Assembly (NCBI GenBank): GCA_963664225.1
Contig: OY760937.1
Location: 1,632,001 to 1,696,000 of the forward strand
Length of the DNA: 64,000 bases
DNA from: Verrucomicrobiia bacterium
GTDB lineage: Bacteria > Verrucomicrobiota > Verrucomicrobiia > Limisphaerales > UBA1319
Reading direction: 5' to 3'
In this document: in pieces, positions 1 through 64,000 of the stretch
How the letters are laid out: each line of letters opens with the position of its first letter
How positions within the stretch are numbered: the first letter of the stretch is position 1
The notes under the pieces: generated by a model
The model's input: the letters and a program-made list of their open reading frames with translations, nothing else
What the model was told of the DNA's origin: nothing
Databases searched by the model: none
Program-made: the position numbers and the translations under genes

Positions 1-775
1 GGGTGTCGGCAAGACCGTGCGAGCCACCCGGATAGATCTTCAGCGTCGCGTATTTGACAAGCTTGGATGAGGCGTGAGCCGAGGGGCCGATTGGCACGAT
101 CTGGTCGTCGTCACCATGTATGATCAGCGTTGGCCTGTCGAACTTCTTGAGATCCTCTGTGAAATCCGTTTCGGAAAACGCCTTGATGCAGTCGAACTGG
201 TTTTTGAGTCCGCCTTGCATTGCGCGAAACCAAAACGCATCGCGCACGCCCTGGCTGACCCTGGCGCCCGGCCTGTTGGCGCCGAAGAATGGAGTCGTGA
301 GATCCTTGAAGAACTGGGACCGGTCGGCGGTAACTCCGGCACGGATGTCGTCGAACGCCTTCATTGGCAGACCGCCGGTATTGCCATGCGTCTGGAGCAT
401 CAACGGTGGGACCGCGCTCAACAGCACGGCCTTGGCGACACGTTTGGTGCCGTGCCGCCCGATGTAGCGGGCGACCTCCCCGCCGCCGGCAGAGTGACCG
501 ACCAGGGTAACGTCGTCGAGGTTGAGCGTTTCGATGAGTTCCGACAGGTCGTCGCCATACTGGTCCATCGTGTTGCCGTTCCAGGGTTGGCTCGAACGAC
601 CGTGGCCGCGACGATCATGCGCAATGCAGCGATAACCGTTGGCGGCCAGAAATGTCATCTGGCTTTCCCACGCATCGCCGCTGAGAGGCCAGCCATGACT
701 GAATACAACCGGTTTTCCAGTGCCCCAGTCCTTGTAATAAATCCGCGTGGAGTCTTTCGTCGTAAATGTGCTCAT
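1..775 (-). CDS. cpo: Non-heme chloroperoxidase / alpha-beta hydrolase (3' end runs off window)
   Basis: Manual translation from ATG at 775 gives [40 protein letters not shown]...[14 protein letters not shown]. Not in the ORF track because no stop lies inside the window. Confidence 0.85.
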
Positions 776-939
776 GGTTTTATCCTTATTATTGATCGAT
801 GGAAATGAACCTGCGGTCATTCAAATCACTACAAACAGTCCTCAACGGCCTGAGCCACTCTTCCAGCCAGAAACCGGTCTTCTCTCCGGTGTCGCCATGC
901 TGGTCATGTGAAAGAGAACCAAACGCATCGCGCGCGGTG

Positions 940-1557
940 TCAGGGTTCACGTTTCAGGATGAGTGGTGAGGATTGTCCCCACTTTCCAGTAAACACGAAC
1001 TTGCCCAACGGCTTTCGTTGCCTGGGCGTCGAGTCGCGTTCCTTCAAGGCCTCTGGGAGTTTGGCCGGATCCGCCTTGTATCCGATGGCGAGGGCCGTCC
1101 ACGCCTCAAAATGTTCCGGAATCTGGTAAAGTTCCCGCGCCTTGTCGGGGAGGATGCCAATCATCTGATGGACAGACAGGCCGCGTGCGGTTGCCTCCAC
1201 CAGAAGATTCCCGGCGGCCAGACCCAGATCATGAACAGCGGCCCGATTGTCCTTTTTGTTCTTTGCGAATTGCAGACTCACCACGCCCAGAACTAGCACT
1301 GGCGCGGCCTTCGCCCATGCCTGGTTTGCCTCCACAAGACAGCCAAGCATTCGCGCGAACTCCACAGGGTCCTCCCTGGTGGCAACCAGATAATTCCATG
1401 GCTGTTCGTTGTAAGAGGACGCCGCCCACCGGGCGGCTTCGAACAACGATCGAAGGTCCCCCTCCGGAACGGAACGATCGTCGAAACCGTAGGGGCTCCA
1501 CCGCTCCGAGAGAAGCTTGAGGATGGGATGGTCTGTCACTGCATTCTTGATGTTCAT
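940..1557 (-). CDS. Nitroreductase family protein
   Basis: ERWSPYGF, EAARWAASSYNEQPW, DLGLAAGNLLVEATARGL..HQMIG motifs. Start taken at MNIKNA. Confidence 0.85.
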   Translation of the reverse strand: MNIKNAVTDHPILKLLSERWSPYGFDDRSVPEGDLRSLFEAARWAASSYNEQPWNYLVATREDPVEFARMLGCLVEANQAWAKAAPVLVLGVVSLQFAKNKKDNRAAVHDLGLAAGNLLVEATARGLSVHQMIGILPDKARELYQIPEHFEAWTALAIGYKADPAKLPEALKERDSTPRQRKPLGKFVFTGKWGQSSPLILKREP

Positions 1558-1627
1558 ATTCTCGATTTTGATTTCACTGAGGCCACCATCGGAATGCTTT
1601 TGGAATGGGATGCACGCCAATCATGGC

Positions 1628-1813
1628 CTAAGCCTGATTTGTCTTCCGCCCGGAACCGCTCTTTTTGCCGCCGCCGCTGAGTTTGTTGACGGTGGCCCAT
1701 GCACGAGCTTCCGCGGTTTTCGTGTTGAGACCTTTTTTCTCGTAACCAGCTTCAATATGCGCGGCCTGGCGCTTCTGTTTATCGGTGTAACTGGATTTAT
1801 CGCCTTGAGGCAT
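1628..1813 (-). CDS. Small basic conserved protein (often labelled 'plasmid stabilization' or stress-type)
   Basis: MPQGDKSSYTDKQKRQAAHIEAGYEKKG...AEARAWATVNK.SGGGKKSGSGR is a recognisable small conserved family. Confidence 0.7.
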   Translation of the reverse strand: MPQGDKSSYTDKQKRQAAHIEAGYEKKGLNTKTAEARAWATVNKLSGGGKKSGSGRKTNQA

Positions 1814-2242
1814 TGGTGGTCCTTTCTCTTGGACGGAATAAGACGCCGTATTCTTTTCTTTCAAACGCTGCCGTTTAACAATTCATGAGTGGCACTCTTC
1901 ATTGACAGGTGGCCGACCGGACGGCACGCCCATGACCATCCTGCAACTGGTTTGGCGTCTGAATGGTTCCAGAACGTCCTCCCTTGGAAATCGCTTCCGT
2001 TGCGAACAGAATTTTCATCTTGGTCCAGCCAATACCTTGCGCCTTGGAATGGTCTTTCTCCATGGGGTGTAACCCTACCTCTTCCAACGATCGGCCAACG
2101 ATACTTCCTCCCGCGAATGAAGGTTTTATTACATCCCATCCAACCGCAGAACCTGTGATTTATCGGTTGGCGTTGCTTGACAGCCCGTTGGATGGGTCAG
2201 TCCCGAATGGCGCTTGGGCAGGCAATATACTGGTGACCTCTG

Positions 2243-3664
2243 TTACCTGAGTTGGGTTAAAATCACATTACTCTCGATATCCCGCCAAACTTTCTTCCCT
2301 CCCACAACCTCCGTTTTGGCGAGGTGCTTGAGATAATAGAGCGTTGGCTCCGCAATGTGCTGGTTATTGAGAAAAGGCTCGGTGTATTGGATGGCGGCAT
2401 ACTTGGCCTGAGCGATGTGGTGCTGTTGGCCCACGTGATCGTTCCAATCCACGCCCTCTGTCAGAAAACCGTGGAGGCCGTAATGGTGTTTTGCAATGGC
2501 GCGCAGGATGACCAGACCATTCATCTCGTAGCTCTGGCTTGCTTTCAGATCCCGCGAACGTGTGTCGGCGGCCGCCTCGAAATAGGCCAGCGCGGCCTCG
2601 GCATTTTCCCAGAGATAGGCGGTATCCCACGATTTTTCCATGTAGAGCAGGCCCTTGGTGGCCACTCCATTGCGATCATCGGTCATCTTGAACTCATCCA
2701 GGGCTTTCAGGCATTTATCATAAGCAAAAGTTCGGATTGCTTCGTCATTCAGCACCTTGGAAACCGCCAACAGGGTTCGAAATGCAACCGAAAGGGCCAC
2801 GTTCTCGCGCGGATCGTAGGTGTCGTGATTGATGCTGCCGAATATCCCGCCGGCCTTCATGAACACCGCCGTCTTCTCCCGCAGATTCGTTTTGTAATCC
2901 GCCAGACCCTGGGCCGTCAAAGCCGCTTGTAGTTGGAGAATAAAAAGCCCGTCCGCGGACGTTTGCCAGAACGGATCGTTGCCGCCGTCCGGGGATTTGA
3001 GCCAGAGTTTTCCTTCCGGCGTCACGCGGCGGGGAAACCAGCCATTGGTAACCGGTTCCACATGCCTATCGATCCAGCGCGAACATCGCAGGGCCGCCTG
3101 GCGCATGCGTTCGGCCCGTGAATCCGCGCCCAGGTCTCCCGCGAAACTGAGCAGTTGAAATCCGACCTTCGCCATCGACCCCGGGCAAAACCAATCCGAG
3201 TTATGCTTGTAGTTCAGGCACATTTTGCCCGTGGTGGTCTCGCGATACGCCCGAATCAGCCCGCTTTCCTCAATGAATCCCCCATCCAGCACATGGTCCA
3301 GAATCCCAAGGGCATTCGTTTGCCAGTCCTTCTTATCCAGATACGCGCCCAGAGAAAATATTTCCCACGCGCCCCCTGCCGCATTGGCCGCCCAACCTGG
3401 ACCTTCGAGATTCCCAAAATCATGCCAGCCCATGACCTTGCCCTCGGGATTCACAAAACTCGAAATGGAAACCAGGTGTCCGTTGGTGTCGCGTTGAAGT
3501 GTCTTCGTCAGCGTGAATCGGATGGAATCGTTGACCGAATCGCTGATCGTGTAACGCGGATTTTCGGGAACGTAAAATGCCTGCCTGGCCCACTCGGTAT
3601 CAGCAGCCCCTGCGCCGATCCCGCACAAACAAGCCCAGGCCCAGATAATCGATGCGTGCTTCAT
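2243..3664 (-). CDS. Secreted hypothetical protein, possibly (alpha/alpha)6-barrel glycosidase-like
   Basis: 473-aa ORF with N-terminal signal peptide and Trp/Tyr-rich helical segments. Function inferred only. Confidence 0.55.
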   Translation of the reverse strand: MKHASIIWAWACLCGIGAGAADTEWARQAFYVPENPRYTISDSVNDSIRFTLTKTLQRDTNGHLVSISSFVNPEGKVMGWHDFGNLEGPGWAANAAGGAWEIFSLGAYLDKKDWQTNALGILDHVLDGGFIEESGLIRAYRETTTGKMCLNYKHNSDWFCPGSMAKVGFQLLSFAGDLGADSRAERMRQAALRCSRWIDRHVEPVTNGWFPRRVTPEGKLWLKSPDGGNDPFWQTSADGLFILQLQAALTAQGLADYKTNLREKTAVFMKAGGIFGSINHDTYDPRENVALSVAFRTLLAVSKVLNDEAIRTFAYDKCLKALDEFKMTDDRNGVATKGLLYMEKSWDTAYLWENAEAALAYFEAAADTRSRDLKASQSYEMNGLVILRAIAKHHYGLHGFLTEGVDWNDHVGQQHHIAQAKYAAIQYTEPFLNNQHIAEPTLYYLKHLAKTEVVGGKKVWRDIESNVILTQLR

Positions 3665-3713
3665 AGACTTTCCGACTTTCTCATTCGAATTATTTTGAGG
3701 ATGGGCGCCGCGT

Positions 3714-4529
3714 TCATTTCAGGATTCCCGCCGCCAGCAGGGCCTTGCCCCAGATGACGTAGCCGGCCTCGGTGGGGTGAACTCCATCGGACATGATATC
3801 CCGGGATAACATGGCGTCCTTTGCGACGATCTGTTCCGAGATGTCCAGAAAACCAATCAGCGGTTTGCCGGTCAGTTGAGTTGCCAGAATCCTGTTCAAG
3901 GCGGTGATGTTCGTGCGGTAATAATCATCGGGTTTGAAGCCGCGCGGCAACACCCCCATGACAAGGATCCGGCTCTGCGGCGACTTTTTGTGAACGCGAT
4001 CGCAGATGGCGCCGATCGCTTCGGCAATTTCCGCGGGCGAGTTGGCTCGCGCGTTGCCGGTGCCCGTTAAATTATTGCTTCCAATATTCAGGACGACCAC
4101 CTTCGGATGCGTGCCGTCCATTTCGCCATGATCCAGCCGCCAAAGGACGTTTTGCGTCCGATCCCAACCAAATCCCATGTTCAAAACGCGATGCTCGCCG
4201 AAGGTCTCGGCCCAGGCCTTGGGACCGTTCTGCTGTCGGGAAATCGGCGGGCCGCCCCAGAAATGGGTGATCGAATCACCGATCATGACGATCTCGGGAT
4301 CGATGGTCTTCTGCTCCGCGAGTACCTGCGTGTGGCGTTCATCCCAGTTGTAAGAATCCTTTTCCAACCACGTAACGGGCACAAGGGCGCTGTTGGTGCC
4401 GGTCTGAACGGAAGATGGCGTGGCGGCTGGAGCCACATCCGCGCCCATCAAATGCCGACCTGACGCCACGGTCAGCAATCCGATCGCGAGAATCCATTTA
4501 AACCGGCCCACTTTGAAGTGCTTTTTCAT
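3714..4529 (-). CDS. GDSL/SGNH esterase (PAF-acetylhydrolase-like), secreted
   Basis: GDSIT, GFGWDRTQNVLWR, NIGSNN, DGVHP blocks. Start taken at MKKHFK (alternative 4544). Confidence 0.85.
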   Translation of the reverse strand: MKKHFKVGRFKWILAIGLLTVASGRHLMGADVAPAATPSSVQTGTNSALVPVTWLEKDSYNWDERHTQVLAEQKTIDPEIVMIGDSITHFWGGPPISRQQNGPKAWAETFGEHRVLNMGFGWDRTQNVLWRLDHGEMDGTHPKVVVLNIGSNNLTGTGNARANSPAEIAEAIGAICDRVHKKSPQSRILVMGVLPRGFKPDDYYRTNITALNRILATQLTGKPLIGFLDISEQIVAKDAMLSRDIMSDGVHPTEAGYVIWGKALLAAGILK

Positions 4530-4752
4530 ATTTGGATTTTCCATCAATCTGGCTCTTAAACGTTGAGATCGCATTTCCCCGGCAACACCCCTCCTGCCCA
4601 GGCAAGCCAAAGTGTGTTTCATTGTCCACTCCGATTTGCTAACTTGCAAACACAATACTGGCGGCACCCATTTAGTTTTAATAACAGGAATATTTTGTAG
4701 TTGGCAAAGCAGGCCAGCTCCCTTCTTGTCCCTCGAAATGCGGAAGACCGAC

Positions 4753-5967
4753 CTACCCCGAACGGCCACGTTTCCCGGAGATCCCCACCAACACCGCGCC
4801 GCAGGCGAACAGGATGCCGCAATAAACCATGGCGGCGTTGATTCCATAGGCCGACCACAGCAGGCCCACGACCACGCTCGACAGAAAATCACCCACGCCG
4901 TTGACCGTGGCCAGCATCCCGAACGCCATGCCATGCTGATTTTCGTCGGTCAATTCGGCGCATAAGGAATCCTCGAGCGTTTCCTCCACCGCCACGTAAA
5001 TGCCAGCCAGAGAGAAAATAACGGCCAAAGCCCATGGATTTCCCGGCAGAACGATCACCAATACCGCCATCACGAAGGCCAGCGCGTATCCCGCCGCAAG
5101 GAGCAGCCGTTTGTTCCATTGATCCGCCAGCCAGCCGCTCAGGTAGGAGCAACCGGCATAGAGCATGTTGTGCAGCACATACAATCCCACGGCCACGCTG
5201 GCCGCTTTTCCGGCACCCATGGAAGGGGTGAGCGTTTGCGCGGCCAGAAGGATCAACATGGAATGCGCAAAATCACCCGCGCCAAACAGGCCAACGGCCA
5301 CCAGAAACTTTTTATAAGGGCCGGGCAGGCCGCGCAGGCTGTCGCCAAATGAAATATGCGGCACGGGTTTGCGTTCCTTTTCCCGGACCGCAAACGCAAT
5401 CAACCCCGCCGCCGCGAGTCCCGGAATCAGTGTCAGGGCAAAGAGGGTCTGATAATTGTGGTTCAAGGCCCCGAGCAAAAAGAAGGCGGATATCGGTCCC
5501 ACAATCGCCCCGCAGGTGTCCATCATCCGCTCGAATCCAAAGGCGCGACCGTAGGACTCGCGCGTGACCGCCGCCGCGAGCAGGGCCTTGCGAACAGGGG
5601 TGCGCACGCCACGCCCCAACCACGCGACCGCGCGTGAGGCAAGAACATGCCAGGCGCTTGTGGCCAGACCGAAGGAAGCCGTGCCCAACGCGGTGACGAT
5701 GTAACCCAGGACCGCGATGGGTTTGCGCCGTGCCAGACGGTCGGTATAAAAACCCGACGCCATCTTCGCAACGCTCGACAATCCATCCGACACCCCCTCG
5801 ATCAATCCGAGCCATGCCGCCGACACCCCCAGCATGGCCAGATACGCGGGCAGCACGGACGTCGCAATTTCATGAGCCCAGTCGCTGAAAAGAGAGGCCA
5901 GCCCAATGCCCAGCACTGTGCGGTTGAGCCAGCGTTTGCCCGGTGGTTTTTCCCCTGCCCCATCCAT
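4753..5967 (-). CDS. MFS transporter
   Basis: About 12 hydrophobic segments; GFYTDRLARRK and GWLADQWNKR motif-A-like loops. Confidence 0.9.
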   Translation of the reverse strand: MDGAGEKPPGKRWLNRTVLGIGLASLFSDWAHEIATSVLPAYLAMLGVSAAWLGLIEGVSDGLSSVAKMASGFYTDRLARRKPIAVLGYIVTALGTASFGLATSAWHVLASRAVAWLGRGVRTPVRKALLAAAVTRESYGRAFGFERMMDTCGAIVGPISAFFLLGALNHNYQTLFALTLIPGLAAAGLIAFAVREKERKPVPHISFGDSLRGLPGPYKKFLVAVGLFGAGDFAHSMLILLAAQTLTPSMGAGKAASVAVGLYVLHNMLYAGCSYLSGWLADQWNKRLLLAAGYALAFVMAVLVIVLPGNPWALAVIFSLAGIYVAVEETLEDSLCAELTDENQHGMAFGMLATVNGVGDFLSSVVVGLLWSAYGINAAMVYCGILFACGAVLVGISGKRGRSG

Positions 5968-6150
5968 ATCAATTGACGGCTCAATATAGCAGCATGGTCA
6001 AGATGCGCCTTAAAATACGGTCAAAAACCATCAAAACCACGGTTGAATTGTTTCCGCGATCGGGCCATAATGACGCTCACTTCCAGACGAAGTTCGGTCC
6101 ACATGGACCGAAGTTGCGGGGAAGACCAAAATTCGCAAAAAAGGGATCGC

Positions 6151-6702
6151 ATGATTGGTTTAACCATAGGCACGATTGCGGTAATGGCCGCGATATCCAT
6201 CGTCAACGCCACTGCCGATGTTTCCTGGCGCACGAAACTCGAACAGGAACTTCCGCTGCTGGGCCATCGCAATTGGATCGTCATCGCCGATTCCGCCTAT
6301 CCCTGGCAGACCGCCCCGGGCATCGAAACCGTGTGGACCGGCGCATCGCAAACCGAGGTGGTCCGTGCCGTGCTGGATACCCTGGACAAGTCCGCCCATG
6401 TCAGGCCCATCATTTATACCGATGCGGAATTGAAGGCCGTTCCCGAAGCCGCAGCCAAAGGGGTGCAGGCCTACCGGGATGAGTTGGCCAAAATCCTTGC
6501 GGGCCGCGAGGTGTCAGTCGTGCCCCATGAACAGATTATTTCCAAACTCGACGAAGCGGGCAAAACGTTTCATGTCCTTCTCTTGAAAACCAAAATGACC
6601 ATTCCCTATACCTCGGTCTTTCTGCAACTCGATTGCAATTATTGGAGCGCGGAGGCCGAACGTGCTTTGCGTGAATCGCTCAAGGGAAACGCGAAACCCT
6701 GA
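6151..6702 (+). CDS. RbsD/FucU-like protein with signal peptide
   Basis: LGHRNWIVIADSAYP motif and C-terminal T.IPYTSVFLQL. Start taken at MIGLTIG. Confidence 0.7.
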   Translation: MIGLTIGTIAVMAAISIVNATADVSWRTKLEQELPLLGHRNWIVIADSAYPWQTAPGIETVWTGASQTEVVRAVLDTLDKSAHVRPIIYTDAELKAVPEAAAKGVQAYRDELAKILAGREVSVVPHEQIISKLDEAGKTFHVLLLKTKMTIPYTSVFLQLDCNYWSAEAERALRESLKGNAKP

Positions 6703-6795
6703 TTTTGCATGGCACCAGGCGCGAATCATGTCGGACAACTTTGTGAATCATAGAGCACCCTGAAAACCGTGCGCAGCATTTAACAAGGAATTGCC

Positions 6796-8166
6796 ATGGA
6801 TATACTGATGTTATCACGCATCCAGTTCGCCTTCACCATCGGCTTCCATTATATTTTCCCGCCGTTGAGCATCGGCCTGGGCGTGCTGCTGGTCTTGATC
6901 GAGGCCATGTGGCTGATCACGGGCAAACCCATTTTCCACCAGATGGGCCGATTCTGGACGAAGGTCTTCTCGCTCACATTCGCCATGGGCGTGGCCACGG
7001 GCATCGTGATGGAGTTCGAGTTTGGGACCAATTGGGCCACTTACTCGCGCTATGTGGGGGACGTTTTCGGCAGCGCACTGGCCGCTGAAGGCATTTTCGC
7101 CTTTTTCCTGGAATCCGGCTTCCTCGCGATCCTTCTGTTTGGGTGGGACAGGGTCCGACCCGGCGTGCATTTCTTTGCCACCTGCATGGTGTGCCTGGGC
7201 GCGCACTTCAGCGCCATCTGGATTGTGGTGGCCAATTCCTGGCAGCAAACACCGGCGGGTTATCACATCGTGGGCGAAGGATTATCCGCGCGCGCAGAAA
7301 TCACCGATTTCTGGGCCATGGTGTTCAACCCCTCCTCCATGGATCGCCTGTTCCACACCGTCTGTGGCGCGTGGCAGGCCGGGGCGTTCCTCATGGTCAG
7401 CGTCAGCGCATTTTATTTGCTCAAACGCCGCCATATCGAGTTTGCGCAAACGTCGCTGAAAACCGGTCTTGCCGTCGGCCTGGCTGCCTCTCTGCTCCAA
7501 TTGGTCTCCGGCCACGACTCCGCCGTGGGTGTCGCCAATAACCAACCCGCCAAACTGGCCGCCTTCGAAGGACAATACATCACGCAATCGAATGCGCCGC
7601 TTTCCTTGTTCGGCTGGGTGGATGAGAAGAATCAGCAGGTGCGTAATGGCGTCTCCATTCCCGGAATGCTCAGTTATCTGATTTATTTCGACACCACAAA
7701 AACAGTCGCGGGTCTGGACCAGACCAAGCCCGAAAACCGCCCGCCGGTCAACGCGGTCTTCCAATTCTACCATATCATGGTGGGCGTGGGCATGACCATG
7801 ATCGCCCTGACGCTGTTCGGCGCTTTCCTGTGGGCGCGTGGACAACTGTTCAAACACCGCTGGTATCTCATCCTGCTCGTGTTCTCGGTGCTCGGCCCTC
7901 AAATTGCCAACCAGGCGGGGTGGTTCGCCGCCGAGGTCGGACGCCAACCCTGGATTGTCTATGGCCTCTTGCGCACGTCGGACGCCCTGTCGGTTGTTGT
8001 AAAAGCGAATGAAATTGTCGCCTCGCTGATCCTGTTTGCCGTGATCTATGCCCTTTTATTTGCGGCGTTCATTTACCTGTTGGACGACAAAATCAAACAC
8101 GGCCCGGACGATGCGGACCTGATTCCATCGGGCAAACTTGCCCTACCCTTAAGAGGTGACCATTGA
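6796..8166 (+). CDS. cydA: Cytochrome bd ubiquinol oxidase subunit I
   Basis: [40 protein letters not shown] motifs. Confidence 0.97.
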
Positions 8167-9188
8167 ATGCCCTGGATCTGAATACCATCTGGTTTGTCCT
8201 CATCGGCGTACTCTTTGGCGGATACGCCATTTTGGACGGTTTTGACCTTGGGGTCGGCGCCATTCATCTTTTCACGAAAACGGATGAGGAACGGCGCATC
8301 ATGATCAATTCCATCGGGCCGGTGTGGGATGGCAACGAAGTCTGGCTGGTCACGGGCGGCGGCGCCCTCTTTGCAGCGTTTCCCATGGCCTATGCCACGG
8401 TCTTCAGCGGTTTCTATCTCGCATTCGTTTTGCTGCTCTTTGCCCTGATCTTCCGCGCGGTGGCGATTGAATTTCGCAGCAAACAGCCGCATCGCTGGTG
8501 GCGGCAGATGTGGGACATCAGCTTTGCATGCGGCAGCATCCTCTCGAGTTTTCTGATCGGCGTGGCCATGGGCAACATTGCCTGGGGCATCCCCCTGGAT
8601 TCGCACCATGAATTTGCGGGCACTTTTCTGGGACTGCTGCATCCCTACGCCGTCCTGTTGGGAATCACCACAGTGGCCTTGTTCATGATGCACGGCGCGA
8701 TTTATACCGTGTTAAAAACCGAAGGCGCGCTCCACGACAAAGTCCGAGGATGGGTTAACAACTGCATCATTTTCTTCATCATCTGCTACGCCATCACGAC
8801 CATGGCCACCCTGCTCTATCTGCCCCACATGACGACGCAGGTGCGTAGCCATCCCGTCCTTTTTCTGATTCCGCTGGCGACGATGCTGGCCATTGCCAAC
8901 ATCCCGCGCGCATTCCATCACGGATGGGACTTCCAGGCGTTCCTCTCCTCCTCAGCCGCCATGGCTGGCTTGATGATGCTTTTCGGTGTGGAGATGTTTC
9001 CCAACCTGGTTTTCAGCAACCCGACCGTCGGCAACAGCCTCACCGTTTACAATGCCGCTTCCTCCCACAAAACGCTCTCCATCATGCTGACCATCGCCAT
9101 GATCGGCATCCCGATCGTCCTCGCCTACACCATGAGCATCTATTGGATTTTCAGGGGCAAGGTCAAACTCGACCGAATGAGTTACTGA
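8163..9188 (+). CDS. cydB: Cytochrome bd ubiquinol oxidase subunit II
   Basis: [20 protein letters not shown] motifs; overlaps the cydA stop. Confidence 0.97.
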
Positions 9189-11089
9189 GCAAACCAGGCT
9201 GCGACAGGGCTGCCGGGCGCCAGTCGATAATCGTGATTTGCGGCGTCGATGAATTTGGGATCTGCCACCACGGCGTGGGCCTCCAATCCCCTGGTTTGCA
9301 TGAAGGCCTTGAATTCGCTCTCCCCAATATTTTTCTCGCCCCACAACACGTAAGGTTTCTCCTCCGGTAGGGCGAGGCTCCCGCCGAGCCGTTCCGGTTT
9401 ATCGCTCCTCAGCACGCAGGGTTTTCCCTCCTGATGCCAGCAGTTCTCGTCCAGTGTCAGCGCGGCGGTCCAATCCCGCCCATGCAGGCGCATCAGTGAA
9501 TCCACGGAATTGGCGAAAATGTTGTGGCGGATGACGACATTGGTGGTGGCCGCAGTATTGTCGTAAAACATCAAATGGCGGCCATTGGGATCAGGACGCT
9601 GGCGATGTCCCCAGCCGTAACCGGCATCCACACAAATGTTGTTTTCGAACACAATGTTGCGGGTCACGCTGGCGGCGCCGCGATTCCAATATTCGAAGGA
9701 ATACTCACTGTTCCAGATCACGTTGCGCCGGTAGATGATGTTTTCCTCGACATTGGTGCCACTGCCCTGGTTGGTGAGGGCGGCATCATAAATCTCCCAA
9801 ATGCGGCAACCTTCCACCAGCGAATCGCTCGCGGCCGCCCAAAATTCAATGCCATTGCCGTAACGCACAGGCGCGCCATCTGAGCCGGCATTTTGATGCC
9901 CGCCCCCGATGTACGAAATATCGCAATTGCGGACCGTGATGTGTCGGGTGCTCCCGCCGCCGATCCCATGTGCCGCACCGTAGCGGAGGTCCAGATTCTC
10001 GTAGGCCACGAAACCGCAGTTGCCCTGGTCGATGATGTGGCGGCACAAGGCCAGCTCGATGCTTTGATGCAGCGTGGCGGGATTCGCGTCGCTGCGCAGT
10101 GTGACCTGCCAGGTCCGCGCGTCATAATGGAAATCGCCGGGCTCGCGCAAATCCGCCTCCCGCCACTTCTTCACACCGGTGAGCGCGCCATGGTCGAAGA
10201 TGATGTTGCCGACATCCGCATCGAGCGGTCTTTCCTGGGAGCATTGCACTTTTTCAAGCCGCATCGAACGGAGCAAGAGTGTGCAGTCCCCGGGAAGCGC
10301 TCCGCCCAGAAACAGAGTAAGGCGGGCGTCGGACGCGGACTCGCTCCCGTGAAAACGGACGGTGCGCCCGGTCCAATTGGTTCCGATGGTTGTATTGGTG
10401 GCGTAAGTGCTGGCGTAGGCCGTCCAGGGAGAGCCGTTTTTCATCAGTGAAAAGGAAGCCGGAGCGAACGGACGCGTGGCACGGGCTTCAAAGCGGAGAA
10501 GGTAGTAATCGCCCGCTTTGACCGACAAGCCCCCAATCGAAAGTTGAATGTGATTGGCGCTCGAACCCGGCTTGCGCCCCTCCAACCGCAGAATCCTCCC
10601 CTGATCTTGCGAGGAATCCCCGACCGCCAAAGTGCAATCCGCGCCACCCTCATGATACACCCCCCATCGATCCGCGGGCAGTTCCACCGTTTCACCCGTC
10701 GAATCAAACCTCAGGGGCGTTGTGATCCAGAGCCCCGGGCCCGCTGGCTGCCAATCGCCTGTATGATCCATCGCAGCCGAACCCAGAAAGACGGGTTTGG
10801 GGCCGGAACCAAAGGCGCCGTAGGTGATGACGCCGTTCGTCGATCCACTATGCGGCCGAAGCTGTCCACGCCAGGTCTGGCCGCGACGGAACAGCACCTG
10901 ATCGGCGGGGGCCAGCGTGGCGCGATTCACCTGGGCCAGGGATTGCCAGGCATTGTCTTCGCTCAATCCATTGCGGTCGTCGTGACCGCGAGTGGCATCG
11001 ACAAAAAACGTCCGCGCGGGTGCCGTCGATGCGGCAGTGAAGAACAAACCGGCTCCAAGGAGCGAAGCCCAAATCAAACGAATGGTCAT
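9182..11089 (-). CDS. Secreted right-handed beta-helix protein with inserted CBM4/9-like domain
   Basis: FFVDATRGHDDRNGLS..AWQSL..VN...DQVLFRRGQTWRG start, parallel beta-helix repeats, C-terminal DPKFID..DYRL.PGSP. Confidence 0.7.
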   Translation of the reverse strand: MTIRLIWASLLGAGLFFTAASTAPARTFFVDATRGHDDRNGLSEDNAWQSLAQVNRATLAPADQVLFRRGQTWRGQLRPHSGSTNGVITYGAFGSGPKPVFLGSAAMDHTGDWQPAGPGLWITTPLRFDSTGETVELPADRWGVYHEGGADCTLAVGDSSQDQGRILRLEGRKPGSSANHIQLSIGGLSVKAGDYYLLRFEARATRPFAPASFSLMKNGSPWTAYASTYATNTTIGTNWTGRTVRFHGSESASDARLTLFLGGALPGDCTLLLRSMRLEKVQCSQERPLDADVGNIIFDHGALTGVKKWREADLREPGDFHYDARTWQVTLRSDANPATLHQSIELALCRHIIDQGNCGFVAYENLDLRYGAAHGIGGGSTRHITVRNCDISYIGGGHQNAGSDGAPVRYGNGIEFWAAASDSLVEGCRIWEIYDAALTNQGSGTNVEENIIYRRNVIWNSEYSFEYWNRGAASVTRNIVFENNICVDAGYGWGHRQRPDPNGRHLMFYDNTAATTNVVIRHNIFANSVDSLMRLHGRDWTAALTLDENCWHQEGKPCVLRSDKPERLGGSLALPEEKPYVLWGEKNIGESEFKAFMQTRGLEAHAVVADPKFIDAANHDYRLAPGSPVAAWFAQ

Positions 11090-11151
11090 GGCTCCAAGAT
11101 CTGCCCTGGAGCCTCATCGAATCAATGCTGAATATTAGAAGGATAACAGAA

Positions 11152-12006
11152 TCACCGGCCTGTGGTGATCCGCGCCAGCAATGTCGCGGCGTCGCGGTAA
11201 TCCGGCACCACCACGTCCGCGCCCACGCCCAGCAACCGTTTGCGCTTCCACTCGTCCATGCGGCCCGATCCGTTATTCGCCTCGTCACTCGCCACCGCCA
11301 CGGCCAGGCCTCCAGCCTCCTTCGTATTCTCAATCTCCACGTAACCGTCCCCGAATGAGAGCAGACGCTCGCCGGGAATGCGATTATCCTTGAGCAATTT
11401 TTCGATCACCATCTTTTTGGAAAAACTCCGGTAATCGTCTTTCGCTCCGTAAATGTGCGGGCCGAAATAACGGGCCACATCCAGCAGCGCTGCCTCCTGC
11501 TTCACGTATTCCTCGTCGGTGCCGCTGGCCAGATACAGGGTAAATCCCCGCGCGCGCAACAGTTCAAGCAAGGCCCGCGCCCCATGCACCAGCCAGTCAT
11601 CGGTCCTGGCCCGGCCCTGACGCAATCCCTCGATCCGGTCCGCGATCCGCGCGTCCAATCGTGCCAGATATTCCCGTTTGTACCACAGCGGATCCTGGGG
11701 TGTGCCTCCGCGCTCGCGCACCCGCTCGGCAAACTTGATCATTTGGTAGATCGTCTGCTTGCCGTTGAGGCTCATGATGTCGTCATCCAGCATCTGCCGC
11801 AGCGCGGGCTCGGATTCACCTGCCTTGCGCGGCAGCATCTCAAGGAACATCGGCAACATCACCTCGGGCCATCCCTGCCGCAGCAGTGATAGCGTGCCGT
11901 CAAAATCAAACAGAACGTGGCTCGCCAGCGGCCTCGGCTTGAATCCCGCGCTGAATTCCACCAGCCCCGTGAATGGCATCGGTTCAATCATGATTTTGTG
12001 TCCCAA
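11152..12006 (-). CDS. HAD-family hydrolase
   Basis: FDFDGTL motif I, ASGT motif II, FGDG motif IV. Confidence 0.85.
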   Translation of the reverse strand: MGHKIMIEPMPFTGLVEFSAGFKPRPLASHVLFDFDGTLSLLRQGWPEVMLPMFLEMLPRKAGESEPALRQMLDDDIMSLNGKQTIYQMIKFAERVRERGGTPQDPLWYKREYLARLDARIADRIEGLRQGRARTDDWLVHGARALLELLRARGFTLYLASGTDEEYVKQEAALLDVARYFGPHIYGAKDDYRSFSKKMVIEKLLKDNRIPGERLLSFGDGYVEIENTKEAGGLAVAVASDEANNGSGRMDEWKRKRLLGVGADVVVPDYRDAATLLARITTGR

Positions 12007-12058
12007 TTAATGAATCGTCCAAATTTCAATGCCGGGAACCATCATGGCCCCCGCGTCT

Positions 12059-12099
12059 AAAAAAAAACGGACACCGGCTACTCAGTAACCAGTGCCCGT
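12059..12099 (-). terminator. Rho-independent terminator after asd
   Basis: Minus strand ACGGGCACTGGTTAC-TGA-GTAGCCGGTGTCCGT followed by a T run. Confidence 0.8.
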
Positions 12100-12127
12100 G
12101 AAGAAACCAAACCTGTATCGCAGGCGC

Positions 12128-13132
12128 TTAATGCACCAGCAACTCGGCGATCTGGACCGCGTTCAGCGCCGCGCCCTTCAAAAGCTGGTCGCCGGAAACC
12201 CAGAAGCAGAGCCCGTTATCCATCGCGCAATCCATGCGCATGCGTCCCACGGCGCAATTGTATTTCCCGGCCTGATAAAGCGGCAGCGGATACTCGTTCC
12301 TGGACGGATCGTCGATCAGGTCCAGACCCGGGGCCTTTTTGAGCACTTCACGCGCCGCCGCCACACTCACCGGCTTTTCAAATTCCGCCGTCACCGCGAT
12401 CGAATGCGCCCGATACACCGGCACGCGCACGCAGGTCACGCTGGCGCGGAATTGAGGATGGTGCATGATCTTGCGCCCCTCATTCTCCATCTTCATTTCT
12501 TCCTTCGTATAGCCCGTGGGCAGGAAGGAATCCACATGCGGTATCACATTGAACGCGATCTGATGCGGATACACCTCGTGGGTGGCCGTTTCGCCCTTGA
12601 CCGTCTGGGCCACCTGTCGGCGCAGTTCCTCGATGGCCTTTGCGCCCGTGCCCGAAACCGCCTGATAACTCGAGGCAAAAATCCGCTTCACCCCAAACGC
12701 CTGATGCAACGGATACAACGCCATCAAGGTGATGGCCGTCGTGCAATTCGGATTGGCAATGATGCCCTTGTGCCCCTTGATGTCCGCGCCATTGACCTCC
12801 GGCACCACCAATGGAACGGTGGGGTCCATGCGAAACGCGCTGGAGTTATCGATCACCACGCAGCCCGCCTTTGCGGCCAGAGGCGCGAATTCCTTGCTGA
12901 TGCTTCCACCCGCGCTGAACAACGCGATGTCTATCCCCGCAAAGGACGTGTGCGTGAGTTCCTTGACCGTGATCGTCTGCCCCTTGAACTTCAACGTTTT
13001 GCCCACGCTGCGAGCGGAGGCGAGCAACGTTAACTGACCTACTGGAAAATTGCGCTTTTCCAGGGTCTCGATCATTTCCAAGCCGACAGCGCCCGTGGCG
13101 CCGACAACGGCTACATGCGGTTGAGAACTCAT
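12128..13132 (-). CDS. asd: Aspartate-semialdehyde dehydrogenase
   Basis: VAVVGATGAVG, IDNSSAFRM, NPNCTT, DQLLKGAALNAVQIAE motifs. Confidence 0.97.
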   Translation of the reverse strand: MSSQPHVAVVGATGAVGLEMIETLEKRNFPVGQLTLLASARSVGKTLKFKGQTITVKELTHTSFAGIDIALFSAGGSISKEFAPLAAKAGCVVIDNSSAFRMDPTVPLVVPEVNGADIKGHKGIIANPNCTTAITLMALYPLHQAFGVKRIFASSYQAVSGTGAKAIEELRRQVAQTVKGETATHEVYPHQIAFNVIPHVDSFLPTGYTKEEMKMENEGRKIMHHPQFRASVTCVRVPVYRAHSIAVTAEFEKPVSVAAAREVLKKAPGLDLIDDPSRNEYPLPLYQAGKYNCAVGRMRMDCAMDNGLCFWVSGDQLLKGAALNAVQIAELLVH

Positions 13133-13233
13133 ATTTTGTCCCATAAAACTGGGCGAATATACCCGGCAGGTCAAGGGTGTCAAACCTGTCATCGCGTGCA
13201 TGGCAAGCCAATCCCGGAACCAGCCCGCCACTT

Positions 13234-13971
13234 CTACGCCGTTTTCGGCTTTCTCCGCGCGGTCAAAAACATCTCTTTCCCGACGCGCCGACATTCCACA
13301 AATTCAAACAGCCGGGCCTGCGCCAGTGTCTCCACGCCGCGTCCATCGGCAATGGTTGGTGCCTGCGCGCCACCGAAGACAATCGGACACACCGTCACAT
13401 GCACCTCATCCACCAGGTCTGCCGCGAACAACGCCCCGTTCAATTCGCCCCCACCCTCGCACAGCAAACGTTCCACGTTCCATTCCCGGCGCAACCAGCG
13501 CAGTGCGGCGCGAAAATCGATGTCGTCCTCGCCAAACGCCTCCACTGCATCCGCCACTTGGCGCAGAGCCTTGACCTTCGCCTGCGGTGCATTGCCCTTG
13601 GTCAGTACAATAATGGGTGAAAAACGATGGCGAAAAATCTCGGCCTCGGGGGAAATGGACGCGCTGCCGCTGACAACCACGCGCAGGTTGTATTCCGCCA
13701 ATCCGGCCCGCAGACGCGCCTCGCGGTATTTTTTGCCACCCGGCCCCAGAGTGATGGGCTCCGTTGCCAGCGTGCCCGCCCCCGCCATCACGGCATCGGC
13801 CTGGGAACGCAATTCCAGCAAATGTTGCTGATCCCGTTTGCTGCCAAAAGAGACCACGGAACGATTGGCCGTGGTGATCTTGCCGTCGGCGCTCATGGCC
13901 ATGTTGATGAAGACAAACGGAAGTTCTCCCGACTCTGCCAAATCCTCCGGTGACTTTTTCTTCCGACTCAT
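13234..13971 (-). CDS. RibD C-terminal / pyrimidine reductase-like protein
   Basis: NMAMSADGKI, DAVMAGAGT, LLCEGGGELN...LVDEVHVTVCPIVFGG. Confidence 0.85.
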   Translation of the reverse strand: MSRKKKSPEDLAESGELPFVFINMAMSADGKITTANRSVVSFGSKRDQQHLLELRSQADAVMAGAGTLATEPITLGPGGKKYREARLRAGLAEYNLRVVVSGSASISPEAEIFRHRFSPIIVLTKGNAPQAKVKALRQVADAVEAFGEDDIDFRAALRWLRREWNVERLLCEGGGELNGALFAADLVDEVHVTVCPIVFGGAQAPTIADGRGVETLAQARLFEFVECRRVGKEMFLTARRKPKTA

Positions 13972-13995
13972 GCAACAGCACCTCCTGGTACCGCC

Positions 13996-14613
13996 TTAAA
14001 TCCGGGATGCCGTGCCATCGTCCAGCGCTTTCGGAGGTCCGAATATGAGCGAAGCCACAAACGCCCGCCGCAAATCCTCCCGACCGTGAAAGTCCTTGCG
14101 AATGGCGCTGACCGGCCGTGCCGATGCCACCGCCAGGGGCGCGTGCGTGACCGCTCCGCGCAATTCGCCCGCCTTGTGAATGCGTTCCAGCACCGTTTCC
14201 TGCAAATGCCGGGCCGCGCGAACGGTATCCGCCGCATGTTCCAGCGCGCCGGTCTGATGCTCCACGACGGGCGCGGGTTCCGAAATAATAATGGGTGCGG
14301 GCCGGGGTGTCGGCCGAACAACGACCAGCGGTGGGGGCGGGACCACAGGCGGCGCCGGTTGTGACGGCGGCATGTCGAGCATCCGACGCAACTCCTCCTC
14401 CCAATCCACCGGAACATTTTGCTGAGGGCGCCGGACCGGTGGGGGTGTCTGTTCCTCCCAATCCGTGGGCATCTCCTGCTCGGGACGCCGTGTCGGCGCG
14501 CCCACCGGAGGCCGACCTTGATTGCGCTCCTCCTCCGCCTGGGCTCTCTTCTTCAACCAACTCGAAATGCCCGAGACGATCAGCAGCGCTACAACTATAA
14601 GCAGTTGATCCAT
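13996..14613 (-). CDS. Membrane-anchored proline-rich protein (YqfB-position partner of FloA)
   Basis: N-terminal TM, Pro-rich linker, C-terminal DLRRAFVASLIFGPPKAL; directly follows floA. Confidence 0.65.
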   Translation of the reverse strand: MDQLLIVVALLIVSGISSWLKKRAQAEEERNQGRPPVGAPTRRPEQEMPTDWEEQTPPPVRRPQQNVPVDWEEELRRMLDMPPSQPAPPVVPPPPLVVVRPTPRPAPIIISEPAPVVEHQTGALEHAADTVRAARHLQETVLERIHKAGELRGAVTHAPLAVASARPVSAIRKDFHGREDLRRAFVASLIFGPPKALDDGTASRI

Positions 14614-14632
14614 GTGAACCGCCAGGTTTACA

Positions 14633-15697
14633 TCATGGCTGGCCTGATTTGCCCTTCATCTCAGGAGGATTTCCGGAACCGGCCAGGCTGTCGCGCATCG
14701 ATGTATCCGCCTGAATATTCTTCATGCGGTAATAATCCATGATGCCCATGTTTCCTTTGCGGAACGCCTCGGCCATCGCCAGCGGCACCTGCGCCTCGGC
14801 CTCGACCACCCGCGCGCGCATCTCTTGAACACGCGCCACCATTTCCTGCTCCACCGCCACAGCGGCGGTGCGGCGCACTTCCGCCTGGGCCTGAGCGATC
14901 AATTTGTTGGCCTCGGCCTGCTCGGCCTGCAACTTCGCGCCCACGTTTTCGCCAACGCCGACTTCCGCGATATCGATGGAAAGAATTTCAAACGCCGTAT
15001 TGCTATCGAGTCCCTTTTCCAAAACCGTTTTCGAAATGCGATCCGGCTTTTCCAAAACCTCTTTGTACGATGCCGCCGAACCAATCGTGGAGACAATGCC
15101 TTCACCCACGCGGGCGATGATCGTTTCCTCCGTGGCGCCGCCGACAAATCGGTCCAGGTTCGTGCGCACCGTCACCCTGGCGCGGGCCTTGATCACAATG
15201 CCGTCCTTGGCCACGGCGTCGATCACCGATTTGCCCGCCGCAGGGTTGGGGCAATCGATGACTTTGGGATTCACGGAAGTTTTCACGGCCTCGAGCACGG
15301 TCTTGCCGGTGCCCTTGGTCGCCAGGTCGATGGCGCAGGCGCGGTCGAACACCAGGTGAATCGCCGCCTTCTGCGCGGCGATGAGTGCCTGCACGACCAT
15401 GGTGACATTGCCGCCCGCCAGGTAATGCGTCGAGAGATCGTCGATGGAAATCTTCAGCCCCGATTTCACGGCCGTGATCCGGTTATCCACCACCATGCCG
15501 ACAGGCACGCTGCGCAGACGCAGGGCAATCAACTCCGTGAATTTCACGGGCGCGCCGGAAAACAAGGCCCGTATCCAGATACTGAAGAAGCTGATCACGA
15601 GAATCACGATGACCAGCGCGATCAACAAGGCAAATGCCAGGAGAATCAGTGTTCCCGTGTTGCCGCCAATATTTATTTCACCCATGAGCATGTTCAT
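14633..15697 (-). CDS. floA: Flotillin-like protein FloA (YqfA/UPF0365)
   Basis: [62 protein letters not shown]. Confidence 0.93.
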
Positions 15698-15701
15698 AAA
15701 A

Positions 15702-16196
15702 TTATTCCTTCCTGTCTTCCACTGTCACCGCCGCCTTTACCTCCACCGCGCGCACCACCACCCGCGAGCCTTCCACCGCGATCACCCGCACAGCCTCCCC
15801 TTTTTCGATCAGCGCCCCCTCCGCCACCACGTCCACCCGGTGTCCGGCGATCATCGCCACGCCCGAGGGCCGCAACTGCGTTAGAGCCGTTCCCGTCTGA
15901 TTGAGAAGCTGTCCGCGCTCCACCCCCAGATCCCCCACCGTTTGATCGGAAACGAAAAGTCGCGCCGCCCGGCTCGTCGGAAAATAACGCAAATAAAGCG
16001 CGGCTCCAGTCACTAATCCCACCACCACTATTAGCAGCACCCCGTTTCCTGTGTGCGTGCCAAATCGCATGTACGCCACGGTCACGCCCCACACCAGGCA
16101 AACGAAACCCACCATGCCTGCAATCAATCCGGGTAAAACGGTCTCGAGCAGCAATAATACCGCGCCCACTACGATGAGAGTAACCACCAATGCCAT
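15702..16196 (-). CDS. Short NfeD-family protein (TM segments + OB fold)
   Basis: Hydrophobic N-terminus, [11 protein letters not shown]...[16 protein letters not shown]; upstream of floA. Confidence 0.85.
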
Positions 16197-16415
16197 TACA
16201 ACAATAATAGGTTCGAACCCAAAAACAAACAAGGCGAATATCAATTTCTGGATAACGGCTGGAGAAAATTTGAAAACCGGGGTAACCGCCAATGGCCACT
16301 GATGAGCAGGTATGGAGTCCCGGCTTTAGCCGGTGGAGCCATTGTAAAACCGGGCCGCTCGAATCGGTGGAAAACAACCCCGCATCCCGCGCCCCTCCAG
16401 CCTCGTCCACTCTCC

Positions 16416-17387
16416 TCAGCCTGCGGTGAGCCACTCGAGGACGGCGCACATCTGCTTGAGCCGGGGCATCGGAATTCCCCCGCTTTGCGCCCGCCGCAAA
16501 GGTTCCTTAAACAGGCTCTCCAATTCCAGCGGCAACCCCTTCTCAAAGTCCAGCAGCGTGCTGGCCCGATAGGATCCCATCACCCGGGTGCGCTCGATAT
16601 TCTCGTCCGCCAGGCGCATCTCCAGCGGATGACCTTGGGCGCGCGCCGCCGTTATGACCTCCACCATCAGTTCCCGCAACAAGGCGGTCCATCGCGCATC
16701 CGCCAGGAGCACATCCGTAGGCCATGTGGACCGCTTGGAATTGGGACGCGCGTCCGGCATGGGCGCGCCGGGAACAAGCGCTTCGTAACCCGCCGCCGCC
16801 GCCACGCCGAGTCCATTGAATGGAATATTCCACACGAGCTTCTCCCAATGCGCGCTGGCCATGTCATCGGTCAACCGGCAGGGAATGCGCGCCGCTTTAA
16901 AACTCTCCACCAACCGATGGGTGCGTTCCCCGGCGGCCCGACCGAATTCCCCGAGCACCACCAATCCATGCGCGGTGTGATGAATCACCCCGGGTGAAAC
17001 TCGATTCAGGCACACAAAGCATAGCCCGCACAAAATATTCTCCGGGCCAAACACCTCCGCCAGCTTCTCCTCGTTCCCCAATCCATTTTGCAGCGTCACG
17101 ATCAGCGTTTCCGGCCCGACCAATGGCGACATCAATTTCCGCAACTGATCGTTGGCCGTGGTTTTCAGGCCGATCAACACCAGGTCGGCCACACCGATTT
17201 GCTCCGGCGCGTTGGCGCAAAGGGGCTGCACCTCGAAATTCCCATCCACGCTCTTGATCCGCACGCCATGCCGCCGCACCGCATCGTAATCGCTGCGCAG
17301 CAGAAAATGCGTCTCATGGCCGCCCTGACAAAGCCGCGCGCCATAGAAACTCCCGATTGCTCCACATCCAACGACCGCAATTTTCAT
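16416..17387 (-). CDS. panE: 2-dehydropantoate 2-reductase
   Basis: KIAVVGCGAIG, TLQNGLG, WEKLVWNIPFN, STLLD...LELE. Confidence 0.88.
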   Translation of the reverse strand: MKIAVVGCGAIGSFYGARLCQGGHETHFLLRSDYDAVRRHGVRIKSVDGNFEVQPLCANAPEQIGVADLVLIGLKTTANDQLRKLMSPLVGPETLIVTLQNGLGNEEKLAEVFGPENILCGLCFVCLNRVSPGVIHHTAHGLVVLGEFGRAAGERTHRLVESFKAARIPCRLTDDMASAHWEKLVWNIPFNGLGVAAAAGYEALVPGAPMPDARPNSKRSTWPTDVLLADARWTALLRELMVEVITAARAQGHPLEMRLADENIERTRVMGSYRASTLLDFEKGLPLELESLFKEPLRRAQSGGIPMPRLKQMCAVLEWLTAG

Positions 17388-17471
17388 TTGAAACCTCTCA
17401 GAACGGCGCCGATCCCCGGGCCCGCTTCTGTTCCTGCGATTCTACACCCGGCCGGTTGGCGCTTCACCAAT

Positions 17472-17504
17472 AAAAAAACCGGACGCCGCAAAGCATCCGG
17501 TTTT
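17472..17504 (-). terminator. Rho-independent terminator after eno
   Basis: Minus strand AAAACCGGATGC-TTTGCG-GCGTCCGG followed by T7. Confidence 0.8.
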
Positions 17505-17540
17505 GAAATGGGATTCAGGGTGATTGCCCCGAACCGGCGA

Positions 17541-18824
<1,284 letters not shown>

Positions 18825-18909
18825 CTAAAGGTTCACCAAATGCGCCGCGAATCGTAAACGCCACCACGCCCCAGTCAAGGATGAAGCCATGCGCAAGTTT
18901 GCTCGGAAT

Positions 18910-19151
18910 GCACACCAGAATTCCTCAGAAAGCCGAAAAAGGCTTTAAAACGACATGGAAGTGCGTCCGATGCTTTGTCCTTGCAGGCCGGGTGCCCTCA
19001 CCCGGCGTCCGGAGAACGGCCCCACTCAACCGAATAATCTATCGCGCGATTCTTCTCTCTCGCCCCAAAACCTGAACTGGCACGAGTGGGAAGCGAGTTG
19101 GAGAGAGTTTCATTTATAGACCTGTTTTCTTACCGAATAATTTTGTCCTGC
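18910..19151. repeat. Degenerate copy of the MITE-like element at 33779-33976
   Basis: Shares CTCTCTCGCCCCAAAACCTGAA.TGGCACGAGTGGG...GTTGGAGAGAGTTTCATTTAT and right end AATTTTGTCCTGC. Left TIR matches 12/17. Extra hairpin at 18987-19006. Confidence 0.65.
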
Positions 19152-19250
19152 GCCCTAAATCGGGCATCAAGGCCATTTTGCGTTTACATTCTCGCGCCAC
19201 AATGCGTTCATCATTATTTCCTTGCCTTTTAACTACAATCTGCAATAAAT

Positions 19251-22200
19251 GTGCCTATTATGAACAGAATTCCCATATTTGTTCGGCAGATTCTCACTCG
19301 GCCTGGCTCCTTGTCTATTATTCGACGTCCCTCAATTGCGCGCTGGAGCCTCATCCCCATTCTCCTTTGTTTTCTTGGCGCGTTGTCCGCTCCAAGGGCT
19401 GCCACGTTCGGCGATTTCAACTACTTAAGCAATGATACATCCGTCATGATCACCCAATACATTGGCCCGGGTGGCAACGTGATCATTCCAGACACCATCG
19501 AGGGCAAACCAATCGCCGTCATCGGCAATGTTGCATTCTCGGGTTGCACCAACCTGACAGGCATCACGATCCCCAATGGCGTTAACGAAATTGGGATCAA
19601 GGCGTTCTTTGGATGCAAAGCCCTGACGGAACTCACAATCCCCAACAGTGTCGCCATTATTGGGAGTTCATCGTTCATTAACTGCAGCAGTCTCACCAAT
19701 ATCACGCTTCCCAATACGCTGACCAGCATCAGCGCCCTGTCGTTTTCTGGTTGCTTGAAACTGCCCTTTATCGCGATTCCAGACAGTGTCACCAACATTG
19801 GGGACAATGCGTTCAGTGGCTGCGCCAGTTTAACAAGTGTCACAATACCCGCCGGCGTCTCAAAGATTGGTTATCAGGCATTCTTAGGATGCAATAACCT
19901 GGTGGCATTCACTGTGAATCCTCTGAATGTGGCTTATACAAGTGTTGATGGGGTGCTCTTCGATAAAAACCAGACTTCCCTGATTCAATGCCCGACGGTT
20001 AAGACCGGAGACTATACGCCTCCCAACAGCGTGACGAGCGTTGGAGATTATGCATTCGCTGACTGTATTGGCCTGACGAATATTGCGCTCCCCAGCGCGG
20101 TCACAAACATTGGCAATTTTGCGTTCGCTCGCTGCGCCAATTTAACGAGCGCACCCATCACGGCTGGCCTCACCGTCATTGGGGCTGGCACATTCTCCGA
20201 TTGCGTCAGGTTTTCCAACATCGAACTTCCCGCCAAAATCCTGAAAATCCTGGACGGGGCGTTCTCTGGATGTGCGGCAGTGACGAATATCACAATCGGC
20301 GCTGGCACCACCAGGATCGGGGCTATGGCATTCTTTGGTTGCAACAACCTGATGGCGTTTACAGTGGACCCCCTGAATAAGGCCTTTTGTAGCCTGGATG
20401 GGGCATTATTCAGTAAAAACGAGAATTTGCTCATTCAATGTCCGGCCACAAGGATTGGAAACTACATGATCCCAAACAGCGTCAAAATCATCCAGGATAC
20501 CGCATTTTTTGGCTGCTCTCGCCTGACAGCCATTACGGTGGACGACCTCAACACCGCCTTTTACAGCAGAGATGGCGTATTGTTTGACAAAGGGCTAAAA
20601 AGTCTCGTTGCATGCCCTGCTGGCAAGACTGGAACTTACTCGATTGACAACAGTATATACAGAATATCCAGTTTTGCATTCTCTGGCTGCAGTCGCCTGA
20701 CGAATATCATTTTTCCAAGTCGCATTTCGACGGTCTTCAGCAATGCGTTTATTGATTGCACCGGCCTGACAAGCATCAACCTCCCATACAATTGCAGTGC
20801 CGTCACCCCTTATATGTTCTCAGGTTGCACTGGGTTGGAGAGCGTCATCATCCCCAGTCATGTTGGTGGTGTTTTCGCTACGGCATTCAACAACTGCACG
20901 AACTTGTCGGATCTCTATTTTCAGGGCAACAAACCAACATTCGTAACCGAAGGAACAAATAACACTCTATTTGATGGCGCCTTGCATGCCACCGTATATT
21001 ACCGCGCTGGAACCACAGGTTGGGACACTAGCTTCGGCGGCTGGCCTGCCGCGATATGGCTGGATCCGCAAGCGTCCGATTTTGGCTGGAATCAAACAGG
21101 GCCGGCTGTCACCATAACTAATTACAGCGGTTCGGGCGGGAACGCAGCCATCCCGGCCACAATCTTTGGCTATGCTGTCACCAGCATCGGGGATTCTGCG
21201 TTCGCTGGCCAAACCAACCTGGCGAGCCTCACAATTCCCAACGGCGTGACCAATATTGGGGCCTCATCGTTCGCTGGCTGCACAAGCCTGACGAATGTTA
21301 TCGTCCCAGGCAGCATGACAACCATCAGTGTCACCGCATTCGATGGTTGCAACGGCCTGACAAGTGTCTCTTTTGATGGCAATGCGCCGACAGTCACCGG
21401 TAATGGCGATCTATTCGCCAATTCCCCCAATGCGACAGTGTATTACACCACAGGATCAACAGGCTGGAGTGATACTTTTGGAGGAAGACCAACGGCGCCA
21501 TTGAGTTACCCCGATACTCACTATTTTATCTACGCCAGTAATCATTCCGGTCTGACCATAACCGGTTACAACGGTTCCGGCGGGAACGTCATCATTCCAA
21601 GTGCAATTTCCGGTTATTCTGTTACCGGCATCGGGGATTATGCGTTCGCTGGCCAAACCAACCTGGCGAGCATCACGATTCCAAACGGGGTGACCACCAT
21701 CGGGGATTATGCGTTCAAAGGATGCGTCGGTTTAACGTCAGTCGCGATTCCCGACAGTATCACAAGCATGGGAGGCGGTGTTTTTTCAGGCTGCTATGGA
21801 CTGACATCCGCCCTTCTGCCCGGCAAACTTGGCAACATCGGATTTGAAACCTTCTTCAACTGTACAAATTTGACGAACGCCAGAATTGACCCCGGCGTTA
21901 CCAATATCGGGAACTCCGCCTTCTTTTATTGCGCCAATCTGACAAACATCACCATCCCCTCCAGTGTGACAACGATTGGGTCCTATGCGTTCAGTGGATG
22001 CGCGGCGCTACCCAGTGTGACCTTGTTCAACGGTGTCACAAACATTGGGAATTGGGTTTTTAGCGGGGACATCGGATTAACGAACATCACGATTCCCGAA
22101 AGCGTCACGGACATCGGCCTGTACGCATTCCAGGGCTGCACTAATCTGGCAGGCGTTGCAATCCCTGCCGGTGTCTCCATACTGCGCGAAGGCGCATTCA

Positions 22201-24233
22201 CTGGTTGCGCTGGCTTGACGAATATTGCGATTCCAGACCAAGTCACCAGCATCGAACGCAAAACGTTCCTTGGCTGCAGCAACCTGACCGATGTGGCATT
22301 TGGCAAAGGCGTCACCAACATCGATGAACGGGCGTTTTACGGCTGTGCCAACCTCAAGAGTATCATTGTGCCAGCCAGTGTCGCCGGTATTGGAATCGAC
22401 GCTTTCAGCGGCTGTAACGCTCTGACGAGCATGTACTTTGAAGGCAATGCCCCGGGCAATACAGCCACCCTTTTTCAAAATTCCAACAATGTTAGATTGT
22501 ATTACCGCTTTGGCACGACGGGCTGGGGTGAATATTTCGCTGATCGGCCAACAGCACTTTGGAGTGATCCTGCCGCTCCCGATTTTGTATGTCAGCAACA
22601 TGGCACAACGATTCATATAATCGGCTACACAGGTTCCGCCGGGCTCGTCATCATTCCTGACACAATCTATGGCTTGGATGTCACCGATATTGAGAACGGT
22701 ATTTTCTCAGGGCATGGCAACCTCACCCATGTCACCATCCCCGGCAGCATCACGAACATTGGGTACCACGTCTTCATGGATTGCATCGGCCTGACGAATA
22801 TTACCATACCTGCGAATGTCGCCGCCTTGGGTGATTCAGTGTTCTCGGGTTGCACTGGTCTGACGAATATTACCCTACCTGCGAATGTCGCCACCTTGGG
22901 TGATTCAGCGTTCTCGGGCTGCACTGGTCTGACGAATATTACCCTACCTGCGAATGTCGCCGCCTTGGGTGATTCAGTGTTCTCGGGTTGCACTGGTCTG
23001 GCGAATATTACCATACCTGCTAATGTCGCCGCCTTGGGTGATTCAGCGTTCTCAGGTTGCACTGGTCTGACGAATATTACCCTACCTGCGAATGTCGCCA
23101 CCTTGGGTGATTCAGCGTTCTCGGGTTGCACTGGTCTGGCGAATATTACCATACCTGCGAATGTCGCCACCTTGGGTGATTCAGTGTTCTCGGGTTGTAC
23201 AAGTCTGACGAACGTTGACATCCCCAATCACCTTGTCGGCTTGGGGTCCTCAGTTTTCGCTGGCTGCACCAAACTTGCCAGCATCACGATTCCAGACGGC
23301 GTGACCGGCATTGGCAGCGCGGCCTTCGCTGATTGCACCAGCCTGGGATCTGTTGTCATACCCGACAGCGTCACCTATATTGGAAACGCAGCCTTCACTC
23401 GCTGCATCGGTTTGACGAATGTCACGCTTTCCGTGTCCGTTACTCTAATTGAAGACGATACGTTTTCAGATTGCGCAAACTTGTCTCACATCCGCATCCC
23501 CCAGGGAGTCACGAGTATCGGGAATATGGCGTTTTCAGGCTGCAGCAGTCTGACGAGCGTAATCGTCCCAAACACCGTCCTTGGCATCGGCAACTACGCC
23601 TTCAGGTACTGTGCCGGTTTGACCAACATCGCCATCTCCGAAAACTTGATCAGCATGGGTTGGGAAGCCTTGGCTTGGGACAACAGTTTGACCAGCGCGC
23701 TTTTTAAGGGAAATGCGACATCCATTTACCCTGCCGATCAGTTTAAGAATTCCCCCAACGTCACCATCTATTACCGCGCGGGCACTACAGGCTGGGGCTC
23801 CACCTTTGCCGGTCGCCCGACCGCCCTGTGGATCGAGCAACCCACTTATCAGGAGTGGGCCACGACGACCGGTTTGACGGCCAAATTCCCCGACGCCAGC
23901 GCGGAAACCGATGACGCCGACCGCGACGGCATGTCCAACCTGGCCGAAATGCACGCGGGCACAGACCCCATCGATCCGAATTCGAAACTGGCCTTTGAAA
24001 GTGTTCCCCGCCCCAACGACCTGGAGGAGGCCGACAAAACCGCCCTCGCTCCGGACCAACAGGCCCTGTTCTTCCAGACCGTCCCGGGCAAACAATACAT
24101 AGTCCAGAGCGTAAACACTTTCGGAGGAACCTGGCAGACCCAAACCAATTTGACGGCCTCAACCTCCCAAAAACGGGTTTTGCTTAATAAACCGGTCGAT
24201 CAGGCGTACTATCGCGTAGTTCTGGCACCATAG
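19251..24233 (+). CDS. Large BspA/TpLRR (LRR_5) surface protein with C-terminal DxDxDG segment
   Basis: Dozens of C..LT.I.IP..VT.IG..AF repeats in four capped modules, signal peptide, DADRDGMSNLAEMHAGTDP. Confidence 0.93.
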   Translation: MPIMNRIPIFVRQILTRPGSLSIIRRPSIARWSLIPILLCFLGALSAPRAATFGDFNYLSNDTSVMITQYIGPGGNVIIPDTIEGKPIAVIGNVAFSGCTNLTGITIPNGVNEIGIKAFFGCKALTELTIPNSVAIIGSSSFINCSSLTNITLPNTLTSISALSFSGCLKLPFIAIPDSVTNIGDNAFSGCASLTSVTIPAGVSKIGYQAFLGCNNLVAFTVNPLNVAYTSVDGVLFDKNQTSLIQCPTVKTGDYTPPNSVTSVGDYAFADCIGLTNIALPSAVTNIGNFAFARCANLTSAPITAGLTVIGAGTFSDCVRFSNIELPAKILKILDGAFSGCAAVTNITIGAGTTRIGAMAFFGCNNLMAFTVDPLNKAFCSLDGALFSKNENLLIQCPATRIGNYMIPNSVKIIQDTAFFGCSRLTAITVDDLNTAFYSRDGVLFDKGLKSLVACPAGKTGTYSIDNSIYRISSFAFSGCSRLTNIIFPSRISTVFSNAFIDCTGLTSINLPYNCSAVTPYMFSGCTGLESVIIPSHVGGVFATAFNNCTNLSDLYFQGNKPTFVTEGTNNTLFDGALHATVYYRAGTTGWDTSFGGWPAAIWLDPQASDFGWNQTGPAVTITNYSGSGGNAAIPATIFGYAVTSIGDSAFAGQTNLASLTIPNGVTNIGASSFAGCTSLTNVIVPGSMTTISVTAFDGCNGLTSVSFDGNAPTVTGNGDLFANSPNATVYYTTGSTGWSDTFGGRPTAPLSYPDTHYFIYASNHSGLTITGYNGSGGNVIIPSAISGYSVTGIGDYAFAGQTNLASITIPNGVTTIGDYAFKGCVGLTSVAIPDSITSMGGGVFSGCYGLTSALLPGKLGNIGFETFFNCTNLTNARIDPGVTNIGNSAFFYCANLTNITIPSSVTTIGSYAFSGCAALPSVTLFNGVTNIGNWVFSGDIGLTNITIPESVTDIGLYAFQGCTNLAGVAIPAGVSILREGAFTGCAGLTNIAIPDQVTSIERKTFLGCSNLTDVAFGKGVTNIDERAFYGCANLKSIIVPASVAGIGIDAFSGCNALTSMYFEGNAPGNTATLFQNSNNVRLYYRFGTTGWGEYFADRPTALWSDPAAPDFVCQQHGTTIHIIGYTGSAGLVIIPDTIYGLDVTDIENGIFSGHGNLTHVTIPGSITNIGYHVFMDCIGLTNITIPANVAALGDSVFSGCTGLTNITLPANVATLGDSAFSGCTGLTNITLPANVAALGDSVFSGCTGLANITIPANVAALGDSAFSGCTGLTNITLPANVATLGDSAFSGCTGLANITIPANVATLGDSVFSGCTSLTNVDIPNHLVGLGSSVFAGCTKLASITIPDGVTGIGSAAFADCTSLGSVVIPDSVTYIGNAAFTRCIGLTNVTLSVSVTLIEDDTFSDCANLSHIRIPQGVTSIGNMAFSGCSSLTSVIVPNTVLGIGNYAFRYCAGLTNIAISENLISMGWEALAWDNSLTSALFKGNATSIYPADQFKNSPNVTIYYRAGTTGWGSTFAGRPTALWIEQPTYQEWATTTGLTAKFPDASAETDDADRDGMSNLAEMHAGTDPIDPNSKLAFESVPRPNDLEEADKTALAPDQQALFFQTVPGKQYIVQSVNTFGGTWQTQTNLTASTSQKRVLLNKPVDQAYYRVVLAP
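22782..23195 (+). repeat. Six near-identical 69-bp tandem repeats (one LRR unit each)
   Basis: Units start at 22782, 22851, 22920, 22989, 23058, 23127. Confidence 0.9.
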
Positions 24234-24243
24234 CGGGAAAACC

Positions 24244-25293
24244 ATGGAACAAGCGGCTTTTTGCAAAAAGCGGACACGTCATGGATGGCAAAAAGCCGGG
24301 TGTTTCGGCATGCCTTGCGCCCCAAACAAAAACATTGCAACCCGGTATGGAAGGCGTATATTTAGGCCAACTCCTACGGTTATGTGCTTGTCAGTGTCCA
24401 AAACGGCTTTAGAAGAGGCTTGTGACCTCAATGGACGAACTGTAGGCGCTCGCTTCGAACCTCTGGATCGCCTGATCTCTGCAAAAACGACCCCATATTC
24501 AGACGTTCGTTCACCGCAAATTATTCAGCGACTGGGTTTTACATTGATCGAAATGCTGGTCGTCATTGCCATCATCTCCATCCTGGCAACCTTGCTCCTT
24601 CCGACTTTGAGCCGCGCCAGGGACGGTGCACACATCGTCCATTGCAAAAATAACCAACGTCAGTTGGTCATGGCCATGTTCATGTATTCGGAAGATAACG
24701 ACGATTGGCTTCCGTTGCCCGGCTATTGCCACAATCATCCGGCCAATTGGGTCTATCGCGAACTCGATGCCAACAGAAACGTCCTGACCAATGGCAGACC
24801 GCTTCATGCCGAGTCCGGCTCGATATTCTCCTATGTCACCAGCCAGAAGCGCGTCCTGCCGTTCGATCGCAATAACAAATCGAGCTATCCCATTTACCGC
24901 TGCCCGGATACAGGCACCTACGGAGAAGCCACCCGTGTGACGTATAGCATGAATGTTTTCATTCAAAGCGATACCGCCAAACACGATCCCGATGCGGAAC
25001 CCGCCAGCACCGCCCGCAGTGCCGTCGCCAACCCGGATCAGAAGGTTCTGCTCGTGGACGACGATCCCAAGGGAGTGGTTCTTGGAACCTTCATTGCCGT
25101 CAATTTCAAGCCGGCCATCCAGGGAAAACTCGATACCTATCACGACCGTCCATTTGAATTCCCCCATAACGATCGCGGCAATATCTCATTCATGGATGGC
25201 CATATCGCCACCATTAAAATCGACAACTTTCAGCAAATGGTCGGACCGTGGAATATCAGGGTCAAAACCTACTTCGACCCCCCGTTTCGTTGA
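24244..25293 (+). CDS. Prepilin-type N-terminal cleavage/methylation protein with H-X9-DG motif
   Basis: GFTLIEMLVVIAIISILATLLLP..SRAR...C.NNQRQL and HNDRGNISFMDGH. The true start is probably downstream of 24244. Confidence 0.85.
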   Translation: MEQAAFCKKRTRHGWQKAGCFGMPCAPNKNIATRYGRRIFRPTPTVMCLSVSKTALEEACDLNGRTVGARFEPLDRLISAKTTPYSDVRSPQIIQRLGFTLIEMLVVIAIISILATLLLPTLSRARDGAHIVHCKNNQRQLVMAMFMYSEDNDDWLPLPGYCHNHPANWVYRELDANRNVLTNGRPLHAESGSIFSYVTSQKRVLPFDRNNKSSYPIYRCPDTGTYGEATRVTYSMNVFIQSDTAKHDPDAEPASTARSAVANPDQKVLLVDDDPKGVVLGTFIAVNFKPAIQGKLDTYHDRPFEFPHNDRGNISFMDGHIATIKIDNFQQMVGPWNIRVKTYFDPPFR

Positions 25294-25393
25294 AACTTGC
25301 CTCGGTCCACGCGACCGGGCGGCTTGATCCGCGCTTTAAAAATTCAACGTAAGGGAATGACGTTCAAAGCATTCCCTTTTTTTCTGCGGTTAA

Positions 25394-27368
25394 GTAGAGT
25401 AGGCGAAATGGACGGATTGAATGGCCGTGGCCAATGACCGTCGCATTTCGCCCCTCATCGAACCGGACAGGCGGTTTTCCCGCATCCGGCTCTCCGGGGA
25501 TCATACGTTGCATCGCTTCGACGTCATCGTTTCCATGCCGCATATTCCGGCATTTGGTATAAACCATAACGCTCATAGAGATCCTCCTTGGGGTATGTGG
25601 ACCATTGCGCCCGACTACATCCGTGTTTGCGCCACAACCATCGTTGTAACTTGCTGCTGACGTATTCGTTCATCTGGCCCATCACCTTGGTGCTGTTCCC
25701 GTAGTGAAAGTAACCCTTCCAACCTTTGAGTTTCTTGTTGAGCTCGGGAATCACCTCTCCGATATCACGCCATAGCGTGCTTCGGTTGAGTTTCTCCCGA
25801 ATCCCGTCTCGAAACTTCTTCTGGCTCTTGGGATGGGGTTCCACATGCGGATATTTCCATTTCCCCTTCCCCTGTCGCATTGTTAGCGCGAATCCCAAGA
25901 ATTTGATGCCATCCTGGCGGAGGTCCACCAAGCGGGTCTTCTTCTCGTTGAGCACTAACTCGCGTTGCTTCAGCCATCGTTCCAGTCGTTCCATCAGTTC
26001 CCGTCCCTGCCCCGGCTGTCCGAGTATCACGAAATCATCCGCGTATCTCACCATCACGGGTTTGAGTTCGCAGCGTTCGTTGACTTCCCAATCCAACTGG
26101 TTGAGGTATGCATTGGCTAAAATCGGCGATACAACCCCGCCTTGCGGAGTCCCCCGTCGATTCTGACCTTGCCCCCCCTTTGTCCCGCCTTTCCCTGTGT
26201 CGCTTTGCGGTTCATTCACGGGCGCGCGCAGCCATCCTGCGATCAGCTTGAGAATTGTTCCATCGCTGACCCGCTTGGCCACTATGCGCAACAAACGCCT
26301 GTGGGGAATGCTGTCAAAATACCCGCTTAAGTCCGCGTCTATAACTTCGACGCGTCCTGTCAGCGTAGCCTTCTTGATCGCCTCCATTGCTTGGTGGGCA
26401 TTGCGTTTGGGATGATAGGCGTAACTGTTCGGATGACTATCGGCTTCCAGAATCGGCAGCAATACAATCACCACCGCTGTCTGCACCACCCGGTCTTTCA
26501 CTGTCGGGATGCCCAGGGGTCGCAGCTTCCCGTCTCCTTTTGGTATATACACACGCTTCACCGGGCTTGGCCGATACTTCTTCGTGCGTAACTCCTCCAG
26601 CAGTTGGTTCCGCCATTGGTCCCAGGCTTCGTCGCTGGCAAGATAGACGTCGCATGTCTGCCCGTCGATCCCAGCCGCGCCATTGTTGTGCGCCACGGAG
26701 GCCATTGCCGTTTCCAGCACGTCCTTCCGCAGCAGTTCTCCGTAGAGGCTGTAAAACCGATACTTCGGCTCAGCCTTGGCTTTGCAATATAGCGCTCGCT
26801 GCAGCTTTTGAACTTTTATCGGGGTTGTTATCCGTTGAAAAAGTGTTTCCACTCCCTCAAGGCCATCTCCCTGTCCCTCGCTGTTTTGATTCGCTTCGAT
26901 CCAAGTGCCTTCCCTTGGCTCCGCCGGGGTTTTGGTCGCCCCAGCTTCTTCGCTACTATGGAAGACTCCGACTTCTCTGGCTGCCCGTGCGGCCTCGGAG
27001 GGTGTTCCTCCTTGCACCGGCGGTTGAGGCTTTATCGCCCCGCCTCCAGAGATCTCCCAGCTTACCTTGGTTTCCCTTCCTGTCGTGTCGCCCTCGCTGA
27101 CTCCGCCGGAATCAACAGCGCCCATTTGACGATTTGATGACGCCGCGTTTCTGCCTTCGCCGTTCGGGTAGCGGCTCGGCTTACCGGTTATTTCGGTTTC
27201 GGAGCTCATTTGATGAGGTTTACTTTCGTTACGACCCGACAGTTCTTTCAGCGTCCCGCTTGTGGTTCGGCCTCACGGCCTCGTCCCGGACGCTGCATTT
27301 CGGTCGTGAACCGTCTAATTCGACCGGCGGGACTTTCACCCACGAGGCTACCAATTTCACTGGCGCAC
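25394..27368 (-). mobile_element. Group II intron 1 (complete, 1975 nt)
   Basis: 5' GTGCG at 27368; domain V GAGCCGGATGCGGGAAAACCGCCTGTCCGGTTCG; 3' end CTACTCTAC at 25394; EBS1 ACCCGA (27164-27169) complementary to the 5' exon end TCGGGT. Confidence 0.92.
25524..26852 (-). CDS. ltrA: Group II intron reverse transcriptase/maturase, no HNH domain
   Basis: [43 protein letters not shown], domain X. The frame is open to 27209; start placed at GTG 26852 (uncertain). Confidence 0.93.
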   Translation of the reverse strand: METLFQRITTPIKVQKLQRALYCKAKAEPKYRFYSLYGELLRKDVLETAMASVAHNNGAAGIDGQTCDVYLASDEAWDQWRNQLLEELRTKKYRPSPVKRVYIPKGDGKLRPLGIPTVKDRVVQTAVVIVLLPILEADSHPNSYAYHPKRNAHQAMEAIKKATLTGRVEVIDADLSGYFDSIPHRRLLRIVAKRVSDGTILKLIAGWLRAPVNEPQSDTGKGGTKGGQGQNRRGTPQGGVVSPILANAYLNQLDWEVNERCELKPVMVRYADDFVILGQPGQGRELMERLERWLKQRELVLNEKKTRLVDLRQDGIKFLGFALTMRQGKGKWKYPHVEPHPKSQKKFRDGIREKLNRSTLWRDIGEVIPELNKKLKGWKGYFHYGNSTKVMGQMNEYVSSKLQRWLWRKHGCSRAQWSTYPKEDLYERYGLYQMPEYAAWKR

Positions 27369-27532
27369 ACCCGAAATCCGAAATAAGAATGGTCAAGATG
27401 ATACAATGCTTTGAGACAGCCATGATTTGCAATCGGCGAAGGTGTATTAAATCAATACTCCACAGCCGGTTTTAAACCATGGATGGCCAAATGATTGCGT
27501 CAGATGGGCCGTTCCTATTTCGGATTTCGGGT
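27369..27532. repeat. Element bounded by perfect 17-bp inverted repeats; left arm is the target of intron 1
   Basis: ACCCGAAATCCGAAATA at 27369-27385 and TATTTCGGATTTCGGGT at 27516-27532. Confidence 0.8.
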
Positions 27533-27578
27533 TAAATCCAATCCAATTAGTGATCAGCGGTTTTGTTCCTTCATTCGC

Positions 27579-28370
27579 AAAACCCACGCGGTGGCCACCT
27601 CCCAAACCATCCAATCGCTCCAGAACCGTCCAATACTCCTCCCTCTCCATCGCCAGATGGAGAAGGGCGGGACGAGAATTCCCCGAACCGAAAAGATCGC
27701 GCATTGAACCCCTGAACCAGGTATTTATGCATGTTGCTTGTAATGGAAGACATCGCACTTTTGGGTTCATGGGTAGGGCGTGCGTCAATAAGTTTTCCAT
27801 TTCGCATATTTCGTGGTTAATTTCCTTTTTTCTTTTCTTGTCAATCATCCATTCTCCACTCGCCAACCCCACGCGGCGGCACCTCCAAACCACCCACTTG
27901 GTCATATGTCAATTGTCCCCTCGCCAACACGGTGCGGCCGTATCCTCCAAACCGTGCAAAAAAACCAGGACTCGCAATACTCCTCCCTCTCCGCTTTGGG
28001 GAGAGGGACGGGGTGAGGTGGCTTTTCGTATCCCATCATTCGCATCCAGGGTGTTCGTTTTTTCGATGCCTCAATTGTCCATTTTCTCCCTCATCCGTGC
28101 CATCCGTGATAACAGTGGTTAAAAATCCTGCTCATCCTGCTTATCCATGTTGATATTTCTTCACCCACTTCTTTCCATGTAACTTGTAATGAAAGACATC
28201 CCACTTTGGGTTCATGGGGAGGGCGGTCGTCCTTTCGTATCTGACTTTTGCCAGACCCTCAATCGGCGCCCGGCCATTCCCGAAACTCTTGCTATCTTTG
28301 TTTCGTATATACTCACATGCCTGTTTTAAGGACTTTTTCGCTTGCCGAAGGTTTTTGTCATGCACCCAAA
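27579..28370. repeat. Mosaic of REP-like repeats, homologous to 42475-42981
   Basis: Shared blocks include CGCGCATTGAACCCCTGAACC..TATTTATGCATGTTGCTTGTAA and ATCCGTGCCATCCGTGAT...TTCACCCACTTCTTTCCATGTAACTTG. Confidence 0.75.
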
Positions 28371-28429
28371 ATGTCCTTCGCCTCGGAATATTGATTGCCA
28401 GTTTCGCCAAATCGTTCCAACCTTGCTGA

Positions 28430-29299
28430 ATGCGAACAGTGACTTCGACGTCGGCCATGCAAAAACTGGCCTTGGGTTGGAAACGCGCGGGACGCCGCAT
28501 CGGCTTTGTGCCGACCATGGGTTATTTGCACGCCGGTCACATCAGCCTCGTGGAAAAAGCCCGCCAGAAGGTGGGCCCGGATGGGATCGTCGTCGTAAGC
28601 ATTTACGTCAATCCCACCCAATTCTCCCCGCAGGAGGACCTGGCCAAGTACCCCCGGGACCTGGCGCGCGACCAAAAACTCTGCCGTGCCGCCGGAACGG
28701 ACCTCATTTTCGCTCCCGCCAATGACCAGATGTATCCACCGGTTGGTCGGGTGCCCTACAGCACCTATGTGGCCGAGGAATTCTTATCCCAGGTCATGGA
28801 AGGCAAGGCCCGTCCGGTGCATTTCCGGGGAGTAACCACGGTCGTGGCCAAACTATTCAACATCGTCCTGCCGGATGTGGCCGTCTTTGGGGCCAAGGAT
28901 TATCAACAGGCGGCCATTATTACGAAAATGGTCCGCGACCTGAATTTCCCCATCCAGATCATCGTCGCCCCCACCTTGCGGGAACCCGACGGTCTGGCCA
29001 TGAGTTCGCGCAATAAATACCTGTCCCCGTCCGAAAGATCCCAGGCCCTTTCCCTGTCCCAGGCCTTGCAACAGGCCCGCGCCGCAGTCCTTAAATCCCC
29101 GGCTGGCATTCCTGTGGAGCGCCTTCGAAAGCATCTGCTTGCCGATTTCGCCAGACACCCCGCCGCCCGCGTCGATTACATCGAATTCTTCGATCCCGAA
29201 ACCCTGCAACCCGCCCGCAGCATCCGAAAAGGTGTTCACATGGCCATGGCGGTGTATATTGGCAAAACGCGCCTGATCGACAACGGCACACTCGCCTGA
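28430..29299 (+). CDS. panC: Pantoate-beta-alanine ligase
   Basis: FVPTMGYLHAGH, SIYVNPTQF, FGAKDYQQ, DGLAMSSRN, RLIDN. Confidence 0.97.
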   Translation: MRTVTSTSAMQKLALGWKRAGRRIGFVPTMGYLHAGHISLVEKARQKVGPDGIVVVSIYVNPTQFSPQEDLAKYPRDLARDQKLCRAAGTDLIFAPANDQMYPPVGRVPYSTYVAEEFLSQVMEGKARPVHFRGVTTVVAKLFNIVLPDVAVFGAKDYQQAAIITKMVRDLNFPIQIIVAPTLREPDGLAMSSRNKYLSPSERSQALSLSQALQQARAAVLKSPAGIPVERLRKHLLADFARHPAARVDYIEFFDPETLQPARSIRKGVHMAMAVYIGKTRLIDNGTLA

Positions 29300-29311
29300 C
29301 AAAGCAACATT

Positions 29312-30928
29312 ATGGAAAACAACACAAAGAAATATGATTTTGTGGTCGTTGGCAGCGGTATTGCCGGGTTGATCTACGCCATCAATGTCTCCAGCCATGG
29401 CCGGGTGGCCATCGTCACCAAAAAGCAAAAGGCCGAATCCAACACCAACTACGCCCAGGGCGGCATCGCCTCCGTCACCGCCAGCGACGACTCCTTCGAA
29501 ATGCACGTCCGTGACACGCTCACGGCTGGCGCGGGTCTCTGCAAGGAGGCAACCGTTCGCACCATTGTCGAGGAAGGCCCGGCGCGCATCGCCGAACTCA
29601 TCGAATTGGGCATGAAGTTCACGGAGCGCGAAGTCGCCAGCAACGGCGTTACGGAACTGGACCTGGGCCGCGAAGGCGGCCATTCCCGCCGCCGCATCCT
29701 CCACGCCAGGGACATGACCGGCCGCGCCGTGGAAACCGCCCTTCTCGCCGCCGCCGCCGCCCGCCCGAGCATCGAGATTTTCGAGGAACATTGCGCCATC
29801 GACCTGATCACCTCCCAAAAACTGGGCCACTTCGGTCCGAACCGGTGCCTGGGACTTTACGTTCTCGACGTGAACAACAACAAGGTGGAAACCTTTTCCA
29901 CGCCCGTCGTGGTTCTGGCCACCGGCGGTTGTGGCAAAGTCTATCTCTACACCACAAACCCCGACATCGCCGCCGGGGATGGCGTGGCCATGGCCTACCG
30001 CGCGGGCGCGCCCGTGGCAAACATGGAATTCATCCAATTCCATCCCACCTGCCTCTACCATCCGCGGGCCAAGTCCTTTCTCATCAGCGAGGCCGTCCGC
30101 GGCGAAGGCGCCATTCTCAAGACTTTTTCCGGTCAGGAATTCATGGACGCCGTTCACCCGTTAAAATCCCTGGCCCCGCGCGATATCGTGGCCCGGGCCA
30201 TCGACACGGAAATGAAGCGCAGCGGCTCAGACCATGTCTATCTCGACATCACGCACAAGCCCGCCCGGTTCATCATGGATCGCTTCCCGAATATCTATGA
30301 GACCTGCATGAAATACGGCATCGACATGACCAAGGAAATGATCCCGGTCGTGCCCGCCGCCCATTACCAGTCCGGCGGCGTCGTCACCAACGTCGATGGG
30401 GAAACCGATATCGTCGGCCTTTACGCCGTGGGCGAAGTCGCCTGCACCGGCCTCCATGGGGCCAATCGTCTCGCCAGCAACTCCCTGCTCGAGGCCCTCG
30501 TTTGCGCGCATCGCGCCTCGGTAAAAGCCGTCGCGGCCGCCTTGCCGCCCGTGGATGTCGCCCTGCCCCCGTGGCAGTCCGGCAGCGCCCACAACCCGGA
30601 TGAACTCGTCGTGGTATCCCATAACTGGGACGAAATCCGCCGCCTTATGTGGGACTACGTCGGCATCGTTCGCACCAACAAACGGCTGCAGCGGGCCCAC
30701 AAACGCATCGAAAACATCCTCGCGGAAATCCAGGAATACTACTGGGACTTCACCGTCACCCGCGATCTGCTCGAATTGCGCAACATCGCCACCGTGGCCG
30801 ACCTCATCATCACCTCCGCCTCCATGCGCCCGGAAAGCCGCGGCCTGCATTACAACCTCGACTATCCCAACCAGAATCCCGAATGGGCCCAACGCGACAC
30901 AATCATCCGCAAGCCCCCGCCGCGCTGA
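29312..30928 (+). CDS. nadB: L-aspartate oxidase
   Basis: GSGIAG, SNTNYAQGGI, REGGHSRRRILH, QFHPT, GLHGANRLASNSLLE, ESRGLHY. Confidence 0.97.
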   Translation: MENNTKKYDFVVVGSGIAGLIYAINVSSHGRVAIVTKKQKAESNTNYAQGGIASVTASDDSFEMHVRDTLTAGAGLCKEATVRTIVEEGPARIAELIELGMKFTEREVASNGVTELDLGREGGHSRRRILHARDMTGRAVETALLAAAAARPSIEIFEEHCAIDLITSQKLGHFGPNRCLGLYVLDVNNNKVETFSTPVVVLATGGCGKVYLYTTNPDIAAGDGVAMAYRAGAPVANMEFIQFHPTCLYHPRAKSFLISEAVRGEGAILKTFSGQEFMDAVHPLKSLAPRDIVARAIDTEMKRSGSDHVYLDITHKPARFIMDRFPNIYETCMKYGIDMTKEMIPVVPAAHYQSGGVVTNVDGETDIVGLYAVGEVACTGLHGANRLASNSLLEALVCAHRASVKAVAAALPPVDVALPPWQSGSAHNPDELVVVSHNWDEIRRLMWDYVGIVRTNKRLQRAHKRIENILAEIQEYYWDFTVTRDLLELRNIATVADLIITSASMRPESRGLHYNLDYPNQNPEWAQRDTIIRKPPPR

Positions 30929-31035
30929 GCCATCCCATGGACGCATGCTGAAGCTCAGACCTTGGTTCAACTCTGAATCCATTGACTATGAATGACTGCC
31001 TGAACCAAACCGATCACACAGTTTTCTTTACAAAA

Positions 31036-31167
31036 CCTGTTTCGGTAATCCTGTCATCCTGCCATCCTGTCAAAAAATCATCCTTACCGCACATGCTCCG
31101 CCCTGTTTCGGTCATCCTGCCATCCTGTCATCCTGTCAAAAAATCATCCTTGCCGCACTTCCTCCGC
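31036..31167 (+). repeat. Two 66-bp tandem copies with internal ATCCTG(T/C)C periodicity
   Basis: CCTGTTTCGGT.ATCCTG.CATCCTG.CATCCTGTCAAAAAATCATCCTT.CCGCAC at 31036 and 31102. Confidence 0.8.
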
Positions 31168-31632
31168 ACCGTGTCGATGCTGTTCGTTTTGCTGTTGGCG
31201 CTCTCAATGCCGGGTTGCAAAAGCAGCCAGGGTCTCTCCTCCTCCAAAACTGCCGCCAAACGCCTCGATCAACTATACCGGGCTTATCTGGCCGATGACT
31301 TGGACCAGGCCCGCCAGAGCATGCTCGAGGCGGCGGCGATATTGGAAACACATCCATTTCCAAAACCCAGCGCTTCGGCCCATGGATTGTGGCTCACCTA
31401 TTCCCGGCTCTTTGTCCTCGAATCCACCGCCGGAAATGACGCCATGGCGGATGCCTATCTGATCAAAGTCCGTTATTGGCTCCTTCGGAGATCGGAATTG
31501 ACCGGCGATCCCGAGGAAAAGGCCGTCGAGACTGCCGATGGCGTGACCGCTGAAAAATGCGCCGAATTGGTGCGCAAGTGGGACAACGACTTCACCGGTG
31601 GCAAAGGCGCCCGCTACATGCTGCAACAATGA
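31093..31632 (+). CDS. Hypothetical lipoprotein (start uncertain: 30982, 31093 or 31177)
   Basis: LFVLLLALSMPGC lipobox-like segment followed by a helical domain. Confidence 0.55.
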   Translation: MLRPVSVILPSCHPVKKSSLPHFLRTVSMLFVLLLALSMPGCKSSQGLSSSKTAAKRLDQLYRAYLADDLDQARQSMLEAAAILETHPFPKPSASAHGLWLTYSRLFVLESTAGNDAMADAYLIKVRYWLLRRSELTGDPEEKAVETADGVTAEKCAELVRKWDNDFTGGKGARYMLQQ

Positions 31633-31947
31633 TTCTGGCACAGACGAAATACTTATACATTTCATCACCATCATGTCCAGTATTGTTTTTATTTACATTA
31701 TTAGTGTCAATTAGCGGTTTCGTTCCCCCTCCGTGCCGTGACGACTCCCCTTTTCCCCCTGCGCCCTTGAGTTCTACCTCCAATTATTAGCAGATTGGCG
31801 GTTTACCGTTTTGCAGTCCGGGTCCCATCCTGTTCATCCTGTCCATCCATGTGAAATTTCCTTTTCTGCGCCCTTGAGTTCTCAGCGGTTATGTCCCATC
31901 CATTTTTTGGGGATTGCGCTTTTGGCGTTCTTCCATATTTTTGATCC

Positions 31948-32190
31948 ATGCCGATATACGAGTTTCATTGCAATCAATGTCAGAGCGATAGCGAAGTGCT
32001 GGTCCGGTCCTCGGACTGGAAAGGCACCCCCTGCCCACATTGCGGTTCCAAGAAGCTGTCCAAGAAACTCTCCGTCTTTTCCTCCAGTATCGCGGCGGAC
32101 TTCAGTTGCCCCGCGGGCGGTCCCTCCTGCGAAATGAAATCACCCAGCAGTTGCGGCGGATGTTGCGGTGGCGGCCCACATTCCCACTGA
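31948..32190 (+). CDS. FmdB-family zinc-ribbon protein
   Basis: MPIYEFHCNQC...CPHCGS..L.KKLSVF with a Cys-rich tail. Confidence 0.9.
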   Translation: MPIYEFHCNQCQSDSEVLVRSSDWKGTPCPHCGSKKLSKKLSVFSSSIAADFSCPAGGPSCEMKSPSSCGGCCGGGPHSH

Positions 32191-32203
32191 TCAGGCGGGC
32201 CGA

Positions 32204-33427
32204 TCAGCGTTTTTCTTCAGGAGCAACGGCAGGCGCTCCCAATTCCTGCCGGAGTCGTGTGGCCAGCCATTTTAGCTCGTCCACATTGCGACCGGCCAGA
32301 AAGCCCTTCTTCTTCCCTGTGACGGGGTGAATCTGCAATTCGATCACCGGCTGGTTATTCATCTCCATGCCGCTGGGTCCCGTGCGAATAAATTGGATCT
32401 GTTCCGAGGTCCAATCCCAACGCTTGGTGCCAAAGATTCCAGCCACCACAATCGAAACCCCATCCCGCCCCGCACTCAGCATCGCCCGCCGCCGCCCCAT
32501 TTGAATGGCCCCGAGCATCATCCCCACCCCAATGGCCAAAAACACCAGAAAGAACAACATCGGGATCCAAAAATCCGATTTGTCGTGAGTTCCAAAAATT
32601 GCAATTCCCGCAATGAGTCCAATGAACCCGCACCAGATCAAGCTAAACACAAAAAGTCCCTTGCTCCCCTTGATCAGTCCTGCGGGTGGTATCACGAACA
32701 ATTGGCGCCCATTGCCCTGCTCGCATCGAATCTTGCTGCCCTGCGGCTGCGCCTCCACCGTGTCATTCTCAAGGGTCATCGCGCCCGTTAGCATGGTTTC
32801 CACCTTGGGAACGCGTTGAGGCAGTGCGGTGGTTTGAAAAGGTGTGGCACTGCGTGCCGCCAGGTGGTTCGCCGCCAGTTGCAACCACTCAGGTGGATAG
32901 CCGACAGCCAGTGGCAACGGCTTGGCATCCGAAAACTCCGCCGTCAACGTCGCCAGATTCAAAGCGGGAGACTGGGCTTTCGCAGGTGGCGACCCCTGCG
33001 TCTTGTCGGAGGAAAGTGCCACCAACAAACGCTCCAGACCTGCGGCCTTGCGCTTTTGGCTCCACCAAAATGGTCCCGCCCGTTCCGTGGTCTTGAGGAC
33101 GCCATTCCCCCACCCGATCACCGTATGCCCAAAGAGAATAAAATAGCCCATCCCGATGGGCATCATGCCGGCCACAAAAAACGGAACGCCAAACAGCGCA
33201 AAAAGCAGGTTTATGAATGAAAAGGGCGTGTCTCCATGCGACCCAATTCCAATGGCCCCTCGAATCCAATGCACCGCAAAACCGGAAAATACCAACCCAA
33301 ACCCCACCAGGAACAATCCCAGGAATCGGAGCGCGCCCAACGGCCGTCGTGGAAATTCCAACTCAATTCCATCGGGCAGATTGCGGACCTCCACAGTCGC
33401 GTTCTCCGGAAGTGGTGCGTTGTTCAT
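32204..33427 (-). CDS. Hypothetical membrane protein with two TM-hairpin + soluble-domain modules
   Basis: Long ORF with two similar halves. Start taken at MNNAPL. Confidence 0.65.
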   Translation of the reverse strand: MNNAPLPENATVEVRNLPDGIELEFPRRPLGALRFLGLFLVGFGLVFSGFAVHWIRGAIGIGSHGDTPFSFINLLFALFGVPFFVAGMMPIGMGYFILFGHTVIGWGNGVLKTTERAGPFWWSQKRKAAGLERLLVALSSDKTQGSPPAKAQSPALNLATLTAEFSDAKPLPLAVGYPPEWLQLAANHLAARSATPFQTTALPQRVPKVETMLTGAMTLENDTVEAQPQGSKIRCEQGNGRQLFVIPPAGLIKGSKGLFVFSLIWCGFIGLIAGIAIFGTHDKSDFWIPMLFFLVFLAIGVGMMLGAIQMGRRRAMLSAGRDGVSIVVAGIFGTKRWDWTSEQIQFIRTGPSGMEMNNQPVIELQIHPVTGKKKGFLAGRNVDELKWLATRLRQELGAPAVAPEEKR

Positions 33428-33778
33428 ATGGGACAGAGTTTTTCCACTTGAATTCAATGATGCGAAATAACAGAACGAAGCCGTGAAGGCTATTTCCAAA
33501 AAGCCTCGAGAAACCCAAAAATCTAAAATCCCCTCAGACGCGTTCTCTGTTTCCGCGATACTTACTCGACAGCAGGCCGCGCGAATTTTGCACCTCTGAA
33601 AGGTACATTCCCGTGAGCCGACCCGAGTTCAACTTGCGACTGCGCGAGGTGAATGGCCAGAGCACCAAACGGATAATCATACCCAAAACCAGCTTCATTC
33701 ACCCCTACATAACCCGATCTTCGGCGAAAATGCAACCCAATACGACACCCAATACGACACATGGTGCGATGCGTGTGC

Positions 33779-33976
33779 GCAGGACAAAATTCTTCAGGAA
33801 ATCCAAAAAGCCCTTAAAACGCCATAAAAGTATATCGGGAGAATTGCCTCGCTCAACCGAATGAACCGGACGCGCCATTCCTCTCTCGCCCCAAAACCTG
33901 AATTGGCACGAGTGGGGAGAGTTGGAGAGAGTTTCATTTATGGACCATGTTATCTTGCCGAAGAATTTTGTCCTGC
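33779..33976. mobile_element. MITE-like element, 198 bp, perfect 17-bp terminal inverted repeats
   Basis: GCAGGACAAAATTCTTC (33779-33795) / GAAGAATTTTGTCCTGC (33960-33976); second copy at 18910-19151. Confidence 0.65.
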
Positions 33977-34484
33977 AACCGAGATGCGCCGACTGGAGCC
34001 ATCCGGGTTTTCGGCATTCATTATGCCCGGTGCAAAACCTCCATATTCCAAGGAAACCCATAATGTTCCCCTTATTCCCGGCTCTCGATCAAACGATTCT
34101 CTTCAAGCATCCCGGCAGGGATGCCAGCAATTAGCCGGGGGTCGAGGTCGTCCTCGACCGACACCCCCGGACACGAACCCCAACGATCACGATCCCGGCA
34201 GGGATCGCAGACCCTATTCAATGAGGACATGCGTCGATCCTCCTCGCAAAGCTGCTTCATGGTACCCGCCACAAAAAACACCCTGCCAAAAATTCCTGAC
34301 CGGCAATCCGGAACAGGTTTCAACCACTCGGCACCATTATACTTTTTATCTTATCATTTGCATTATCGTCGCTTATGTATTAACTTGAACCGTATTAAGG
34401 TTGCGGCTTATCCCTGCTTCGAATCGACAATCGCAAATGAGGTCGCCGCCGCCGCACTGGAGAATCGCCAAATGAAAGGAAATT

Positions 34485-34904
34485 ATGAGCACGCAAACAA
34501 ACGCGCCCACCCAGGAAGAATGCCCGAACAAACCCCCACCCGGCAGTCTGGTGTGGTTTGAAATCCCGGCGGACAATATCGAACGCGCCAGAAAGTTCTA
34601 CAGCGCCTTGTTCGGCTGGAAAATCGAACAATTCCCGGGCATGCCCGATTACTGGCACATCGATACCGGCGGTGCGGATGCCTCCCCGGACGGCGGACTG
34701 ATGAAACGCAAGCAGCCCCAACAACCCATCACCAATTTTATCACGGTGGTGTCCGTAAATCAGTCCACCGCGCAAATTGAGAAACTGGGCGGCAAAGTGT
34801 GCGTCCCAAAGACGGCCGTTCCAGAAATGGGTTACTTCGCCGTTTGCCAGGACACGGAGAACAACACATTCGCCATTTGGGAAATGACCAAAAGCGCGAA
34901 ATAA
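34485..34904 (+). CDS. VOC/glyoxalase family protein
   Basis: WFEIPADNIERARKFYSALFGW, GGLM, GYFAVCQDTENNTFAIWE. Confidence 0.92.
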   Translation: MSTQTNAPTQEECPNKPPPGSLVWFEIPADNIERARKFYSALFGWKIEQFPGMPDYWHIDTGGADASPDGGLMKRKQPQQPITNFITVVSVNQSTAQIEKLGGKVCVPKTAVPEMGYFAVCQDTENNTFAIWEMTKSAK

Positions 34905-35114
34905 CGTCCCGCGAAAACACCTGCGCGTTCTTAACCATGGCGCTCGAACGCGGAGGCCTTCCCTTGCTCAACCACCGGCAAAACAGGCCTTGGGGGCCTG
35001 CCTGTCCTCATGCCATTTACTGTCGGTGCGTTGAGCATTGGCGTGGCTTTACCTGCTCAAGCAGGCATCCCGATCGCAGCCCGGTTCGCAATCGCACCAC
35101 CGAGAGTGCTTGGT

Positions 35115-37247
35115 TCACGCCTCCCAACGAATCGGCAATTCACGCACCCGTTTCCCGGTGGCATGAAAAAGGGCGTTGGCGATGGCCGGCGCGATCGGAA
35201 TGATCGGCGTCTCCCCAGCACCAAGACTGGCCAGATCGGTTCGATTCAGTTGGTGAATATCGAGTTCCTGCACATCGCTTAAACGCGGCACACGATACCG
35301 GCTGAAGGCGGCATTCTCCATTTTACCATCGCTGAAACGCATTTCCTCCCGCAAGGCAGCCCCCAGCCCCATGATGATGCATCCCTGTGCCTGGGCCAGC
35401 AGGTTCGAGGGATTGATCACCGCGCCGCACTCAAACACTTCGCAAATCTTCCGAACCTCGATCGTGTTCTTATCCGGGTTCAGACCGATCTCGACGCACG
35501 CGGCCACAAACGAGCCTTTTTCCGTGCCGCACGCCAGTCCCACGCCAGCAGTGGGCTGCTTTTGTTTCACGCGCTCGCGCCAGCCAAAACGCTTTGCGGC
35601 TTCTTCCAGCACGGCGCGCAGCCTGGGATTCTCCAAATGCGCGAGCCGGAAATCCAGCGGATCCATTTGCGCCTCAGCAGCCAATTCGTCCATGAACGAC
35701 TCACGCGCAAACACGTTGGCCACCGACGCCAGGCCGCGATAGGACCCCTGGCGCAACGGCGCGTTGGACCCCACAGTCTGGCATTTTTCCTTCCCTGAGC
35801 GGTAGGGAGTTTCAACCGCCGCGCCTCCCGAATTAATGTTAACGAAGTGCCACGAGGTCATCTGTCCCTTGTCATCCAGCGTCGCCTCGACATCGATCAC
35901 GCCCGCCGGCCGGAAATAGGCCCACTTGAATTCCTCCTCGCGAGTCCAGCGCACGAGCACCGGTTTGCCCGCCGCTTGGGCCAGCTTGGCCGCCTCGATG
36001 GCCACCTCCGCCGTGTGCTTGCCGCCAAAGCCTCCGCCAAAGTCCGGCACAATGACACGCACTTTTTCATTGGCCAGCCGGAACGTGCGCGCCAGTTCTC
36101 CATGGTATCCAAATGGATTCTGCGTCCCCGTCCAAACGGTGAGTTGGCCGTCCGCCCATTCGGCCAGCGCCGTCCGCGTCTCCATGGGCGCGTGTTGAAT
36201 ATAAGGCACATGAAAAGTGGCCTTGAGTTTCTTCGCCACACTCGAAAGCTCATCCGCAAACGGATTGGCCGGAACCCCGCCCTGGGCGGTTGCCCGCAGA
36301 TGACTGAACAGTTCCTTGCTCGATGGCTGCGGGGCGGACTCCCACTTTGCAGTCTCGCCGATGGCCTTTAAGGCTTGTTCTGCAATGAAGGTATTTGCAG
36401 CCGCCACTCCGACAAATCCCCCGTCCTGAAACACGAAGACATCCTTCATCGCCCTGGCGGGTTCCAGATCCACCGAAAGTAGTTTTGCGCCATAGGTCGG
36501 CGCGCGCAGTATCTTGCCGTAGAGCATGCCGGGGCGCGTGTAATCCGAGGGATACTTATGCTTCCCAGTCACCAAATCCCGACCGTTGCTTCGAGCCGCG
36601 GAAATCCCCATCACACGCCATTGATCGACTGGCGTAACATTGACGTCTGCGGGAATCGCCTGCTTGAACGCCTCCTCGACCTCGCCGTTTTTGGCCAATT
36701 CCGCATACGTCAACGTCTTGGCGCCGGTGGCGTCTGTGATGGTGCCATCGATCACCTTCAAGGTGTCCCGTTCGACCGACCATTTCTTTGCGGCCAATTC
36801 GAGAAGCAACGTGCGCGCGGCGGCGGCGGCGCTGCGAACGGCCGGCACGGTCGAGGGCGTCGTTCGACTCCCTGCGGACAACCCATCGTCGGGCACCAGC
36901 GCCGTATCGCCCATGATCAATTCTATTCTCTCCAAGGGCACTCTCAATTCCTCCGCCGCCGCCTGGCTCAATTCGGTGCGCGCCCCCTGCCCCATCTCAA
37001 TTTTGCCCGTCAACACCGTGATCCTGCCATTTTCCGCAATGTGGATTCGCGCCGCAAGATTTCGGGATTCGCCCCGTCCGGAACGGTTCCCGCGGTTTTG
37101 AGCAAGAACGGGAACGCTGGCCGCAATCAACAAGCCCGCCCCCAATACCTCCACAAAACAGCGCCGATTCATCGCGAAGTCGAACTTCACCGGATCGGAC
37201 ATTTCACCGTCCCGCATGGTCATGATTTCGTGTGTCTCAGTATTCAT
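35115..37247 (-). CDS. Xanthine dehydrogenase-family molybdopterin subunit (isoquinoline 1-oxidoreductase beta-like), Tat signal
   Basis: MNRRCF Tat-like motif, GKIEMGQG, HAPME, GGGFGGK, GAGE..I.P..PAIANA.F.ATGKR.R.LP. Confidence 0.9.
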   Translation of the reverse strand: MNTETHEIMTMRDGEMSDPVKFDFAMNRRCFVEVLGAGLLIAASVPVLAQNRGNRSGRGESRNLAARIHIAENGRITVLTGKIEMGQGARTELSQAAAEELRVPLERIELIMGDTALVPDDGLSAGSRTTPSTVPAVRSAAAAARTLLLELAAKKWSVERDTLKVIDGTITDATGAKTLTYAELAKNGEVEEAFKQAIPADVNVTPVDQWRVMGISAARSNGRDLVTGKHKYPSDYTRPGMLYGKILRAPTYGAKLLSVDLEPARAMKDVFVFQDGGFVGVAAANTFIAEQALKAIGETAKWESAPQPSSKELFSHLRATAQGGVPANPFADELSSVAKKLKATFHVPYIQHAPMETRTALAEWADGQLTVWTGTQNPFGYHGELARTFRLANEKVRVIVPDFGGGFGGKHTAEVAIEAAKLAQAAGKPVLVRWTREEEFKWAYFRPAGVIDVEATLDDKGQMTSWHFVNINSGGAAVETPYRSGKEKCQTVGSNAPLRQGSYRGLASVANVFARESFMDELAAEAQMDPLDFRLAHLENPRLRAVLEEAAKRFGWRERVKQKQPTAGVGLACGTEKGSFVAACVEIGLNPDKNTIEVRKICEVFECGAVINPSNLLAQAQGCIIMGLGAALREEMRFSDGKMENAAFSRYRVPRLSDVQELDIHQLNRTDLASLGAGETPIIPIAPAIANALFHATGKRVRELPIRWEA

Positions 37248-37256
37248 ATCATGCCT

Positions 37257-37721
37257 TTATGCTTGAGCCACGGCCCGTTTCACCGCTTTGACAATACTCG
37301 GATATCCACAGCAACGGCAGATATGGGAGTTGAGCATGGAATGAATTTCGGCATCCGTCGCCTTGGGCTTCTCCCGGATCAGGGCCACCGTGGACATAAT
37401 CATTCCCGGCGTGCAAAAACCGCATTGAAACGCGTTCTCGGCCAGAAACGCCTCCTGCACCGGATGCAACTTGTCGCCTGTGCTGAGTCCCTCAATGGTC
37501 AGGATCGATTTCCCAGCTGCGTCCTCAACCGGAAGGCGGCACGAATGCTGCCTCTTCCCATCGATCAACACCGTGCAGGCGCCGCATTGCCCCTCGCCAC
37601 ATCCATACTTCGGTCCGGTGATGTTTAAATCCTCGCGCAGGACCGCGAGCAAGGACCGTTTCGGATCGGTCGTCACTGCGTACTGCCGATCATTCACCGT
37701 GAGATTGAATTTCTCGTCCAT
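37257..37721 (-). CDS. (2Fe-2S)-binding small subunit (IorA/CoxS-like)
   Basis: KYGCGEGQCGACTV, QCGFCTPG, ICRCCGY. Confidence 0.93.
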   Translation of the reverse strand: MDEKFNLTVNDRQYAVTTDPKRSLLAVLREDLNITGPKYGCGEGQCGACTVLIDGKRQHSCRLPVEDAAGKSILTIEGLSTGDKLHPVQEAFLAENAFQCGFCTPGMIMSTVALIREKPKATDAEIHSMLNSHICRCCGYPSIVKAVKRAVAQA

Positions 37722-37805
37722 GGTTCGAATGGTTTGAATTTATCGATTCTCGCAAAACGGCTTCAATCGATACCATGGCACTGGCAGATTCAAAAGCAAT
37801 ACCGT

Positions 37806-38558
37806 TTAACTGGACAGCACTTCGAGCAGATAGCGCAGTTCGTCCTGCACGCAAACCCCCTCGCCCACCGTCTGGCCAATTTCACTTTTGACCAACGCTC
37901 GAAATCGTTTCCGCAACCGGTGAATGGCCACTTTTAACGCGTTTTCTGAAACATCCAGATGGCGCGCGGTTTCGGCCTGGGACAAACCCTCCACCTCCCC
38001 CAGCAGCCACGGTTTGAGTTCCGCGAATTGATCGCTCCGGCCCTCGGCGCTGAATTCCGCGGCCAGGGCGTTGATCGCGCGCCCCACCACCGTAAGCGCC
38101 CATTGGCGATCGAAAAAAGCATCCGGCACCGTCGCGCCAGGATCGGGGATTTGCAGGTTCGTTGGAGTATCGGTATCCGTGCCGGTCTCGAGCGAAAGCG
38201 GTTCCAGGCCGCCACCACGTTTCGCGGCGCAATCGCGGTCATGCTGGTCCGCCAGGAAATGTTTCACCGCGCCGAGTAAGAAGGAGCGGAACCGTCCGCG
38301 TTCGGGGTCCACCGAATCCAGACCGTGCCTCGCCAGCAGCCGCGCGAAAAATTCCTGTGTCAGATCGCGGGCCGCGTCCTCGCTGCGACCGCTGCGACAA
38401 ATGAAGGCCAGCACCGGCGCATAATACGCACCGCACAAATCGCCCAAGGCCGCCGCTGCTTCCGGCGAGTTCCCACGCGAGGCCATCACACGCGTCCATT
38501 GCGTGGTGACAAACGCGGCCGGGTTGGCATCCGGCGGAGTGGATTGCGCGGAGGTCAC
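37806..38558 (-). CDS. ECF sigma factor, Ser/Thr-kinase-associated type
   Basis: FVTTQWTRV, EDAARDLTQEFF, RGRFRSFL, LKVAIHRLRKRF. GTG start lies 1 nt after the kinase stop. Confidence 0.88.
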   Translation of the reverse strand: MTSAQSTPPDANPAAFVTTQWTRVMASRGNSPEAAAALGDLCGAYYAPVLAFICRSGRSEDAARDLTQEFFARLLARHGLDSVDPERGRFRSFLLGAVKHFLADQHDRDCAAKRGGGLEPLSLETGTDTDTPTNLQIPDPGATVPDAFFDRQWALTVVGRAINALAAEFSAEGRSDQFAELKPWLLGEVEGLSQAETARHLDVSENALKVAIHRLRKRFRALVKSEIGQTVGEGVCVQDELRYLLEVLSS

Positions 38559-38559
38559 A

Positions 38560-41295
38560 TTATTTCTTGATCTTCTTTTCCGCATCCTCCACTGCGGATT
38601 TCAGCGCCGGGTCATCGACCAGTGCCACCGCTTGATCCCGGATTTTTTCAGCCTCCGCCTTATGTCCCGCGCCAACCAGTATCTCAATCAATTGATTCAG
38701 ATTGCGAACGAACCGTTTATCCGCCTCGCGCATCATATCCATCCGGGGCGCAATCCCGGCCGGCATATTCGTCGGGACCGGCAAACTGGCCCGTCGCTGA
38801 TACATTTTCTTCTCCATCTCCCACGCGCTGCGATTGGATTCAAACCGCCTTTGCGGATCGCCCATGTAATTAAAACACAGTTCATACTCGCCTTTCTTCA
38901 CTAACAGGCTCTCCACATAAAAATAGCATTGTTTGGCCAGCGCGGGATCGCGTTTCTGGAGGATCTTGAACAGCACATAGCTCCCATCATCGTCCTGAAG
39001 GTAACCATTAATGCTCACAACGTCCGAAAACAACTGGGAATAACCGCCTCCCTCCGCAAGCTTTCGGGTCTTTTCGTCACGCACTTCGATCAACGCCTGC
39101 CAGGCCTTGGGATATCGCCGTCCCAGTTCCATCCAATCGGCCAGCCAGAAGGAAAGACGCACACCACCCTGGCCCTGGTCGTATTCCAAGGCGTGGTTGT
39201 GATACCAGATGTGCCGTTGAAGCGCCTCTTCGTATCGGCCCTGGCTCATCGCATCATTGGCTTCCTGCCGGATCTTTTCAAAATCCGGCTTCGTGTCCGG
39301 CGACAGCGTTGGGGCCCACGTTTCAGCCGAAGCGGAGGGTTTGACAGGCTTGGCATCCGCGCTGGCAAGGGTGTTTTCCGCAAGCGTGGGTTCCAATTCA
39401 ACCGATAATACCGCCAGATGCTTGCGGCCATTCCCAATCCCATTATCTTCCATCAGATCGAACTCGCCGAGTCGCACGCTATTACTGCGCAGCATTTGTT
39501 TGGAAGCGGAGCCGCTGTTCGTGCCGGGGGCTGGAACCAATCCGCTCAGTGAATAATCGACCCAGTAGGAACCCATCTTTAACGTCGGCTTCACGAAGAG
39601 CGTCTTTACGATGCCACCCGTAATGGCCATCGTTCCCGCTCGCACTGTGGAAAGGTTCGCCGTATCAGGAATATCGATTTCGCCTTCAACTCCATTGGTC
39701 ACCAGAACATAAGGCGCGGCCACCACCCGCACATCGCCATGATCAAACAACGCCGCCGGACGGCTGATGAGACGGGTATCGTAGTCCGCCGGCATGTCGA
39801 GAATTCGTAGCGTCACACGCAACAGCGGCGCGTAAGCAGCGGGCTGCCGGGCCACTCCAATCGCGAAATGATGCCGGAGTACCAGCCTGTCAAAGGCGTA
39901 CAAGAGCAGCATCAGTCCGGCTAAGCCAGTGACGGCTTTCTGAACCTTCGACGAACTCAAGGCCGACCAGATCGACCCGCTTCGCGGTGATGATCCTTCC
40001 GGTTCACCGCCTGATCTCGGCGTCGTTGAATTTGGCTTCTCAAAACGCGCGCCGCAATCCGCGCAGATCTTTGCCGTCCCGTTGGTGTTATTACCGCAAT
40101 TCGAGCAAATCAGTTTTAAGGCCATCCGCCCGCCGATCATGAGCAGGACCAGCCCCAGTGGAATTCCGATGTAAGGGACAAACAAACATGCGAATCCAAT
40201 GGCCTGCACGGCGCATCCGACACCAAGAAATTCCCCCTTCTTTTTCTTTGTTGCATACACCACCGGCGGTGCGTCGGATTTGGCCTCTCCGGTTTTCCCG
40301 ATTGGCGGAATGCCGGCGCTGGCTGAAATCGTTTCCACCCGCGTCTTCACCTCGTCCGCGCTCGCGAAACGTTTCTCCTTTTCCCTCTCCAGCGCACGCG
40401 CCACAACGGCGTCCACACGCGGATCGGCGGCGGATTTCTGCGAGGGCGGCGCGAACCGCCCGACCGGCAGCTCGCCCGTGAGCATTTCGTAAAAGACCAC
40501 GCCCAGCGAGTAAATGTCAGCCCGATTATCCACGCTCTGCGGATGATCGCGCTGCTCCGGCGCCATGTAATTCGGCGTGCCAAGGGCCTTGCCTGCCTCG
40601 GTCAGCGAGTCGCCCTCCGGCAGTGTCTTTGCGGCCTGCGGATTCACGGGCACATCCTGCCCCGCGTCCCCGATCAATTTTGCGATGCCAAAATCCGCGA
40701 TCTTCACCCGGCCCTTCGCATCCAGCAGGATGTTCTCGGGCTTGATGTCCCGGTGGAGAATGCCTTCATTGTGCGCGAATTGCAGCGCCTCGCAAATTTT
40801 CGGAACAATCGCCAGCGCCTGCGCCGGTGTGAACCGCCCCGCCTGCATCGCCTGACGCAAATTCACGCCATCCACAAACTCCATCAGCAGGTAAAAAAAC
40901 TCCCCGGCCTGGCCAAAGTCGTAAACGGTAACGATATTTGGATGATTGAGCCGGGCCAGCAGACGCGCCTCGCGGTTGAAACGCTCCGCAAATGTGGGAT
41001 CGGCCGCCAGCGCTTGCGGCAGAATCTTCAGCGCGACGAATCGATCCAGCTTGGGCTGGCGCGCCTTGAAAATGAAACCCATCCCTCCCTGACCGAACAA
41101 CTCGAGTATTTCGAGCTGTGGAAAGGCGGCGGCAATCGCCTCCAGCGATGGCGCAGGCGAACCTCCGCGCGGCAGGCCACCGGTTTCCGTGGGATTGGCC
41201 ACAGCCGCCAGCAGGCATTTTGGGCAAAGTCCCTGCGGCGCATCCGCGGGCAGCGGGGCCTGGCACTTCGGACAACGATTCATTTCAGTTTGCAT
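38560..41295 (-). CDS. Hanks-type Ser/Thr protein kinase, membrane-bound, multidomain
   Basis: GQGGMG, VALK, HRDIKPEN, DFGIAK, GTPNYMAPE; N-terminal CPKC..CPKC; TM segments. Start taken at MQTEMN. Confidence 0.95.
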   Translation of the reverse strand: MQTEMNRCPKCQAPLPADAPQGLCPKCLLAAVANPTETGGLPRGGSPAPSLEAIAAAFPQLEILELFGQGGMGFIFKARQPKLDRFVALKILPQALAADPTFAERFNREARLLARLNHPNIVTVYDFGQAGEFFYLLMEFVDGVNLRQAMQAGRFTPAQALAIVPKICEALQFAHNEGILHRDIKPENILLDAKGRVKIADFGIAKLIGDAGQDVPVNPQAAKTLPEGDSLTEAGKALGTPNYMAPEQRDHPQSVDNRADIYSLGVVFYEMLTGELPVGRFAPPSQKSAADPRVDAVVARALEREKEKRFASADEVKTRVETISASAGIPPIGKTGEAKSDAPPVVYATKKKKGEFLGVGCAVQAIGFACLFVPYIGIPLGLVLLMIGGRMALKLICSNCGNNTNGTAKICADCGARFEKPNSTTPRSGGEPEGSSPRSGSIWSALSSSKVQKAVTGLAGLMLLLYAFDRLVLRHHFAIGVARQPAAYAPLLRVTLRILDMPADYDTRLISRPAALFDHGDVRVVAAPYVLVTNGVEGEIDIPDTANLSTVRAGTMAITGGIVKTLFVKPTLKMGSYWVDYSLSGLVPAPGTNSGSASKQMLRSNSVRLGEFDLMEDNGIGNGRKHLAVLSVELEPTLAENTLASADAKPVKPSASAETWAPTLSPDTKPDFEKIRQEANDAMSQGRYEEALQRHIWYHNHALEYDQGQGGVRLSFWLADWMELGRRYPKAWQALIEVRDEKTRKLAEGGGYSQLFSDVVSINGYLQDDDGSYVLFKILQKRDPALAKQCYFYVESLLVKKGEYELCFNYMGDPQRRFESNRSAWEMEKKMYQRRASLPVPTNMPAGIAPRMDMMREADKRFVRNLNQLIEILVGAGHKAEAEKIRDQAVALVDDPALKSAVEDAEKKIKK

Positions 41296-41304
41296 CCTGC
41301 CACA

Positions 41305-41334
41305 TTCCTGAGGAAACCATGACCCGACGTTACA
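41305..41334 (-). promoter_or_regulatory. Possible ECF-type promoter (-35 TGTAAC) for the kinase-ECF operon
   Basis: TGTAAC at 41334-41329 shortly upstream of the kinase start. The AAC core is typical of ECF -35 elements; -10 not identified. Confidence 0.25.
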
Positions 41335-41419
41335 CAAAATCCGCCATCCTGGCGATGAATTGATGGAGAAGGCAAAACCCAATTTGGGTGACTGAAGCCG
41401 GTCTTCGGAAGACACAAAC

Positions 41420-41647
41420 CTACCTCATTACCGGGCTGTCACTCCAAGGCCCGGGGATGCAGCCATAGAGGCGCTCAAACAATCTGCGTCTTCGTTCAGT
41501 CTCCGATAACCCTGGAGGAAAGGAGGCGTGGATCATCACCAGCGCCGCATCAAACATCTGCGCCCCCATGATGAAACGCTCCTCCCCCGAGCGCGCCATG
41601 ATCTTTTCGCGCACCATCCGTTCAATCTCTGGACGGGTGTCAGTCAT
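41420..41647 (-). CDS. Small hypothetical protein, putative antitoxin-like partner
   Basis: MTDTRPEIERMVREKIMARSGEERFIMG..MF...RRRLFERLYG; overlaps the upstream nucleotidyltransferase stop. Confidence 0.65.
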   Translation of the reverse strand: MTDTRPEIERMVREKIMARSGEERFIMGAQMFDAALVMIHASFPPGLSETERRRRLFERLYGCIPGPWSDSPVMR

Positions 41648-42179
41648 GCAAACATTCTTCCAGCAACCTATCCAATCCCAGATCAACAGTCCATCGTTTC
41701 AAATAAAACTCATCAAAACCGGTTGCAAGCAGGTTCTTCACGTCGCGAAGCTGAACTTCCGAATGTGAATCCTTGGCCCAGAACAACTTGGAAATAATCA
41801 AATCCTCCTTGCTGACAATCCATGTGGTAAAATCCAAAAGTGTGATTTTCTGGCGTCGCTCAAATTCCGTCCGGCGGTATTCGCTACTCTTTCGCACGAT
41901 GCAGTCCACCTTGATCAAACTCTCCAAATGAACCAGATTGAAAATCGATTCGCAGGCCACAGACTCGCGCACGCTTTCTTCGCTCACATAATAGGCAGTT
42001 CCAAACAGGCGAATGATCGTCTCGACATCCCGCGCCACAAGGGCGACGACAAGATCAATATCGCGGGTCATTCGAGGCTGCGCGAAATAATTCATCGCCA
42101 TCGAACCTGTCAACATATACGGGATCCCCGCCTCCTCAAGCTTGCGAGAAACATCCCGAATTACATCAATCTCATTCAT
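41640..42179 (-). CDS. Nucleotidyltransferase (Pol-beta superfamily, AbiEii/MenT-like)
   Basis: YMLTGSMA...PRMTRDIDL, KVD, EDLIISKL.W....QLRD. Confidence 0.8.
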   Translation of the reverse strand: MNEIDVIRDVSRKLEEAGIPYMLTGSMAMNYFAQPRMTRDIDLVVALVARDVETIIRLFGTAYYVSEESVRESVACESIFNLVHLESLIKVDCIVRKSSEYRRTEFERRQKITLLDFTTWIVSKEDLIISKLFWAKDSHSEVQLRDVKNLLATGFDEFYLKRWTVDLGLDRLLEECLHD

Positions 42180-42474
42180 TTCGATTCCTACTCAACGATT
42201 TTAATACTCCCCGGCATATTGCCATGCATACGACCGACATTCCGAGCAATCTCACGCTCAGCCGCGCCCCAAACCGAGCTGAATGTTGAAACTCAAGCGG
42301 CTAGTCACCCTGCCCCAGGAATGTTTATCCCGCAATCCGCATCGCTCGCAAATAAAGGTAAAGGTATCAAACCATGATTTCGTTCGGTTTGAGCGCTTGA
42401 ATAAATCGCTGTTGGATGTTCGCTTTCACCCTGCCCTCCGCCGTCCTCCTTACGATCTTGAAATTAATTTCTCT

Positions 42475-42981
42475 ATCCGTGGCATCCGTCATATCCGTGG
42501 TTAAAAATCTGCCCCTGCCAACCCCACGCGGCGGCAGTTCCCAAAGCATCCAAACAACCCGGCATCTCTCAATACGCCTTCTCCCCGGGAAGGCAGGATG
42601 AGAATTCCCCTAACCCGAAATTTCGCGCATTGAACCCCTGAACCAAATATTTATGCATGTTGCTTGTAACGAGTGACATCCCCTTTGGGTTCTTGGGGAG
42701 GGCGTGCGTCAATGCCATTTTCCCTTTCGCATGGTTCGCATATTTCGTGGTTAAATTCCCTCTCTGAATTCCCAATTATCGGCGTTCATTCGCGGTTATT
42801 AGTTCTCCATGGTTAAATCTTTTCCTCCTGGTCCTAATCTGTGTTTCTCTGAGCCATCTGCGGATTTCCCCTGCTTATCCCAATCCGTGCCATCCGTGAT
42901 ATCAGTGGTTAAAAATCCTGCACATCCTGCTTATCCATGTTGATATATCTTCACCCACTTCTTTCCATGTAACTTGCAATG
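42475..42981. repeat. Mosaic of REP-like repeats, truncated by IS3
   Basis: Homologous to 27579-28226; several triple 9-mer arms ending GGTTAA. Confidence 0.75.
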
Positions 42982-43023
42982 TGGGCTTGCTTCGATAAAT
43001 CGGACACAGAAGACACATATAGG

Positions 43024-43866
43024 TTATTTGGATATATTTTCAAAGTCAACAGGAGACATGTAATTGAGTGTGCTGTGTAAACGCTGTCGATTATAGAAGG
43101 TCTCGATGTAATCAAAGATGGCCTGTCGGGCCTGGGCTCGGGTCGCAAAGACCCGGCGATAAACCAGTTCTTGTTTAAGGGTGCTCCAAAAGGATTCCAT
43201 GGCCGCGTTGTCATAGCAGTTGCCACTGCGGCTCATGCTCGCCAGGGCACCGGAGGTTTCCATCGCCCGGCGATAATCCTGACTGGCATACTGGACTCCC
43301 CGGTCTGAATGAAAGAGCAATCCGGGTTCGGGTTGCCGCTGAATGCAGGCCATGTTCCAGGCCGACAGGACCAGTTCGGTGTCAATGTGCTCGCTCATGC
43401 CCCAACCCACGATGCGGCGGCTGTAAAGGTCTTCAATGCCAGCGAGATAGAGCCAGCCTTCATCGGTGGCAATGTAGGTGATGTCCCCGACCCAAGTCTG
43501 ATTGCGTTGGTCCGGTGGCGCGGCTTGAGCCAGCCGGTTGGGGGCAATGGGCTGATCATGATTGCTGTCGGTGGTTCGGACCTTGAAACGCTTTTTAGAA
43601 CGCGCCTGCAGGCCTTCCTGGCGCATTAAACGGGCGATGTGGTTGCGACCATGGCAGTGCCCCTGGTGCTTCAAGGCGATCTGGATGCGCGGGCTGCCAT
43701 AGGTTTTGCGGCTGCCATTGAAAATCGTTGTGATGGTCCCTTTCAATACGGCGTCCTGACGGGCACGCAACGAAGGCTGGATTTGCCGTCGGCACCAATC
43801 ATAGTAGCCGCTAAAAGACACATCAAAGGCCTCACAGAGCAGGCGGATGGGATGATCGACTTTCAT
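43024..43866 (-). CDS. IS3 transposase OrfB (DDE)
   Basis: YGSPRI, WVGDITY, HSDRGVQY, DNAAMESF..LKQE, YNRQRLHSTL. Confidence 0.95.
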   Translation of the reverse strand: MKVDHPIRLLCEAFDVSFSGYYDWCRRQIQPSLRARQDAVLKGTITTIFNGSRKTYGSPRIQIALKHQGHCHGRNHIARLMRQEGLQARSKKRFKVRTTDSNHDQPIAPNRLAQAAPPDQRNQTWVGDITYIATDEGWLYLAGIEDLYSRRIVGWGMSEHIDTELVLSAWNMACIQRQPEPGLLFHSDRGVQYASQDYRRAMETSGALASMSRSGNCYDNAAMESFWSTLKQELVYRRVFATRAQARQAIFDYIETFYNRQRLHSTLNYMSPVDFENISK

Positions 43867-44216
43867 CGCTTCAACCCGTTGATAGCGTTGCTCTGGGGGT
43901 CCGAAAGAATTCCCAACGTTTTTTTTAGAATCTCCCGCTGCTGGCGCACATAGTCCAGTTCGCGCAACAAAGCGGCATTGTCGGCCAGCAACTGCTCACG
44001 GGTCTTTGTTTCGGCTCCTTCCCCTGTTGGCAGCGGCACATATTTTGCGCGCCAGGCATAGAGCCGCTCCATTTTTATCCCCAACTCAGCCGCCACCGTG
44101 GCTGCCGATTTCCCGCTGGATTTCCAGAGGTTCACGGCTTCCTGCTTAAATGCAGAATCATACTTCGGATGAGTCTTGGAATCGGGAATCACAGATTGCT
44201 TCATACGGTTTTTCAT
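43863..44216 (-). CDS. IS3 transposase OrfA (HTH)
   Basis: KYDSAFKQEAV...VAAELGI..LYAW...EILKK; A8C slippery run at about 43918-43926, consistent with a -1 frameshift. Confidence 0.9.
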   Translation of the reverse strand: MKNRMKQSVIPDSKTHPKYDSAFKQEAVNLWKSSGKSAATVAAELGIKMERLYAWRAKYVPLPTGEGAETKTREQLLADNAALLRELDYVRQQREILKKTLGILSDPQSNAINGLKR

Positions 44217-44533
44217 TAAGTTTCGCTCCGCTCCTGTGTCCGTCAAATCGGGGCAACCTCATCCCTCCCAGCCCCAGCGGGGCGACATGTTTATCGGCCA
44301 TCCAAACGGATTCCCCAATTCCACCGCAGCTCGTCCGGTTACTGGCCCCCGGGCAACCCGGAACGGGTTGCATCACTCAGCCCCGGGTTGCCCGCCGGGG
44401 GCTACCCGGGGTCCTCGTCCCTCAGAATCCCCAACGCTGTAGGCGTTGAATCATATCCCATCCTGTCCACCCATGCATAAATGTCTTTTCTGCCATTATG
44501 CGTTCTTTTCCTTTGTGGTCTTTGAGCTCTCTG

Positions 44534-46500
44534 GAAAGCGCCAAGCAAAGTTTGGTGGCTGTAGTCAAATGCAACGAGTTGATCATGATAACAGGTCGAG
44601 AGTCATGTAGCCGCGTCCAAAGCGTGGTGGGGCGACCCGCCGCGTTCAAGCTGGGCAAGGCAAAGGTGCGAGCCGTAGCGTCTGCGAACTCGATTCAGCC
44701 TCGTTACTCTAAAGCGGGAGTGGCCAGCCTGTCAGAGAAGGTGAAGCCAGCATTGGAGGGGAAGATTCGACCAGAAGCACCCTTCAAGCTCCCCGGGGTC
44801 AGAGGAGACAGCGCGTACCCAAACAACCATCAGGAACTTGGGAGACCCTGCCTGAACCTCGGTCCCGAGACCGGGGAACGCACGTCGGGAAGCCATAACC
44901 GGCGGGCGCTCAGGATCAGGGAGTCGGACGGGCTCATAGTAGCTGCGAAATCCCGGTCAAGCCGGGATGGAGCCAAGGAGCCCTGGCCAGAGTCAAGCCG
45001 AGTCAGAGGGAACTGGAGCTGATTGAAGTGAAAACTTCCACGACAGAACAAGCGGTGGAGGAACTTTCCTTTCGGGAAGCGATCCTGCCGCCCAAACTTC
45101 AGGAACTGAGACAGAAGCTGGGCCGGAAAGCCAAACAAGAGAAGCGATTCCGCTTCTACAGCCTCTACGGACTGGTGTTCCTGCCGGAGGTGCTGCAAGC
45201 GGCATGGGCTGCGGTGCGGCGCAATGGCGGGGCACCGGGCGTGGACGGAGTGAGCATCGACCAGATCACCGCGACACCTGAAAGTGAAGCGGCGTTTCTG
45301 GGAACGATCAGGCAGAGCCTGCGGGACAAGACCTACCGCGCCCAACCGGTGCGGCGGGTCTATATACCGAAGGCAAACGGAAAACTGCGGCCACTGGGAA
45401 TCCCGACGGTGAAGGACCGGGTGGTGCAAGCGGCGGTATTGCTGATTCTGGAGCCCATCTTCGAAGCGGACTTTGAGGATTGTTCCTACGGGTTTCGGCC
45501 CGGACGGTCGGCGCACGACGCATTGCAAACCCTCCAAAAACACCTGAAGGAGGGGAAGAACGCAGTGTATGACGCGGACCTGTCCGGATACTTCGACAGC
45601 ATCCCTCACGACAAGCTTCTGGCTTGCGTGCGGATGCGCGTGGTGGACGGCGCGGTTTTGGGACTCATCCGGCAATGGCTGGCGGCCCCCGTGGTGGAAC
45701 CTCCCCAAGGAGAGGAACCGCCTCGGGTCAACCGCCGGGATCGGGGCACGCCGCAAGGCGGAGTCCTCTCTCCGTTACTGGCCAACATATACCTGCACTG
45801 GTTCGACCACCTGTTCCAAAGGGCGGATGGACCGGCGCACTGGGCGGATGCCCGGCTCGTTCGCTATGCGGACGACTTTGTGGTCATGGCCCGGTATATG
45901 GGTCCCAAGCTGCGAGCATGGATTGAGGAAAAGCTGGAGGGCTGGCTCACACTGGAAATCAACCGGGACAAAACCCGGGTGGTCAACGTCAACGAGCAAA
46001 GCCTGGACTTTCTGGGCTACACCTTCCGGTATGACCGGGATCAATTCGGCAGGGCGTTTCACTACCTCAACCTGTGTCCTTCGGGCAAGGCGATGGAACG
46101 GGAGAGGCAGGCGTTGCGACTGCTGATCAATGCCGGGCAAAGTCATACGCCGCTGCCGGAGTTGATCGGGCGGATCAACCGTCATTTGCGGGGTTGGAGC
46201 AACTACTTCAACCTCGGACAACCCCGACGGGCCTTTCGCCAGATCAACCACTTCGTGAGAGTGCGGCTGGGCAAACACCTGCGACGACGAAGCCAGCGGG
46301 GCTGGCGCGTCCGTCAGGGAGTCACGCTCTATGCCCATCTCGAAACACTGGGTCTGAAGGCATTGTGAATGCAATCTGGAAAAGACGACTCTGGCGAAAG
46401 CCGGATGTGGGAAATCTGCATGTCCGGTTTGACGAGGGAGAGGTGAGCGGCGGTCATTGGCCTTTGCGCCTTTCATCCCGTGCTCTCCTCTCTACTCTAC
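44534..46500 (+). mobile_element. Group II intron 2 (complete, 1967 nt)
   Basis: Boundaries fixed by uninterrupted repeat copies (GAGCTCTCTG|CGGTTGA); domain V AAAGCCGGATGTGGGAAATCTGCATGTCCGGTTT; 3' CTACTCTAC; EBS1 CAGAGA at 44733-44738. Confidence 0.92.
45028..46368 (+). CDS. ltrA: Group II intron reverse transcriptase/maturase, no HNH domain
   Basis: [47 protein letters not shown], domain X. Confidence 0.95.
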
Positions 46501-47658
46501 CGGTTGATTAATTCCTCCGAATCCTGTCCATCCTGATCATCCATGTCTGTTCTGAACATTTTTCGTCTGCCGAAGAACCTTGTCGTGCACCCAATTCTCC
46601 ATTCCCTGCATTATCGCATCCCTCCAAGCCCCAGCGGGGCGAAATCTTTATCGGCCATCCAAACCGATCCCCTAATTCCACCGCAGGTCGTCCGGTTACT
46701 GGCCCCCAGGGCAACCCGGAACGGGTTGCATCACTCAGCCCCGGGTTGCCCGCCGAGGGCTACCCGGGGTCCTCGTCCTTCAGAATCCCCAACGCTGTAG
46801 GCGTTGAATCATATCCCATCCTGTCCACCCATGCATAAATGTCTTTTCTGCCATTATGCGTTCTTTTTCTTTGTGGTCTTTGAGCTCTCTGCGGTTGATT
46901 AATTCCTCCGAATCCTGTCCATCCTGATCATCCATGTCTGTTCCGAACGTTTTTCGCCTGCCGAAGAACCTTGTCGTGCACCCAATTCTCCATTCCCTGC
47001 ATTATCGCATCCCTCCCAGCCCCGGCGGGGCGACATGTTTATAGCAAAAGCCACCTCTCGCGACCAATTCCAAGCCCCAGCGGGGCGACATGTTTATCCG
47101 CCATCCAAACGGATTCCCCAATTCCACCGCAGCTCGTCCGGTTACTGGCCCCCAGGCAACCCGGAACGGGTTGCATCACTCAGCCCCGGGTTGCCCGCCG
47201 GGGGCTACCCGAGGTCCTCGTCCCTCAGAATCCCCAACGCTGTAGGCGTTGAATCATATCCCACCCTGTCCACCCATGCATAAATGTCTTTTCTGCCATT
47301 ATGCGTTCTTTTTCTTTGTGGTCTTTGAGCTCTCTGCGGTTGATTAATTCCTCCGAATCCTGTCCATCCTGATCATCCATGTCTGTTCTGAACGTTTTTC
47401 GCCTGCCGAAGAACCTTGTCGTGCACCCAAAACCGAAGCTGTTGGATACTCCACCCCCTGTTTTCCCTGAAACCTCCGCGCCCCTTTTCCCCGCCCATAG
47501 CCTTCCGCTCCCCGCTGCTTCCCGCTGCTTCCCGCTGCCTCCCGCCGACCATTATTGCCTCACAAACCACTTGACGCTATTTTCATGGAGGCACACTCTG
47601 CGATTCAACACGGAGAAATGAGCACAAACATGATCAAACTTACCGGTTTTCTTGCCAT

Positions 47659-47757
47659 GGATAACCTCTCGCAACCGTCGCCAGCCGGTAGGTGCATTCA
47701 TATGTCTTCATCTCCGGTTCAATATCCCGACCGCTCGTCGCTTAATCACCGTTAGGC
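47659..47757 (+). other. Degenerate attC-like site 0
   Basis: GGATAAC ... GTTAGGC, 99 bp; internal pairing weak. Confidence 0.45.
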
Positions 47758-47763
47758 TGAAGC

Positions 47764-48090
47764 ATGAAAAAGTTTGCAATAATTCTATCCGTTATAAACG
47801 CGCTCACGCTTTTCTATCTCATTTTCACGGCTAGAATAGAGCTTCCCCATTGGCAAGAGCCATTTGAGAAAATTAGGGAGAGGATTGCCGAATTTAAGCC
47901 GGCAACTTCAGAGCAGGAACTTTGGATTATGCTTTTGAAGTCAAATGTGGGAACGGCGGAAGGTTGGTCTAGGATTGTAATTAATGAGTATCGCAGGGGA
48001 GAAATACCTTTGCTTGTATTGACGATGTTTAATATTATTGGTTTTACTATTATGGCAATCAAACCATATACAACTAGCGTTAGAAAATGA
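47764..48090 (+). CDS. Cassette ORF 1, AT-rich two-TM hypothetical protein
   Basis: ATG 6 nt after GTTAGGC; stop 4 nt before GCTTAAC. Confidence 0.7.
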   Translation: MKKFAIILSVINALTLFYLIFTARIELPHWQEPFEKIRERIAEFKPATSEQELWIMLLKSNVGTAEGWSRIVINEYRRGEIPLLVLTMFNIIGFTIMAIKPYTTSVRK

Positions 48091-48094
48091 TTCA

Positions 48095-48200
48095 GCTTAA
48101 CCAGTCGCCGGAGCCAGTCACCGTTGGCGCTTGCCGTCCCGCTTCCCGCTATCGCGGTTCGCGTCGCGAGTCGGCGGTCGCTCAGCTTTTTTCGTTCGCC
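48095..48200 (+). other. attC site 1
   Basis: R'' GCTTAAC ... R' GTTCGCC, 106 bp, imperfect palindrome between two co-oriented ORFs. Confidence 0.75.
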
Positions 48201-48205
48201 TTAAG

Positions 48206-48655
48206 ATGAGACGCGTTACAAAAATTATTCTCACACTCGGCATTGCGGTAGCGGTAGCGGTCGCTGCACTCGTGCTTTTCGCGTTTAGCTCTGGTCGTGA
48301 AGACAAAGGGAAACATTTGACTCGTGTTGATTGGTTGCCGGCGGAAGCCAGCGATGTAACCTTCGTTAAAAGTGAAGGCTTCGGATGGTTCACTTGTTAT
48401 GAGTGCGGCCTGCCTAAAGAGGCGTTTGAACGTTTGGCCCAGAAAAAAAAGTGGAGGCCGGAGCCGAAGACCGACGTTTCCACGGGTTTACGGCACGTCC
48501 TTGGTCTTCCGGCGCTGAAAAAGACAGAATACGGAGACACCGATTCAGTCGCAAACGCCCTGTTCTACGAGAATCGCCAACCGAATGGCGGCGGCATCAC
48601 GGTCATTTACGATCTCGACGGCAATCGCTTGTTTGTCCATGAAAGCCACAGATAA
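48206..48655 (+). CDS. Cassette ORF 2, membrane-anchored or secreted hypothetical protein
   Basis: MRRVTKIILTLG... begins 5 nt after GTTCGCC. Confidence 0.7.
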   Translation: MRRVTKIILTLGIAVAVAVAALVLFAFSSGREDKGKHLTRVDWLPAEASDVTFVKSEGFGWFTCYECGLPKEAFERLAQKKKWRPEPKTDVSTGLRHVLGLPALKKTEYGDTDSVANALFYENRQPNGGGITVIYDLDGNRLFVHESHR

Positions 48656-48661
48656 GCCAAA

Positions 48662-48757
48662 GGCGAACCATCCGCATGCAGCTAACAGCCGCCTCCACAG
48701 TTGTCCGCAATTTGAGAGTATTGGGAGGACGGCTGTAACTGATGTGGAATTTTCGAC
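48662..48757 (+). other. attC site 2 (R' degenerate)
   Basis: R'' GGCGAAC; arms TCCGCATGCAGCTAACAGCCG / CGGCTGTAACTGATGTGGA with unpaired bases; R' reads TTTCGAC. Confidence 0.7.
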
Positions 48758-48765
48758 ATAACCTT

Positions 48766-49158
48766 ATGTGGCCATTTCGTAAGAACCATCGGGAGGAGGA
48801 CATTGACCAAAAGCGATTGAATGCCTTCGGCCCGCTCGCGGTAGTGTCATCCATGTGCATCGGCCCCCAGCGGTTCCCCGTCATGCACGGCATCAGGGAA
48901 GCACCCAATAACATCTCGGACAGTGGGTGGACACTTTCCAGCTGCCAGGAGTCGAAAGACTTCGCGGCAGATTCGAACAATTTCAAGCTCGTTCCGCTTG
49001 AGCGCATGATTGACACGGATTCGACGCTGGCGCTCCTCAAGGACTTACCCGTGGGAACGGAGATCACCCGCCGGGAGGTGTCCGAGCCCTGGCGGTTTAT
49101 TGTTGATAACAAGGTCGTAGACGAGGACGGGAGGGTCGTAGGAGGGTTGAGCGAGTGA
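48766..49158 (+). CDS. Cassette ORF 3, DUF2185/Imm33-like protein
   Basis: REAP....DSGWTLSS.QES.DF..D.NNF..V.L......D......LDLPVG-like pattern, recognised from memory of the family. Confidence 0.65.
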   Translation: MWPFRKNHREEDIDQKRLNAFGPLAVVSSMCIGPQRFPVMHGIREAPNNISDSGWTLSSCQESKDFAADSNNFKLVPLERMIDTDSTLALLKDLPVGTEITRREVSEPWRFIVDNKVVDEDGRVVGGLSE

Positions 49159-49160
49159 GC

Positions 49161-49268
49161 GCCGAACCCCTGGTTGAAGGCAACGCCGGACGGCCGCTTC
49201 AGTTCCGCTTTCTCGGTTTAAATCACAGGCCTGGCGTGTGTGAGTTCTGGCGTTGCGCGGCGTTCGCC
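49161..49268 (+). other. attC site 3
   Basis: R'' GCCGAAC 2 nt after the stop ... R' GTTCGCC, 108 bp. Confidence 0.65.
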
Positions 49269-49277
49269 ACATGATAT

Positions 49278-49613
49278 ATGCAAGCCCAGCATTTCAAGAC
49301 CGATAGACGGTTGTGGGTTTGTTTTGCTTTGGTTGCTTTCGCAGCGCTTTGGTTTGTTCGCATGATTCCGTTTCCAGACGAGACAGTTCGCCCTTATGTG
49401 TGTTGGATTGCCATTTTTAAGACGCCGACAGCTTACGGTTGGGCTTGGAAAGATGGAGTTCATATCTTGAAAGAATTGCCTGGTATTATGTTGTTCATTT
49501 TAGTGATGTCCCTGATTTTAAGCATCCCATCATTGGTGATTGGTTGGGTGCTTCAAGGATTAGTTGTGTTTTATCGCCAGATCAAGATGGATAGGCATGA
49601 CCACACCGCCTAA
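49278..49613 (+). CDS. Cassette ORF 4, AT-rich membrane hypothetical protein
   Basis: Two hydrophobic segments; stop embedded in GCCTAA(A). Confidence 0.6.
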   Translation: MQAQHFKTDRRLWVCFALVAFAALWFVRMIPFPDETVRPYVCWIAIFKTPTAYGWAWKDGVHILKELPGIMLFILVMSLILSIPSLVIGWVLQGLVVFYRQIKMDRHDHTA

Positions 49614-50097
49614 ATTTTTGCCAACCCAGGTCGCCAGCATTTTGCTCCTGGCATCAGCGGCGGCTCAGTCGTTCGTATGCGTCTTGATTGCTTGGATCGT
49701 TCCTCCAGCGTTTCACTCCATCTACCGCTTGAAGTCCTTGCATGAGGCATGGGACCTCATGCCGCCCATCACCCGATTCGCCTCGGAGAATTCGTGGCTC
49801 ATCGTCATTGCACTTGGAGCAGTGTGCCTCGGCTCGCTTCTGGCTCTGCGGCGCTTTCCAGAACGCACGATTCATTGCATGACAGTTGGTTTGTGTGCGG
49901 AGGGTTTTGTGACTTGGTTGGCCATGTTCTGTTTCTGCTTCGACGGTTTCACTGGCCCGATGAGCCTGCACCACGGCCCAGAGTTTGAGCTTCCGCAGTT
50001 CATATCCTTTGGAGCAGGAGTTTTCCCTGTGACACTCCTGCTTGTCGTAGCACCGATTATCGCTGCATTGTGGCCACGAGTGAATTCCAAACCATGA
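49597..50097 (+). CDS. Four-TM hypothetical protein
   Basis: MTTPPKFL... with four hydrophobic segments; overlaps the ORF 4 end. Confidence 0.6.
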   Translation: MTTPPKFLPTQVASILLLASAAAQSFVCVLIAWIVPPAFHSIYRLKSLHEAWDLMPPITRFASENSWLIVIALGAVCLGSLLALRRFPERTIHCMTVGLCAEGFVTWLAMFCFCFDGFTGPMSLHHGPEFELPQFISFGAGVFPVTLLLVVAPIIAALWPRVNSKP

Positions 50098-50144
50098 AGT
50101 TGTGACCTGACAAGTCACCGAATCGGCGGTGGCGCAGCCTCAGC

Positions 50145-50192
50145 GTAGCGCAGCTTGCCTAAGCTGCTGTATCGCCGGTTGCCAACCGGCAG
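50145..50192. repeat. GTAG-initiated REP-like double hairpin
   Basis: GTAGC-GCAGCTT gcct AAGCTGC ... GCCGGTT gcc AACCGGC. Confidence 0.5.
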
Positions 50193-50411
50193 GCTTGAAA
50201 ATGAATAATCGCAATCGCAATCTCAATCCCCGTCACCGGCACTCACGGAACGGCCCGCCCCCACCCTGCCCTGGCGGCCATGAGTCTCAATCGCAACATC
50301 ATTTCGCTCCTAGCATTTTCCATTGTCAATTATCCATTTCCATTCTCATTCCCTCCCATCCCCGGCGGGGCGGCATTTTATCCACCATCCAAACCACCCG
50401 CTGCCAGCCGC

Positions 50412-51818
50412 TCACAGCTTGACCACCCTGTAAAATTTCCTGGGTTGATTCCGGGTGGAATCGAAGACCGACATATTTGTTCCGGTGCCGGGAATTATGG
50501 CGCCAAGGTTTTGCCAGACAGCGGGTGCGGCCTCGGAGGACCATTGCACCTGGTATTGCGTGTTGGTCTCGGACAGCCAGCCAACTTCCACTGCGGTCCA
50601 AATCTGAACCGTCGCTGTGGCCACCGGAGCCGGAGGATCGCCCCAAAGCCGTGCGCTGTAGGTGCGGCCCACCGACGCAACATTGAAGAAATCGCCGCAG
50701 ATCACGATCTTTCCGTCGGCCTGCAAGGCGACACCGCGCACCTTGGAATCCGGTCCCACACCAGCGTCGAAGGTCGCATCCAGGAGGCCGTTGCCGTTGA
50801 GTCGGGCGATGTTATTGCGCTTGGAACCATTGACAGTGCCAAAGCGCCCGCCAATCAGAATCCGATTATCGGATTGAATGGCGATGCAATAGATGGATCC
50901 GGAGCTGTTGGCTGTGAATGTCGCATCCCGTGAGCCATCGGCGTTCAGACGCGCAATGTAGTTTTGCGTGGCTCCATTTACCTTGGAGAACGCCCCACCA
51001 ATCACCGCCTGGCCATTGCTTTGCAGGACAATCGCATACACATCATAATCGAGGCCGATCGTGAATCCCGAATCCACTGATCCGTCGTTGTTAAGCTGGA
51101 CCATGTATGGATGGCTCGCGTTGGACACATTCTTGAACTGGCCGCCCACGAGTATCTTCCCATCGGATCGAATCGCCAGCGCGTTGACGTAGTAATCAGC
51201 GGGCGCGCTGAAATTCGTATCCAGGGAGCCGTCCGCATTGAGCCGCGCCAGATAGTTCCGGGAAACGCCGTTCACAGTCGTAAAGGCGCCGCCGATGACG
51301 ATCTTGCCATCAGGTTGAACGCAAGCCGCGTAAACATCCCCATTGGCGCCCGAAAACTGACCGAAGGTTGGATCGATGCTTCCATCCGCATTCAGCCGGG
51401 CAACCCCGCGCCAGGCCGCCCCGTTGATGTTCCAAAAATCTCCCACCACGACAATCCGCCCGTCTTTCTGGACAACGAACGCCCGCACCAGGTCATCCGG
51501 CCCCGTGAGCACCGCAAAAGCAGGATCCACAGTTCCGTCGGGGTTGAGCCGCGTCATGTTGTTTTGAACGGTCCCATTGACCTTTGTGAAATCGCCCCCG
51601 AGTAGAATCTTCCCATCCGCCTGTATCGCAACCGCCGGCGCTCCCGTCACAAAACCCGTCAGAACCGGGTCGAAACTCACATCGAGCGTTCCCGGCGCAG
51701 GGTCGGCCTGGCACAGGACCAGGCTCACCAAAAGGGAAACGAATGCCTGCGTAAGAAACGGAAGGCCAAAGCCATATCGATACGACTTGCCTGTTGATTC
51801 GAGTTCTTTTGTGTTCAT
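50412..51818 (-). CDS. Secreted delta-60 repeat (DUF5122) beta-propeller protein
   Basis: Repeated A.Q.DGKI..GG.FT.VNG.....ARLN.DG..D..F; C-terminal RKFYRVV. Confidence 0.9.
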   Translation of the reverse strand: MNTKELESTGKSYRYGFGLPFLTQAFVSLLVSLVLCQADPAPGTLDVSFDPVLTGFVTGAPAVAIQADGKILLGGDFTKVNGTVQNNMTRLNPDGTVDPAFAVLTGPDDLVRAFVVQKDGRIVVVGDFWNINGAAWRGVARLNADGSIDPTFGQFSGANGDVYAACVQPDGKIVIGGAFTTVNGVSRNYLARLNADGSLDTNFSAPADYYVNALAIRSDGKILVGGQFKNVSNASHPYMVQLNNDGSVDSGFTIGLDYDVYAIVLQSNGQAVIGGAFSKVNGATQNYIARLNADGSRDATFTANSSGSIYCIAIQSDNRILIGGRFGTVNGSKRNNIARLNGNGLLDATFDAGVGPDSKVRGVALQADGKIVICGDFFNVASVGRTYSARLWGDPPAPVATATVQIWTAVEVGWLSETNTQYQVQWSSEAAPAVWQNLGAIIPGTGTNMSVFDSTRNQPRKFYRVVKL

Positions 51819-52190
51819 AAGTCCATTAATTATCGTTCATCCTGATAATTGTCAAAGGCTTCCACAGTCTTATCGGGATGACGTGATTCACCCCATCGCT
51901 GGAGCAGAAATGCAACGACCCTCATGCAGGTACTGATCACGATCCAGAGAGGACGAATGCAAACTGGATCATTTTATATTGAGATCACCAAATTTAGGCG
52001 CATGATGATATCAGATCACTTTGGCTAACGACCGCCCGCATTCCTTAATAAACTTGGCTGCGCTATGAAATCCACGGCATCAACAGGTTGCGCTGATGGC
52101 GGCATCGGCATGGGAGGCCACGCGCCATTTTCAAAAATAATTCAAAGGATTTCCCCGTCAGGCTGGTCAGATAGGTTAAAAGAAAGCCGC

Positions 52191-52751
52191 ATGGGCGACA
52201 CTGATGAGGAATTACAATGGGTGTTGCAAAGCCAGAAGGGTGATCCCGCGGCCTTTGAATCGCTGATACGCAAACATCAACGCATGGTTCATTCGCTGAC
52301 ATATCGGATGACAGGCTCTCTGGACGACGCCGAAGACCTGGCCCAGGAGACCTTTATTCGCGCTTACGCCCAAATCGGCTCCTACCGGGGCGCCGCGAAA
52401 TTTTCCACATGGTTGTATCGCATCGCGGTCAATGTTTGCCTGAACTGGCGTCAACGGGAGGCCAGACGGTCGGAGCTGAACACGGATTGGGCCAGGACCA
52501 ACGAACCGCAAACCTCGCAAATCAGCGGAAACGGTCAGGCCTCCAGCGCGCGCATTCAAGAGGCCCTGATGAAGCTGCCGGCCAAACAACGCGCGGCCAT
52601 TGTGCTGACAACCTACGACGGTCTCAATCACTCCGAGGCGGCAAAGGCCCTGGGTTGCTCGGAAACCACAGTCTCATGGCGCGTGTTCTCAGCGCGCAGA
52701 AAACTCAAACGCTGGCTCGAGCCGCGGGAGGATGCAAATGAAACGCTTTGA
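52191..52751 (+). CDS. ECF RNA polymerase sigma factor
   Basis: DAEDLAQETF, FSTWLYRIAVN, region 4 HSEAAKALGCSETTVSWRVFSAR. Confidence 0.93.
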   Translation: MGDTDEELQWVLQSQKGDPAAFESLIRKHQRMVHSLTYRMTGSLDDAEDLAQETFIRAYAQIGSYRGAAKFSTWLYRIAVNVCLNWRQREARRSELNTDWARTNEPQTSQISGNGQASSARIQEALMKLPAKQRAAIVLTTYDGLNHSEAAKALGCSETTVSWRVFSARRKLKRWLEPREDANETL

Positions 52752-53091
52752 CCTGGATAAGGAACTGAAATCCGCACAAATACCGGAGCGCGGGGAGGAT
52801 TACTGGGAGTATTTTCCACGTCGGGTCGCCTCTCAACTGCGGTCAACCGAAAGTCAACCGGTTGAACGCAAACTTAGGCTGCAGGTATTAGCTTGGGGCG
52901 TAGGCACTTCCGTTGCCTGTCTGGCCCTGATTCTGACCCTTGGATTCAGTTCCGCTCCGAAGTTGCTTGCTTATGCTGTTAATCATAATAAGCAAGAGAT
53001 TAGTACAACATTGAATCAATTTTCAGAACACGTGGAAAATCTCATGCAAAACGAGCACGGCATGGAATGGCTTCTGGCCGATCAACAATAA
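52738..53091 (+). CDS. Single-TM putative anti-sigma factor
   Basis: Overlaps the ECF gene; PERGEDYWEYFPRRV N-domain followed by one TM helix. Confidence 0.6.
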   Translation: MKRFDLDKELKSAQIPERGEDYWEYFPRRVASQLRSTESQPVERKLRLQVLAWGVGTSVACLALILTLGFSSAPKLLAYAVNHNKQEISTTLNQFSEHVENLMQNEHGMEWLLADQQ

Positions 53092-54206
53092 TGAATCCAC
53101 ACTCCATCAACGCCGATAAAGTTTCGCCTACCGGGAAGGCGCCTGAGGAATCTTCCGCGCCACAGATCCTGGAGCAGCTTATTCACCAGGCCGAACTCGC
53201 CGCCGCCAGTGATATCCACCTGCAGATGGAATCTGACGGCGCCCGCGTTTCTTTCCGGTTGGACGGCCTGATGACGCCCGCCACCACCTATGCGCCTGAC
53301 GTGGCCGAACGTGTATTTGGGCGGATCAAATTCCTGGCGCATTTAAAAACCTACCAGGAAACGATGCCGCAGGATGGGCGCATCGATAAACAGACCGTCA
53401 ATGCCAGCAGCGACATCCGCGTGGCGACATATCCTACGGTGACCGGCGAAAAAATCGTTTTGCGCCTTTTCAACCCGGGAGCGGCCAAGGGAATTCCTGA
53501 ATTGGGAATGCCGGACGAGGCTGCAGCCGAATTAAACCGATTTCTGCGGCAAACGGCGGGCATGCTTCTTCTTACCGGTCCGGCGGGCAGTGGCAAGACA
53601 ACCACGATTTACGCCTGTCTGCGCGGCCTGGCGGATTTGGGCGGACGGCACATCATCACCGTCGAGGATCCCGTCGAGCAAATCGTGCCCGGTGTAATGC
53701 AGACGGAGGTGAACGAGGAACGGGGCTTGGACTTTGCCAAGGCCGCCCGGCATTTGCTGCGCCAGGATCCCCAGGCGCTGGTCATCGGCGAAATCCGGGA
53801 TGAAGAAACCGCCGGAATTGCCGTACGTGCGGCGCTCACCGGCCATCTGGTCATCACCACCCTGCATGCGGGTTCCTGTCGCGGGGTATTGGAACGGCTT
53901 TTGGTCATGTGCCCCGACCGTTCCGCCATCGCCTCCGCAGTGGAGTTGATTTTGAACCAGCGCCTCATGCGCAAAGTTTGTCGTCATTGCGATGGAGCAG
54001 GCTGCGTCGCCTGCATGCGCACCGGTTATCAGGGCCGGGTCCCTCTGGTGGAATGGCTCCGGACGGACGACGGATTGCGCGGCAGAATCCGCGCCCACGA
54101 ACTCCAGAATGTAATACCGCAGCGCGCCTTGGAGGATTCGGCGCAAATGCTTTTGAAACAGGGTGTCACCAACGAATCAGAATACAAGCGGGTCTTTGGC
54201 TTATGA
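53091..54206 (+). CDS. GspE/PilB-family ATPase, short form lacking the N1 domain
   Basis: ASDIH, PQDGRI, GPAGSGKTTT, TVEDPVE, LRQDP...GEIRD, TGHLV.TTLH, CxxC/CxxC. Confidence 0.93.
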   Translation: MNPHSINADKVSPTGKAPEESSAPQILEQLIHQAELAAASDIHLQMESDGARVSFRLDGLMTPATTYAPDVAERVFGRIKFLAHLKTYQETMPQDGRIDKQTVNASSDIRVATYPTVTGEKIVLRLFNPGAAKGIPELGMPDEAAAELNRFLRQTAGMLLLTGPAGSGKTTTIYACLRGLADLGGRHIITVEDPVEQIVPGVMQTEVNEERGLDFAKAARHLLRQDPQALVIGEIRDEETAGIAVRAALTGHLVITTLHAGSCRGVLERLLVMCPDRSAIASAVELILNQRLMRKVCRHCDGAGCVACMRTGYQGRVPLVEWLRTDDGLRGRIRAHELQNVIPQRALEDSAQMLLKQGVTNESEYKRVFGL

Positions 54207-55195
54207 AAAACGATGAATTTGCATTTCTGAACCAGCAACTGGCCTCGATGCTTCGGGACGGCATTCCGCTCGAAGGGGCGTTGCAACGATTATCCGGCCA
54301 GATGGCGCATGGCGCACTGCGAACCGAACTGGAACTTTTGCAGGCGGACCTCGCCAAAGGCACCCCTCTGCGGGAGGCGGTTCGCGCGCGGCAATTGCCT
54401 GAGTTGTATCAGCAGATGCTCGAAATTGGCGCGCAAAGCAACGATCTGCCCGGAGTGCTGACACTGCTGGCCGACCACTATCAGCGCCGTTATGTCGTGT
54501 GGACGCGGCTCAAGGGGTTGATGGTTTATCCGCTCATCGTGCTCACATGTGCGTTTCTGCTCTCGTGCTTTTTGTGTTTTACATTTAACGGCCTGATTCG
54601 TGGCATGATCGGCACCAATGGAGATGGTTGGGTCATGTTGCCCACGAGTGTCCGGATTGGCGTGTGGGCTCCGCCGGTGTTCCTGGGTCTCGTCGTGGTG
54701 ATCGCCTTTCTGGCGGTGACAACCAAGGAGGCGCGCAGAGCATTGCGCTGGCGCGTGCCCGCGTTCAAGGAAGCCAGCCTGGGGCAGGTGGCCTCCGCCA
54801 TGGCACTGATGCTCAGAAGCGGTGTCTCGCTGGACAAGGCGCTGGCCTTGATGGTGACCATGGAAAAAGGGACTCCTGCCGCGCCAGAATTGGAGGGTTG
54901 GCGCAATAAACTGGCGGATGGTAGAGGCAAGTTTGCGGAAATGGCCACGGGCGGCAGATGTTTTCCACCGCTCTTTGTCTGGCTGGTGTCCCAGTCGGGC
55001 GAGAATCTGGGCGCCGGTTTCGAGAGGGCGGCGGACGTGTTTAACGCCCGCGCCAATTATCACGGGGATGTGCTGCTCTACTCGGCCCTGCCCTGTTCCA
55101 TCCTGGCGCTGGGCATGATCATCATTGTTCAGATGCAGCCCACCATTTCCGCGCTGGCCTCCTTCATGAACGCCCTTGGCAGCGTGGGGAATTAG
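54203..55195 (+). CDS. GspF/PilC-family platform protein 1
   Basis: QLASMLRDGIPL..AL, MVYP, LMLRSGVSL..AL; ATGA overlap with the ATPase. Confidence 0.85.
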   Translation: MKNDEFAFLNQQLASMLRDGIPLEGALQRLSGQMAHGALRTELELLQADLAKGTPLREAVRARQLPELYQQMLEIGAQSNDLPGVLTLLADHYQRRYVVWTRLKGLMVYPLIVLTCAFLLSCFLCFTFNGLIRGMIGTNGDGWVMLPTSVRIGVWAPPVFLGLVVVIAFLAVTTKEARRALRWRVPAFKEASLGQVASAMALMLRSGVSLDKALALMVTMEKGTPAAPELEGWRNKLADGRGKFAEMATGGRCFPPLFVWLVSQSGENLGAGFERAADVFNARANYHGDVLLYSALPCSILALGMIIIVQMQPTISALASFMNALGSVGN

Positions 55196-55203
55196 GAGCG
55201 ATT

Positions 55204-56367
55204 ATGGATACACTATTACAGGGAATGCCGGATTCGATCGAGTTCCTCAGAGTCGTGGCGGTGGTCTCCATAATCGGGCTTGTCATTTTCGGCACGATCG
55301 CCGGTCTGTATCTCATGCATATCGTGCTGTCATTGCCATTACGACGGGCCGAACGGGCGCGGTTTTTTCTCGATCTGGTGGAAACCGCCGTCAAAAAGGG
55401 CCAGTCAATCGAGGAAACCATCGTCTCATTATCGAATAACCACGACCTATCCATGGGCGTGCGTTTTCATCTGCTGGCCGCATGGATTGAACAAGGACTG
55501 AGCCTATCCGACGCCCTGGCCAAAGTACCGGGGTTCCTGCCATCGCAGATCATGGCCATGTTGATCACCGGTCAGAAAACGGTTGGCCTTTTGAAAGTGC
55601 TGCCCGCCTGCCGCCAGATGCTCAAAGACGCCATCTCCAAGACGCATAGCGCCCTGAATTATCTGGTAATCCTCACTCTGGTCATTACTCCGGCAGGAGT
55701 CTTCATTTATAATGTTCTCGCGGTTTTCGTTCTGCCGAAGCTCAACGAAATCACCATGGATATGGTTGCCTCTCGTTCTCCAGGGCTGGTCTTTCTTTCA
55801 GACCACTACGTGCTTCTGATGATGGCGCAAGTGACGATGCTGTTGGCAGTCTGGCTGGGCACGCTCCTATTCATTGGAGGTCCGCGGATGGCCGCCTGGT
55901 TTCCGATGACCGAGAATGTGGATTACTGGATCCCCTGGAAGCGTAAACGGATGGAACGGGATTTCTCCACAATTCTCGCCATCCTGCTCGACTCGGGAGT
56001 CAATGAATCCGAGGCGCTCACCCTGGCGGCGGATTGCACTAGCAACCGGATCATGCGCCAACGCGCCGCTCACGCCGTGAAAGGCCTGGGTTTGGGGAAG
56101 ACGCTCCCGGAGGCGATTCGCGAGATGGATGATTCGGGAGAATTCAGTTGGCGTCTGAGTAACGCCGCCCACGGACACGGCGGATTTGGCCGGGCGCTGG
56201 CTGGCTGGCATGAATCGCTCGCCGCCAGGGCCTTTCAACAGGAACAAGCGGCCGCCCATGGCATTACCACTGCGATGGTGTTTTGGAACGGGCTCTTCGT
56301 GGGCACGATTGTCGTCTCAGTTTTTATGACGCTGATCTCAATCCTCAATGGGGCAATTTTATGGTGA
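55204..56367 (+). CDS. GspF/PilC-family platform protein 2 (extra N-terminal TM)
   Basis: GLSLSDAL, FSTILAILLDSGV...AL, G.TLPEAI; two T2SSF-like halves. Confidence 0.8.
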   Translation: MDTLLQGMPDSIEFLRVVAVVSIIGLVIFGTIAGLYLMHIVLSLPLRRAERARFFLDLVETAVKKGQSIEETIVSLSNNHDLSMGVRFHLLAAWIEQGLSLSDALAKVPGFLPSQIMAMLITGQKTVGLLKVLPACRQMLKDAISKTHSALNYLVILTLVITPAGVFIYNVLAVFVLPKLNEITMDMVASRSPGLVFLSDHYVLLMMAQVTMLLAVWLGTLLFIGGPRMAAWFPMTENVDYWIPWKRKRMERDFSTILAILLDSGVNESEALTLAADCTSNRIMRQRAAHAVKGLGLGKTLPEAIREMDDSGEFSWRLSNAAHGHGGFGRALAGWHESLAARAFQQEQAAAHGITTAMVFWNGLFVGTIVVSVFMTLISILNGAILW

Positions 56368-56738
56368 TAAAAATCCGGCATCGCAGCAAAGAAAGCGGGA
56401 CCTTGATGACTGAAATTGTGGTCGCCATGGCCATTATCCTTGTCGCCATGCTTCCCATGGGAGACTCGGTCGTAAACGAGACCCGACTTTTCCGTGCGAC
56501 TTATCAGCGCGCCATTGCCATGGAGATTGTGGATGGCGAAATGGAAATCCTGGCCGCCGGTGAATGGCAGGCTTATCCCGAGGGCGCACAGGATTACAAG
56601 GTTCAGGCGGCGGCGGCCGTCAATCTCCCACCGGGCCAGTTTCAATTCACCCGCCAGACAAACCATTTGCGCCTGGAATGGGCGCCCACAAAGAACCACG
56701 CTATCAGCGCGGTGATTCGGGAGGTGACGTTAAAATGA
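56361..56738 (+). CDS. Minor (pseudo)pilin, GspI/PilV-like
   Basis: Class III signal SKESG|TLMTE followed by a hydrophobic helix. Confidence 0.7.
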   Translation: MVIKIRHRSKESGTLMTEIVVAMAIILVAMLPMGDSVVNETRLFRATYQRAIAMEIVDGEMEILAAGEWQAYPEGAQDYKVQAAAAVNLPPGQFQFTRQTNHLRLEWAPTKNHAISAVIREVTLK

Positions 56739-57244
56739 AAATTCATGCCTCAAACCAAGTCGCGCGCCTGCGCGGTATTTCGATGGTGGAATGCCTGGTG
56801 TATATCGGCATGTTCCTGGCCATTACAGGTGTCGCTTTCTCTGTGTTTTACAAGGTCTGGGACAACAGTAAACATCTCCGCCGTAATGCAGACGATATTG
56901 TTCAGGCGCTCCATGCCGGCGAACTTTGGCGCTCGGATATTCGCTCCGCCACCGGTCCGCTGGAAAGCACCGAGGCGGAGGCTGCCGCCAATCTCCGCAT
57001 TCCCACAACGAATGGGCCGGTCGTTTACACATTCGCCAGTGGCGAACTTCACCGCCAGGGTGCCGGTGACGCCTCCGAAAAGGTCTTGCTCGCTCATGTC
57101 AAATCTTCGCGGATGCTATCCGATGCACGACGCCACGTTACAGCGTGGCGTTGGGAACTGGAGCTCCAGCCGGTTCAAAAAAATCCAAAGGTGCTTCCCT
57201 TGTTCACGTTTGAAAGCGTTCCAGGTTCAACCATAAGCCGATGA
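56735..57244 (+). CDS. Minor (pseudo)pilin, GspJ/PilW-like
   Basis: Class III signal RLRG|ISMVE followed by a hydrophobic helix. Confidence 0.75.
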   Translation: MKIHASNQVARLRGISMVECLVYIGMFLAITGVAFSVFYKVWDNSKHLRRNADDIVQALHAGELWRSDIRSATGPLESTEAEAAANLRIPTTNGPVVYTFASGELHRQGAGDASEKVLLAHVKSSRMLSDARRHVTAWRWELELQPVQKNPKVLPLFTFESVPGSTISR

Positions 57245-57477
57245 AAACTTCACTCCATCACCAACGTCGGTCCCGGCCTTCGCAACGCGGTTCGGCCGTG
57301 GTTGTCGTCTTTGCCCTGCTGGTCATCATGATGATGCTGGCCGCGATCAACACCGTCACCCTGAACTGGTTAAAGTCCGAAGTGCGTCTGGTTGATAAAC
57401 GACAGACCACGCGATTGACATTCTCGCATGCCAATCCTTCCACCGCCACGACCACCAATACCCCTACCGCCAAATGA
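57241..57477 (+). CDS. Very short GspK/PilX-like pilin (no Glu5)
   Basis: SQRG|SAVVVVFALL; 78 aa. Confidence 0.65.
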   Translation: MKTSLHHQRRSRPSQRGSAVVVVFALLVIMMMLAAINTVTLNWLKSEVRLVDKRQTTRLTFSHANPSTATTTNTPTAK

Positions 57478-57746
57478 AAAACGCTTCACCGATGGGGAAA
57501 ATCGAGATGATCCAGCGCTCACAGCGCTGTTTCGTTTATGGTCTCTTTGGGCTTCTGCCCTTGATTGGCATTCCGATGGTGATCCTCGCAACCATCGAGA
57601 ATTACCGTGTCATGAAAGGTTGGCGTGACCAGTGGAATCCCGCCAGGCGCTATTTATTCTGGGGCATGGTTTGTGCCCGCGTGGGTTTCTTCATGCTGGT
57701 CGGTGTCTTCCTGGCCCTTGTTTATGCGGTGATCAGTGCGCAGTGA
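57474..57746 (+). CDS. Small two-TM protein (DUF4190-like)
   Basis: CFVYGLFGLLPLIGIP...RRYLFWGMVCA; ATGA overlap with the previous gene. Confidence 0.55.
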   Translation: MKNASPMGKIEMIQRSQRCFVYGLFGLLPLIGIPMVILATIENYRVMKGWRDQWNPARRYLFWGMVCARVGFFMLVGVFLALVYAVISAQ

Positions 57747-58528
57747 TTACGGCCTGTCATGACTCTCCGCTTGCGCAAAGTCAGCGCGGTTTGACTCTTA
57801 TAGAGTTACTTGCGGTTATTTCCATCCTGGCATTGGTGGCATGTCTCCTATTTCCAGCACTTTCCAAAGCGAGAAAGAGCGCGCAGCGCACAGTGTGCCT
57901 AAGCAACCTCAAACAGATTAATTTTGCCATTCAGCTTTATTCCAACGATGCAAACGATACCGCCCCGACACCCGAAGGCATTACCGCCAACAGAATGCTC
58001 ACCCTTGTGGGCTATAAAGCCCTTGTGCGTGACTACGTTGGCGGGAACAGCGGAAAATCCAGGATATTTGCATGCCCAGCCGATTCATTTTTCTTTGGCT
58101 TAAGCAACGGCTTCACCGTTGTTCGATTGGAACCATTGCATGAGCAATCGGCCATGGATTATGCAAGTTACGGGTTCAACGGAGTCAATTTGGATACCAA
58201 TCTGGTGAATCGGGCCTGGAAAAAGCTCGGCCTGGATTTCAGCCGGTTCGGTGTGGCAGGCAGAAAAATAACGTCAATAAAGAACCCATCGAGAACATTA
58301 TTGGCCGCTGAAATGTCGGCATTCAAACCTTTCTCGTGGCACGCGCCGAAATTGCCTCTCATTGAACATTCTCAATACTGTGACTCCATGAACACCGTGA
58401 CATTTGTGGATGGGCATGCTGGTTATATCAAAATATTCTGGACCAATTCCATTTTTAAGGGAGTGCAGTTTGAAGCATCACTTCTGGATCCGCCGCCAGG
58501 ATATGAATATCAGTGGAGCGTGGATTAA
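57743..58528 (+). CDS. Prepilin-type cleavage/methylation protein with C-terminal FVDGH motif
   Basis: QRG|LTLIELLAVI...PALSKAR...CLSNLKQI; NTVTFVDGH; GTGA overlap. Confidence 0.85.
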   Translation: MITACHDSPLAQSQRGLTLIELLAVISILALVACLLFPALSKARKSAQRTVCLSNLKQINFAIQLYSNDANDTAPTPEGITANRMLTLVGYKALVRDYVGGNSGKSRIFACPADSFFFGLSNGFTVVRLEPLHEQSAMDYASYGFNGVNLDTNLVNRAWKKLGLDFSRFGVAGRKITSIKNPSRTLLAAEMSAFKPFSWHAPKLPLIEHSQYCDSMNTVTFVDGHAGYIKIFWTNSIFKGVQFEASLLDPPPGYEYQWSVD

Positions 58529-58736
58529 AATTCGCCTTTAGTCTCGTCACCGGCCTAAATGGTCAGGTTAATACGCAGAGTGCAAATCCCCGCTTGCCCG
58601 GGCCTCGCCATTCCATATATCGTTACCGCATCCGAGCCCGATAAACCTGACGCCAACCATTGCATGCCATGGATCGCATGACTCATGGACAGACGCGGGT
58701 GGGCGAGGCTAAAACTCAACCGGTGGGACGAACTGA

Positions 58737-59456
58737 ATGGCAACACTTGTTTTTGACATCGAAACCACGGCGATGCCGTGGGAAACCTTCGACGAGGCAC
58801 AGCAGGAATACCTGATGCGCGATGCCGAAAAACTCGCAGACCCCACCGAAAAAGAAAAACGCAGGACCGAACTGCGACTGCAATGCAACCTCTGGCCATT
58901 CACTGCACAGGTCGTTTGCATTGCCATGCTCAATGTCGAAACCGCCCGCGGACAGGTTCTCTTCGTCTCGGAGGACTACGAAGCGGATGCGGATGACGTC
59001 GGCCCTGTGGAGTTTGTCCCTTTTGCGGACGAGACCGAATTGTTGACGGCATTCTGGGATGTCTCCAAACACTACGACCAGATTGCGACCTTCAATGGCC
59101 GGGGATTCGATGTTCCCTTTATTTATTTGCGTTCGGCCCTGCTCAACGTGCCTATTTCGCGGAAGGACTGGCTGGGCTATCGCTATCAAATCGATCCACA
59201 CTGCGACCTGGCCGAACAACTGACTTTCTATGGCGTGAGCGGACGCGACGGCGCGGCGCGGCGCTTCAATCTTGACTTTTATTGCAAGGCCTTCGGCATT
59301 GAATCCCCCAAGAGCTATGGGGTCACCGGGATGGACGTCAACGACCTGGTGGCTGCCAAGAAATACCGCGAAATCGCGGAATATTGCCTGCGCGACGTGC
59401 ACGCCACAGTTCATCTCTACCGCATTTGGAAGGAACGACTTGCCGGCATCAAGTAA
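58737..59456 (+). CDS. PolB-type 3'-5' exonuclease (RNase H-like, DEDD)
   Basis: FDIET, TFNGRGFD.P, HCDL, EYCLRDV. Confidence 0.88.
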   Translation: MATLVFDIETTAMPWETFDEAQQEYLMRDAEKLADPTEKEKRRTELRLQCNLWPFTAQVVCIAMLNVETARGQVLFVSEDYEADADDVGPVEFVPFADETELLTAFWDVSKHYDQIATFNGRGFDVPFIYLRSALLNVPISRKDWLGYRYQIDPHCDLAEQLTFYGVSGRDGAARRFNLDFYCKAFGIESPKSYGVTGMDVNDLVAAKKYREIAEYCLRDVHATVHLYRIWKERLAGIK

Positions 59457-59523
59457 TGAGGCAAGGCGGCTGAATCGGAATTTTGGGTTGAACCCGGCCT
59501 GAATTCGTTAATCATCAGCCCCA

Positions 59524-60663
59524 ATGAATTGGTTTTATCGCCACCTGATCCGTCCGGTCCTTTTTGCGCAGGATCCCGAGCATATTCACGCGTTCACCAT
59601 GCATATGCTTGGTCTGGGCAGCCGCTACAGCCTGACCATCAACGCCACGGAATCCTTCTTTGGCGCCCCTGAACTGCCCATCACCGTCTTTGGTCTGCGC
59701 TTTCCCAATCCCGTGGGCCTGGCCGCCGGAATGGATAAAACCGGCGAAGCCGTCCCCATCTGGCCCGCGATGGGCTTCGGCCATAGCGAACTGGGCGCCA
59801 TCACGTTTCAGCCCCAGCCCGGCAATCCTGCCCCGCGCATTTTTCGCATCATTCCTGACGAAGCCATCATCAACCGCATGGGCTTCAACAACGAAGGGGC
59901 GCAGGCCATGGCCGCGCGGTTGGCCCATTGGCGCTCGGCTGGTTTGTGGCCCAAGCATCCTGTGGGAATCAATCTCGGTAAAAACAAAGTCACGCCGCTC
60001 GAAAAAGCCCCGCAGGACTATGCCAACGTCCTACGCATTCTCTGGCCGCATGCCGACTTTTTCGTGGTCAATGTCAGTTCCCCCAATACCCCCAATTTGC
60101 GCCAGTTGCAGGATAAAGCCGCCCTGGCGGAGATTCTGTCTGCTCTCGCGGAAACACAGAGCGATCTTCTCAAAAATGCGGCAAATCAAAATCCGCCCCT
60201 TCAACCCAAACCCATCCTGGTCAAGGTCGCCCCTGATCTGACCTTCGAAGCTCTGGACGAAATCCTCGCTCTGGCGCAAACGCATCACGTTGCTGGCATC
60301 GTGGCTACCAATACCACCATCACGCGCCCCCCCACGCCGGACGCGGAACACGCCACGCTTTACGCGGAAACCGGTGGCTTGAGCGGCAAACCGTTGCGCG
60401 CCCGCAGCACGGAAATCGTTCGCCACCTTTACAAACAAAGCCAGGGCCGGATGCCGATCATTGGCGTCGGTGGCATATTCACCGCCGAGGATGCCTGGGA
60501 GAAAATCGCCGCAGGAGCCTCGCTGGTTCAAATCTATACGGGCATGGTGTATGAAGGACCGGCCGCCGCACGGCTGATTGTGACCGGCCTCCAGGAAATA
60601 CTGGGCGCTCACGGATTCAAGGATATTGCCCAGGCGGTCGGCTGCGAAAACCCGCTGCGGTGA
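59524..60663 (+). CDS. pyrD: Dihydroorotate dehydrogenase (quinone), class 2
   Basis: GLAAGMDK, NRMGFNN, NVSSPNTP, VKVAPD, TNTT, GGLSG. Confidence 0.96.
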   Translation: MNWFYRHLIRPVLFAQDPEHIHAFTMHMLGLGSRYSLTINATESFFGAPELPITVFGLRFPNPVGLAAGMDKTGEAVPIWPAMGFGHSELGAITFQPQPGNPAPRIFRIIPDEAIINRMGFNNEGAQAMAARLAHWRSAGLWPKHPVGINLGKNKVTPLEKAPQDYANVLRILWPHADFFVVNVSSPNTPNLRQLQDKAALAEILSALAETQSDLLKNAANQNPPLQPKPILVKVAPDLTFEALDEILALAQTHHVAGIVATNTTITRPPTPDAEHATLYAETGGLSGKPLRARSTEIVRHLYKQSQGRMPIIGVGGIFTAEDAWEKIAAGASLVQIYTGMVYEGPAAARLIVTGLQEILGAHGFKDIAQAVGCENPLR

Positions 60664-60722
60664 TTTGACTGGTGGTTGTCGCGCGTCATGAAATCCATTT
60701 TGCAGAGTTACCCGTCTTATCC

Positions 60723-62549
60723 ATGAACTTGAATCCGCTCCGCGATGCCACGCAGATTTCGCTGCTCCTGGCAAGCTTCCTGACCGTGCTGACGGCGCCA
60801 CTGCTTGCCGCGGCGGCTGACCTGGACTACACAGTCTCCTGGGTTGGAAACTCGTTCTCTGGCGCCAGCAACAAGTGGGTCCAAAATTTCTTCATTCACA
60901 TGAACACCGCCCCGGATGGGGCCTGCTACACATGGAGTCATTGGGACGAAGGCGGCAAAAAATTCGGGGTCTATAAGAACGGGGACGTCATCGGCAACAC
61001 GAACACCAATCCAAACAGCCTTAAGGTCAAAGACAAGGCCGGTCACACATGGCAGTTGAACGTGGAAAACGTCGAGCCAAAGTTCAACGAGTTTGAATTT
61101 GTTCCCAAAAACATCACCTGCGACGGCGCGGAAATACATTTTCCCGAACTATACCAGCCCACGGCCCTGGCCCTGGACAATGACGGCGCTCTCATGGTTG
61201 CCGATTCCCTGACCGGTCCGCGCCAGCAAGTCCTCTTCTATGACATTACCGATTCCGCCCACCCCAAACTCATCAAAGCTTTCGGTGACTACGGCGGCAT
61301 TGCCTCGGGCAAACCGGGCATCGTCACCCCCACCAAGTTCTGGGGCATTCGCGGCATCGGCATGGACGCTGCGGGGAATATTTACGTGGCAATGAGCGAA
61401 ATGGGGACCGTTCTGCGAGCATTCGATCCGGATGGCAAACTTCTATGGGAGCTTTACGGGCACTTCTTTGTGGACCTGGCCTGTCCCGATCCCTCAACCG
61501 ATGGTCGCGATGTTTGGGGCATTCAGGAACACTACACGATGGATTACTCCCAAATCCCCAGCCCCGGCACGAAGCCTCAACCGAGAATTAGTCCAACCTT
61601 CGACGGCAGATTTCACAATCCTCCGGGCGTTCAATGGACCGGTTACTCGTTGGATCGCCACAAATATCCGAATGACCCTCGCGGCCTGATGCACGTAAAG
61701 CAACAGGGCGAACATGGCCTGACCTCGCCACAGATTGTCTATCTCAACGGGCGGCGATTCATGTTCGTCGGCGGCATGTTTGCCAGTAACTTTATCAACA
61801 TCTTCCGTTTTGAGGATGAAATCGCCATTCCCGCCGGCCTGATCATGCAATGGGAAAATGCCATATATCGCACGGATCAACCCTGGCCTCCCAACAAGCC
61901 CAAAGGAACATTCATCTGGCGCGACCAAAATGGTGATGGCGATTATCAGCCTGAAGAGTTCTCCGCAAACACCTCGCGTATTCGTCCCGGACCGTTCTGG
62001 GTGGATAAATCGGGCAATATCTGGATGGCTTATGGCTTTTTTCGCTATGATCTTCAAGGGCTGGACGCCATGGGCAATCCCATTTACAAAGCCGATAAGA
62101 TCACGATCATGGATCCCCCCAATGGCGTTCAGAAGATCGCGCGTGTCTGGTACGACGTGGAAACCGATACACTTCTTGTGGCGGACGAAGGCAGTGACAT
62201 GCGCCACATTAACCGGGTGTTCATCTGCAAAAAATACCTCGCCGGAAACCGCGACACTGTTTCATTTGTTTCCAGTGCGGGCTCTGAGGCGGAATGCGTT
62301 ACTGCCGCAGGCGATTACGTCTTCACAGGCGGATGGAAGGAGCGCGGCCGCATTTGGGTTAACCGCCTCAGCGACGGGGCTCCCGTCGGAGTCTTCGACC
62401 CGGGCCCAACCGTTGGCGGCGTCGAGAATACCGGATGGATTGATATTCTGACTGGCATCTCCGCCTTCAAACGCGCCAATGGCGAATACCTGGTTTTTGT
62501 CGAAGAAGATTACAAGGCCAAGGCCCTGCTCTATCGATGGAAACCTTAG
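60723..62549 (+). CDS. Secreted beta-propeller (NHL-like) hypothetical protein
   Basis: Signal peptide; PTALALDNDG.L.VAD and GIGMDAAGNIYV repeats. Confidence 0.65.
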   Translation: MNLNPLRDATQISLLLASFLTVLTAPLLAAAADLDYTVSWVGNSFSGASNKWVQNFFIHMNTAPDGACYTWSHWDEGGKKFGVYKNGDVIGNTNTNPNSLKVKDKAGHTWQLNVENVEPKFNEFEFVPKNITCDGAEIHFPELYQPTALALDNDGALMVADSLTGPRQQVLFYDITDSAHPKLIKAFGDYGGIASGKPGIVTPTKFWGIRGIGMDAAGNIYVAMSEMGTVLRAFDPDGKLLWELYGHFFVDLACPDPSTDGRDVWGIQEHYTMDYSQIPSPGTKPQPRISPTFDGRFHNPPGVQWTGYSLDRHKYPNDPRGLMHVKQQGEHGLTSPQIVYLNGRRFMFVGGMFASNFINIFRFEDEIAIPAGLIMQWENAIYRTDQPWPPNKPKGTFIWRDQNGDGDYQPEEFSANTSRIRPGPFWVDKSGNIWMAYGFFRYDLQGLDAMGNPIYKADKITIMDPPNGVQKIARVWYDVETDTLLVADEGSDMRHINRVFICKKYLAGNRDTVSFVSSAGSEAECVTAAGDYVFTGGWKERGRIWVNRLSDGAPVGVFDPGPTVGGVENTGWIDILTGISAFKRANGEYLVFVEEDYKAKALLYRWKP

Positions 62550-62611
62550 TCCCGGTGATTGCAGAGTTTCAATCCGCTCGCCCCGGGAATGCGCGCGGTT
62601 AATCCCATCCC

Positions 62612-64000
62612 CTACCAAACACGGATCAGGGCGGCGCCATGGCGACGTATGGCGATTTCATATCCATCAGCCATTTTGCCCAGGTCTTTCTGACTCCATA
62701 AGTCCCGGACCTTGTGACCGCCGGACAATCCCAGGTCGCTCCATTTGACCGTGACCGTGGCTTCTTCATCCCCGCGGTTAAACAGGCCCACAGCCATGGA
62801 GCCATCCTCCATTTTCTTGGCCCAGACTTCGGACGATCCATTTTTCACGTAACGTTTGGCGGCATTGCCGAGCGGGTCTTGATTGACTTCGAGAACGTCA
62901 TCGTTGGTCAGCAAATTGAGCGTGAAGGGATCGAGCTGGGTCATATCGCAACCAATCAACAATGGCGAACAGGCAAGACTCCACAAGGTGATATGCGTGT
63001 ACTGTTCGCTGGGCGTCAGCCGGCTGGGACGCAGTTGAGGTCCCCACCCCACCTTGCCCACCACCAGCATGTCCGGATCGTTCCAGTTGCCTGGTTTTAC
63101 ATACTTGTAAAGTTCCGTTTGTGCAAAACCGATTCCCGACATGCTACCCCAGGTATCGACAATATCCCCGGTGGTGCGCCAGCAATTCCCGCCCACGCGA
63201 CCGCCCCATTGCGAAACGTCGCCCATGCCATACTGGCAGAGGCTGAATACGATATCACGCCCCGCCTTGTCCAGGGCCGACCTCATCACGGCGTAAGGCG
63301 TGATCAAATCCTGTCGTTTCTGGAACTCGGGAGCAGACCAGGCATTGGTCCATACCCCAATGCCAATGGCCCGGGTGCGGGTCGCTTCCAATTTGGGATC
63401 ATATGAACACCAATCGTATTTCAAATAATCAATGCCCCAATCCGCATAACTCTGGGCATCGAGGTATTCATGATCAAAGCTTGCCAGACATCCCCCGCAG
63501 GTGGTTGGGCCGGGCGATGAATAAATGCCAATGCGAAGACCAAGACCATGGACATAGTCCGCGAGGCCCTTCATGTCGGGAAACCTGGGATTGGGAACAA
63601 TCTTTCCGTCTGCATCCCGGCCCGGCCCTCCCAAAGACGGGTCGTTTGAGCCTTCGTTCTTCTCCCAGAAATCATCGATGTTAATATAGGTCCAGCCATG
63701 ATCGGCCAGGCCGCTGGCCACCATCGCATTCGCAGCCGCTTTCACCTTGTCCGCAGACACAGCGCCGGCAAAGCAATTCCAACTGTTCCAACCCAGCGGA
63801 GGAGTCAGGGCAATCTGGTCGCCACAAACTATTTTTAAAGAGCGTTTCGCCGATCCCTGGCTGTTCCTGGCGGTCAACTTCACAACATACGAACCCGCTT
63901 TATCGACTTTGCCCGAGATGATTCCTGACTTCGCATCGAACACAAGCCCCTTGGGCAATCCCCCGACTTTGAACGTCATCGGACGCTCCCCTGTGGCCGG
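62612..64000 (-). CDS. GH27 alpha-galactosidase with putative Ig domain (5' end outside window)
   Basis: TPPLGWNSWN, YINIDDFW, DYLKYDWC, WRTTGDI, WNDPDML. Confidence 0.93.
   Translation of the reverse strand, partial: PATGERPMTFKVGGLPKGLVFDAKSGIISGKVDKAGSYVVKLTARNSQGSAKRSLKIVCGDQIALTPPLGWNSWNCFAGAVSADKVKAAANAMVASGLADHGWTYINIDDFWEKNEGSNDPSLGGPGRDADGKIVPNPRFPDMKGLADYVHGLGLRIGIYSSPGPTTCGGCLASFDHEYLDAQSYADWGIDYLKYDWCSYDPKLEATRTRAIGIGVWTNAWSAPEFQKRQDLITPYAVMRSALDKAGRDIVFSLCQYGMGDVSQWGGRVGGNCWRTTGDIVDTWGSMSGIGFAQTELYKYVKPGNWNDPDMLVVGKVGWGPQLRPSRLTPSEQYTHITLWSLACSPLLIGCDMTQLDPFTLNLLTNDDVLEVNQDPLGNAAKRYVKNGSSEVWAKKMEDGSMAVGLFNRGDEEATVTVKWSDLGLSGGHKVRDLWSQKDLGKMADGYEIAIRRHGAALIRVW

Follow-up and report, generated by a model that had tools for sequence, protein, structure and literature searches.

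Intron 1, a complete group II intron in the stretch of DNA analysed here (64,000 nt, hereafter the window), is likely an autonomous IIB-like intron without an endonuclease domain that retrohomes to the outer tips of an IS1380-family IS and of a MITE, and that would use only the site on the lagging-strand template. The genome carries 19 copies of it, each 100% identical over 1975 nt (BLAST). MITE copies are 92–100% alike, and compared with these the identical introns represent a recent burst. The complementarity between intron and target, the order of the insertions and the strand on which the introns lie can all be read from the genome, and the involvement of replication is deduced from the last of these.

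Anatomy of the intron and its protein

The boundaries of intron 1 (Table 1) were set from the flanks of the 19 copies, compared with one another. The minus strand matches RF02005 at 27091–27336 (54.9 bits, gathering score 49) and RF00029 at the 3' end over the full model, 1–77 (49.3 bits, gathering score 40). A conserved 5' GUGYG, a domain V and a domain VI whose bulged A is close to the 3' end (CCUAC...AC) were all found. A consensus fold of domains I–IV computed with nine relatives (RNAalifold) contains 80 pairs, of which 24 show compensatory changes, and places EBS1 in a terminal loop. Domain V is of the AGC type, the best Rfam family is D1D4-6, and the IIB-like ribozyme measures about 650 nt once the ORF is subtracted. 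With a ribozyme and an RT/maturase, intron 1 is by its anatomy a mobile group II intron. The 19 identical copies at cognate sites suggest that it splices, retrohomes and is mobile at present; the ligated-exon joint predicted for the window site is given in Table 1.

The intron-encoded protein, P0001, contains RVT_1 (residues 222–441, 1.8e-34) and GIIM (residues 464–536, 1e-13) domains in Pfam, scores 356 bits with TIGR04416 of NCBIfam (cut-off 300) and has an intact YADD at residue 389. No D/En (HNH) domain was matched in P0001 by Pfam or by a motif check; about 25 aa follow GIIM (domain X) and then the protein ends. The true start of the protein is probably near residue 118, and the aligned protein of a related intron in the same genome (intron 2) begins at this residue.

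Table 1. Features of intron 1 and its insertion site, in window coordinates.
Feature	Position	Strand	Details
Group II intron 1	25394..27368	-	5' GTGCG (27368-27364) to CTAC 3' (25394)
Domains V and VI	25394..25494	-	D5 GAGCCGGAUGCGG...CCGGUUC; D6 with CCUAC bulged-A context; RF00029
Open frame of intron-encoded protein P0001	25524..27209	-	561 aa as listed
EBS1 hairpin GCCG-CUACCCGAA-CGGC	27159..27175	-	9-nt loop; Rfam structure alignment; RNAalifold
EBS2, 12-nt internal loop AAACCGAAATAA = AAACCGAAAUAA	27188..27199	-	Unpaired in the Rfam model and in RNAalifold
Occupied target (5' exon)	27369..27386	-	IBS2 (27386-27375) and IBS1 (27374-27369); TTATTTCGGATT-TCGGGT
MITE, 164 bp, long imperfect palindrome	27369..27532	.	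162 bp (27370-27531) if the start is drawn at CC
Unoccupied target, opposite MITE arm	27515..27533	+	cTATTTCGGATTTCGGGT/T; identical to the occupied target, ends at 27532, then T
Target-site duplication, left copy	25390..25393	+	TTAA, then the element's A; meets the MITE once the intron is removed
Target-site duplication, right copy	27532-27536		
Terminator-like hairpin and T-run (AAGGGAATG...CATTCCCTTTTTTT)	25349..25387	+	Belongs to upstream gene 24244-25293; read from sequence
Expected ligated-exon joint at the window site (predicted)			...ATTTCGGGT to TTAACCGCAG

The targeted elements

In the window, the MITE and intron 1 are intergenic and lie just past a terminator-like hairpin; the terminator scan did not list this hairpin, whose loop exceeds the limit of the scan. 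The 17-bp inverted repeat of the element (27369–27385 and 27516–27532) is perfect and forms the tip of a longer imperfect palindrome with 64-nt arms of 70% complementarity. Folded as a DNA hairpin the element reaches -35.1 kcal/mol (z = -5.75), and no tandem repeats were found at 27300–28600. The length of 164 bp, the perfect terminal repeats, the lack of an ORF, the flanking duplications, the many scattered copies and the existence of a parent IS whose ends match identify it as a MITE. It is present in the genome as 19 full copies, as three copies split by IS insertions, and as remnants.

The parent IS is 1534 bp long and encodes a transposase that matches NF033539 (IS1380 family) with 227.2 bits (cut-off 180) and PF13701 with 95.7 bits. 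Its ends, ACCCGAACTCCGA, resemble those of the MITE, ACCCGAAATCCGA, and the MITE was presumably mobilised by this IS. The IS and the MITE have both been active recently: five IS copies are 100% identical, and two insertions of the IS are found in the centre of a MITE. Ends of IS1380 elements begin with CC and the duplication is 4–5 bp (ISfinder). The duplications that flank the MITE can be read as TWA or as TTWAA; an element CCCG...CGGG with TTWAA duplications (one TTAA) fits, and ACCCG...CGGGT with a 3-bp TWA fits nearly as well, with one exception at 5610955/5611118.

All 19 intron copies are preceded by TCGGA[T/G]TTCGGGT and followed by T[A/T]AA (TAAA in 10, TTAA in 9). Thirteen are located at MITE ends (arm A 8, arm B 5), four at IS ends (right 3, left 1), and the remaining two at solo sites with the same 13–16 nt. 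The genome (5.78 Mb) has 40 copies of the 15-mer TTTCGGATTTCGGGT, where base composition would predict 0.009, and 51 copies of the 13-nt target core. An earlier note on this DNA had proposed that the intron is directed to a multicopy extragenic repeat, and had suggested counting the motif and scoring its occupancy. The proposal is borne out by these counts: the motif is abundant, every intron follows the core, and 17 of the 19 are at the ends of one transposon family. The perfect inverted repeat and the identical empty target described in the same note are both present, and the inverted-repeat element it named as the target can now be defined as a MITE of an IS1380-family IS, with the parent IS targeted too. 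Among the assembly contigs of four public runs, one X1 contig spans from a unique flank to 22 nt inside the 3' end of the intron, and the depth of the X1 intron contig is about 14-fold that of the flank. Neither a joint skipping the intron nor ligated exons were seen in these contigs, which is uninformative on empty sites and on splicing because contigs break at repeats.

Pairing between intron and target

EBS1, ACCCGA (27169–27164, minus strand), is complementary to TCGGGT, the 6 nt with which the 5' exon ends, and the pairing extends to 7 nt with the A that follows (27169–27163). In the relatives the stem of the EBS1 hairpin is conserved and the loop is hypervariable (RNAalifold). Among the seven introns that have a 5' exon, IBS1 and EBS1 pair at 7/7 positions in five, namely the window intron, L001 (TTCAGGT/ACCTGAA), L002 (TTCAGGA/TCCTGAA), L004 (TGGATGC/GCATCCA) and L017 (TTACGGC/GCCGTAA); the other two pair at 6/7 positions, L028 and L027, the latter with five contiguous from the splice site. 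The EBS1-IBS1 pairing is in this way supported by covariation with the 5' exon in relatives.

The EBS2 loop matches exon positions -18 to -7 at 11 of 12 positions, with CCGAAATAA complementary to exon TTATTTCGG, and the intron would therefore read the whole terminal repeat. The assignment of EBS2 rests on this match in the window intron, because in the relatives L001, L002, L004, L017, L027 and L028 the EBS2-IBS2 pairing amounts to 3–7 bp and is weak or unclear. Natural sites vary at target positions -8/-9 and -14 to -18. A candidate for EBS3, the A after a stem ending in GCUG, fits L004 (+1 A, U in the intron) and fails in L027; it was rejected.

The earlier note had described the EBS1 hairpin (GCCG/CGGC with ACCCGA opposite TCGGGT), which is present as stated, and had taken it as known that EBS1-IBS1 pairing sets the specificity, with which the covariation agrees. 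Its suggestion of a second pairing upstream of EBS1 stands. The sequence it put forward for this, TCCGAAA, does not, since it overlaps a stem in the Rfam alignment and EBS2 corresponds to the whole 12-nt loop. It had also held that homologous introns at unrelated genic sites would speak against a repeat as target. None of the relatives is flanked by this motif; L002 lies antisense within an open frame of 278 codons, whereas the site of L027 looks intergenic. Their positions do not refute the proposal, because their EBS1 loops differ and match different sites, as expected of retargeted introns.

Strand polarity and replication

Of the 51 core targets, 26 lie on the strand used locally, and 19 of these are occupied; of the 25 on the opposite strand none is (p = 1.7e-8; the arcs behind this value were defined post hoc). 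The genome constitutes a clean natural experiment, in which near-identical targets are offered in both orientations at the same loci. The strands of the introns form two contiguous arcs, the six minus-strand copies being contiguous on the circle (P = 6.6e-4 for a two-run pattern). In regions with |GC skew| >= 0.028 the sense strand of the intron is the G-rich strand for 13/13 copies. GC skew is about zero from 1.7 to 3.7 Mb, where 6 of the 19 copies are located, and the bins of five minus-strand copies have a weakly positive skew (0.000 to +0.013).

The polarity is in keeping with replication-coupled retrohoming as its cause. The intron RNA would base-pair along the whole terminal inverted repeat, EBS1 with exon positions -1 to -6(7) and the 12-nt EBS2 with positions -7 to -18. 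Integration would take place just 5' of T[A/T]AA in the target duplication, at the last nucleotide of the element or one nucleotide outside it, depending on how its ends are defined, and would leave the transposon intact. Every fresh insertion of the IS or the MITE would thus offer two homing sites on opposite strands, of which the usable one would be on the strand open to priming by a replication fork, i.e., the lagging-strand template. This restriction would follow from the absence of an endonuclease in the protein, and one arm would therefore be filled and the identical opposite arm empty. The opposite arm is accordingly empty, in all probability, owing to its location on the non-permissive strand, and not because the intron has yet to reach it.

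Any position of the replication origin and terminus is tentative, and the lagging-strand reading is drawn from genome polarity. The dnaA gene, at 2.99 Mb, is 4 kb from the switch of intron strand from minus to plus, and plus-strand rRNA operons are found at 3.99 Mb. The orientation of tRNA genes gave no usable strand bias. Placement of oriC by clusters of TTATCCACA (at most one mismatch) was tried; the best two (at 2,892,523 and 783,097) were dropped because AT-richness is lacking and they resemble coding or repeat sequence. A distance of 2.3 kb separates the 3' end of dnaA, a minus-strand gene, from a plus-strand intron copy at 2,986,270, and this copy may lie on the wrong side of the origin. 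Inverted repeats of 14.6 kb at coordinates 0 and 1.58–1.59 Mb bound a segment of 0–1.58 Mb, and symmetric replichores require that this segment is assumed to be flipped. Intron 2, which also lacks an endonuclease domain, does not share the polarity: of its four copies (plus at 1.68 Mb, minus at 2.33 Mb, plus at 5.16 Mb and minus at 5.61 Mb), two fit it.

It could be argued that the opposite arm is empty because a second intron would create a 2-kb perfect inverted repeat with a 164-bp spacer, unstable or lethal, so that doubly occupied elements are lost and replication does not set the strand. Long inverted repeats are unstable in bacteria. In agreement with this, there is no element with introns at both ends (P = 0.008 for 16 random placements on the 42 ends of 21 elements). 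However, neither the same-strand occupancy of neighbouring elements over megabase arcs (the two-run pattern) nor the agreement of the occupied strand with GC skew is explained by palindrome instability, which makes it unlikely as the sole cause; it may act on top of the strand bias.

The strand polarity could also originate from transcription, if the intron persists or inserts only at sites where it is transcribed by read-through from nearby genes, which are strand-biased in each arc. The sign of the ORF strand bias agrees with the intron strand at 6/6 minus-strand copies, where it is negative, and at 9/13 plus-strand copies (three negative, one zero). A promoter scan found no sigma-70-like site in the MITE arms, and expression may hence need read-through. 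On the other hand, the ORF bias is weak around most copies (|bias| <= 0.1), and in the window there is no evident upstream gene on the intron strand, both flanking genes (24244–25293 and 28430–29299) being on the opposite, plus strand. An origin of the polarity in transcription is considered very improbable.

Order of insertion

In silico removal of the intron restores the target duplication beside the element in 17/17 occupied elements, and the intron therefore arrived after the element. The reverse order, with the IS or MITE inserting beside existing introns or the intron being carried in a composite transposon, is in keeping with the recent activity of IS and MITE noted above, but is contradicted by the data and hardly tenable: the duplication flanks the element only when the intron is removed, the introns lie outside the terminal repeats and use both MITE arms and both IS ends, their EBS loops are complementary to the repeat, and each copy has a unique 3' flank.

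Implications

Replication-coupled retrohoming to transposon tips, as proposed here, would leave the current understanding of group II introns unchanged. The data support such retrohoming of introns lacking an endonuclease beyond the rhizobial model, and a MITE family can serve as a renewable and harmless landing pad. The 18-nt target rule is defined for an intron of this kind, which makes it a possible targetron. The occupied ends could mark replichore polarity and recent inversions in a genome in which 2 Mb give no usable GC skew. It is tempting to speculate further, although this can be offered only tentatively, that what the intron obligately hyperparasitises is the act of transposon insertion and not the transposon as such, that it is led by an 18-nt guide and integrates one nucleotide outside the element, inside TTWAA, leaving the IS and MITE functional, and that the occupied ends are a fossil record of fork direction. 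If so, they show that the segment of 0–1.58 Mb has been flipped since the burst, or was flipped in the assembly.

Relation to known introns

No near-identical intron was found among 40 other genomes, the best matches being partial with 68–71% identity. For the MITE the same genomes gave one weak 37-nt match, and none in a genome of the same genus (93% complete, 230 contigs). Absence from relatives is not established by this, because draft assemblies often miss repeats. A search of mostly openly accessible literature on MITEs, REPs and IS1380 found no report of group II introns homing to MITE tips.

Homing to transposon ends is a behaviour already known from a Sinorhizobium intron, and intron 1 is a clear new example. 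RmInt2 homes into both inverted repeats of ISRm17 and has a lagging-strand-template bias in LEAD/LAG plasmid assays (PMC4615759, PMC5894124). As far as described there, RmInt2 and intron 1 have in common an RT/maturase without an endonuclease domain, identical multiple copies per genome, the terminal repeats of an IS as target, two sites on opposite strands per element, a tolerance of IBS2 mismatches and, as far as genome polarity suggests for intron 1, a bias for one replication strand. They differ in the IS family (ISRm17 versus IS1380) and in copy number (seven for RmInt2, 19 for intron 1), and the main reservoir of intron 1 is a MITE, with 13 of the 19 copies. Intron 1 is at the outermost tip or in the target duplication, whereas RmInt2 is described there just as lying 'within' the repeats; the strand bias of RmInt2 comes from plasmid assays and that of intron 1 from genome polarity. 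The protein class differs as well: a regular-expression search of P0001 with the C-terminal motif of class D, LX3AX3PXLF[V/A]HW (PMC4615759), gave no match, and ORF class D (RmInt1/RmInt2) was rejected for intron 1. RmInt1 of S. meliloti homes into ISRm2011-2 of the IS630 family (PMC5894124). It too is a IIB intron without an endonuclease domain; it has spread through a multicopy IS with a preference for the lagging-strand template, as is deduced for intron 1. Its target is inside ISRm2011-2 and its insertion blocks the spread of that IS (PMC5894124), whereas intron 1 would leave the transposon intact.

Intergenic, hairpin-associated multicopy sites and proteins without an endonuclease domain are shared by intron 1 and group IIC (class C) introns. 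The latter recognise a DNA stem-loop, insert at a fixed distance behind it and are found after terminator or attC hairpins. They lack EBS2 and part of EBS1, according to a comparative study (PMC3753933). Group IIC was ruled out for intron 1 by the 12-nt EBS2 loop (11/12 complementary), the 6–7-nt EBS1 and the best Rfam family, and the AGC-type domain V is a further difference. That study describes groups IIE and IIF as small IIB-like ribozymes, which measure 450–700 nt when the protein ORF is not counted (Nagy et al., 2013, PMC3753933). By description alone, intron 1 resembles these in its small ribozyme, in having EBS1 and EBS2 in domain Id, and in pairing sites located directly 5' of the splice site.

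Boundaries and guide sequences of intron 1

The boundaries, ribozyme domains and guide loops of intron 1 are collected in the table. Its 5' exon reads ...TTATTTCGGATTTCGGGT, and exon positions -1 to -6 (7) are complementary to ACCCGA(A), which the Rfam alignment places in a hairpin loop, at the coordinates and with the pairing to the exon end that an earlier note had proposed. The TCCGAAA put forward in the same note as EBS2 overlaps a stem of the Rfam model; it is instead the 12-nt internal loop that matches the exon, with 11/12 positions complementary to exon -18 to -7 and a single A/A mismatch at -9. No EBS3 could be assigned.

Features of intron 1, intron 2 and related introns (window positions unless marked as genome)
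Feature	Position	Strand	Basis or remark
Intron 1, complete group II intron	27368 (GTGCG) to 25394 (...CCTACTCTAC)	-	Sequence
group-II-D1D4-6	27091-27336	-	Rfam, 54.9 bits (gathering score 49)
Domain V/VI, RF00029	25394-25494	-	Rfam, 49.3 bits (gathering score 40)
EBS1 hairpin GCCG-CUACCCGAA-CGGC	27175-27159	-	Rfam alignment
ACCCGA in EBS1 hairpin loop	27169-27164	-	Rfam alignment
12-nt internal loop AAACCGAAAUAA (EBS2), a short way upstream of EBS1 hairpin	27199-27188	-	Rfam alignment
P0001, open frame	25524-27209	-	RVT_1 and GIIM domains
Intron 2, group II	44532-46499	+	RF02005 (same Rfam family as intron 1), 70.4 bits
Intron 2 genome copies (n = 4)	genome 1676540 (+), 2331450 (-), 5161419 (+), 5606090 (-)		99-100% identity
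Intron 1 strand arc	genome 0.045-0.95 Mb	+
Intron 1 strand arc	genome 1.66-2.19 Mb	-
Intron 1 strand arc	genome 2.99-5.61 Mb	+
IBS1/EBS1 of L001			TTCAGGT / ACCTGAA, 7/7 pairs
IBS1/EBS1 of L002			TTCAGGA / TCCTGAA, 7/7 pairs
IBS1/EBS1 of L004			TGGATGC / GCATCCA, 7/7 pairs
IBS1/EBS1 of L017			TTACGGC / GCCGTAA, 7/7 pairs
IBS1/EBS1 of L028			6/7 pairs
IBS1/EBS1 of L027			6/7 pairs, 5 contiguous

Targets in a MITE and an IS1380-family element

The genome, a single contig of 5.78 Mb in which the window is G000:C1:1632001-1696000, holds 19 copies of intron 1, each 100% identical across 1975 nt (BLAST). All 19 are directly preceded by TCGGA[T/G]TTCGGGT, and the 3' exon starts with TAAA in ten copies and with TTAA in nine. 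The target motif had been supposed to be multicopy, and the 15-mer TTTCGGATTTCGGGT does occur 40 times in the genome against 0.009 expected; the 17-bp inverted repeat described beside the intron (27369-27385 / 27516-27532) is likewise perfect. A longer imperfect palindrome (DNA hairpin -35.1 kcal/mol, z = -5.75) has this repeat as its tip, and the 164-bp unit 27369-27532 is dispersed in 19 full-length copies with 92-100% identity to the window copy, besides three copies interrupted by an inserted IS, one truncated copy and two short remnants. The genome also holds five identical copies of a 1534-bp element with ends ACCCGAACTCCGA..., whose 473-aa product matches NF033539 (IS1380-family transposase) at 227 bits (cut-off 180) and also Pfam DDE_Tnp_1_4. 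Because its ends resemble those of this IS, the 164-bp unit is best read as a MITE of the IS1380-family element, and from the same similarity we infer that it would be mobilised by this IS.

MITE ends host 13 copies of intron 1, eight at the arm ending tcTTATTTCGG... and five at the arm ending tcCTATTTCGG..., and ends of the IS1380-family element host four (three right, one left). At the last two (2,065,436 and 3,974,269) the upstream repeat tip is only 13-16 nt, and one of these lies directly beside a truncated copy from a different small repeat family.

The MITE centre TTAAAT has received two IS1380-family insertions in opposite orientations, each of which later gained intron 1, and another repeated element of 1858 bp (264642-266499 and five other copies, 99.8-100% identity) is inserted into one MITE. 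Window 27550-28400 and genome 3973700-3974260 contain further small dispersed repeats. Between 27576 and 28372, skips and back-joins are seen in public-run contigs, and a repeat family of about 150 bp containing ...TCGTCATTAATAATTCCGATCCACTCCCGCC... has at least five copies.

Order of events

Immediately outside each element end stand three nucleotides, TAA or TTA, and in every occupied element the intron-side copy of the duplication is located beyond intron 1. Removal of intron 1 in silico leaves a direct duplication adjoining the element in 17/17 cases. A 3-bp TWA duplication fits 16 of these 17 occupied elements; the exception (5610955/5611118) fits only TTAA, the element then being CCCG...CGGG. 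If the element is taken to start with CC, every duplication becomes 4-5 bp (TTWAA or TTAA) and intron 1 would sit inside the duplication, one nucleotide outside the element. Because its deletion restores the duplication throughout, intron 1 is, judged from the junctions and under either element boundary, later than the transposon, which it leaves intact. Each intron copy has a unique 3' flank, and this, the order of events and the occupation of either MITE arm and either IS end together exclude both a transposon carrying intron 1 along and a transposon inserting beside pre-existing introns.

Strand polarity and the empty arm

The core target TCGGA[T/G]TTCGGGT occurs 51 times in the genome and is occupied at 19. 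No element carries two introns (P = 0.008 if 16 hits fell at random on the 42 ends of 21 two-ended elements), and the strands of intron 1 form only two arcs on the circle (P = 6.6e-4). Occupancy is 19/26 on the locally used strand vs 0/25 on the other (p = 1.7e-8, a post hoc value, since the introns themselves served to define the arcs). Double occupancy could also be prevented by selection against a 2-kb palindrome, but such selection leaves the strand arcs unexplained. By analogy, the strand pattern matches the documented behaviour of RmInt1 and RmInt2. In PMC5894124 and PMC4615759, these En-less introns are described as reverse-splicing into single-stranded DNA at the fork with a preference for the lagging-strand template, and RmInt2 as using the two inverted repeats of ISRm17, one of which therefore always offers a site on this template.

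The independent markers GC skew, ORF bias, rRNA operons and dnaA agree in part with the intron arcs. At 13/13 sites with a GC skew of at least 0.028 in size (+/-150 kb), the sense strand of intron 1 coincides with the G-rich strand. ORF strand bias is negative around 6/6 minus-strand copies of intron 1 and, along the genome, negative at 1.3-2.9 Mb and positive from 3.2 Mb. The two rRNA operons (3.99 Mb) are on the + strand, and dnaA at 2.9906 Mb lies 4 kb from the first + copy past the switch. GC skew is flat at 1.7-3.7 Mb, where six copies lie, DnaA-box clusters are unconvincing as an origin marker, and intron 2, related and En-less, does not follow the intron 1 polarity, its four copies being on mixed strands.

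A 14.6-kb inverted duplication (5778330-5783426 plus 1-9461 vs 1579467-1593991, 99.7-99.9% identity) links coordinate 0 with 1.58-1.59 Mb and brackets a 1.58-Mb segment. Against a replichore map centred on dnaA, both the GC skew and the intron polarity of this segment look inverted. If this segment were flipped, skew, intron polarity and dnaA would give two nearly equal replichores; it could represent a recent inversion, a two-form flip-flop or an assembly choice. Over about 3.4 Mb (from 3.7 through 5.78 to 1.3 Mb) the genome has a strongly positive GC skew; in the remaining 2.4 Mb the skew is about zero and does not change sign. The cumulative skew fails to close and ends at +111,000 G-C.

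RmInt2 with ISRm17 is the closest known case. Intron 1 differs from it in not being class D, in having IS1380 as its target family, in its position at the outermost tip or within the duplication, and in having a MITE as its main reservoir. No paper on intron homing to MITE tips was found in a literature search with most subscription journals outside its coverage. The case is of value as an unusually clean natural data set but holds no surprise for specialists.

The intron proteins and intron 2

The RT/maturase frame of intron 1, P0001, scores 356 bits against TIGR04416 and has a YADD motif at residue 389. A D/En domain is absent, the C-terminus lying about 25 residues past the maturase domain, and the class D C-terminal motif, in the form quoted in PMC4615759, was not found in P0001. 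Because the intron 2 protein (45028-46368, +; 42% identity) aligns from residue 118 of P0001, the intron 1 protein probably begins near this residue. In intron 1 (25524-27209(-)) and in relatives L001-L004 and L027 the protein frame extends far upstream of domain IV, being open there in 6/6 relatives with 70-78% DNA identity. This long frame opens somewhere around intron nt 13-161 and spans EBS2, EBS1 and domains II-III; an ATG at about nt 160 is conserved among them and the next in-frame ATG is within the RT domain. The resulting putative N-terminal extension of 118-160 aa may or may not be translated.

Across the four copies of intron 2 compared, the 5' boundary lies directly before TGGAAAGCGCC, where GUGYG is absent; a TGAG motif is common to the 5' flanks and the 3' flanks start with [C/T]GG.

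Related introns

Genome and metagenome scans, with one contig in common, gave eight distinct related introns with 65-79% protein identity. Their EBS1 hairpin stems are invariant and the loop is variable, matching intron by intron its own 5' exon; L003 and L029 are relatives without a 5' exon. RNAalifold on nine sequences gave 80 pairs, 24 of them with compensatory changes; in this fold EBS1 falls in a terminal loop, and the tract of EBS2 is unpaired. EBS2 pairing is weak or unclear in the relatives. None of them is inserted at the MITE motif, which is expected for retargeted introns and has no bearing on the homing claim.

The relative L017, from a genome of the same order (G034:C102:13087-13781, -), lacks an ORF, spans about 695 nt and connects domains I-III to V/VI. 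L029, a metagenome contig of 1996 nt, is a circularly permuted related intron with its 3' CCTACTCTAC joined directly to the 5' GTGCGCC; this junction could be an assembly cycle, an intron circle or a head-to-tail tandem, the last of which has been reported for RmInt2.

Follow-up and report, generated by a model that had tools for sequence, protein, structure and literature searches.

An endonuclease-less group II intron at one of three identical sites in a bacterial tandem array

A tandem repeat in the genome of a Verrucomicrobiia bacterium is interrupted at one of three identical sites, which raises the question of what kind of element entered it and how the site was chosen. The repeat lies in a window of 64,000 nucleotides (contig OY760937.1, positions 1,632,001 to 1,696,000), in which positions 44534-46500 on the positive strand constitute a complete group II intron of 1967 nt, here called intron 2; a second intron, intron 1, occupies 25394-27368 on the negative strand. 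It is very probable that intron 2 is an intact bacterial group II intron with recent mobility, IIB-like and of the IIE/IIF kind that lacks an endonuclease; within this kind it is most likely class F-like. Base pairing would have guided it into a pre-existing array, where it invaded one of three sites. It represents a clean and fairly ordinary case whose sole peculiarity is its odd first bases.

Intron boundaries and the interrupted array

The features of the array and its surroundings are as follows.

43024..44261, negative strand: IS3-family insertion sequence that cuts the left end of the array (orfB at 43024-43866 and orfA at 43863-44246 from ORF translations; family named by reading the transposase orfA/orfB-like translations)
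44260..44533, positive strand: incomplete tandem unit made up of modules B and C, the first of the array, which lies on the 5' exon side of the occupied site and shares 96% identity with positions 117-391 of the unit after it
44511..44533, positive strand: 9-nt periodic stretch, CTTTGTGGT / CTTTGAGCT / CTCTG|(CGGT), read from the sequence
44534..46500, positive strand: complete intron 2, 5' GAAAGCG ... CUACUCUAC 3' (comparison with the empty sites, four full genomic copies, Rfam matches)
46501..46891, positive strand: second tandem unit, A-B-C, 391 nt, beginning with the C that serves the occupied site as IBS3/+1 (BLAST and alignment)
46878..46898, positive strand: empty target site 2, junction 46891|46892, exact 21-mer
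46892..47336, positive strand: third tandem unit, 445 nt, with an internal 54-nt insertion (BLAST and alignment)
47323..47343, positive strand: empty target site 3, junction 47336|47337, exact 21-mer
47337..47430, positive strand: final incomplete unit consisting of module A, with 97.9% identity to positions 1-94 of the unit

Excision of intron 2 yields a site identical to the two empty ones: the sequence GAGCTCTCTG at 44524-44533 is resumed at 46501 by CGGTTGATTAA, and the uninterrupted 21-mer target is found at both empty sites and nowhere else on either strand of the whole 5.78-Mb genome, with up to two mismatches allowed. No shift of the boundaries is possible, as the 5' exon ends in G and the intron in C, and the intron begins with G and the 3' exon with C; a start at AAGCG, or one that counts the exon G into the intron, is ruled out by the empty sites. 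Occupied and empty sites are identical across 23 nt on the left and 52-57 nt on the right, and over 150 nt they agree at 147/150 positions on the left and at 143/150 or 110/150 on the right. A first-pass annotation of the window had placed intron 2 in one of three identical sites of a tandem repeat, and the boundaries, the empty 21-mers and the flank identity all bear this out.

The three landing sites lie within a diverged array whose units are 85-96% alike (BLAST and alignment). Since the units differ by 4-15% and the intron copy matches two others at 100%, the array appears to predate the insertion, and would have offered three identical sites of which one has been invaded so far. It is very improbable that the one-in-three occupancy arose from the dynamics of the array itself, either through unequal crossing-over that copied empty units after the insertion or through precise loss of the intron from two units. 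Tandem arrays expand and contract, and an insertion sequence has entered the same region, but units that are 85-96% identical and separated by a 54-nt indel look older than an intron that is 100% identical to two distant copies, an argument that is weak if gene conversion acted on the intron copies. Insertion into an older array is therefore the preferred reading.

Less probable still, to the point of being barely credible, is that the tandem copies are an artefact of assembly. Short-read contigs from four runs end at every repeat edge and none of these assembled contigs spans the array, but the three units are non-identical, unlike the products of collapse or expansion, the genome assembly is a single 5.78-Mb contig, and contigs of the four runs, drawn from two studies, match parts of the region at 99-100%. 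One 124-nt contig of run X23 covers 46851-46974 and fits the near-identical empty sites 2 and 3 equally. Contigs have loose ends at 44261 in three of the four runs (X20, X22 and X24) and contig depth is raised over the IS3-family element, which point to a multi-copy insertion sequence ending near 44261.

The unit of approximately 445 bp was also considered as a MITE with terminal inverted repeats and rejected, as its two ends are not complementary. It matches no known RNA in Rfam at permissive thresholds, where FTX_1 and similar matches fall far below their cut-offs. Tandem Repeats Finder reports only a 10-nt microsatellite at 47507-47545; the array is absent from its output, probably owing to the intron and the period limit of the program.

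RNA structure, encoded protein and class

The following parts of intron 2 were delimited.

44534..44540, positive strand: non-canonical 5' terminus GAAAGCG (consensus GUGYG), fixed by the two empty sites
44575..44808, positive strand: domain I to IV core (Rfam RF02005)
45028..46368, positive strand: reverse transcriptase (RT)/maturase of 446 aa without an endonuclease domain (Pfam RVT_1 at 113-333, GIIM at 360-427)
46398..46430, positive strand: domain V, with an AGC triad, a 4-bp upper helix, a 5-nt loop GAAAU closed by G-C and a 2-nt bulge (AU) (RF00029 alignment, hand pairing)
46431..46500, positive strand: domain VI and 3' end, with a candidate branch A at 46494 and the 3' terminus AC (RF00029 alignment ends at 46500)

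The Rfam model group-II-D1D4-6 (RF02005) matches 44575-44808 over its full length (70.4 bits, E 1.3e-17), and RF00029, which covers domains V/VI, matches 46396-46500 (43.4 bits, cut-off 40), ending exactly at the predicted 3' end. Intron 2 thus combines the domain V triad and 2-nt bulge of a group II intron with domain VI, a 3' AY terminus and an RT/maturase ORF in domain IV; only the 5' GUGYG is missing, the intron starting with GAAAGCG. The same start is common to loci L001, L002 and L005, grouped with intron 2 in one clade of a quick tree (SH-aLRT 99), and marks a small verrucomicrobial clade. Its members each pair with their own exon, an argument that other bases can take positions 2-4 of the near-universal GUGYG in this lineage. 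The 5'-end pattern proved unspecific in a metagenome scan, as introns made up 9 of the 80 loci returned and the rest were chance matches in coding DNA.

The encoded RT/maturase scores 387 bits against TIGR04416 (cut-off 300) and carries a YADD motif. GIIM ends at residue 427 of 446 and no domain lies beyond it (RT-X), giving the D/En-less RT-X protein that characterizes IIE/IIF introns. As the first-pass annotation had proposed, both introns 1 and 2 are endonuclease-less, with RVT_1 and GIIM only. Both are placed in repeated intergenic DNA.

That annotation had also chosen class IIC as the class for comparison, a choice contradicted by the AGC triad, the 5-nt domain V (D5) loop, the covarying EBS2 and the intron ends. 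AGC is not the domain V triad typical of IIC introns. The class C combination of no EBS2, a short EBS1 and insertion adjacent to a stem-loop was not found in intron 2, the ends of which read GAAAGCGCCAAGCAAAG and CUCUACUCUAC and depart from the IIC boundary consensus, 5' GUNYGCCNRGCAUGG and CCUACYCGAU 3' (PMC4028801). Class C introns insert after terminators or into attC sites (PMC4424553, PMC12584367). They resemble intron 2 in their lack of an endonuclease, small size and intergenic location, but intron 2 differs from them in its EBS2, 6-nt EBS1, AGC triad and 5-nt D5 loop.

IIE/IIF introns are characterized by a 5-nt loop in place of the tetraloop of domain V and, in DId3, by a stem-loop that carries alpha' at its tip and by an additional bulge loop (PMC3753933); the 5-nt loop of domain V reads GAAAU in intron 2 and GAAAA in intron 1. 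A further IIE/IIF hallmark in intron 2 is that domain Id contains both EBS1 and EBS2, the IBS lying directly upstream of the splice site. Because of the AGC triad, the 5-nt D5 loop, EBS2 and the RT/maturase without endonuclease, intron 2 is, on sequence grounds, IIB-like, endonuclease-less and of the IIE/IIF kind.

Within that kind, intron 2 is probably class F-like, as judged from its RT and RNA features. Among plasmid-borne introns, those with the RTs most closely related to it include Ni.ha.I1, which Table S2 of PMC3552965 gives as 'g3, Bacterial F', and its RT is 43% identical to the 'bacterial F/g3' reference. This reference matches the Rfam D1-D4 model RF02003 and intron 2 matches RF02005, and in the quick tree the 26-row clade of intron 2 leaves out both Ni.ha.I1 (g3) and Sr.me.I2 (g1), the two class references in that tree. 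Class F in the sense of Simon 2008 and Toro 2013 reportedly denotes RTs that group with Ge.ur.I1, So.us.I2 and Pe.th.I2. Among solved structures the best RT match is the GsI-IIC RT (1.8e-60), in a library that contains no E/F enzyme.

Pairing with the target and genomic copies

The elements that would recognize the target are located as follows.

44524..44527, positive strand: IBS2 GAGC, of which GAG pairs with CUC of EBS2
44528..44533, positive strand: IBS1 TCTCTG, pairing 6/6 with EBS1, with covariation in relatives
44706..44709, positive strand: EBS2 core ACUC, in the internal loop after GCCUCGUU (EBS2 of relatives matches their exons)
44728..44741, positive strand: EBS1 hairpin CCU-GUCAGAGA-AGG, with EBS1 CAGAGA at 44733-44738 (Rfam alignment, MFE fold, covariation)

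In the Rfam alignment the hairpin CCT-GTCAGAGA-AGG at 44728-44741 is the EBS1 stem-loop, and the pairing of CAGAGA with all six bases of TCTCTG, as first proposed from the window, covaries across relatives far above permuted controls. At least five contiguous pairs from the splice site occur in 29 of the 44 intron-site pairs, which were extracted automatically and include ten rows with visibly mis-set 5' ends, compared with 13% of 1864 cross pairs, and none of 2000 permutations reached the observed mean. For EBS2, at least four Watson-Crick pairs are present in 28/44 against 41% of cross pairs, a level reached by one permutation in 2000; relatives have ACAC, ACGC or AGAC at this position and GTGT, GCGT or GTCT in their exons. 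The EBS2 originally suggested, CTCTAA (44707-44712) against TTTGAG, is right in its count of 5/6, but covariation backs only the 5' part, ACUC with GAG(U/C).

Four full copies of intron 2 are present in the genome, three of them identical. The fourth differs at 16 bases, of which 15 lie in the ORF and cause only four amino-acid changes, and its RT ORF is intact, a pattern that appears to be that of a functional, selected RT combined with recent spread. Copy 4 lies approximately 55 nt downstream of a terminator-like hairpin, and sites 1-3 have no adjacent hairpin. Beyond the signature GAG(C/T), 0-1 nt, (T/C)N(T)YTG | YGG, the four insertion sites have little in common, with IBS2 reading GAGC, GAGT, GAGT and GAGC at -10..-7 or -11..-8. 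Seventeen other genomic sites fit this loose pattern and all are empty, reflecting either infrequent homing or further determinants.

Current understanding of group II introns is left unchanged by these findings. Intron 2 would be transcribed by read-through from upstream host promoters and spliced with the aid of its own RT/maturase, and the resulting RNA-protein particle would reverse-splice into DNA at top-strand IBS2 (GAG-Y), IBS1 (YNYYTG) and 3' exon YGG, the target being read by EBS2 (ACUC), EBS1 (CAGAGA) and a putative EBS3. Because the protein has no endonuclease, cDNA synthesis would presumably be primed by the nascent DNA strand at the replication fork. The orientation fits the lagging-strand-template rule in only 2/4 copies, as judged from dnaA at 2.99 Mb and a GC skew that has no clean V shape, such that the strand-bias argument rests on dnaA and the block pattern of intron 1. 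With three identical targets within 3 kb, one filled, and identical sister copies elsewhere, the locus constitutes a natural 'competition' set-up that may be used for measuring homing frequency and occupancy polymorphism.

Repeat-associated targets and related introns

The target of intron 2 had been described at first as a 'REP-like arm'. Its place in a tandem repeat stands, but the palindromic arm does not: the reverse-complement partner expected nearby for a REP or other palindromic repeat was not found, the best candidate at the window site being 10 nt at 90% and approximately 200 nt away, and at 4/4 genomic sites no reverse complement within 120 nt comes closer than four mismatches to the final 12 nt of the exon. 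The 5' exon in the window is periodic: upstream of the true splice site, IBS1-like variants terminate at a distance of 9 nt (44524) and of 18 nt (44515); by hand count TCTTTG makes six pairs with CAGAGA, including one G-U, and CCTTTG makes five.

Relatives of intron 2 often sit in 9-10-nt periodic repeats. The junction 8-mer recurs within 45 nt upstream, with at most one mismatch, at 13 of 30 relatives' sites against 5% of permuted junctions, the last 12 nt of the exon form the 3' (distal) arm of a long inverted repeat at 6 of 29 sites against 0.2% of controls, and the three sites L017-L019 lie at the end of the same short hairpin. These observations, together with a periodic CTTTG-type motif at insertion sites 1 and 2 and the 9-10-nt periodic 5' exon of Ge.ur.I1-1 (PMC3753933), could suggest an intron lineage dedicated to 'REP-like repeat arms', recognizing the repeat family possibly by structure and adding a fourth niche to those of homing sites, terminators and attC. 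Such a lineage is unlikely for intron 2, as sites 3 and 4 lie outside such repeats and have in common only the IBS2-IBS1|YGG signature of approximately 13 nt, an inverted partner is found at 0/4 sites, and covarying base pairing explains the choice of target. The motif family is moreover not abundant, with 85 genomic hits, many of them inside intron 1 copies, against 37-52 in Markov simulations. Of the proposed targeting of a repeat-arm superfamily, the link to repeats is retained for the relatives and only in part for intron 2, where 2/4 sites are periodic and 0/4 have hairpin arms. Homing into sequence-defined sites is attributed to all lineages except class C in a review of the subject (PMC4424553), and sequence-specific homing is the norm for introns of the IIE/IIF kind. 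Pairing-guided homing remains the preferred account of intron 2.

More tentatively, and with greater doubt than confidence, a cross-phylum class F-type clade (Verrucomicrobiota, Acidobacteriota, Planctomycetota, Pseudomonadota and others) may have specialised on a single kind of landing site: the final unit of an intergenic repeat that is rich in pyrimidines and has a period of 9-10 nt, often the distal arm of a long palindrome. The unit before it would be recognized by EBS2 and the final unit by EBS1 together with the first 3'-exon bases, the periodic target would give alternative 5' splice sites, and GAAAGCG would replace GUGYG in the verrucomicrobial subclade with mobility kept. If true, this specialisation would achieve by base pairing what IIC introns achieve when they target terminators by structure. 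The alternative 5' splice sites that Ge.ur.I1-1 shows in vitro (PMC3753933), which are unexplained, gain a genomic context from the recurrent link of the clade to 9-10-nt periodic repeats.

Ge.ur.I1-1, a class F intron of Geobacter uraniireducens, is similar to intron 2 in several respects (PMC3753933). Both have a compact IIB-like ribozyme whose D5 loop is 5 nt long, and both encode an RT-X protein that lacks an endonuclease. In each, domain Id carries EBS1 and EBS2, which pair with IBS immediately preceding the splice site. Both are located in non-coding DNA and have 5' exon IBS1 variants approximately 9 and 18-19 nt upstream. Its IBS1 AUUCG and IBS2 CGUGU are repeated 9 and 19 nt upstream; this IBS2 is of the (C)GUGU type seen in many relatives of intron 2, and L016, L032 and L038 have the same motif type and period. 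Intron 2 differs in starting with GAAAGCG rather than GUGYG and in its EBS letters (CAGAGA, ACUC), and the likeness is one of features. RmInt1 of Sinorhizobium meliloti (class D, IIB3) homes into the multi-copy ISRm2011-2 and likewise is endonuclease-less and uses EBS/IBS homing into a repeated, harmless target of which some copies are empty (PMC1802570, PMC5010178). The two differ in RT class and RNA subtype, and the target of intron 2 is a short periodic intergenic motif as opposed to the insertion sequence used by RmInt1.

Intron 1 resembles intron 2 in its RF02005 match, 5-nt D5 loop, RT-X protein and homing into repeated intergenic DNA. The first-pass annotation had treated the two as related introns on one repeat superfamily, a pairing undone by the difference in target kind and by the 42% identity of their RTs, which does not exceed the 43% between intron 2 and the 'bacterial F/g3' reference. 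Unlike intron 2, intron 1 has a canonical GUGCG start and 19 identical copies, and its target, GGGT|T(T/A)AA, is the end of an inverted-repeat element resembling a MITE, with one strand pattern across all 19 copies.

Boundaries and setting of intron 2

Removal of intron 2, a group II intron on the plus strand, restores the exon join GAGCTCTCTG|CGGTTGATTAA as the first-pass annotation had claimed, and the join is identical to the uninterrupted 21-mers at 46878-46898 and 47323-47343, the only matches in the 5.78-Mb genome at up to 2 mismatches. The boundaries are fixed, a shift of even one base being impossible, so the intron begins with GAAAGCG rather than GUGYG and ends in CUACUCUAC. The Rfam match to domains V and VI finishes on the last intron base given by the empty-site comparison. 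The encoded protein matches TIGR04416 at 387 bits and carries no domain C-terminal to its reverse transcriptase (RT) and maturase domains, which agrees with the earlier description of the intron as endonuclease-less.

Features of intron 2 and its surroundings (window coordinates)
44534-46500 (+), intron 2, group II intron of 1967 nt, from empty-site comparison and Rfam
44575-44808 (+), intron 2 domain I-IV core, Rfam RF02005, 70.4 bits
44733-44738 (+), EBS1, CAGAGA, in the 8-nt loop of a hairpin aligned by the Rfam model as the EBS1 stem-loop
45028-46368 (+), intron 2 ORF of 446 aa, RVT_1 and GIIM (maturase domain)
46396-46500 (+), intron 2 domains V/VI, Rfam RF00029, 43.4 bits
44260-44533 and 46501-46616, tandem unit split by the intron
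46501-46891, tandem unit, full 391-nt interval
46892-47336, tandem unit, 445-nt interval with a 54-nt internal insertion
47337-47430, closing A module
43024-44261 (-), IS3-like element with overlapping orfA/orfB (ORFs 43024-44246), truncating the left end of the array
46709-46810, 47155-47255 and 44350-44450, copies of a dispersed ~100-nt element found at about 55 other genomic places

The target lies in an array built from three B-C|A units, delimited by BLAST and alignment. Short assembled contigs from public sequencing runs end at every repeat edge of the region. The units are 85-96% alike, and since an assembly artefact would not yield diverged copies, the array is taken as real. The flanks of the three junctions are identical over 23 nt to the left and 52-57 nt to the right. 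The IS3-like element, whose end near 44261 was placed by contig loose ends, shows a contig depth 2-5x that of adjoining DNA in four runs and is therefore multi-copy. The 54-nt insertion of the third unit (46990-47050) duplicates the motif AGCCCC(A/G)GCGGGGCGACATGTTTAT, which also occurs elsewhere in the genome, beside intron-related DNA. Module B is the dispersed element, with a ~100-nt core (GGCAACCCGGAACGGGTTGC ... CCCCGGGTTGCCCGCCGAGGGCTACCCGGGG ...) that contains two or three conserved hairpins, gives 49-59 genomic BLAST hits and has no match in Rfam; it may be a REP-like element, a MITE or a small RNA.

Four full copies of intron 2 are present in the genome, three of them 100% identical and one 99.2%. 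The divergent copy carries 16 substitutions, 15 within the ORF, only 4 of which change an amino acid, with the frame left open; together with the identical copies this is what would be expected of an intron that spread recently and whose RT is under selection. Its variant bases recur as minority contigs in three of four public sequencing runs (X20, X22 and X23). All four copies are intergenic; with genes read from the sequence, copies 2 and 4 each follow closely on a same-orientation gene, copy 4 being ~55 nt past a terminator-like hairpin, and copy 3 lies ~70 nt upstream of a gene in its own orientation. A 65-nt fragment outside the window (genome 5595614-5595678, minus strand) is 87.7% identical to the intron 2 5' end and looks like what is left of a related intron whose EBS1 differed; it is preceded by GCATATTTCG and adjoins a repeat of the 'agccccagc...gacat' type that also occurs in the window.

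Target recognition by EBS1 and EBS2

Little is common to the four sites besides GAG(C/T), a spacer of 0-1 nt, one of TCTCTG, TCTTTG, CTTTTG or CATCTG, and then the junction followed by YGG. The EBS1 proposed at the outset, CAGAGA in a hairpin loop, holds, pairing from the splice site over 6, 6, 5 and 4 bases at sites 1-4 (a scripted count of 7 at site 2 takes in one extra base). For a covariation test, the 5' splice site, EBS1 loop and EBS2 loop were extracted by fixed motif rules, to avoid circularity, from the four copies in the genome and 80 related loci; this yielded 45 rows, 44 of them unique, including ten with visibly mis-set 5' ends. At least 5 contiguous EBS1-IBS1 pairs from the splice site were found in 29/44 matched combinations versus 13% of 1864 cross pairs, and the observed mean was reached by none of 2000 permutations. 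Examples include CGGAU/ATCCG (L001), CUAAA/TTTAG (L002), CAGAU/ATCTG (L005), CAAAG/CTTTG (L012) and CAGAAA/TTTCTG (L020). EBS2 occupies the internal loop following GCCUCGUU, with the core ACUC in intron 2 and ACAC, ACGC or AGAC in relatives, whose exons carry GTGT, GCGT or GTCT at -11 to -7. The observed EBS2 pairing was reached by 1 of 2000 permutations and extends to 7-8 bp in some relatives, such as ACGCCAAG/CTTGGCGT in L023. The EBS2 first put forward, CTCTAA (44707-44712), overlaps the ACUC core and its 5/6 pairs were counted correctly, but only CUC is common to the four sites.

Repeats at the insertion sites

Site 1, the one in the array, forms the final repeat of a stretch with 9-nt periodicity, CTTTGTGGT CTTTGAGCT CTCTG|CGGT, and further IBS1-like variants end at 9 and 18 nt upstream of the junction. 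The REP-like arm suggested for this site is not supported, as there is no reverse-complement partner, the best being 10 nt at 90% some 200 nt off; no inverted partner for the exon end was found at any of the four sites, with at least 4 mismatches in 12. The periodic motif is present at sites 1 and 2 only, and its family is not abundant in the genome (85 hits, many of them within intron 1, versus 37-52 in simulations). A further 17 genomic sites match the loose IBS pattern, all empty. One of these is GAGCCATCTG|CGG at 42851-42863, left of the IS element; intergenic DNA at 42700-42960 holds dense short periodic motifs ending GGTTAAA or GGTTAT.

Among relatives, the association with repeats is real. 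The junction 8-mer recurs within 45 nt upstream at up to 1 mismatch in 13/30 sites versus 5% of permuted junctions, and upstream at up to 2 mismatches in 21/30 versus 29%, in a survey that keeps four rows with mis-set boundaries. A long inverted repeat has the exon end as its 3' arm in 6/29 sites versus 0.2% in controls. These excesses may be overstated because the sites are phylogenetically non-independent. Two acidobacterial introns (L009 and L022) are enclosed by the two arms of a terminator-like hairpin (GCGGACCTG | TTCC CTGGGTCCGC GGCTTTTC), occupying the loop and not following the stem.

Class, relatives and mobility

The class IIC comparison drawn by the first-pass annotation does not fit intron 2, in which domain V combines an AGC triad with an upper helix of 4 bp and a loop of 5 nt, GAAAU, EBS2 is present, EBS1 spans 6 nt, and the ends do not match the IIC boundary consensus as quoted in PMC4028801. 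PMC3753933 characterises lineages IIE and IIF by a 5-nt domain V loop, a small size, a layout like that of IIB and an RT-maturase without endonuclease. Among plasmid records no RT match exceeds 47.5% identity, and Ni.ha.I1, entered as 'g3, Bacterial F' in Table S2 of PMC3552965, is one of the matches (43%); its D1-D4 model is RF02003, whereas both window introns match RF02005. A quick maximum-likelihood tree of 37 rows took 34 of the 80 loci, picked for near-full coverage (L022 was lost to stop codons), both window introns, and the references Ni.ha.I1 (g3) and Sr.me.I2 (g1). Intron 2 grouped with L001, L002 and L005 (SH-aLRT 99), which are exactly the GAAAGCG starters and all from Verrucomicrobiota, nested in a 26-row clade (99) that leaves out intron 1 and both references. 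We infer that intron 2 is class F-like, the tree references being Ni.ha.I1 and Sr.me.I2 rather than class F sensu stricto. This reading is strengthened by the class F intron Ge.ur.I1-1, whose EBS1 and EBS2 recognise AUUCG and CGUGU, variants of which are repeated in the 5' exon at 9 and 19 nt upstream (PMC3753933), a behaviour shared by L016, L032 and L038 in motif type and period. Intron 2 is best read as one of a known kind of element, a homing intron that is sequence-specific, lacks an endonuclease and resembles class F. Conservation of the GAAAGCG start in the clade, members matching their own exons and the identical copies argue that it is probably functional despite that start. Of modest interest are this non-canonical terminus, common to one verrucomicrobial clade, and the lineage-wide siting in 9-10-nt periodic repeats, a genomic context for the alternative 5' splice sites of Ge.ur.I1-1 in vitro.

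Intron 1 (25394-27368, minus strand) starts at 27368 with the canonical GUGCG; its target, GGGT|T(T/A)AA, lies at either terminus of a MITE-like element, many copies of which are empty. The proposal that two related introns exploit one repeat-arm superfamily stands for kinship at the level of a broad lineage only (RTs 42% identical), but the kinds of target differ. Intron 1 has 18 further identical copies, and the strand of all 19 varies with position in a single pattern: those at 0-0.95 and 2.99-5.61 Mb are on the plus strand, those at 1.66-2.19 Mb on the minus strand. The points where the strand changes bracket dnaA, at 2.99 Mb, and the maximum of the GC skew, near 1.4 Mb. Such a distribution is consistent with insertion into the lagging-strand template and suggests very unequal replichores; because both MITE-like ends are usable as sites, it looks like a strong replication-strand bias. 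Intron 2 obeys the rule in 2/4 copies, a number too small to judge. In endonuclease-less introns, nascent strands at replication forks prime cDNA synthesis (PMC4424553), and by analogy the same priming would serve intron 2, for which the anatomy, copies, pairing rules and lack of an endonuclease domain are direct observations.

Several further observations concern the relatives. One 1104-nt metagenome contig holds two GAAAGCG-type starts in opposite orientation (L146 and L147), one preceded by ...CTCCACTCTAC TCGATGTTCTCTG, which resembles the 3' end, 13 nt before that start, of another intron of this lineage; the arrangement may be one of tandem introns. A close relative (L003:2437-4290, RT 77% identical) is 5'-truncated, beginning within domain I, in what reads as coding DNA; such truncation is the usual result of incomplete reverse transcription. 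The Acido-Lenti-1 RNA motif has been noted in the vicinity of group II introns; in L001, from a verrucomicrobial MAG, a match (46.4 bits, cut-off 37) at 1947-1992 precedes the intron by ~500 nt.
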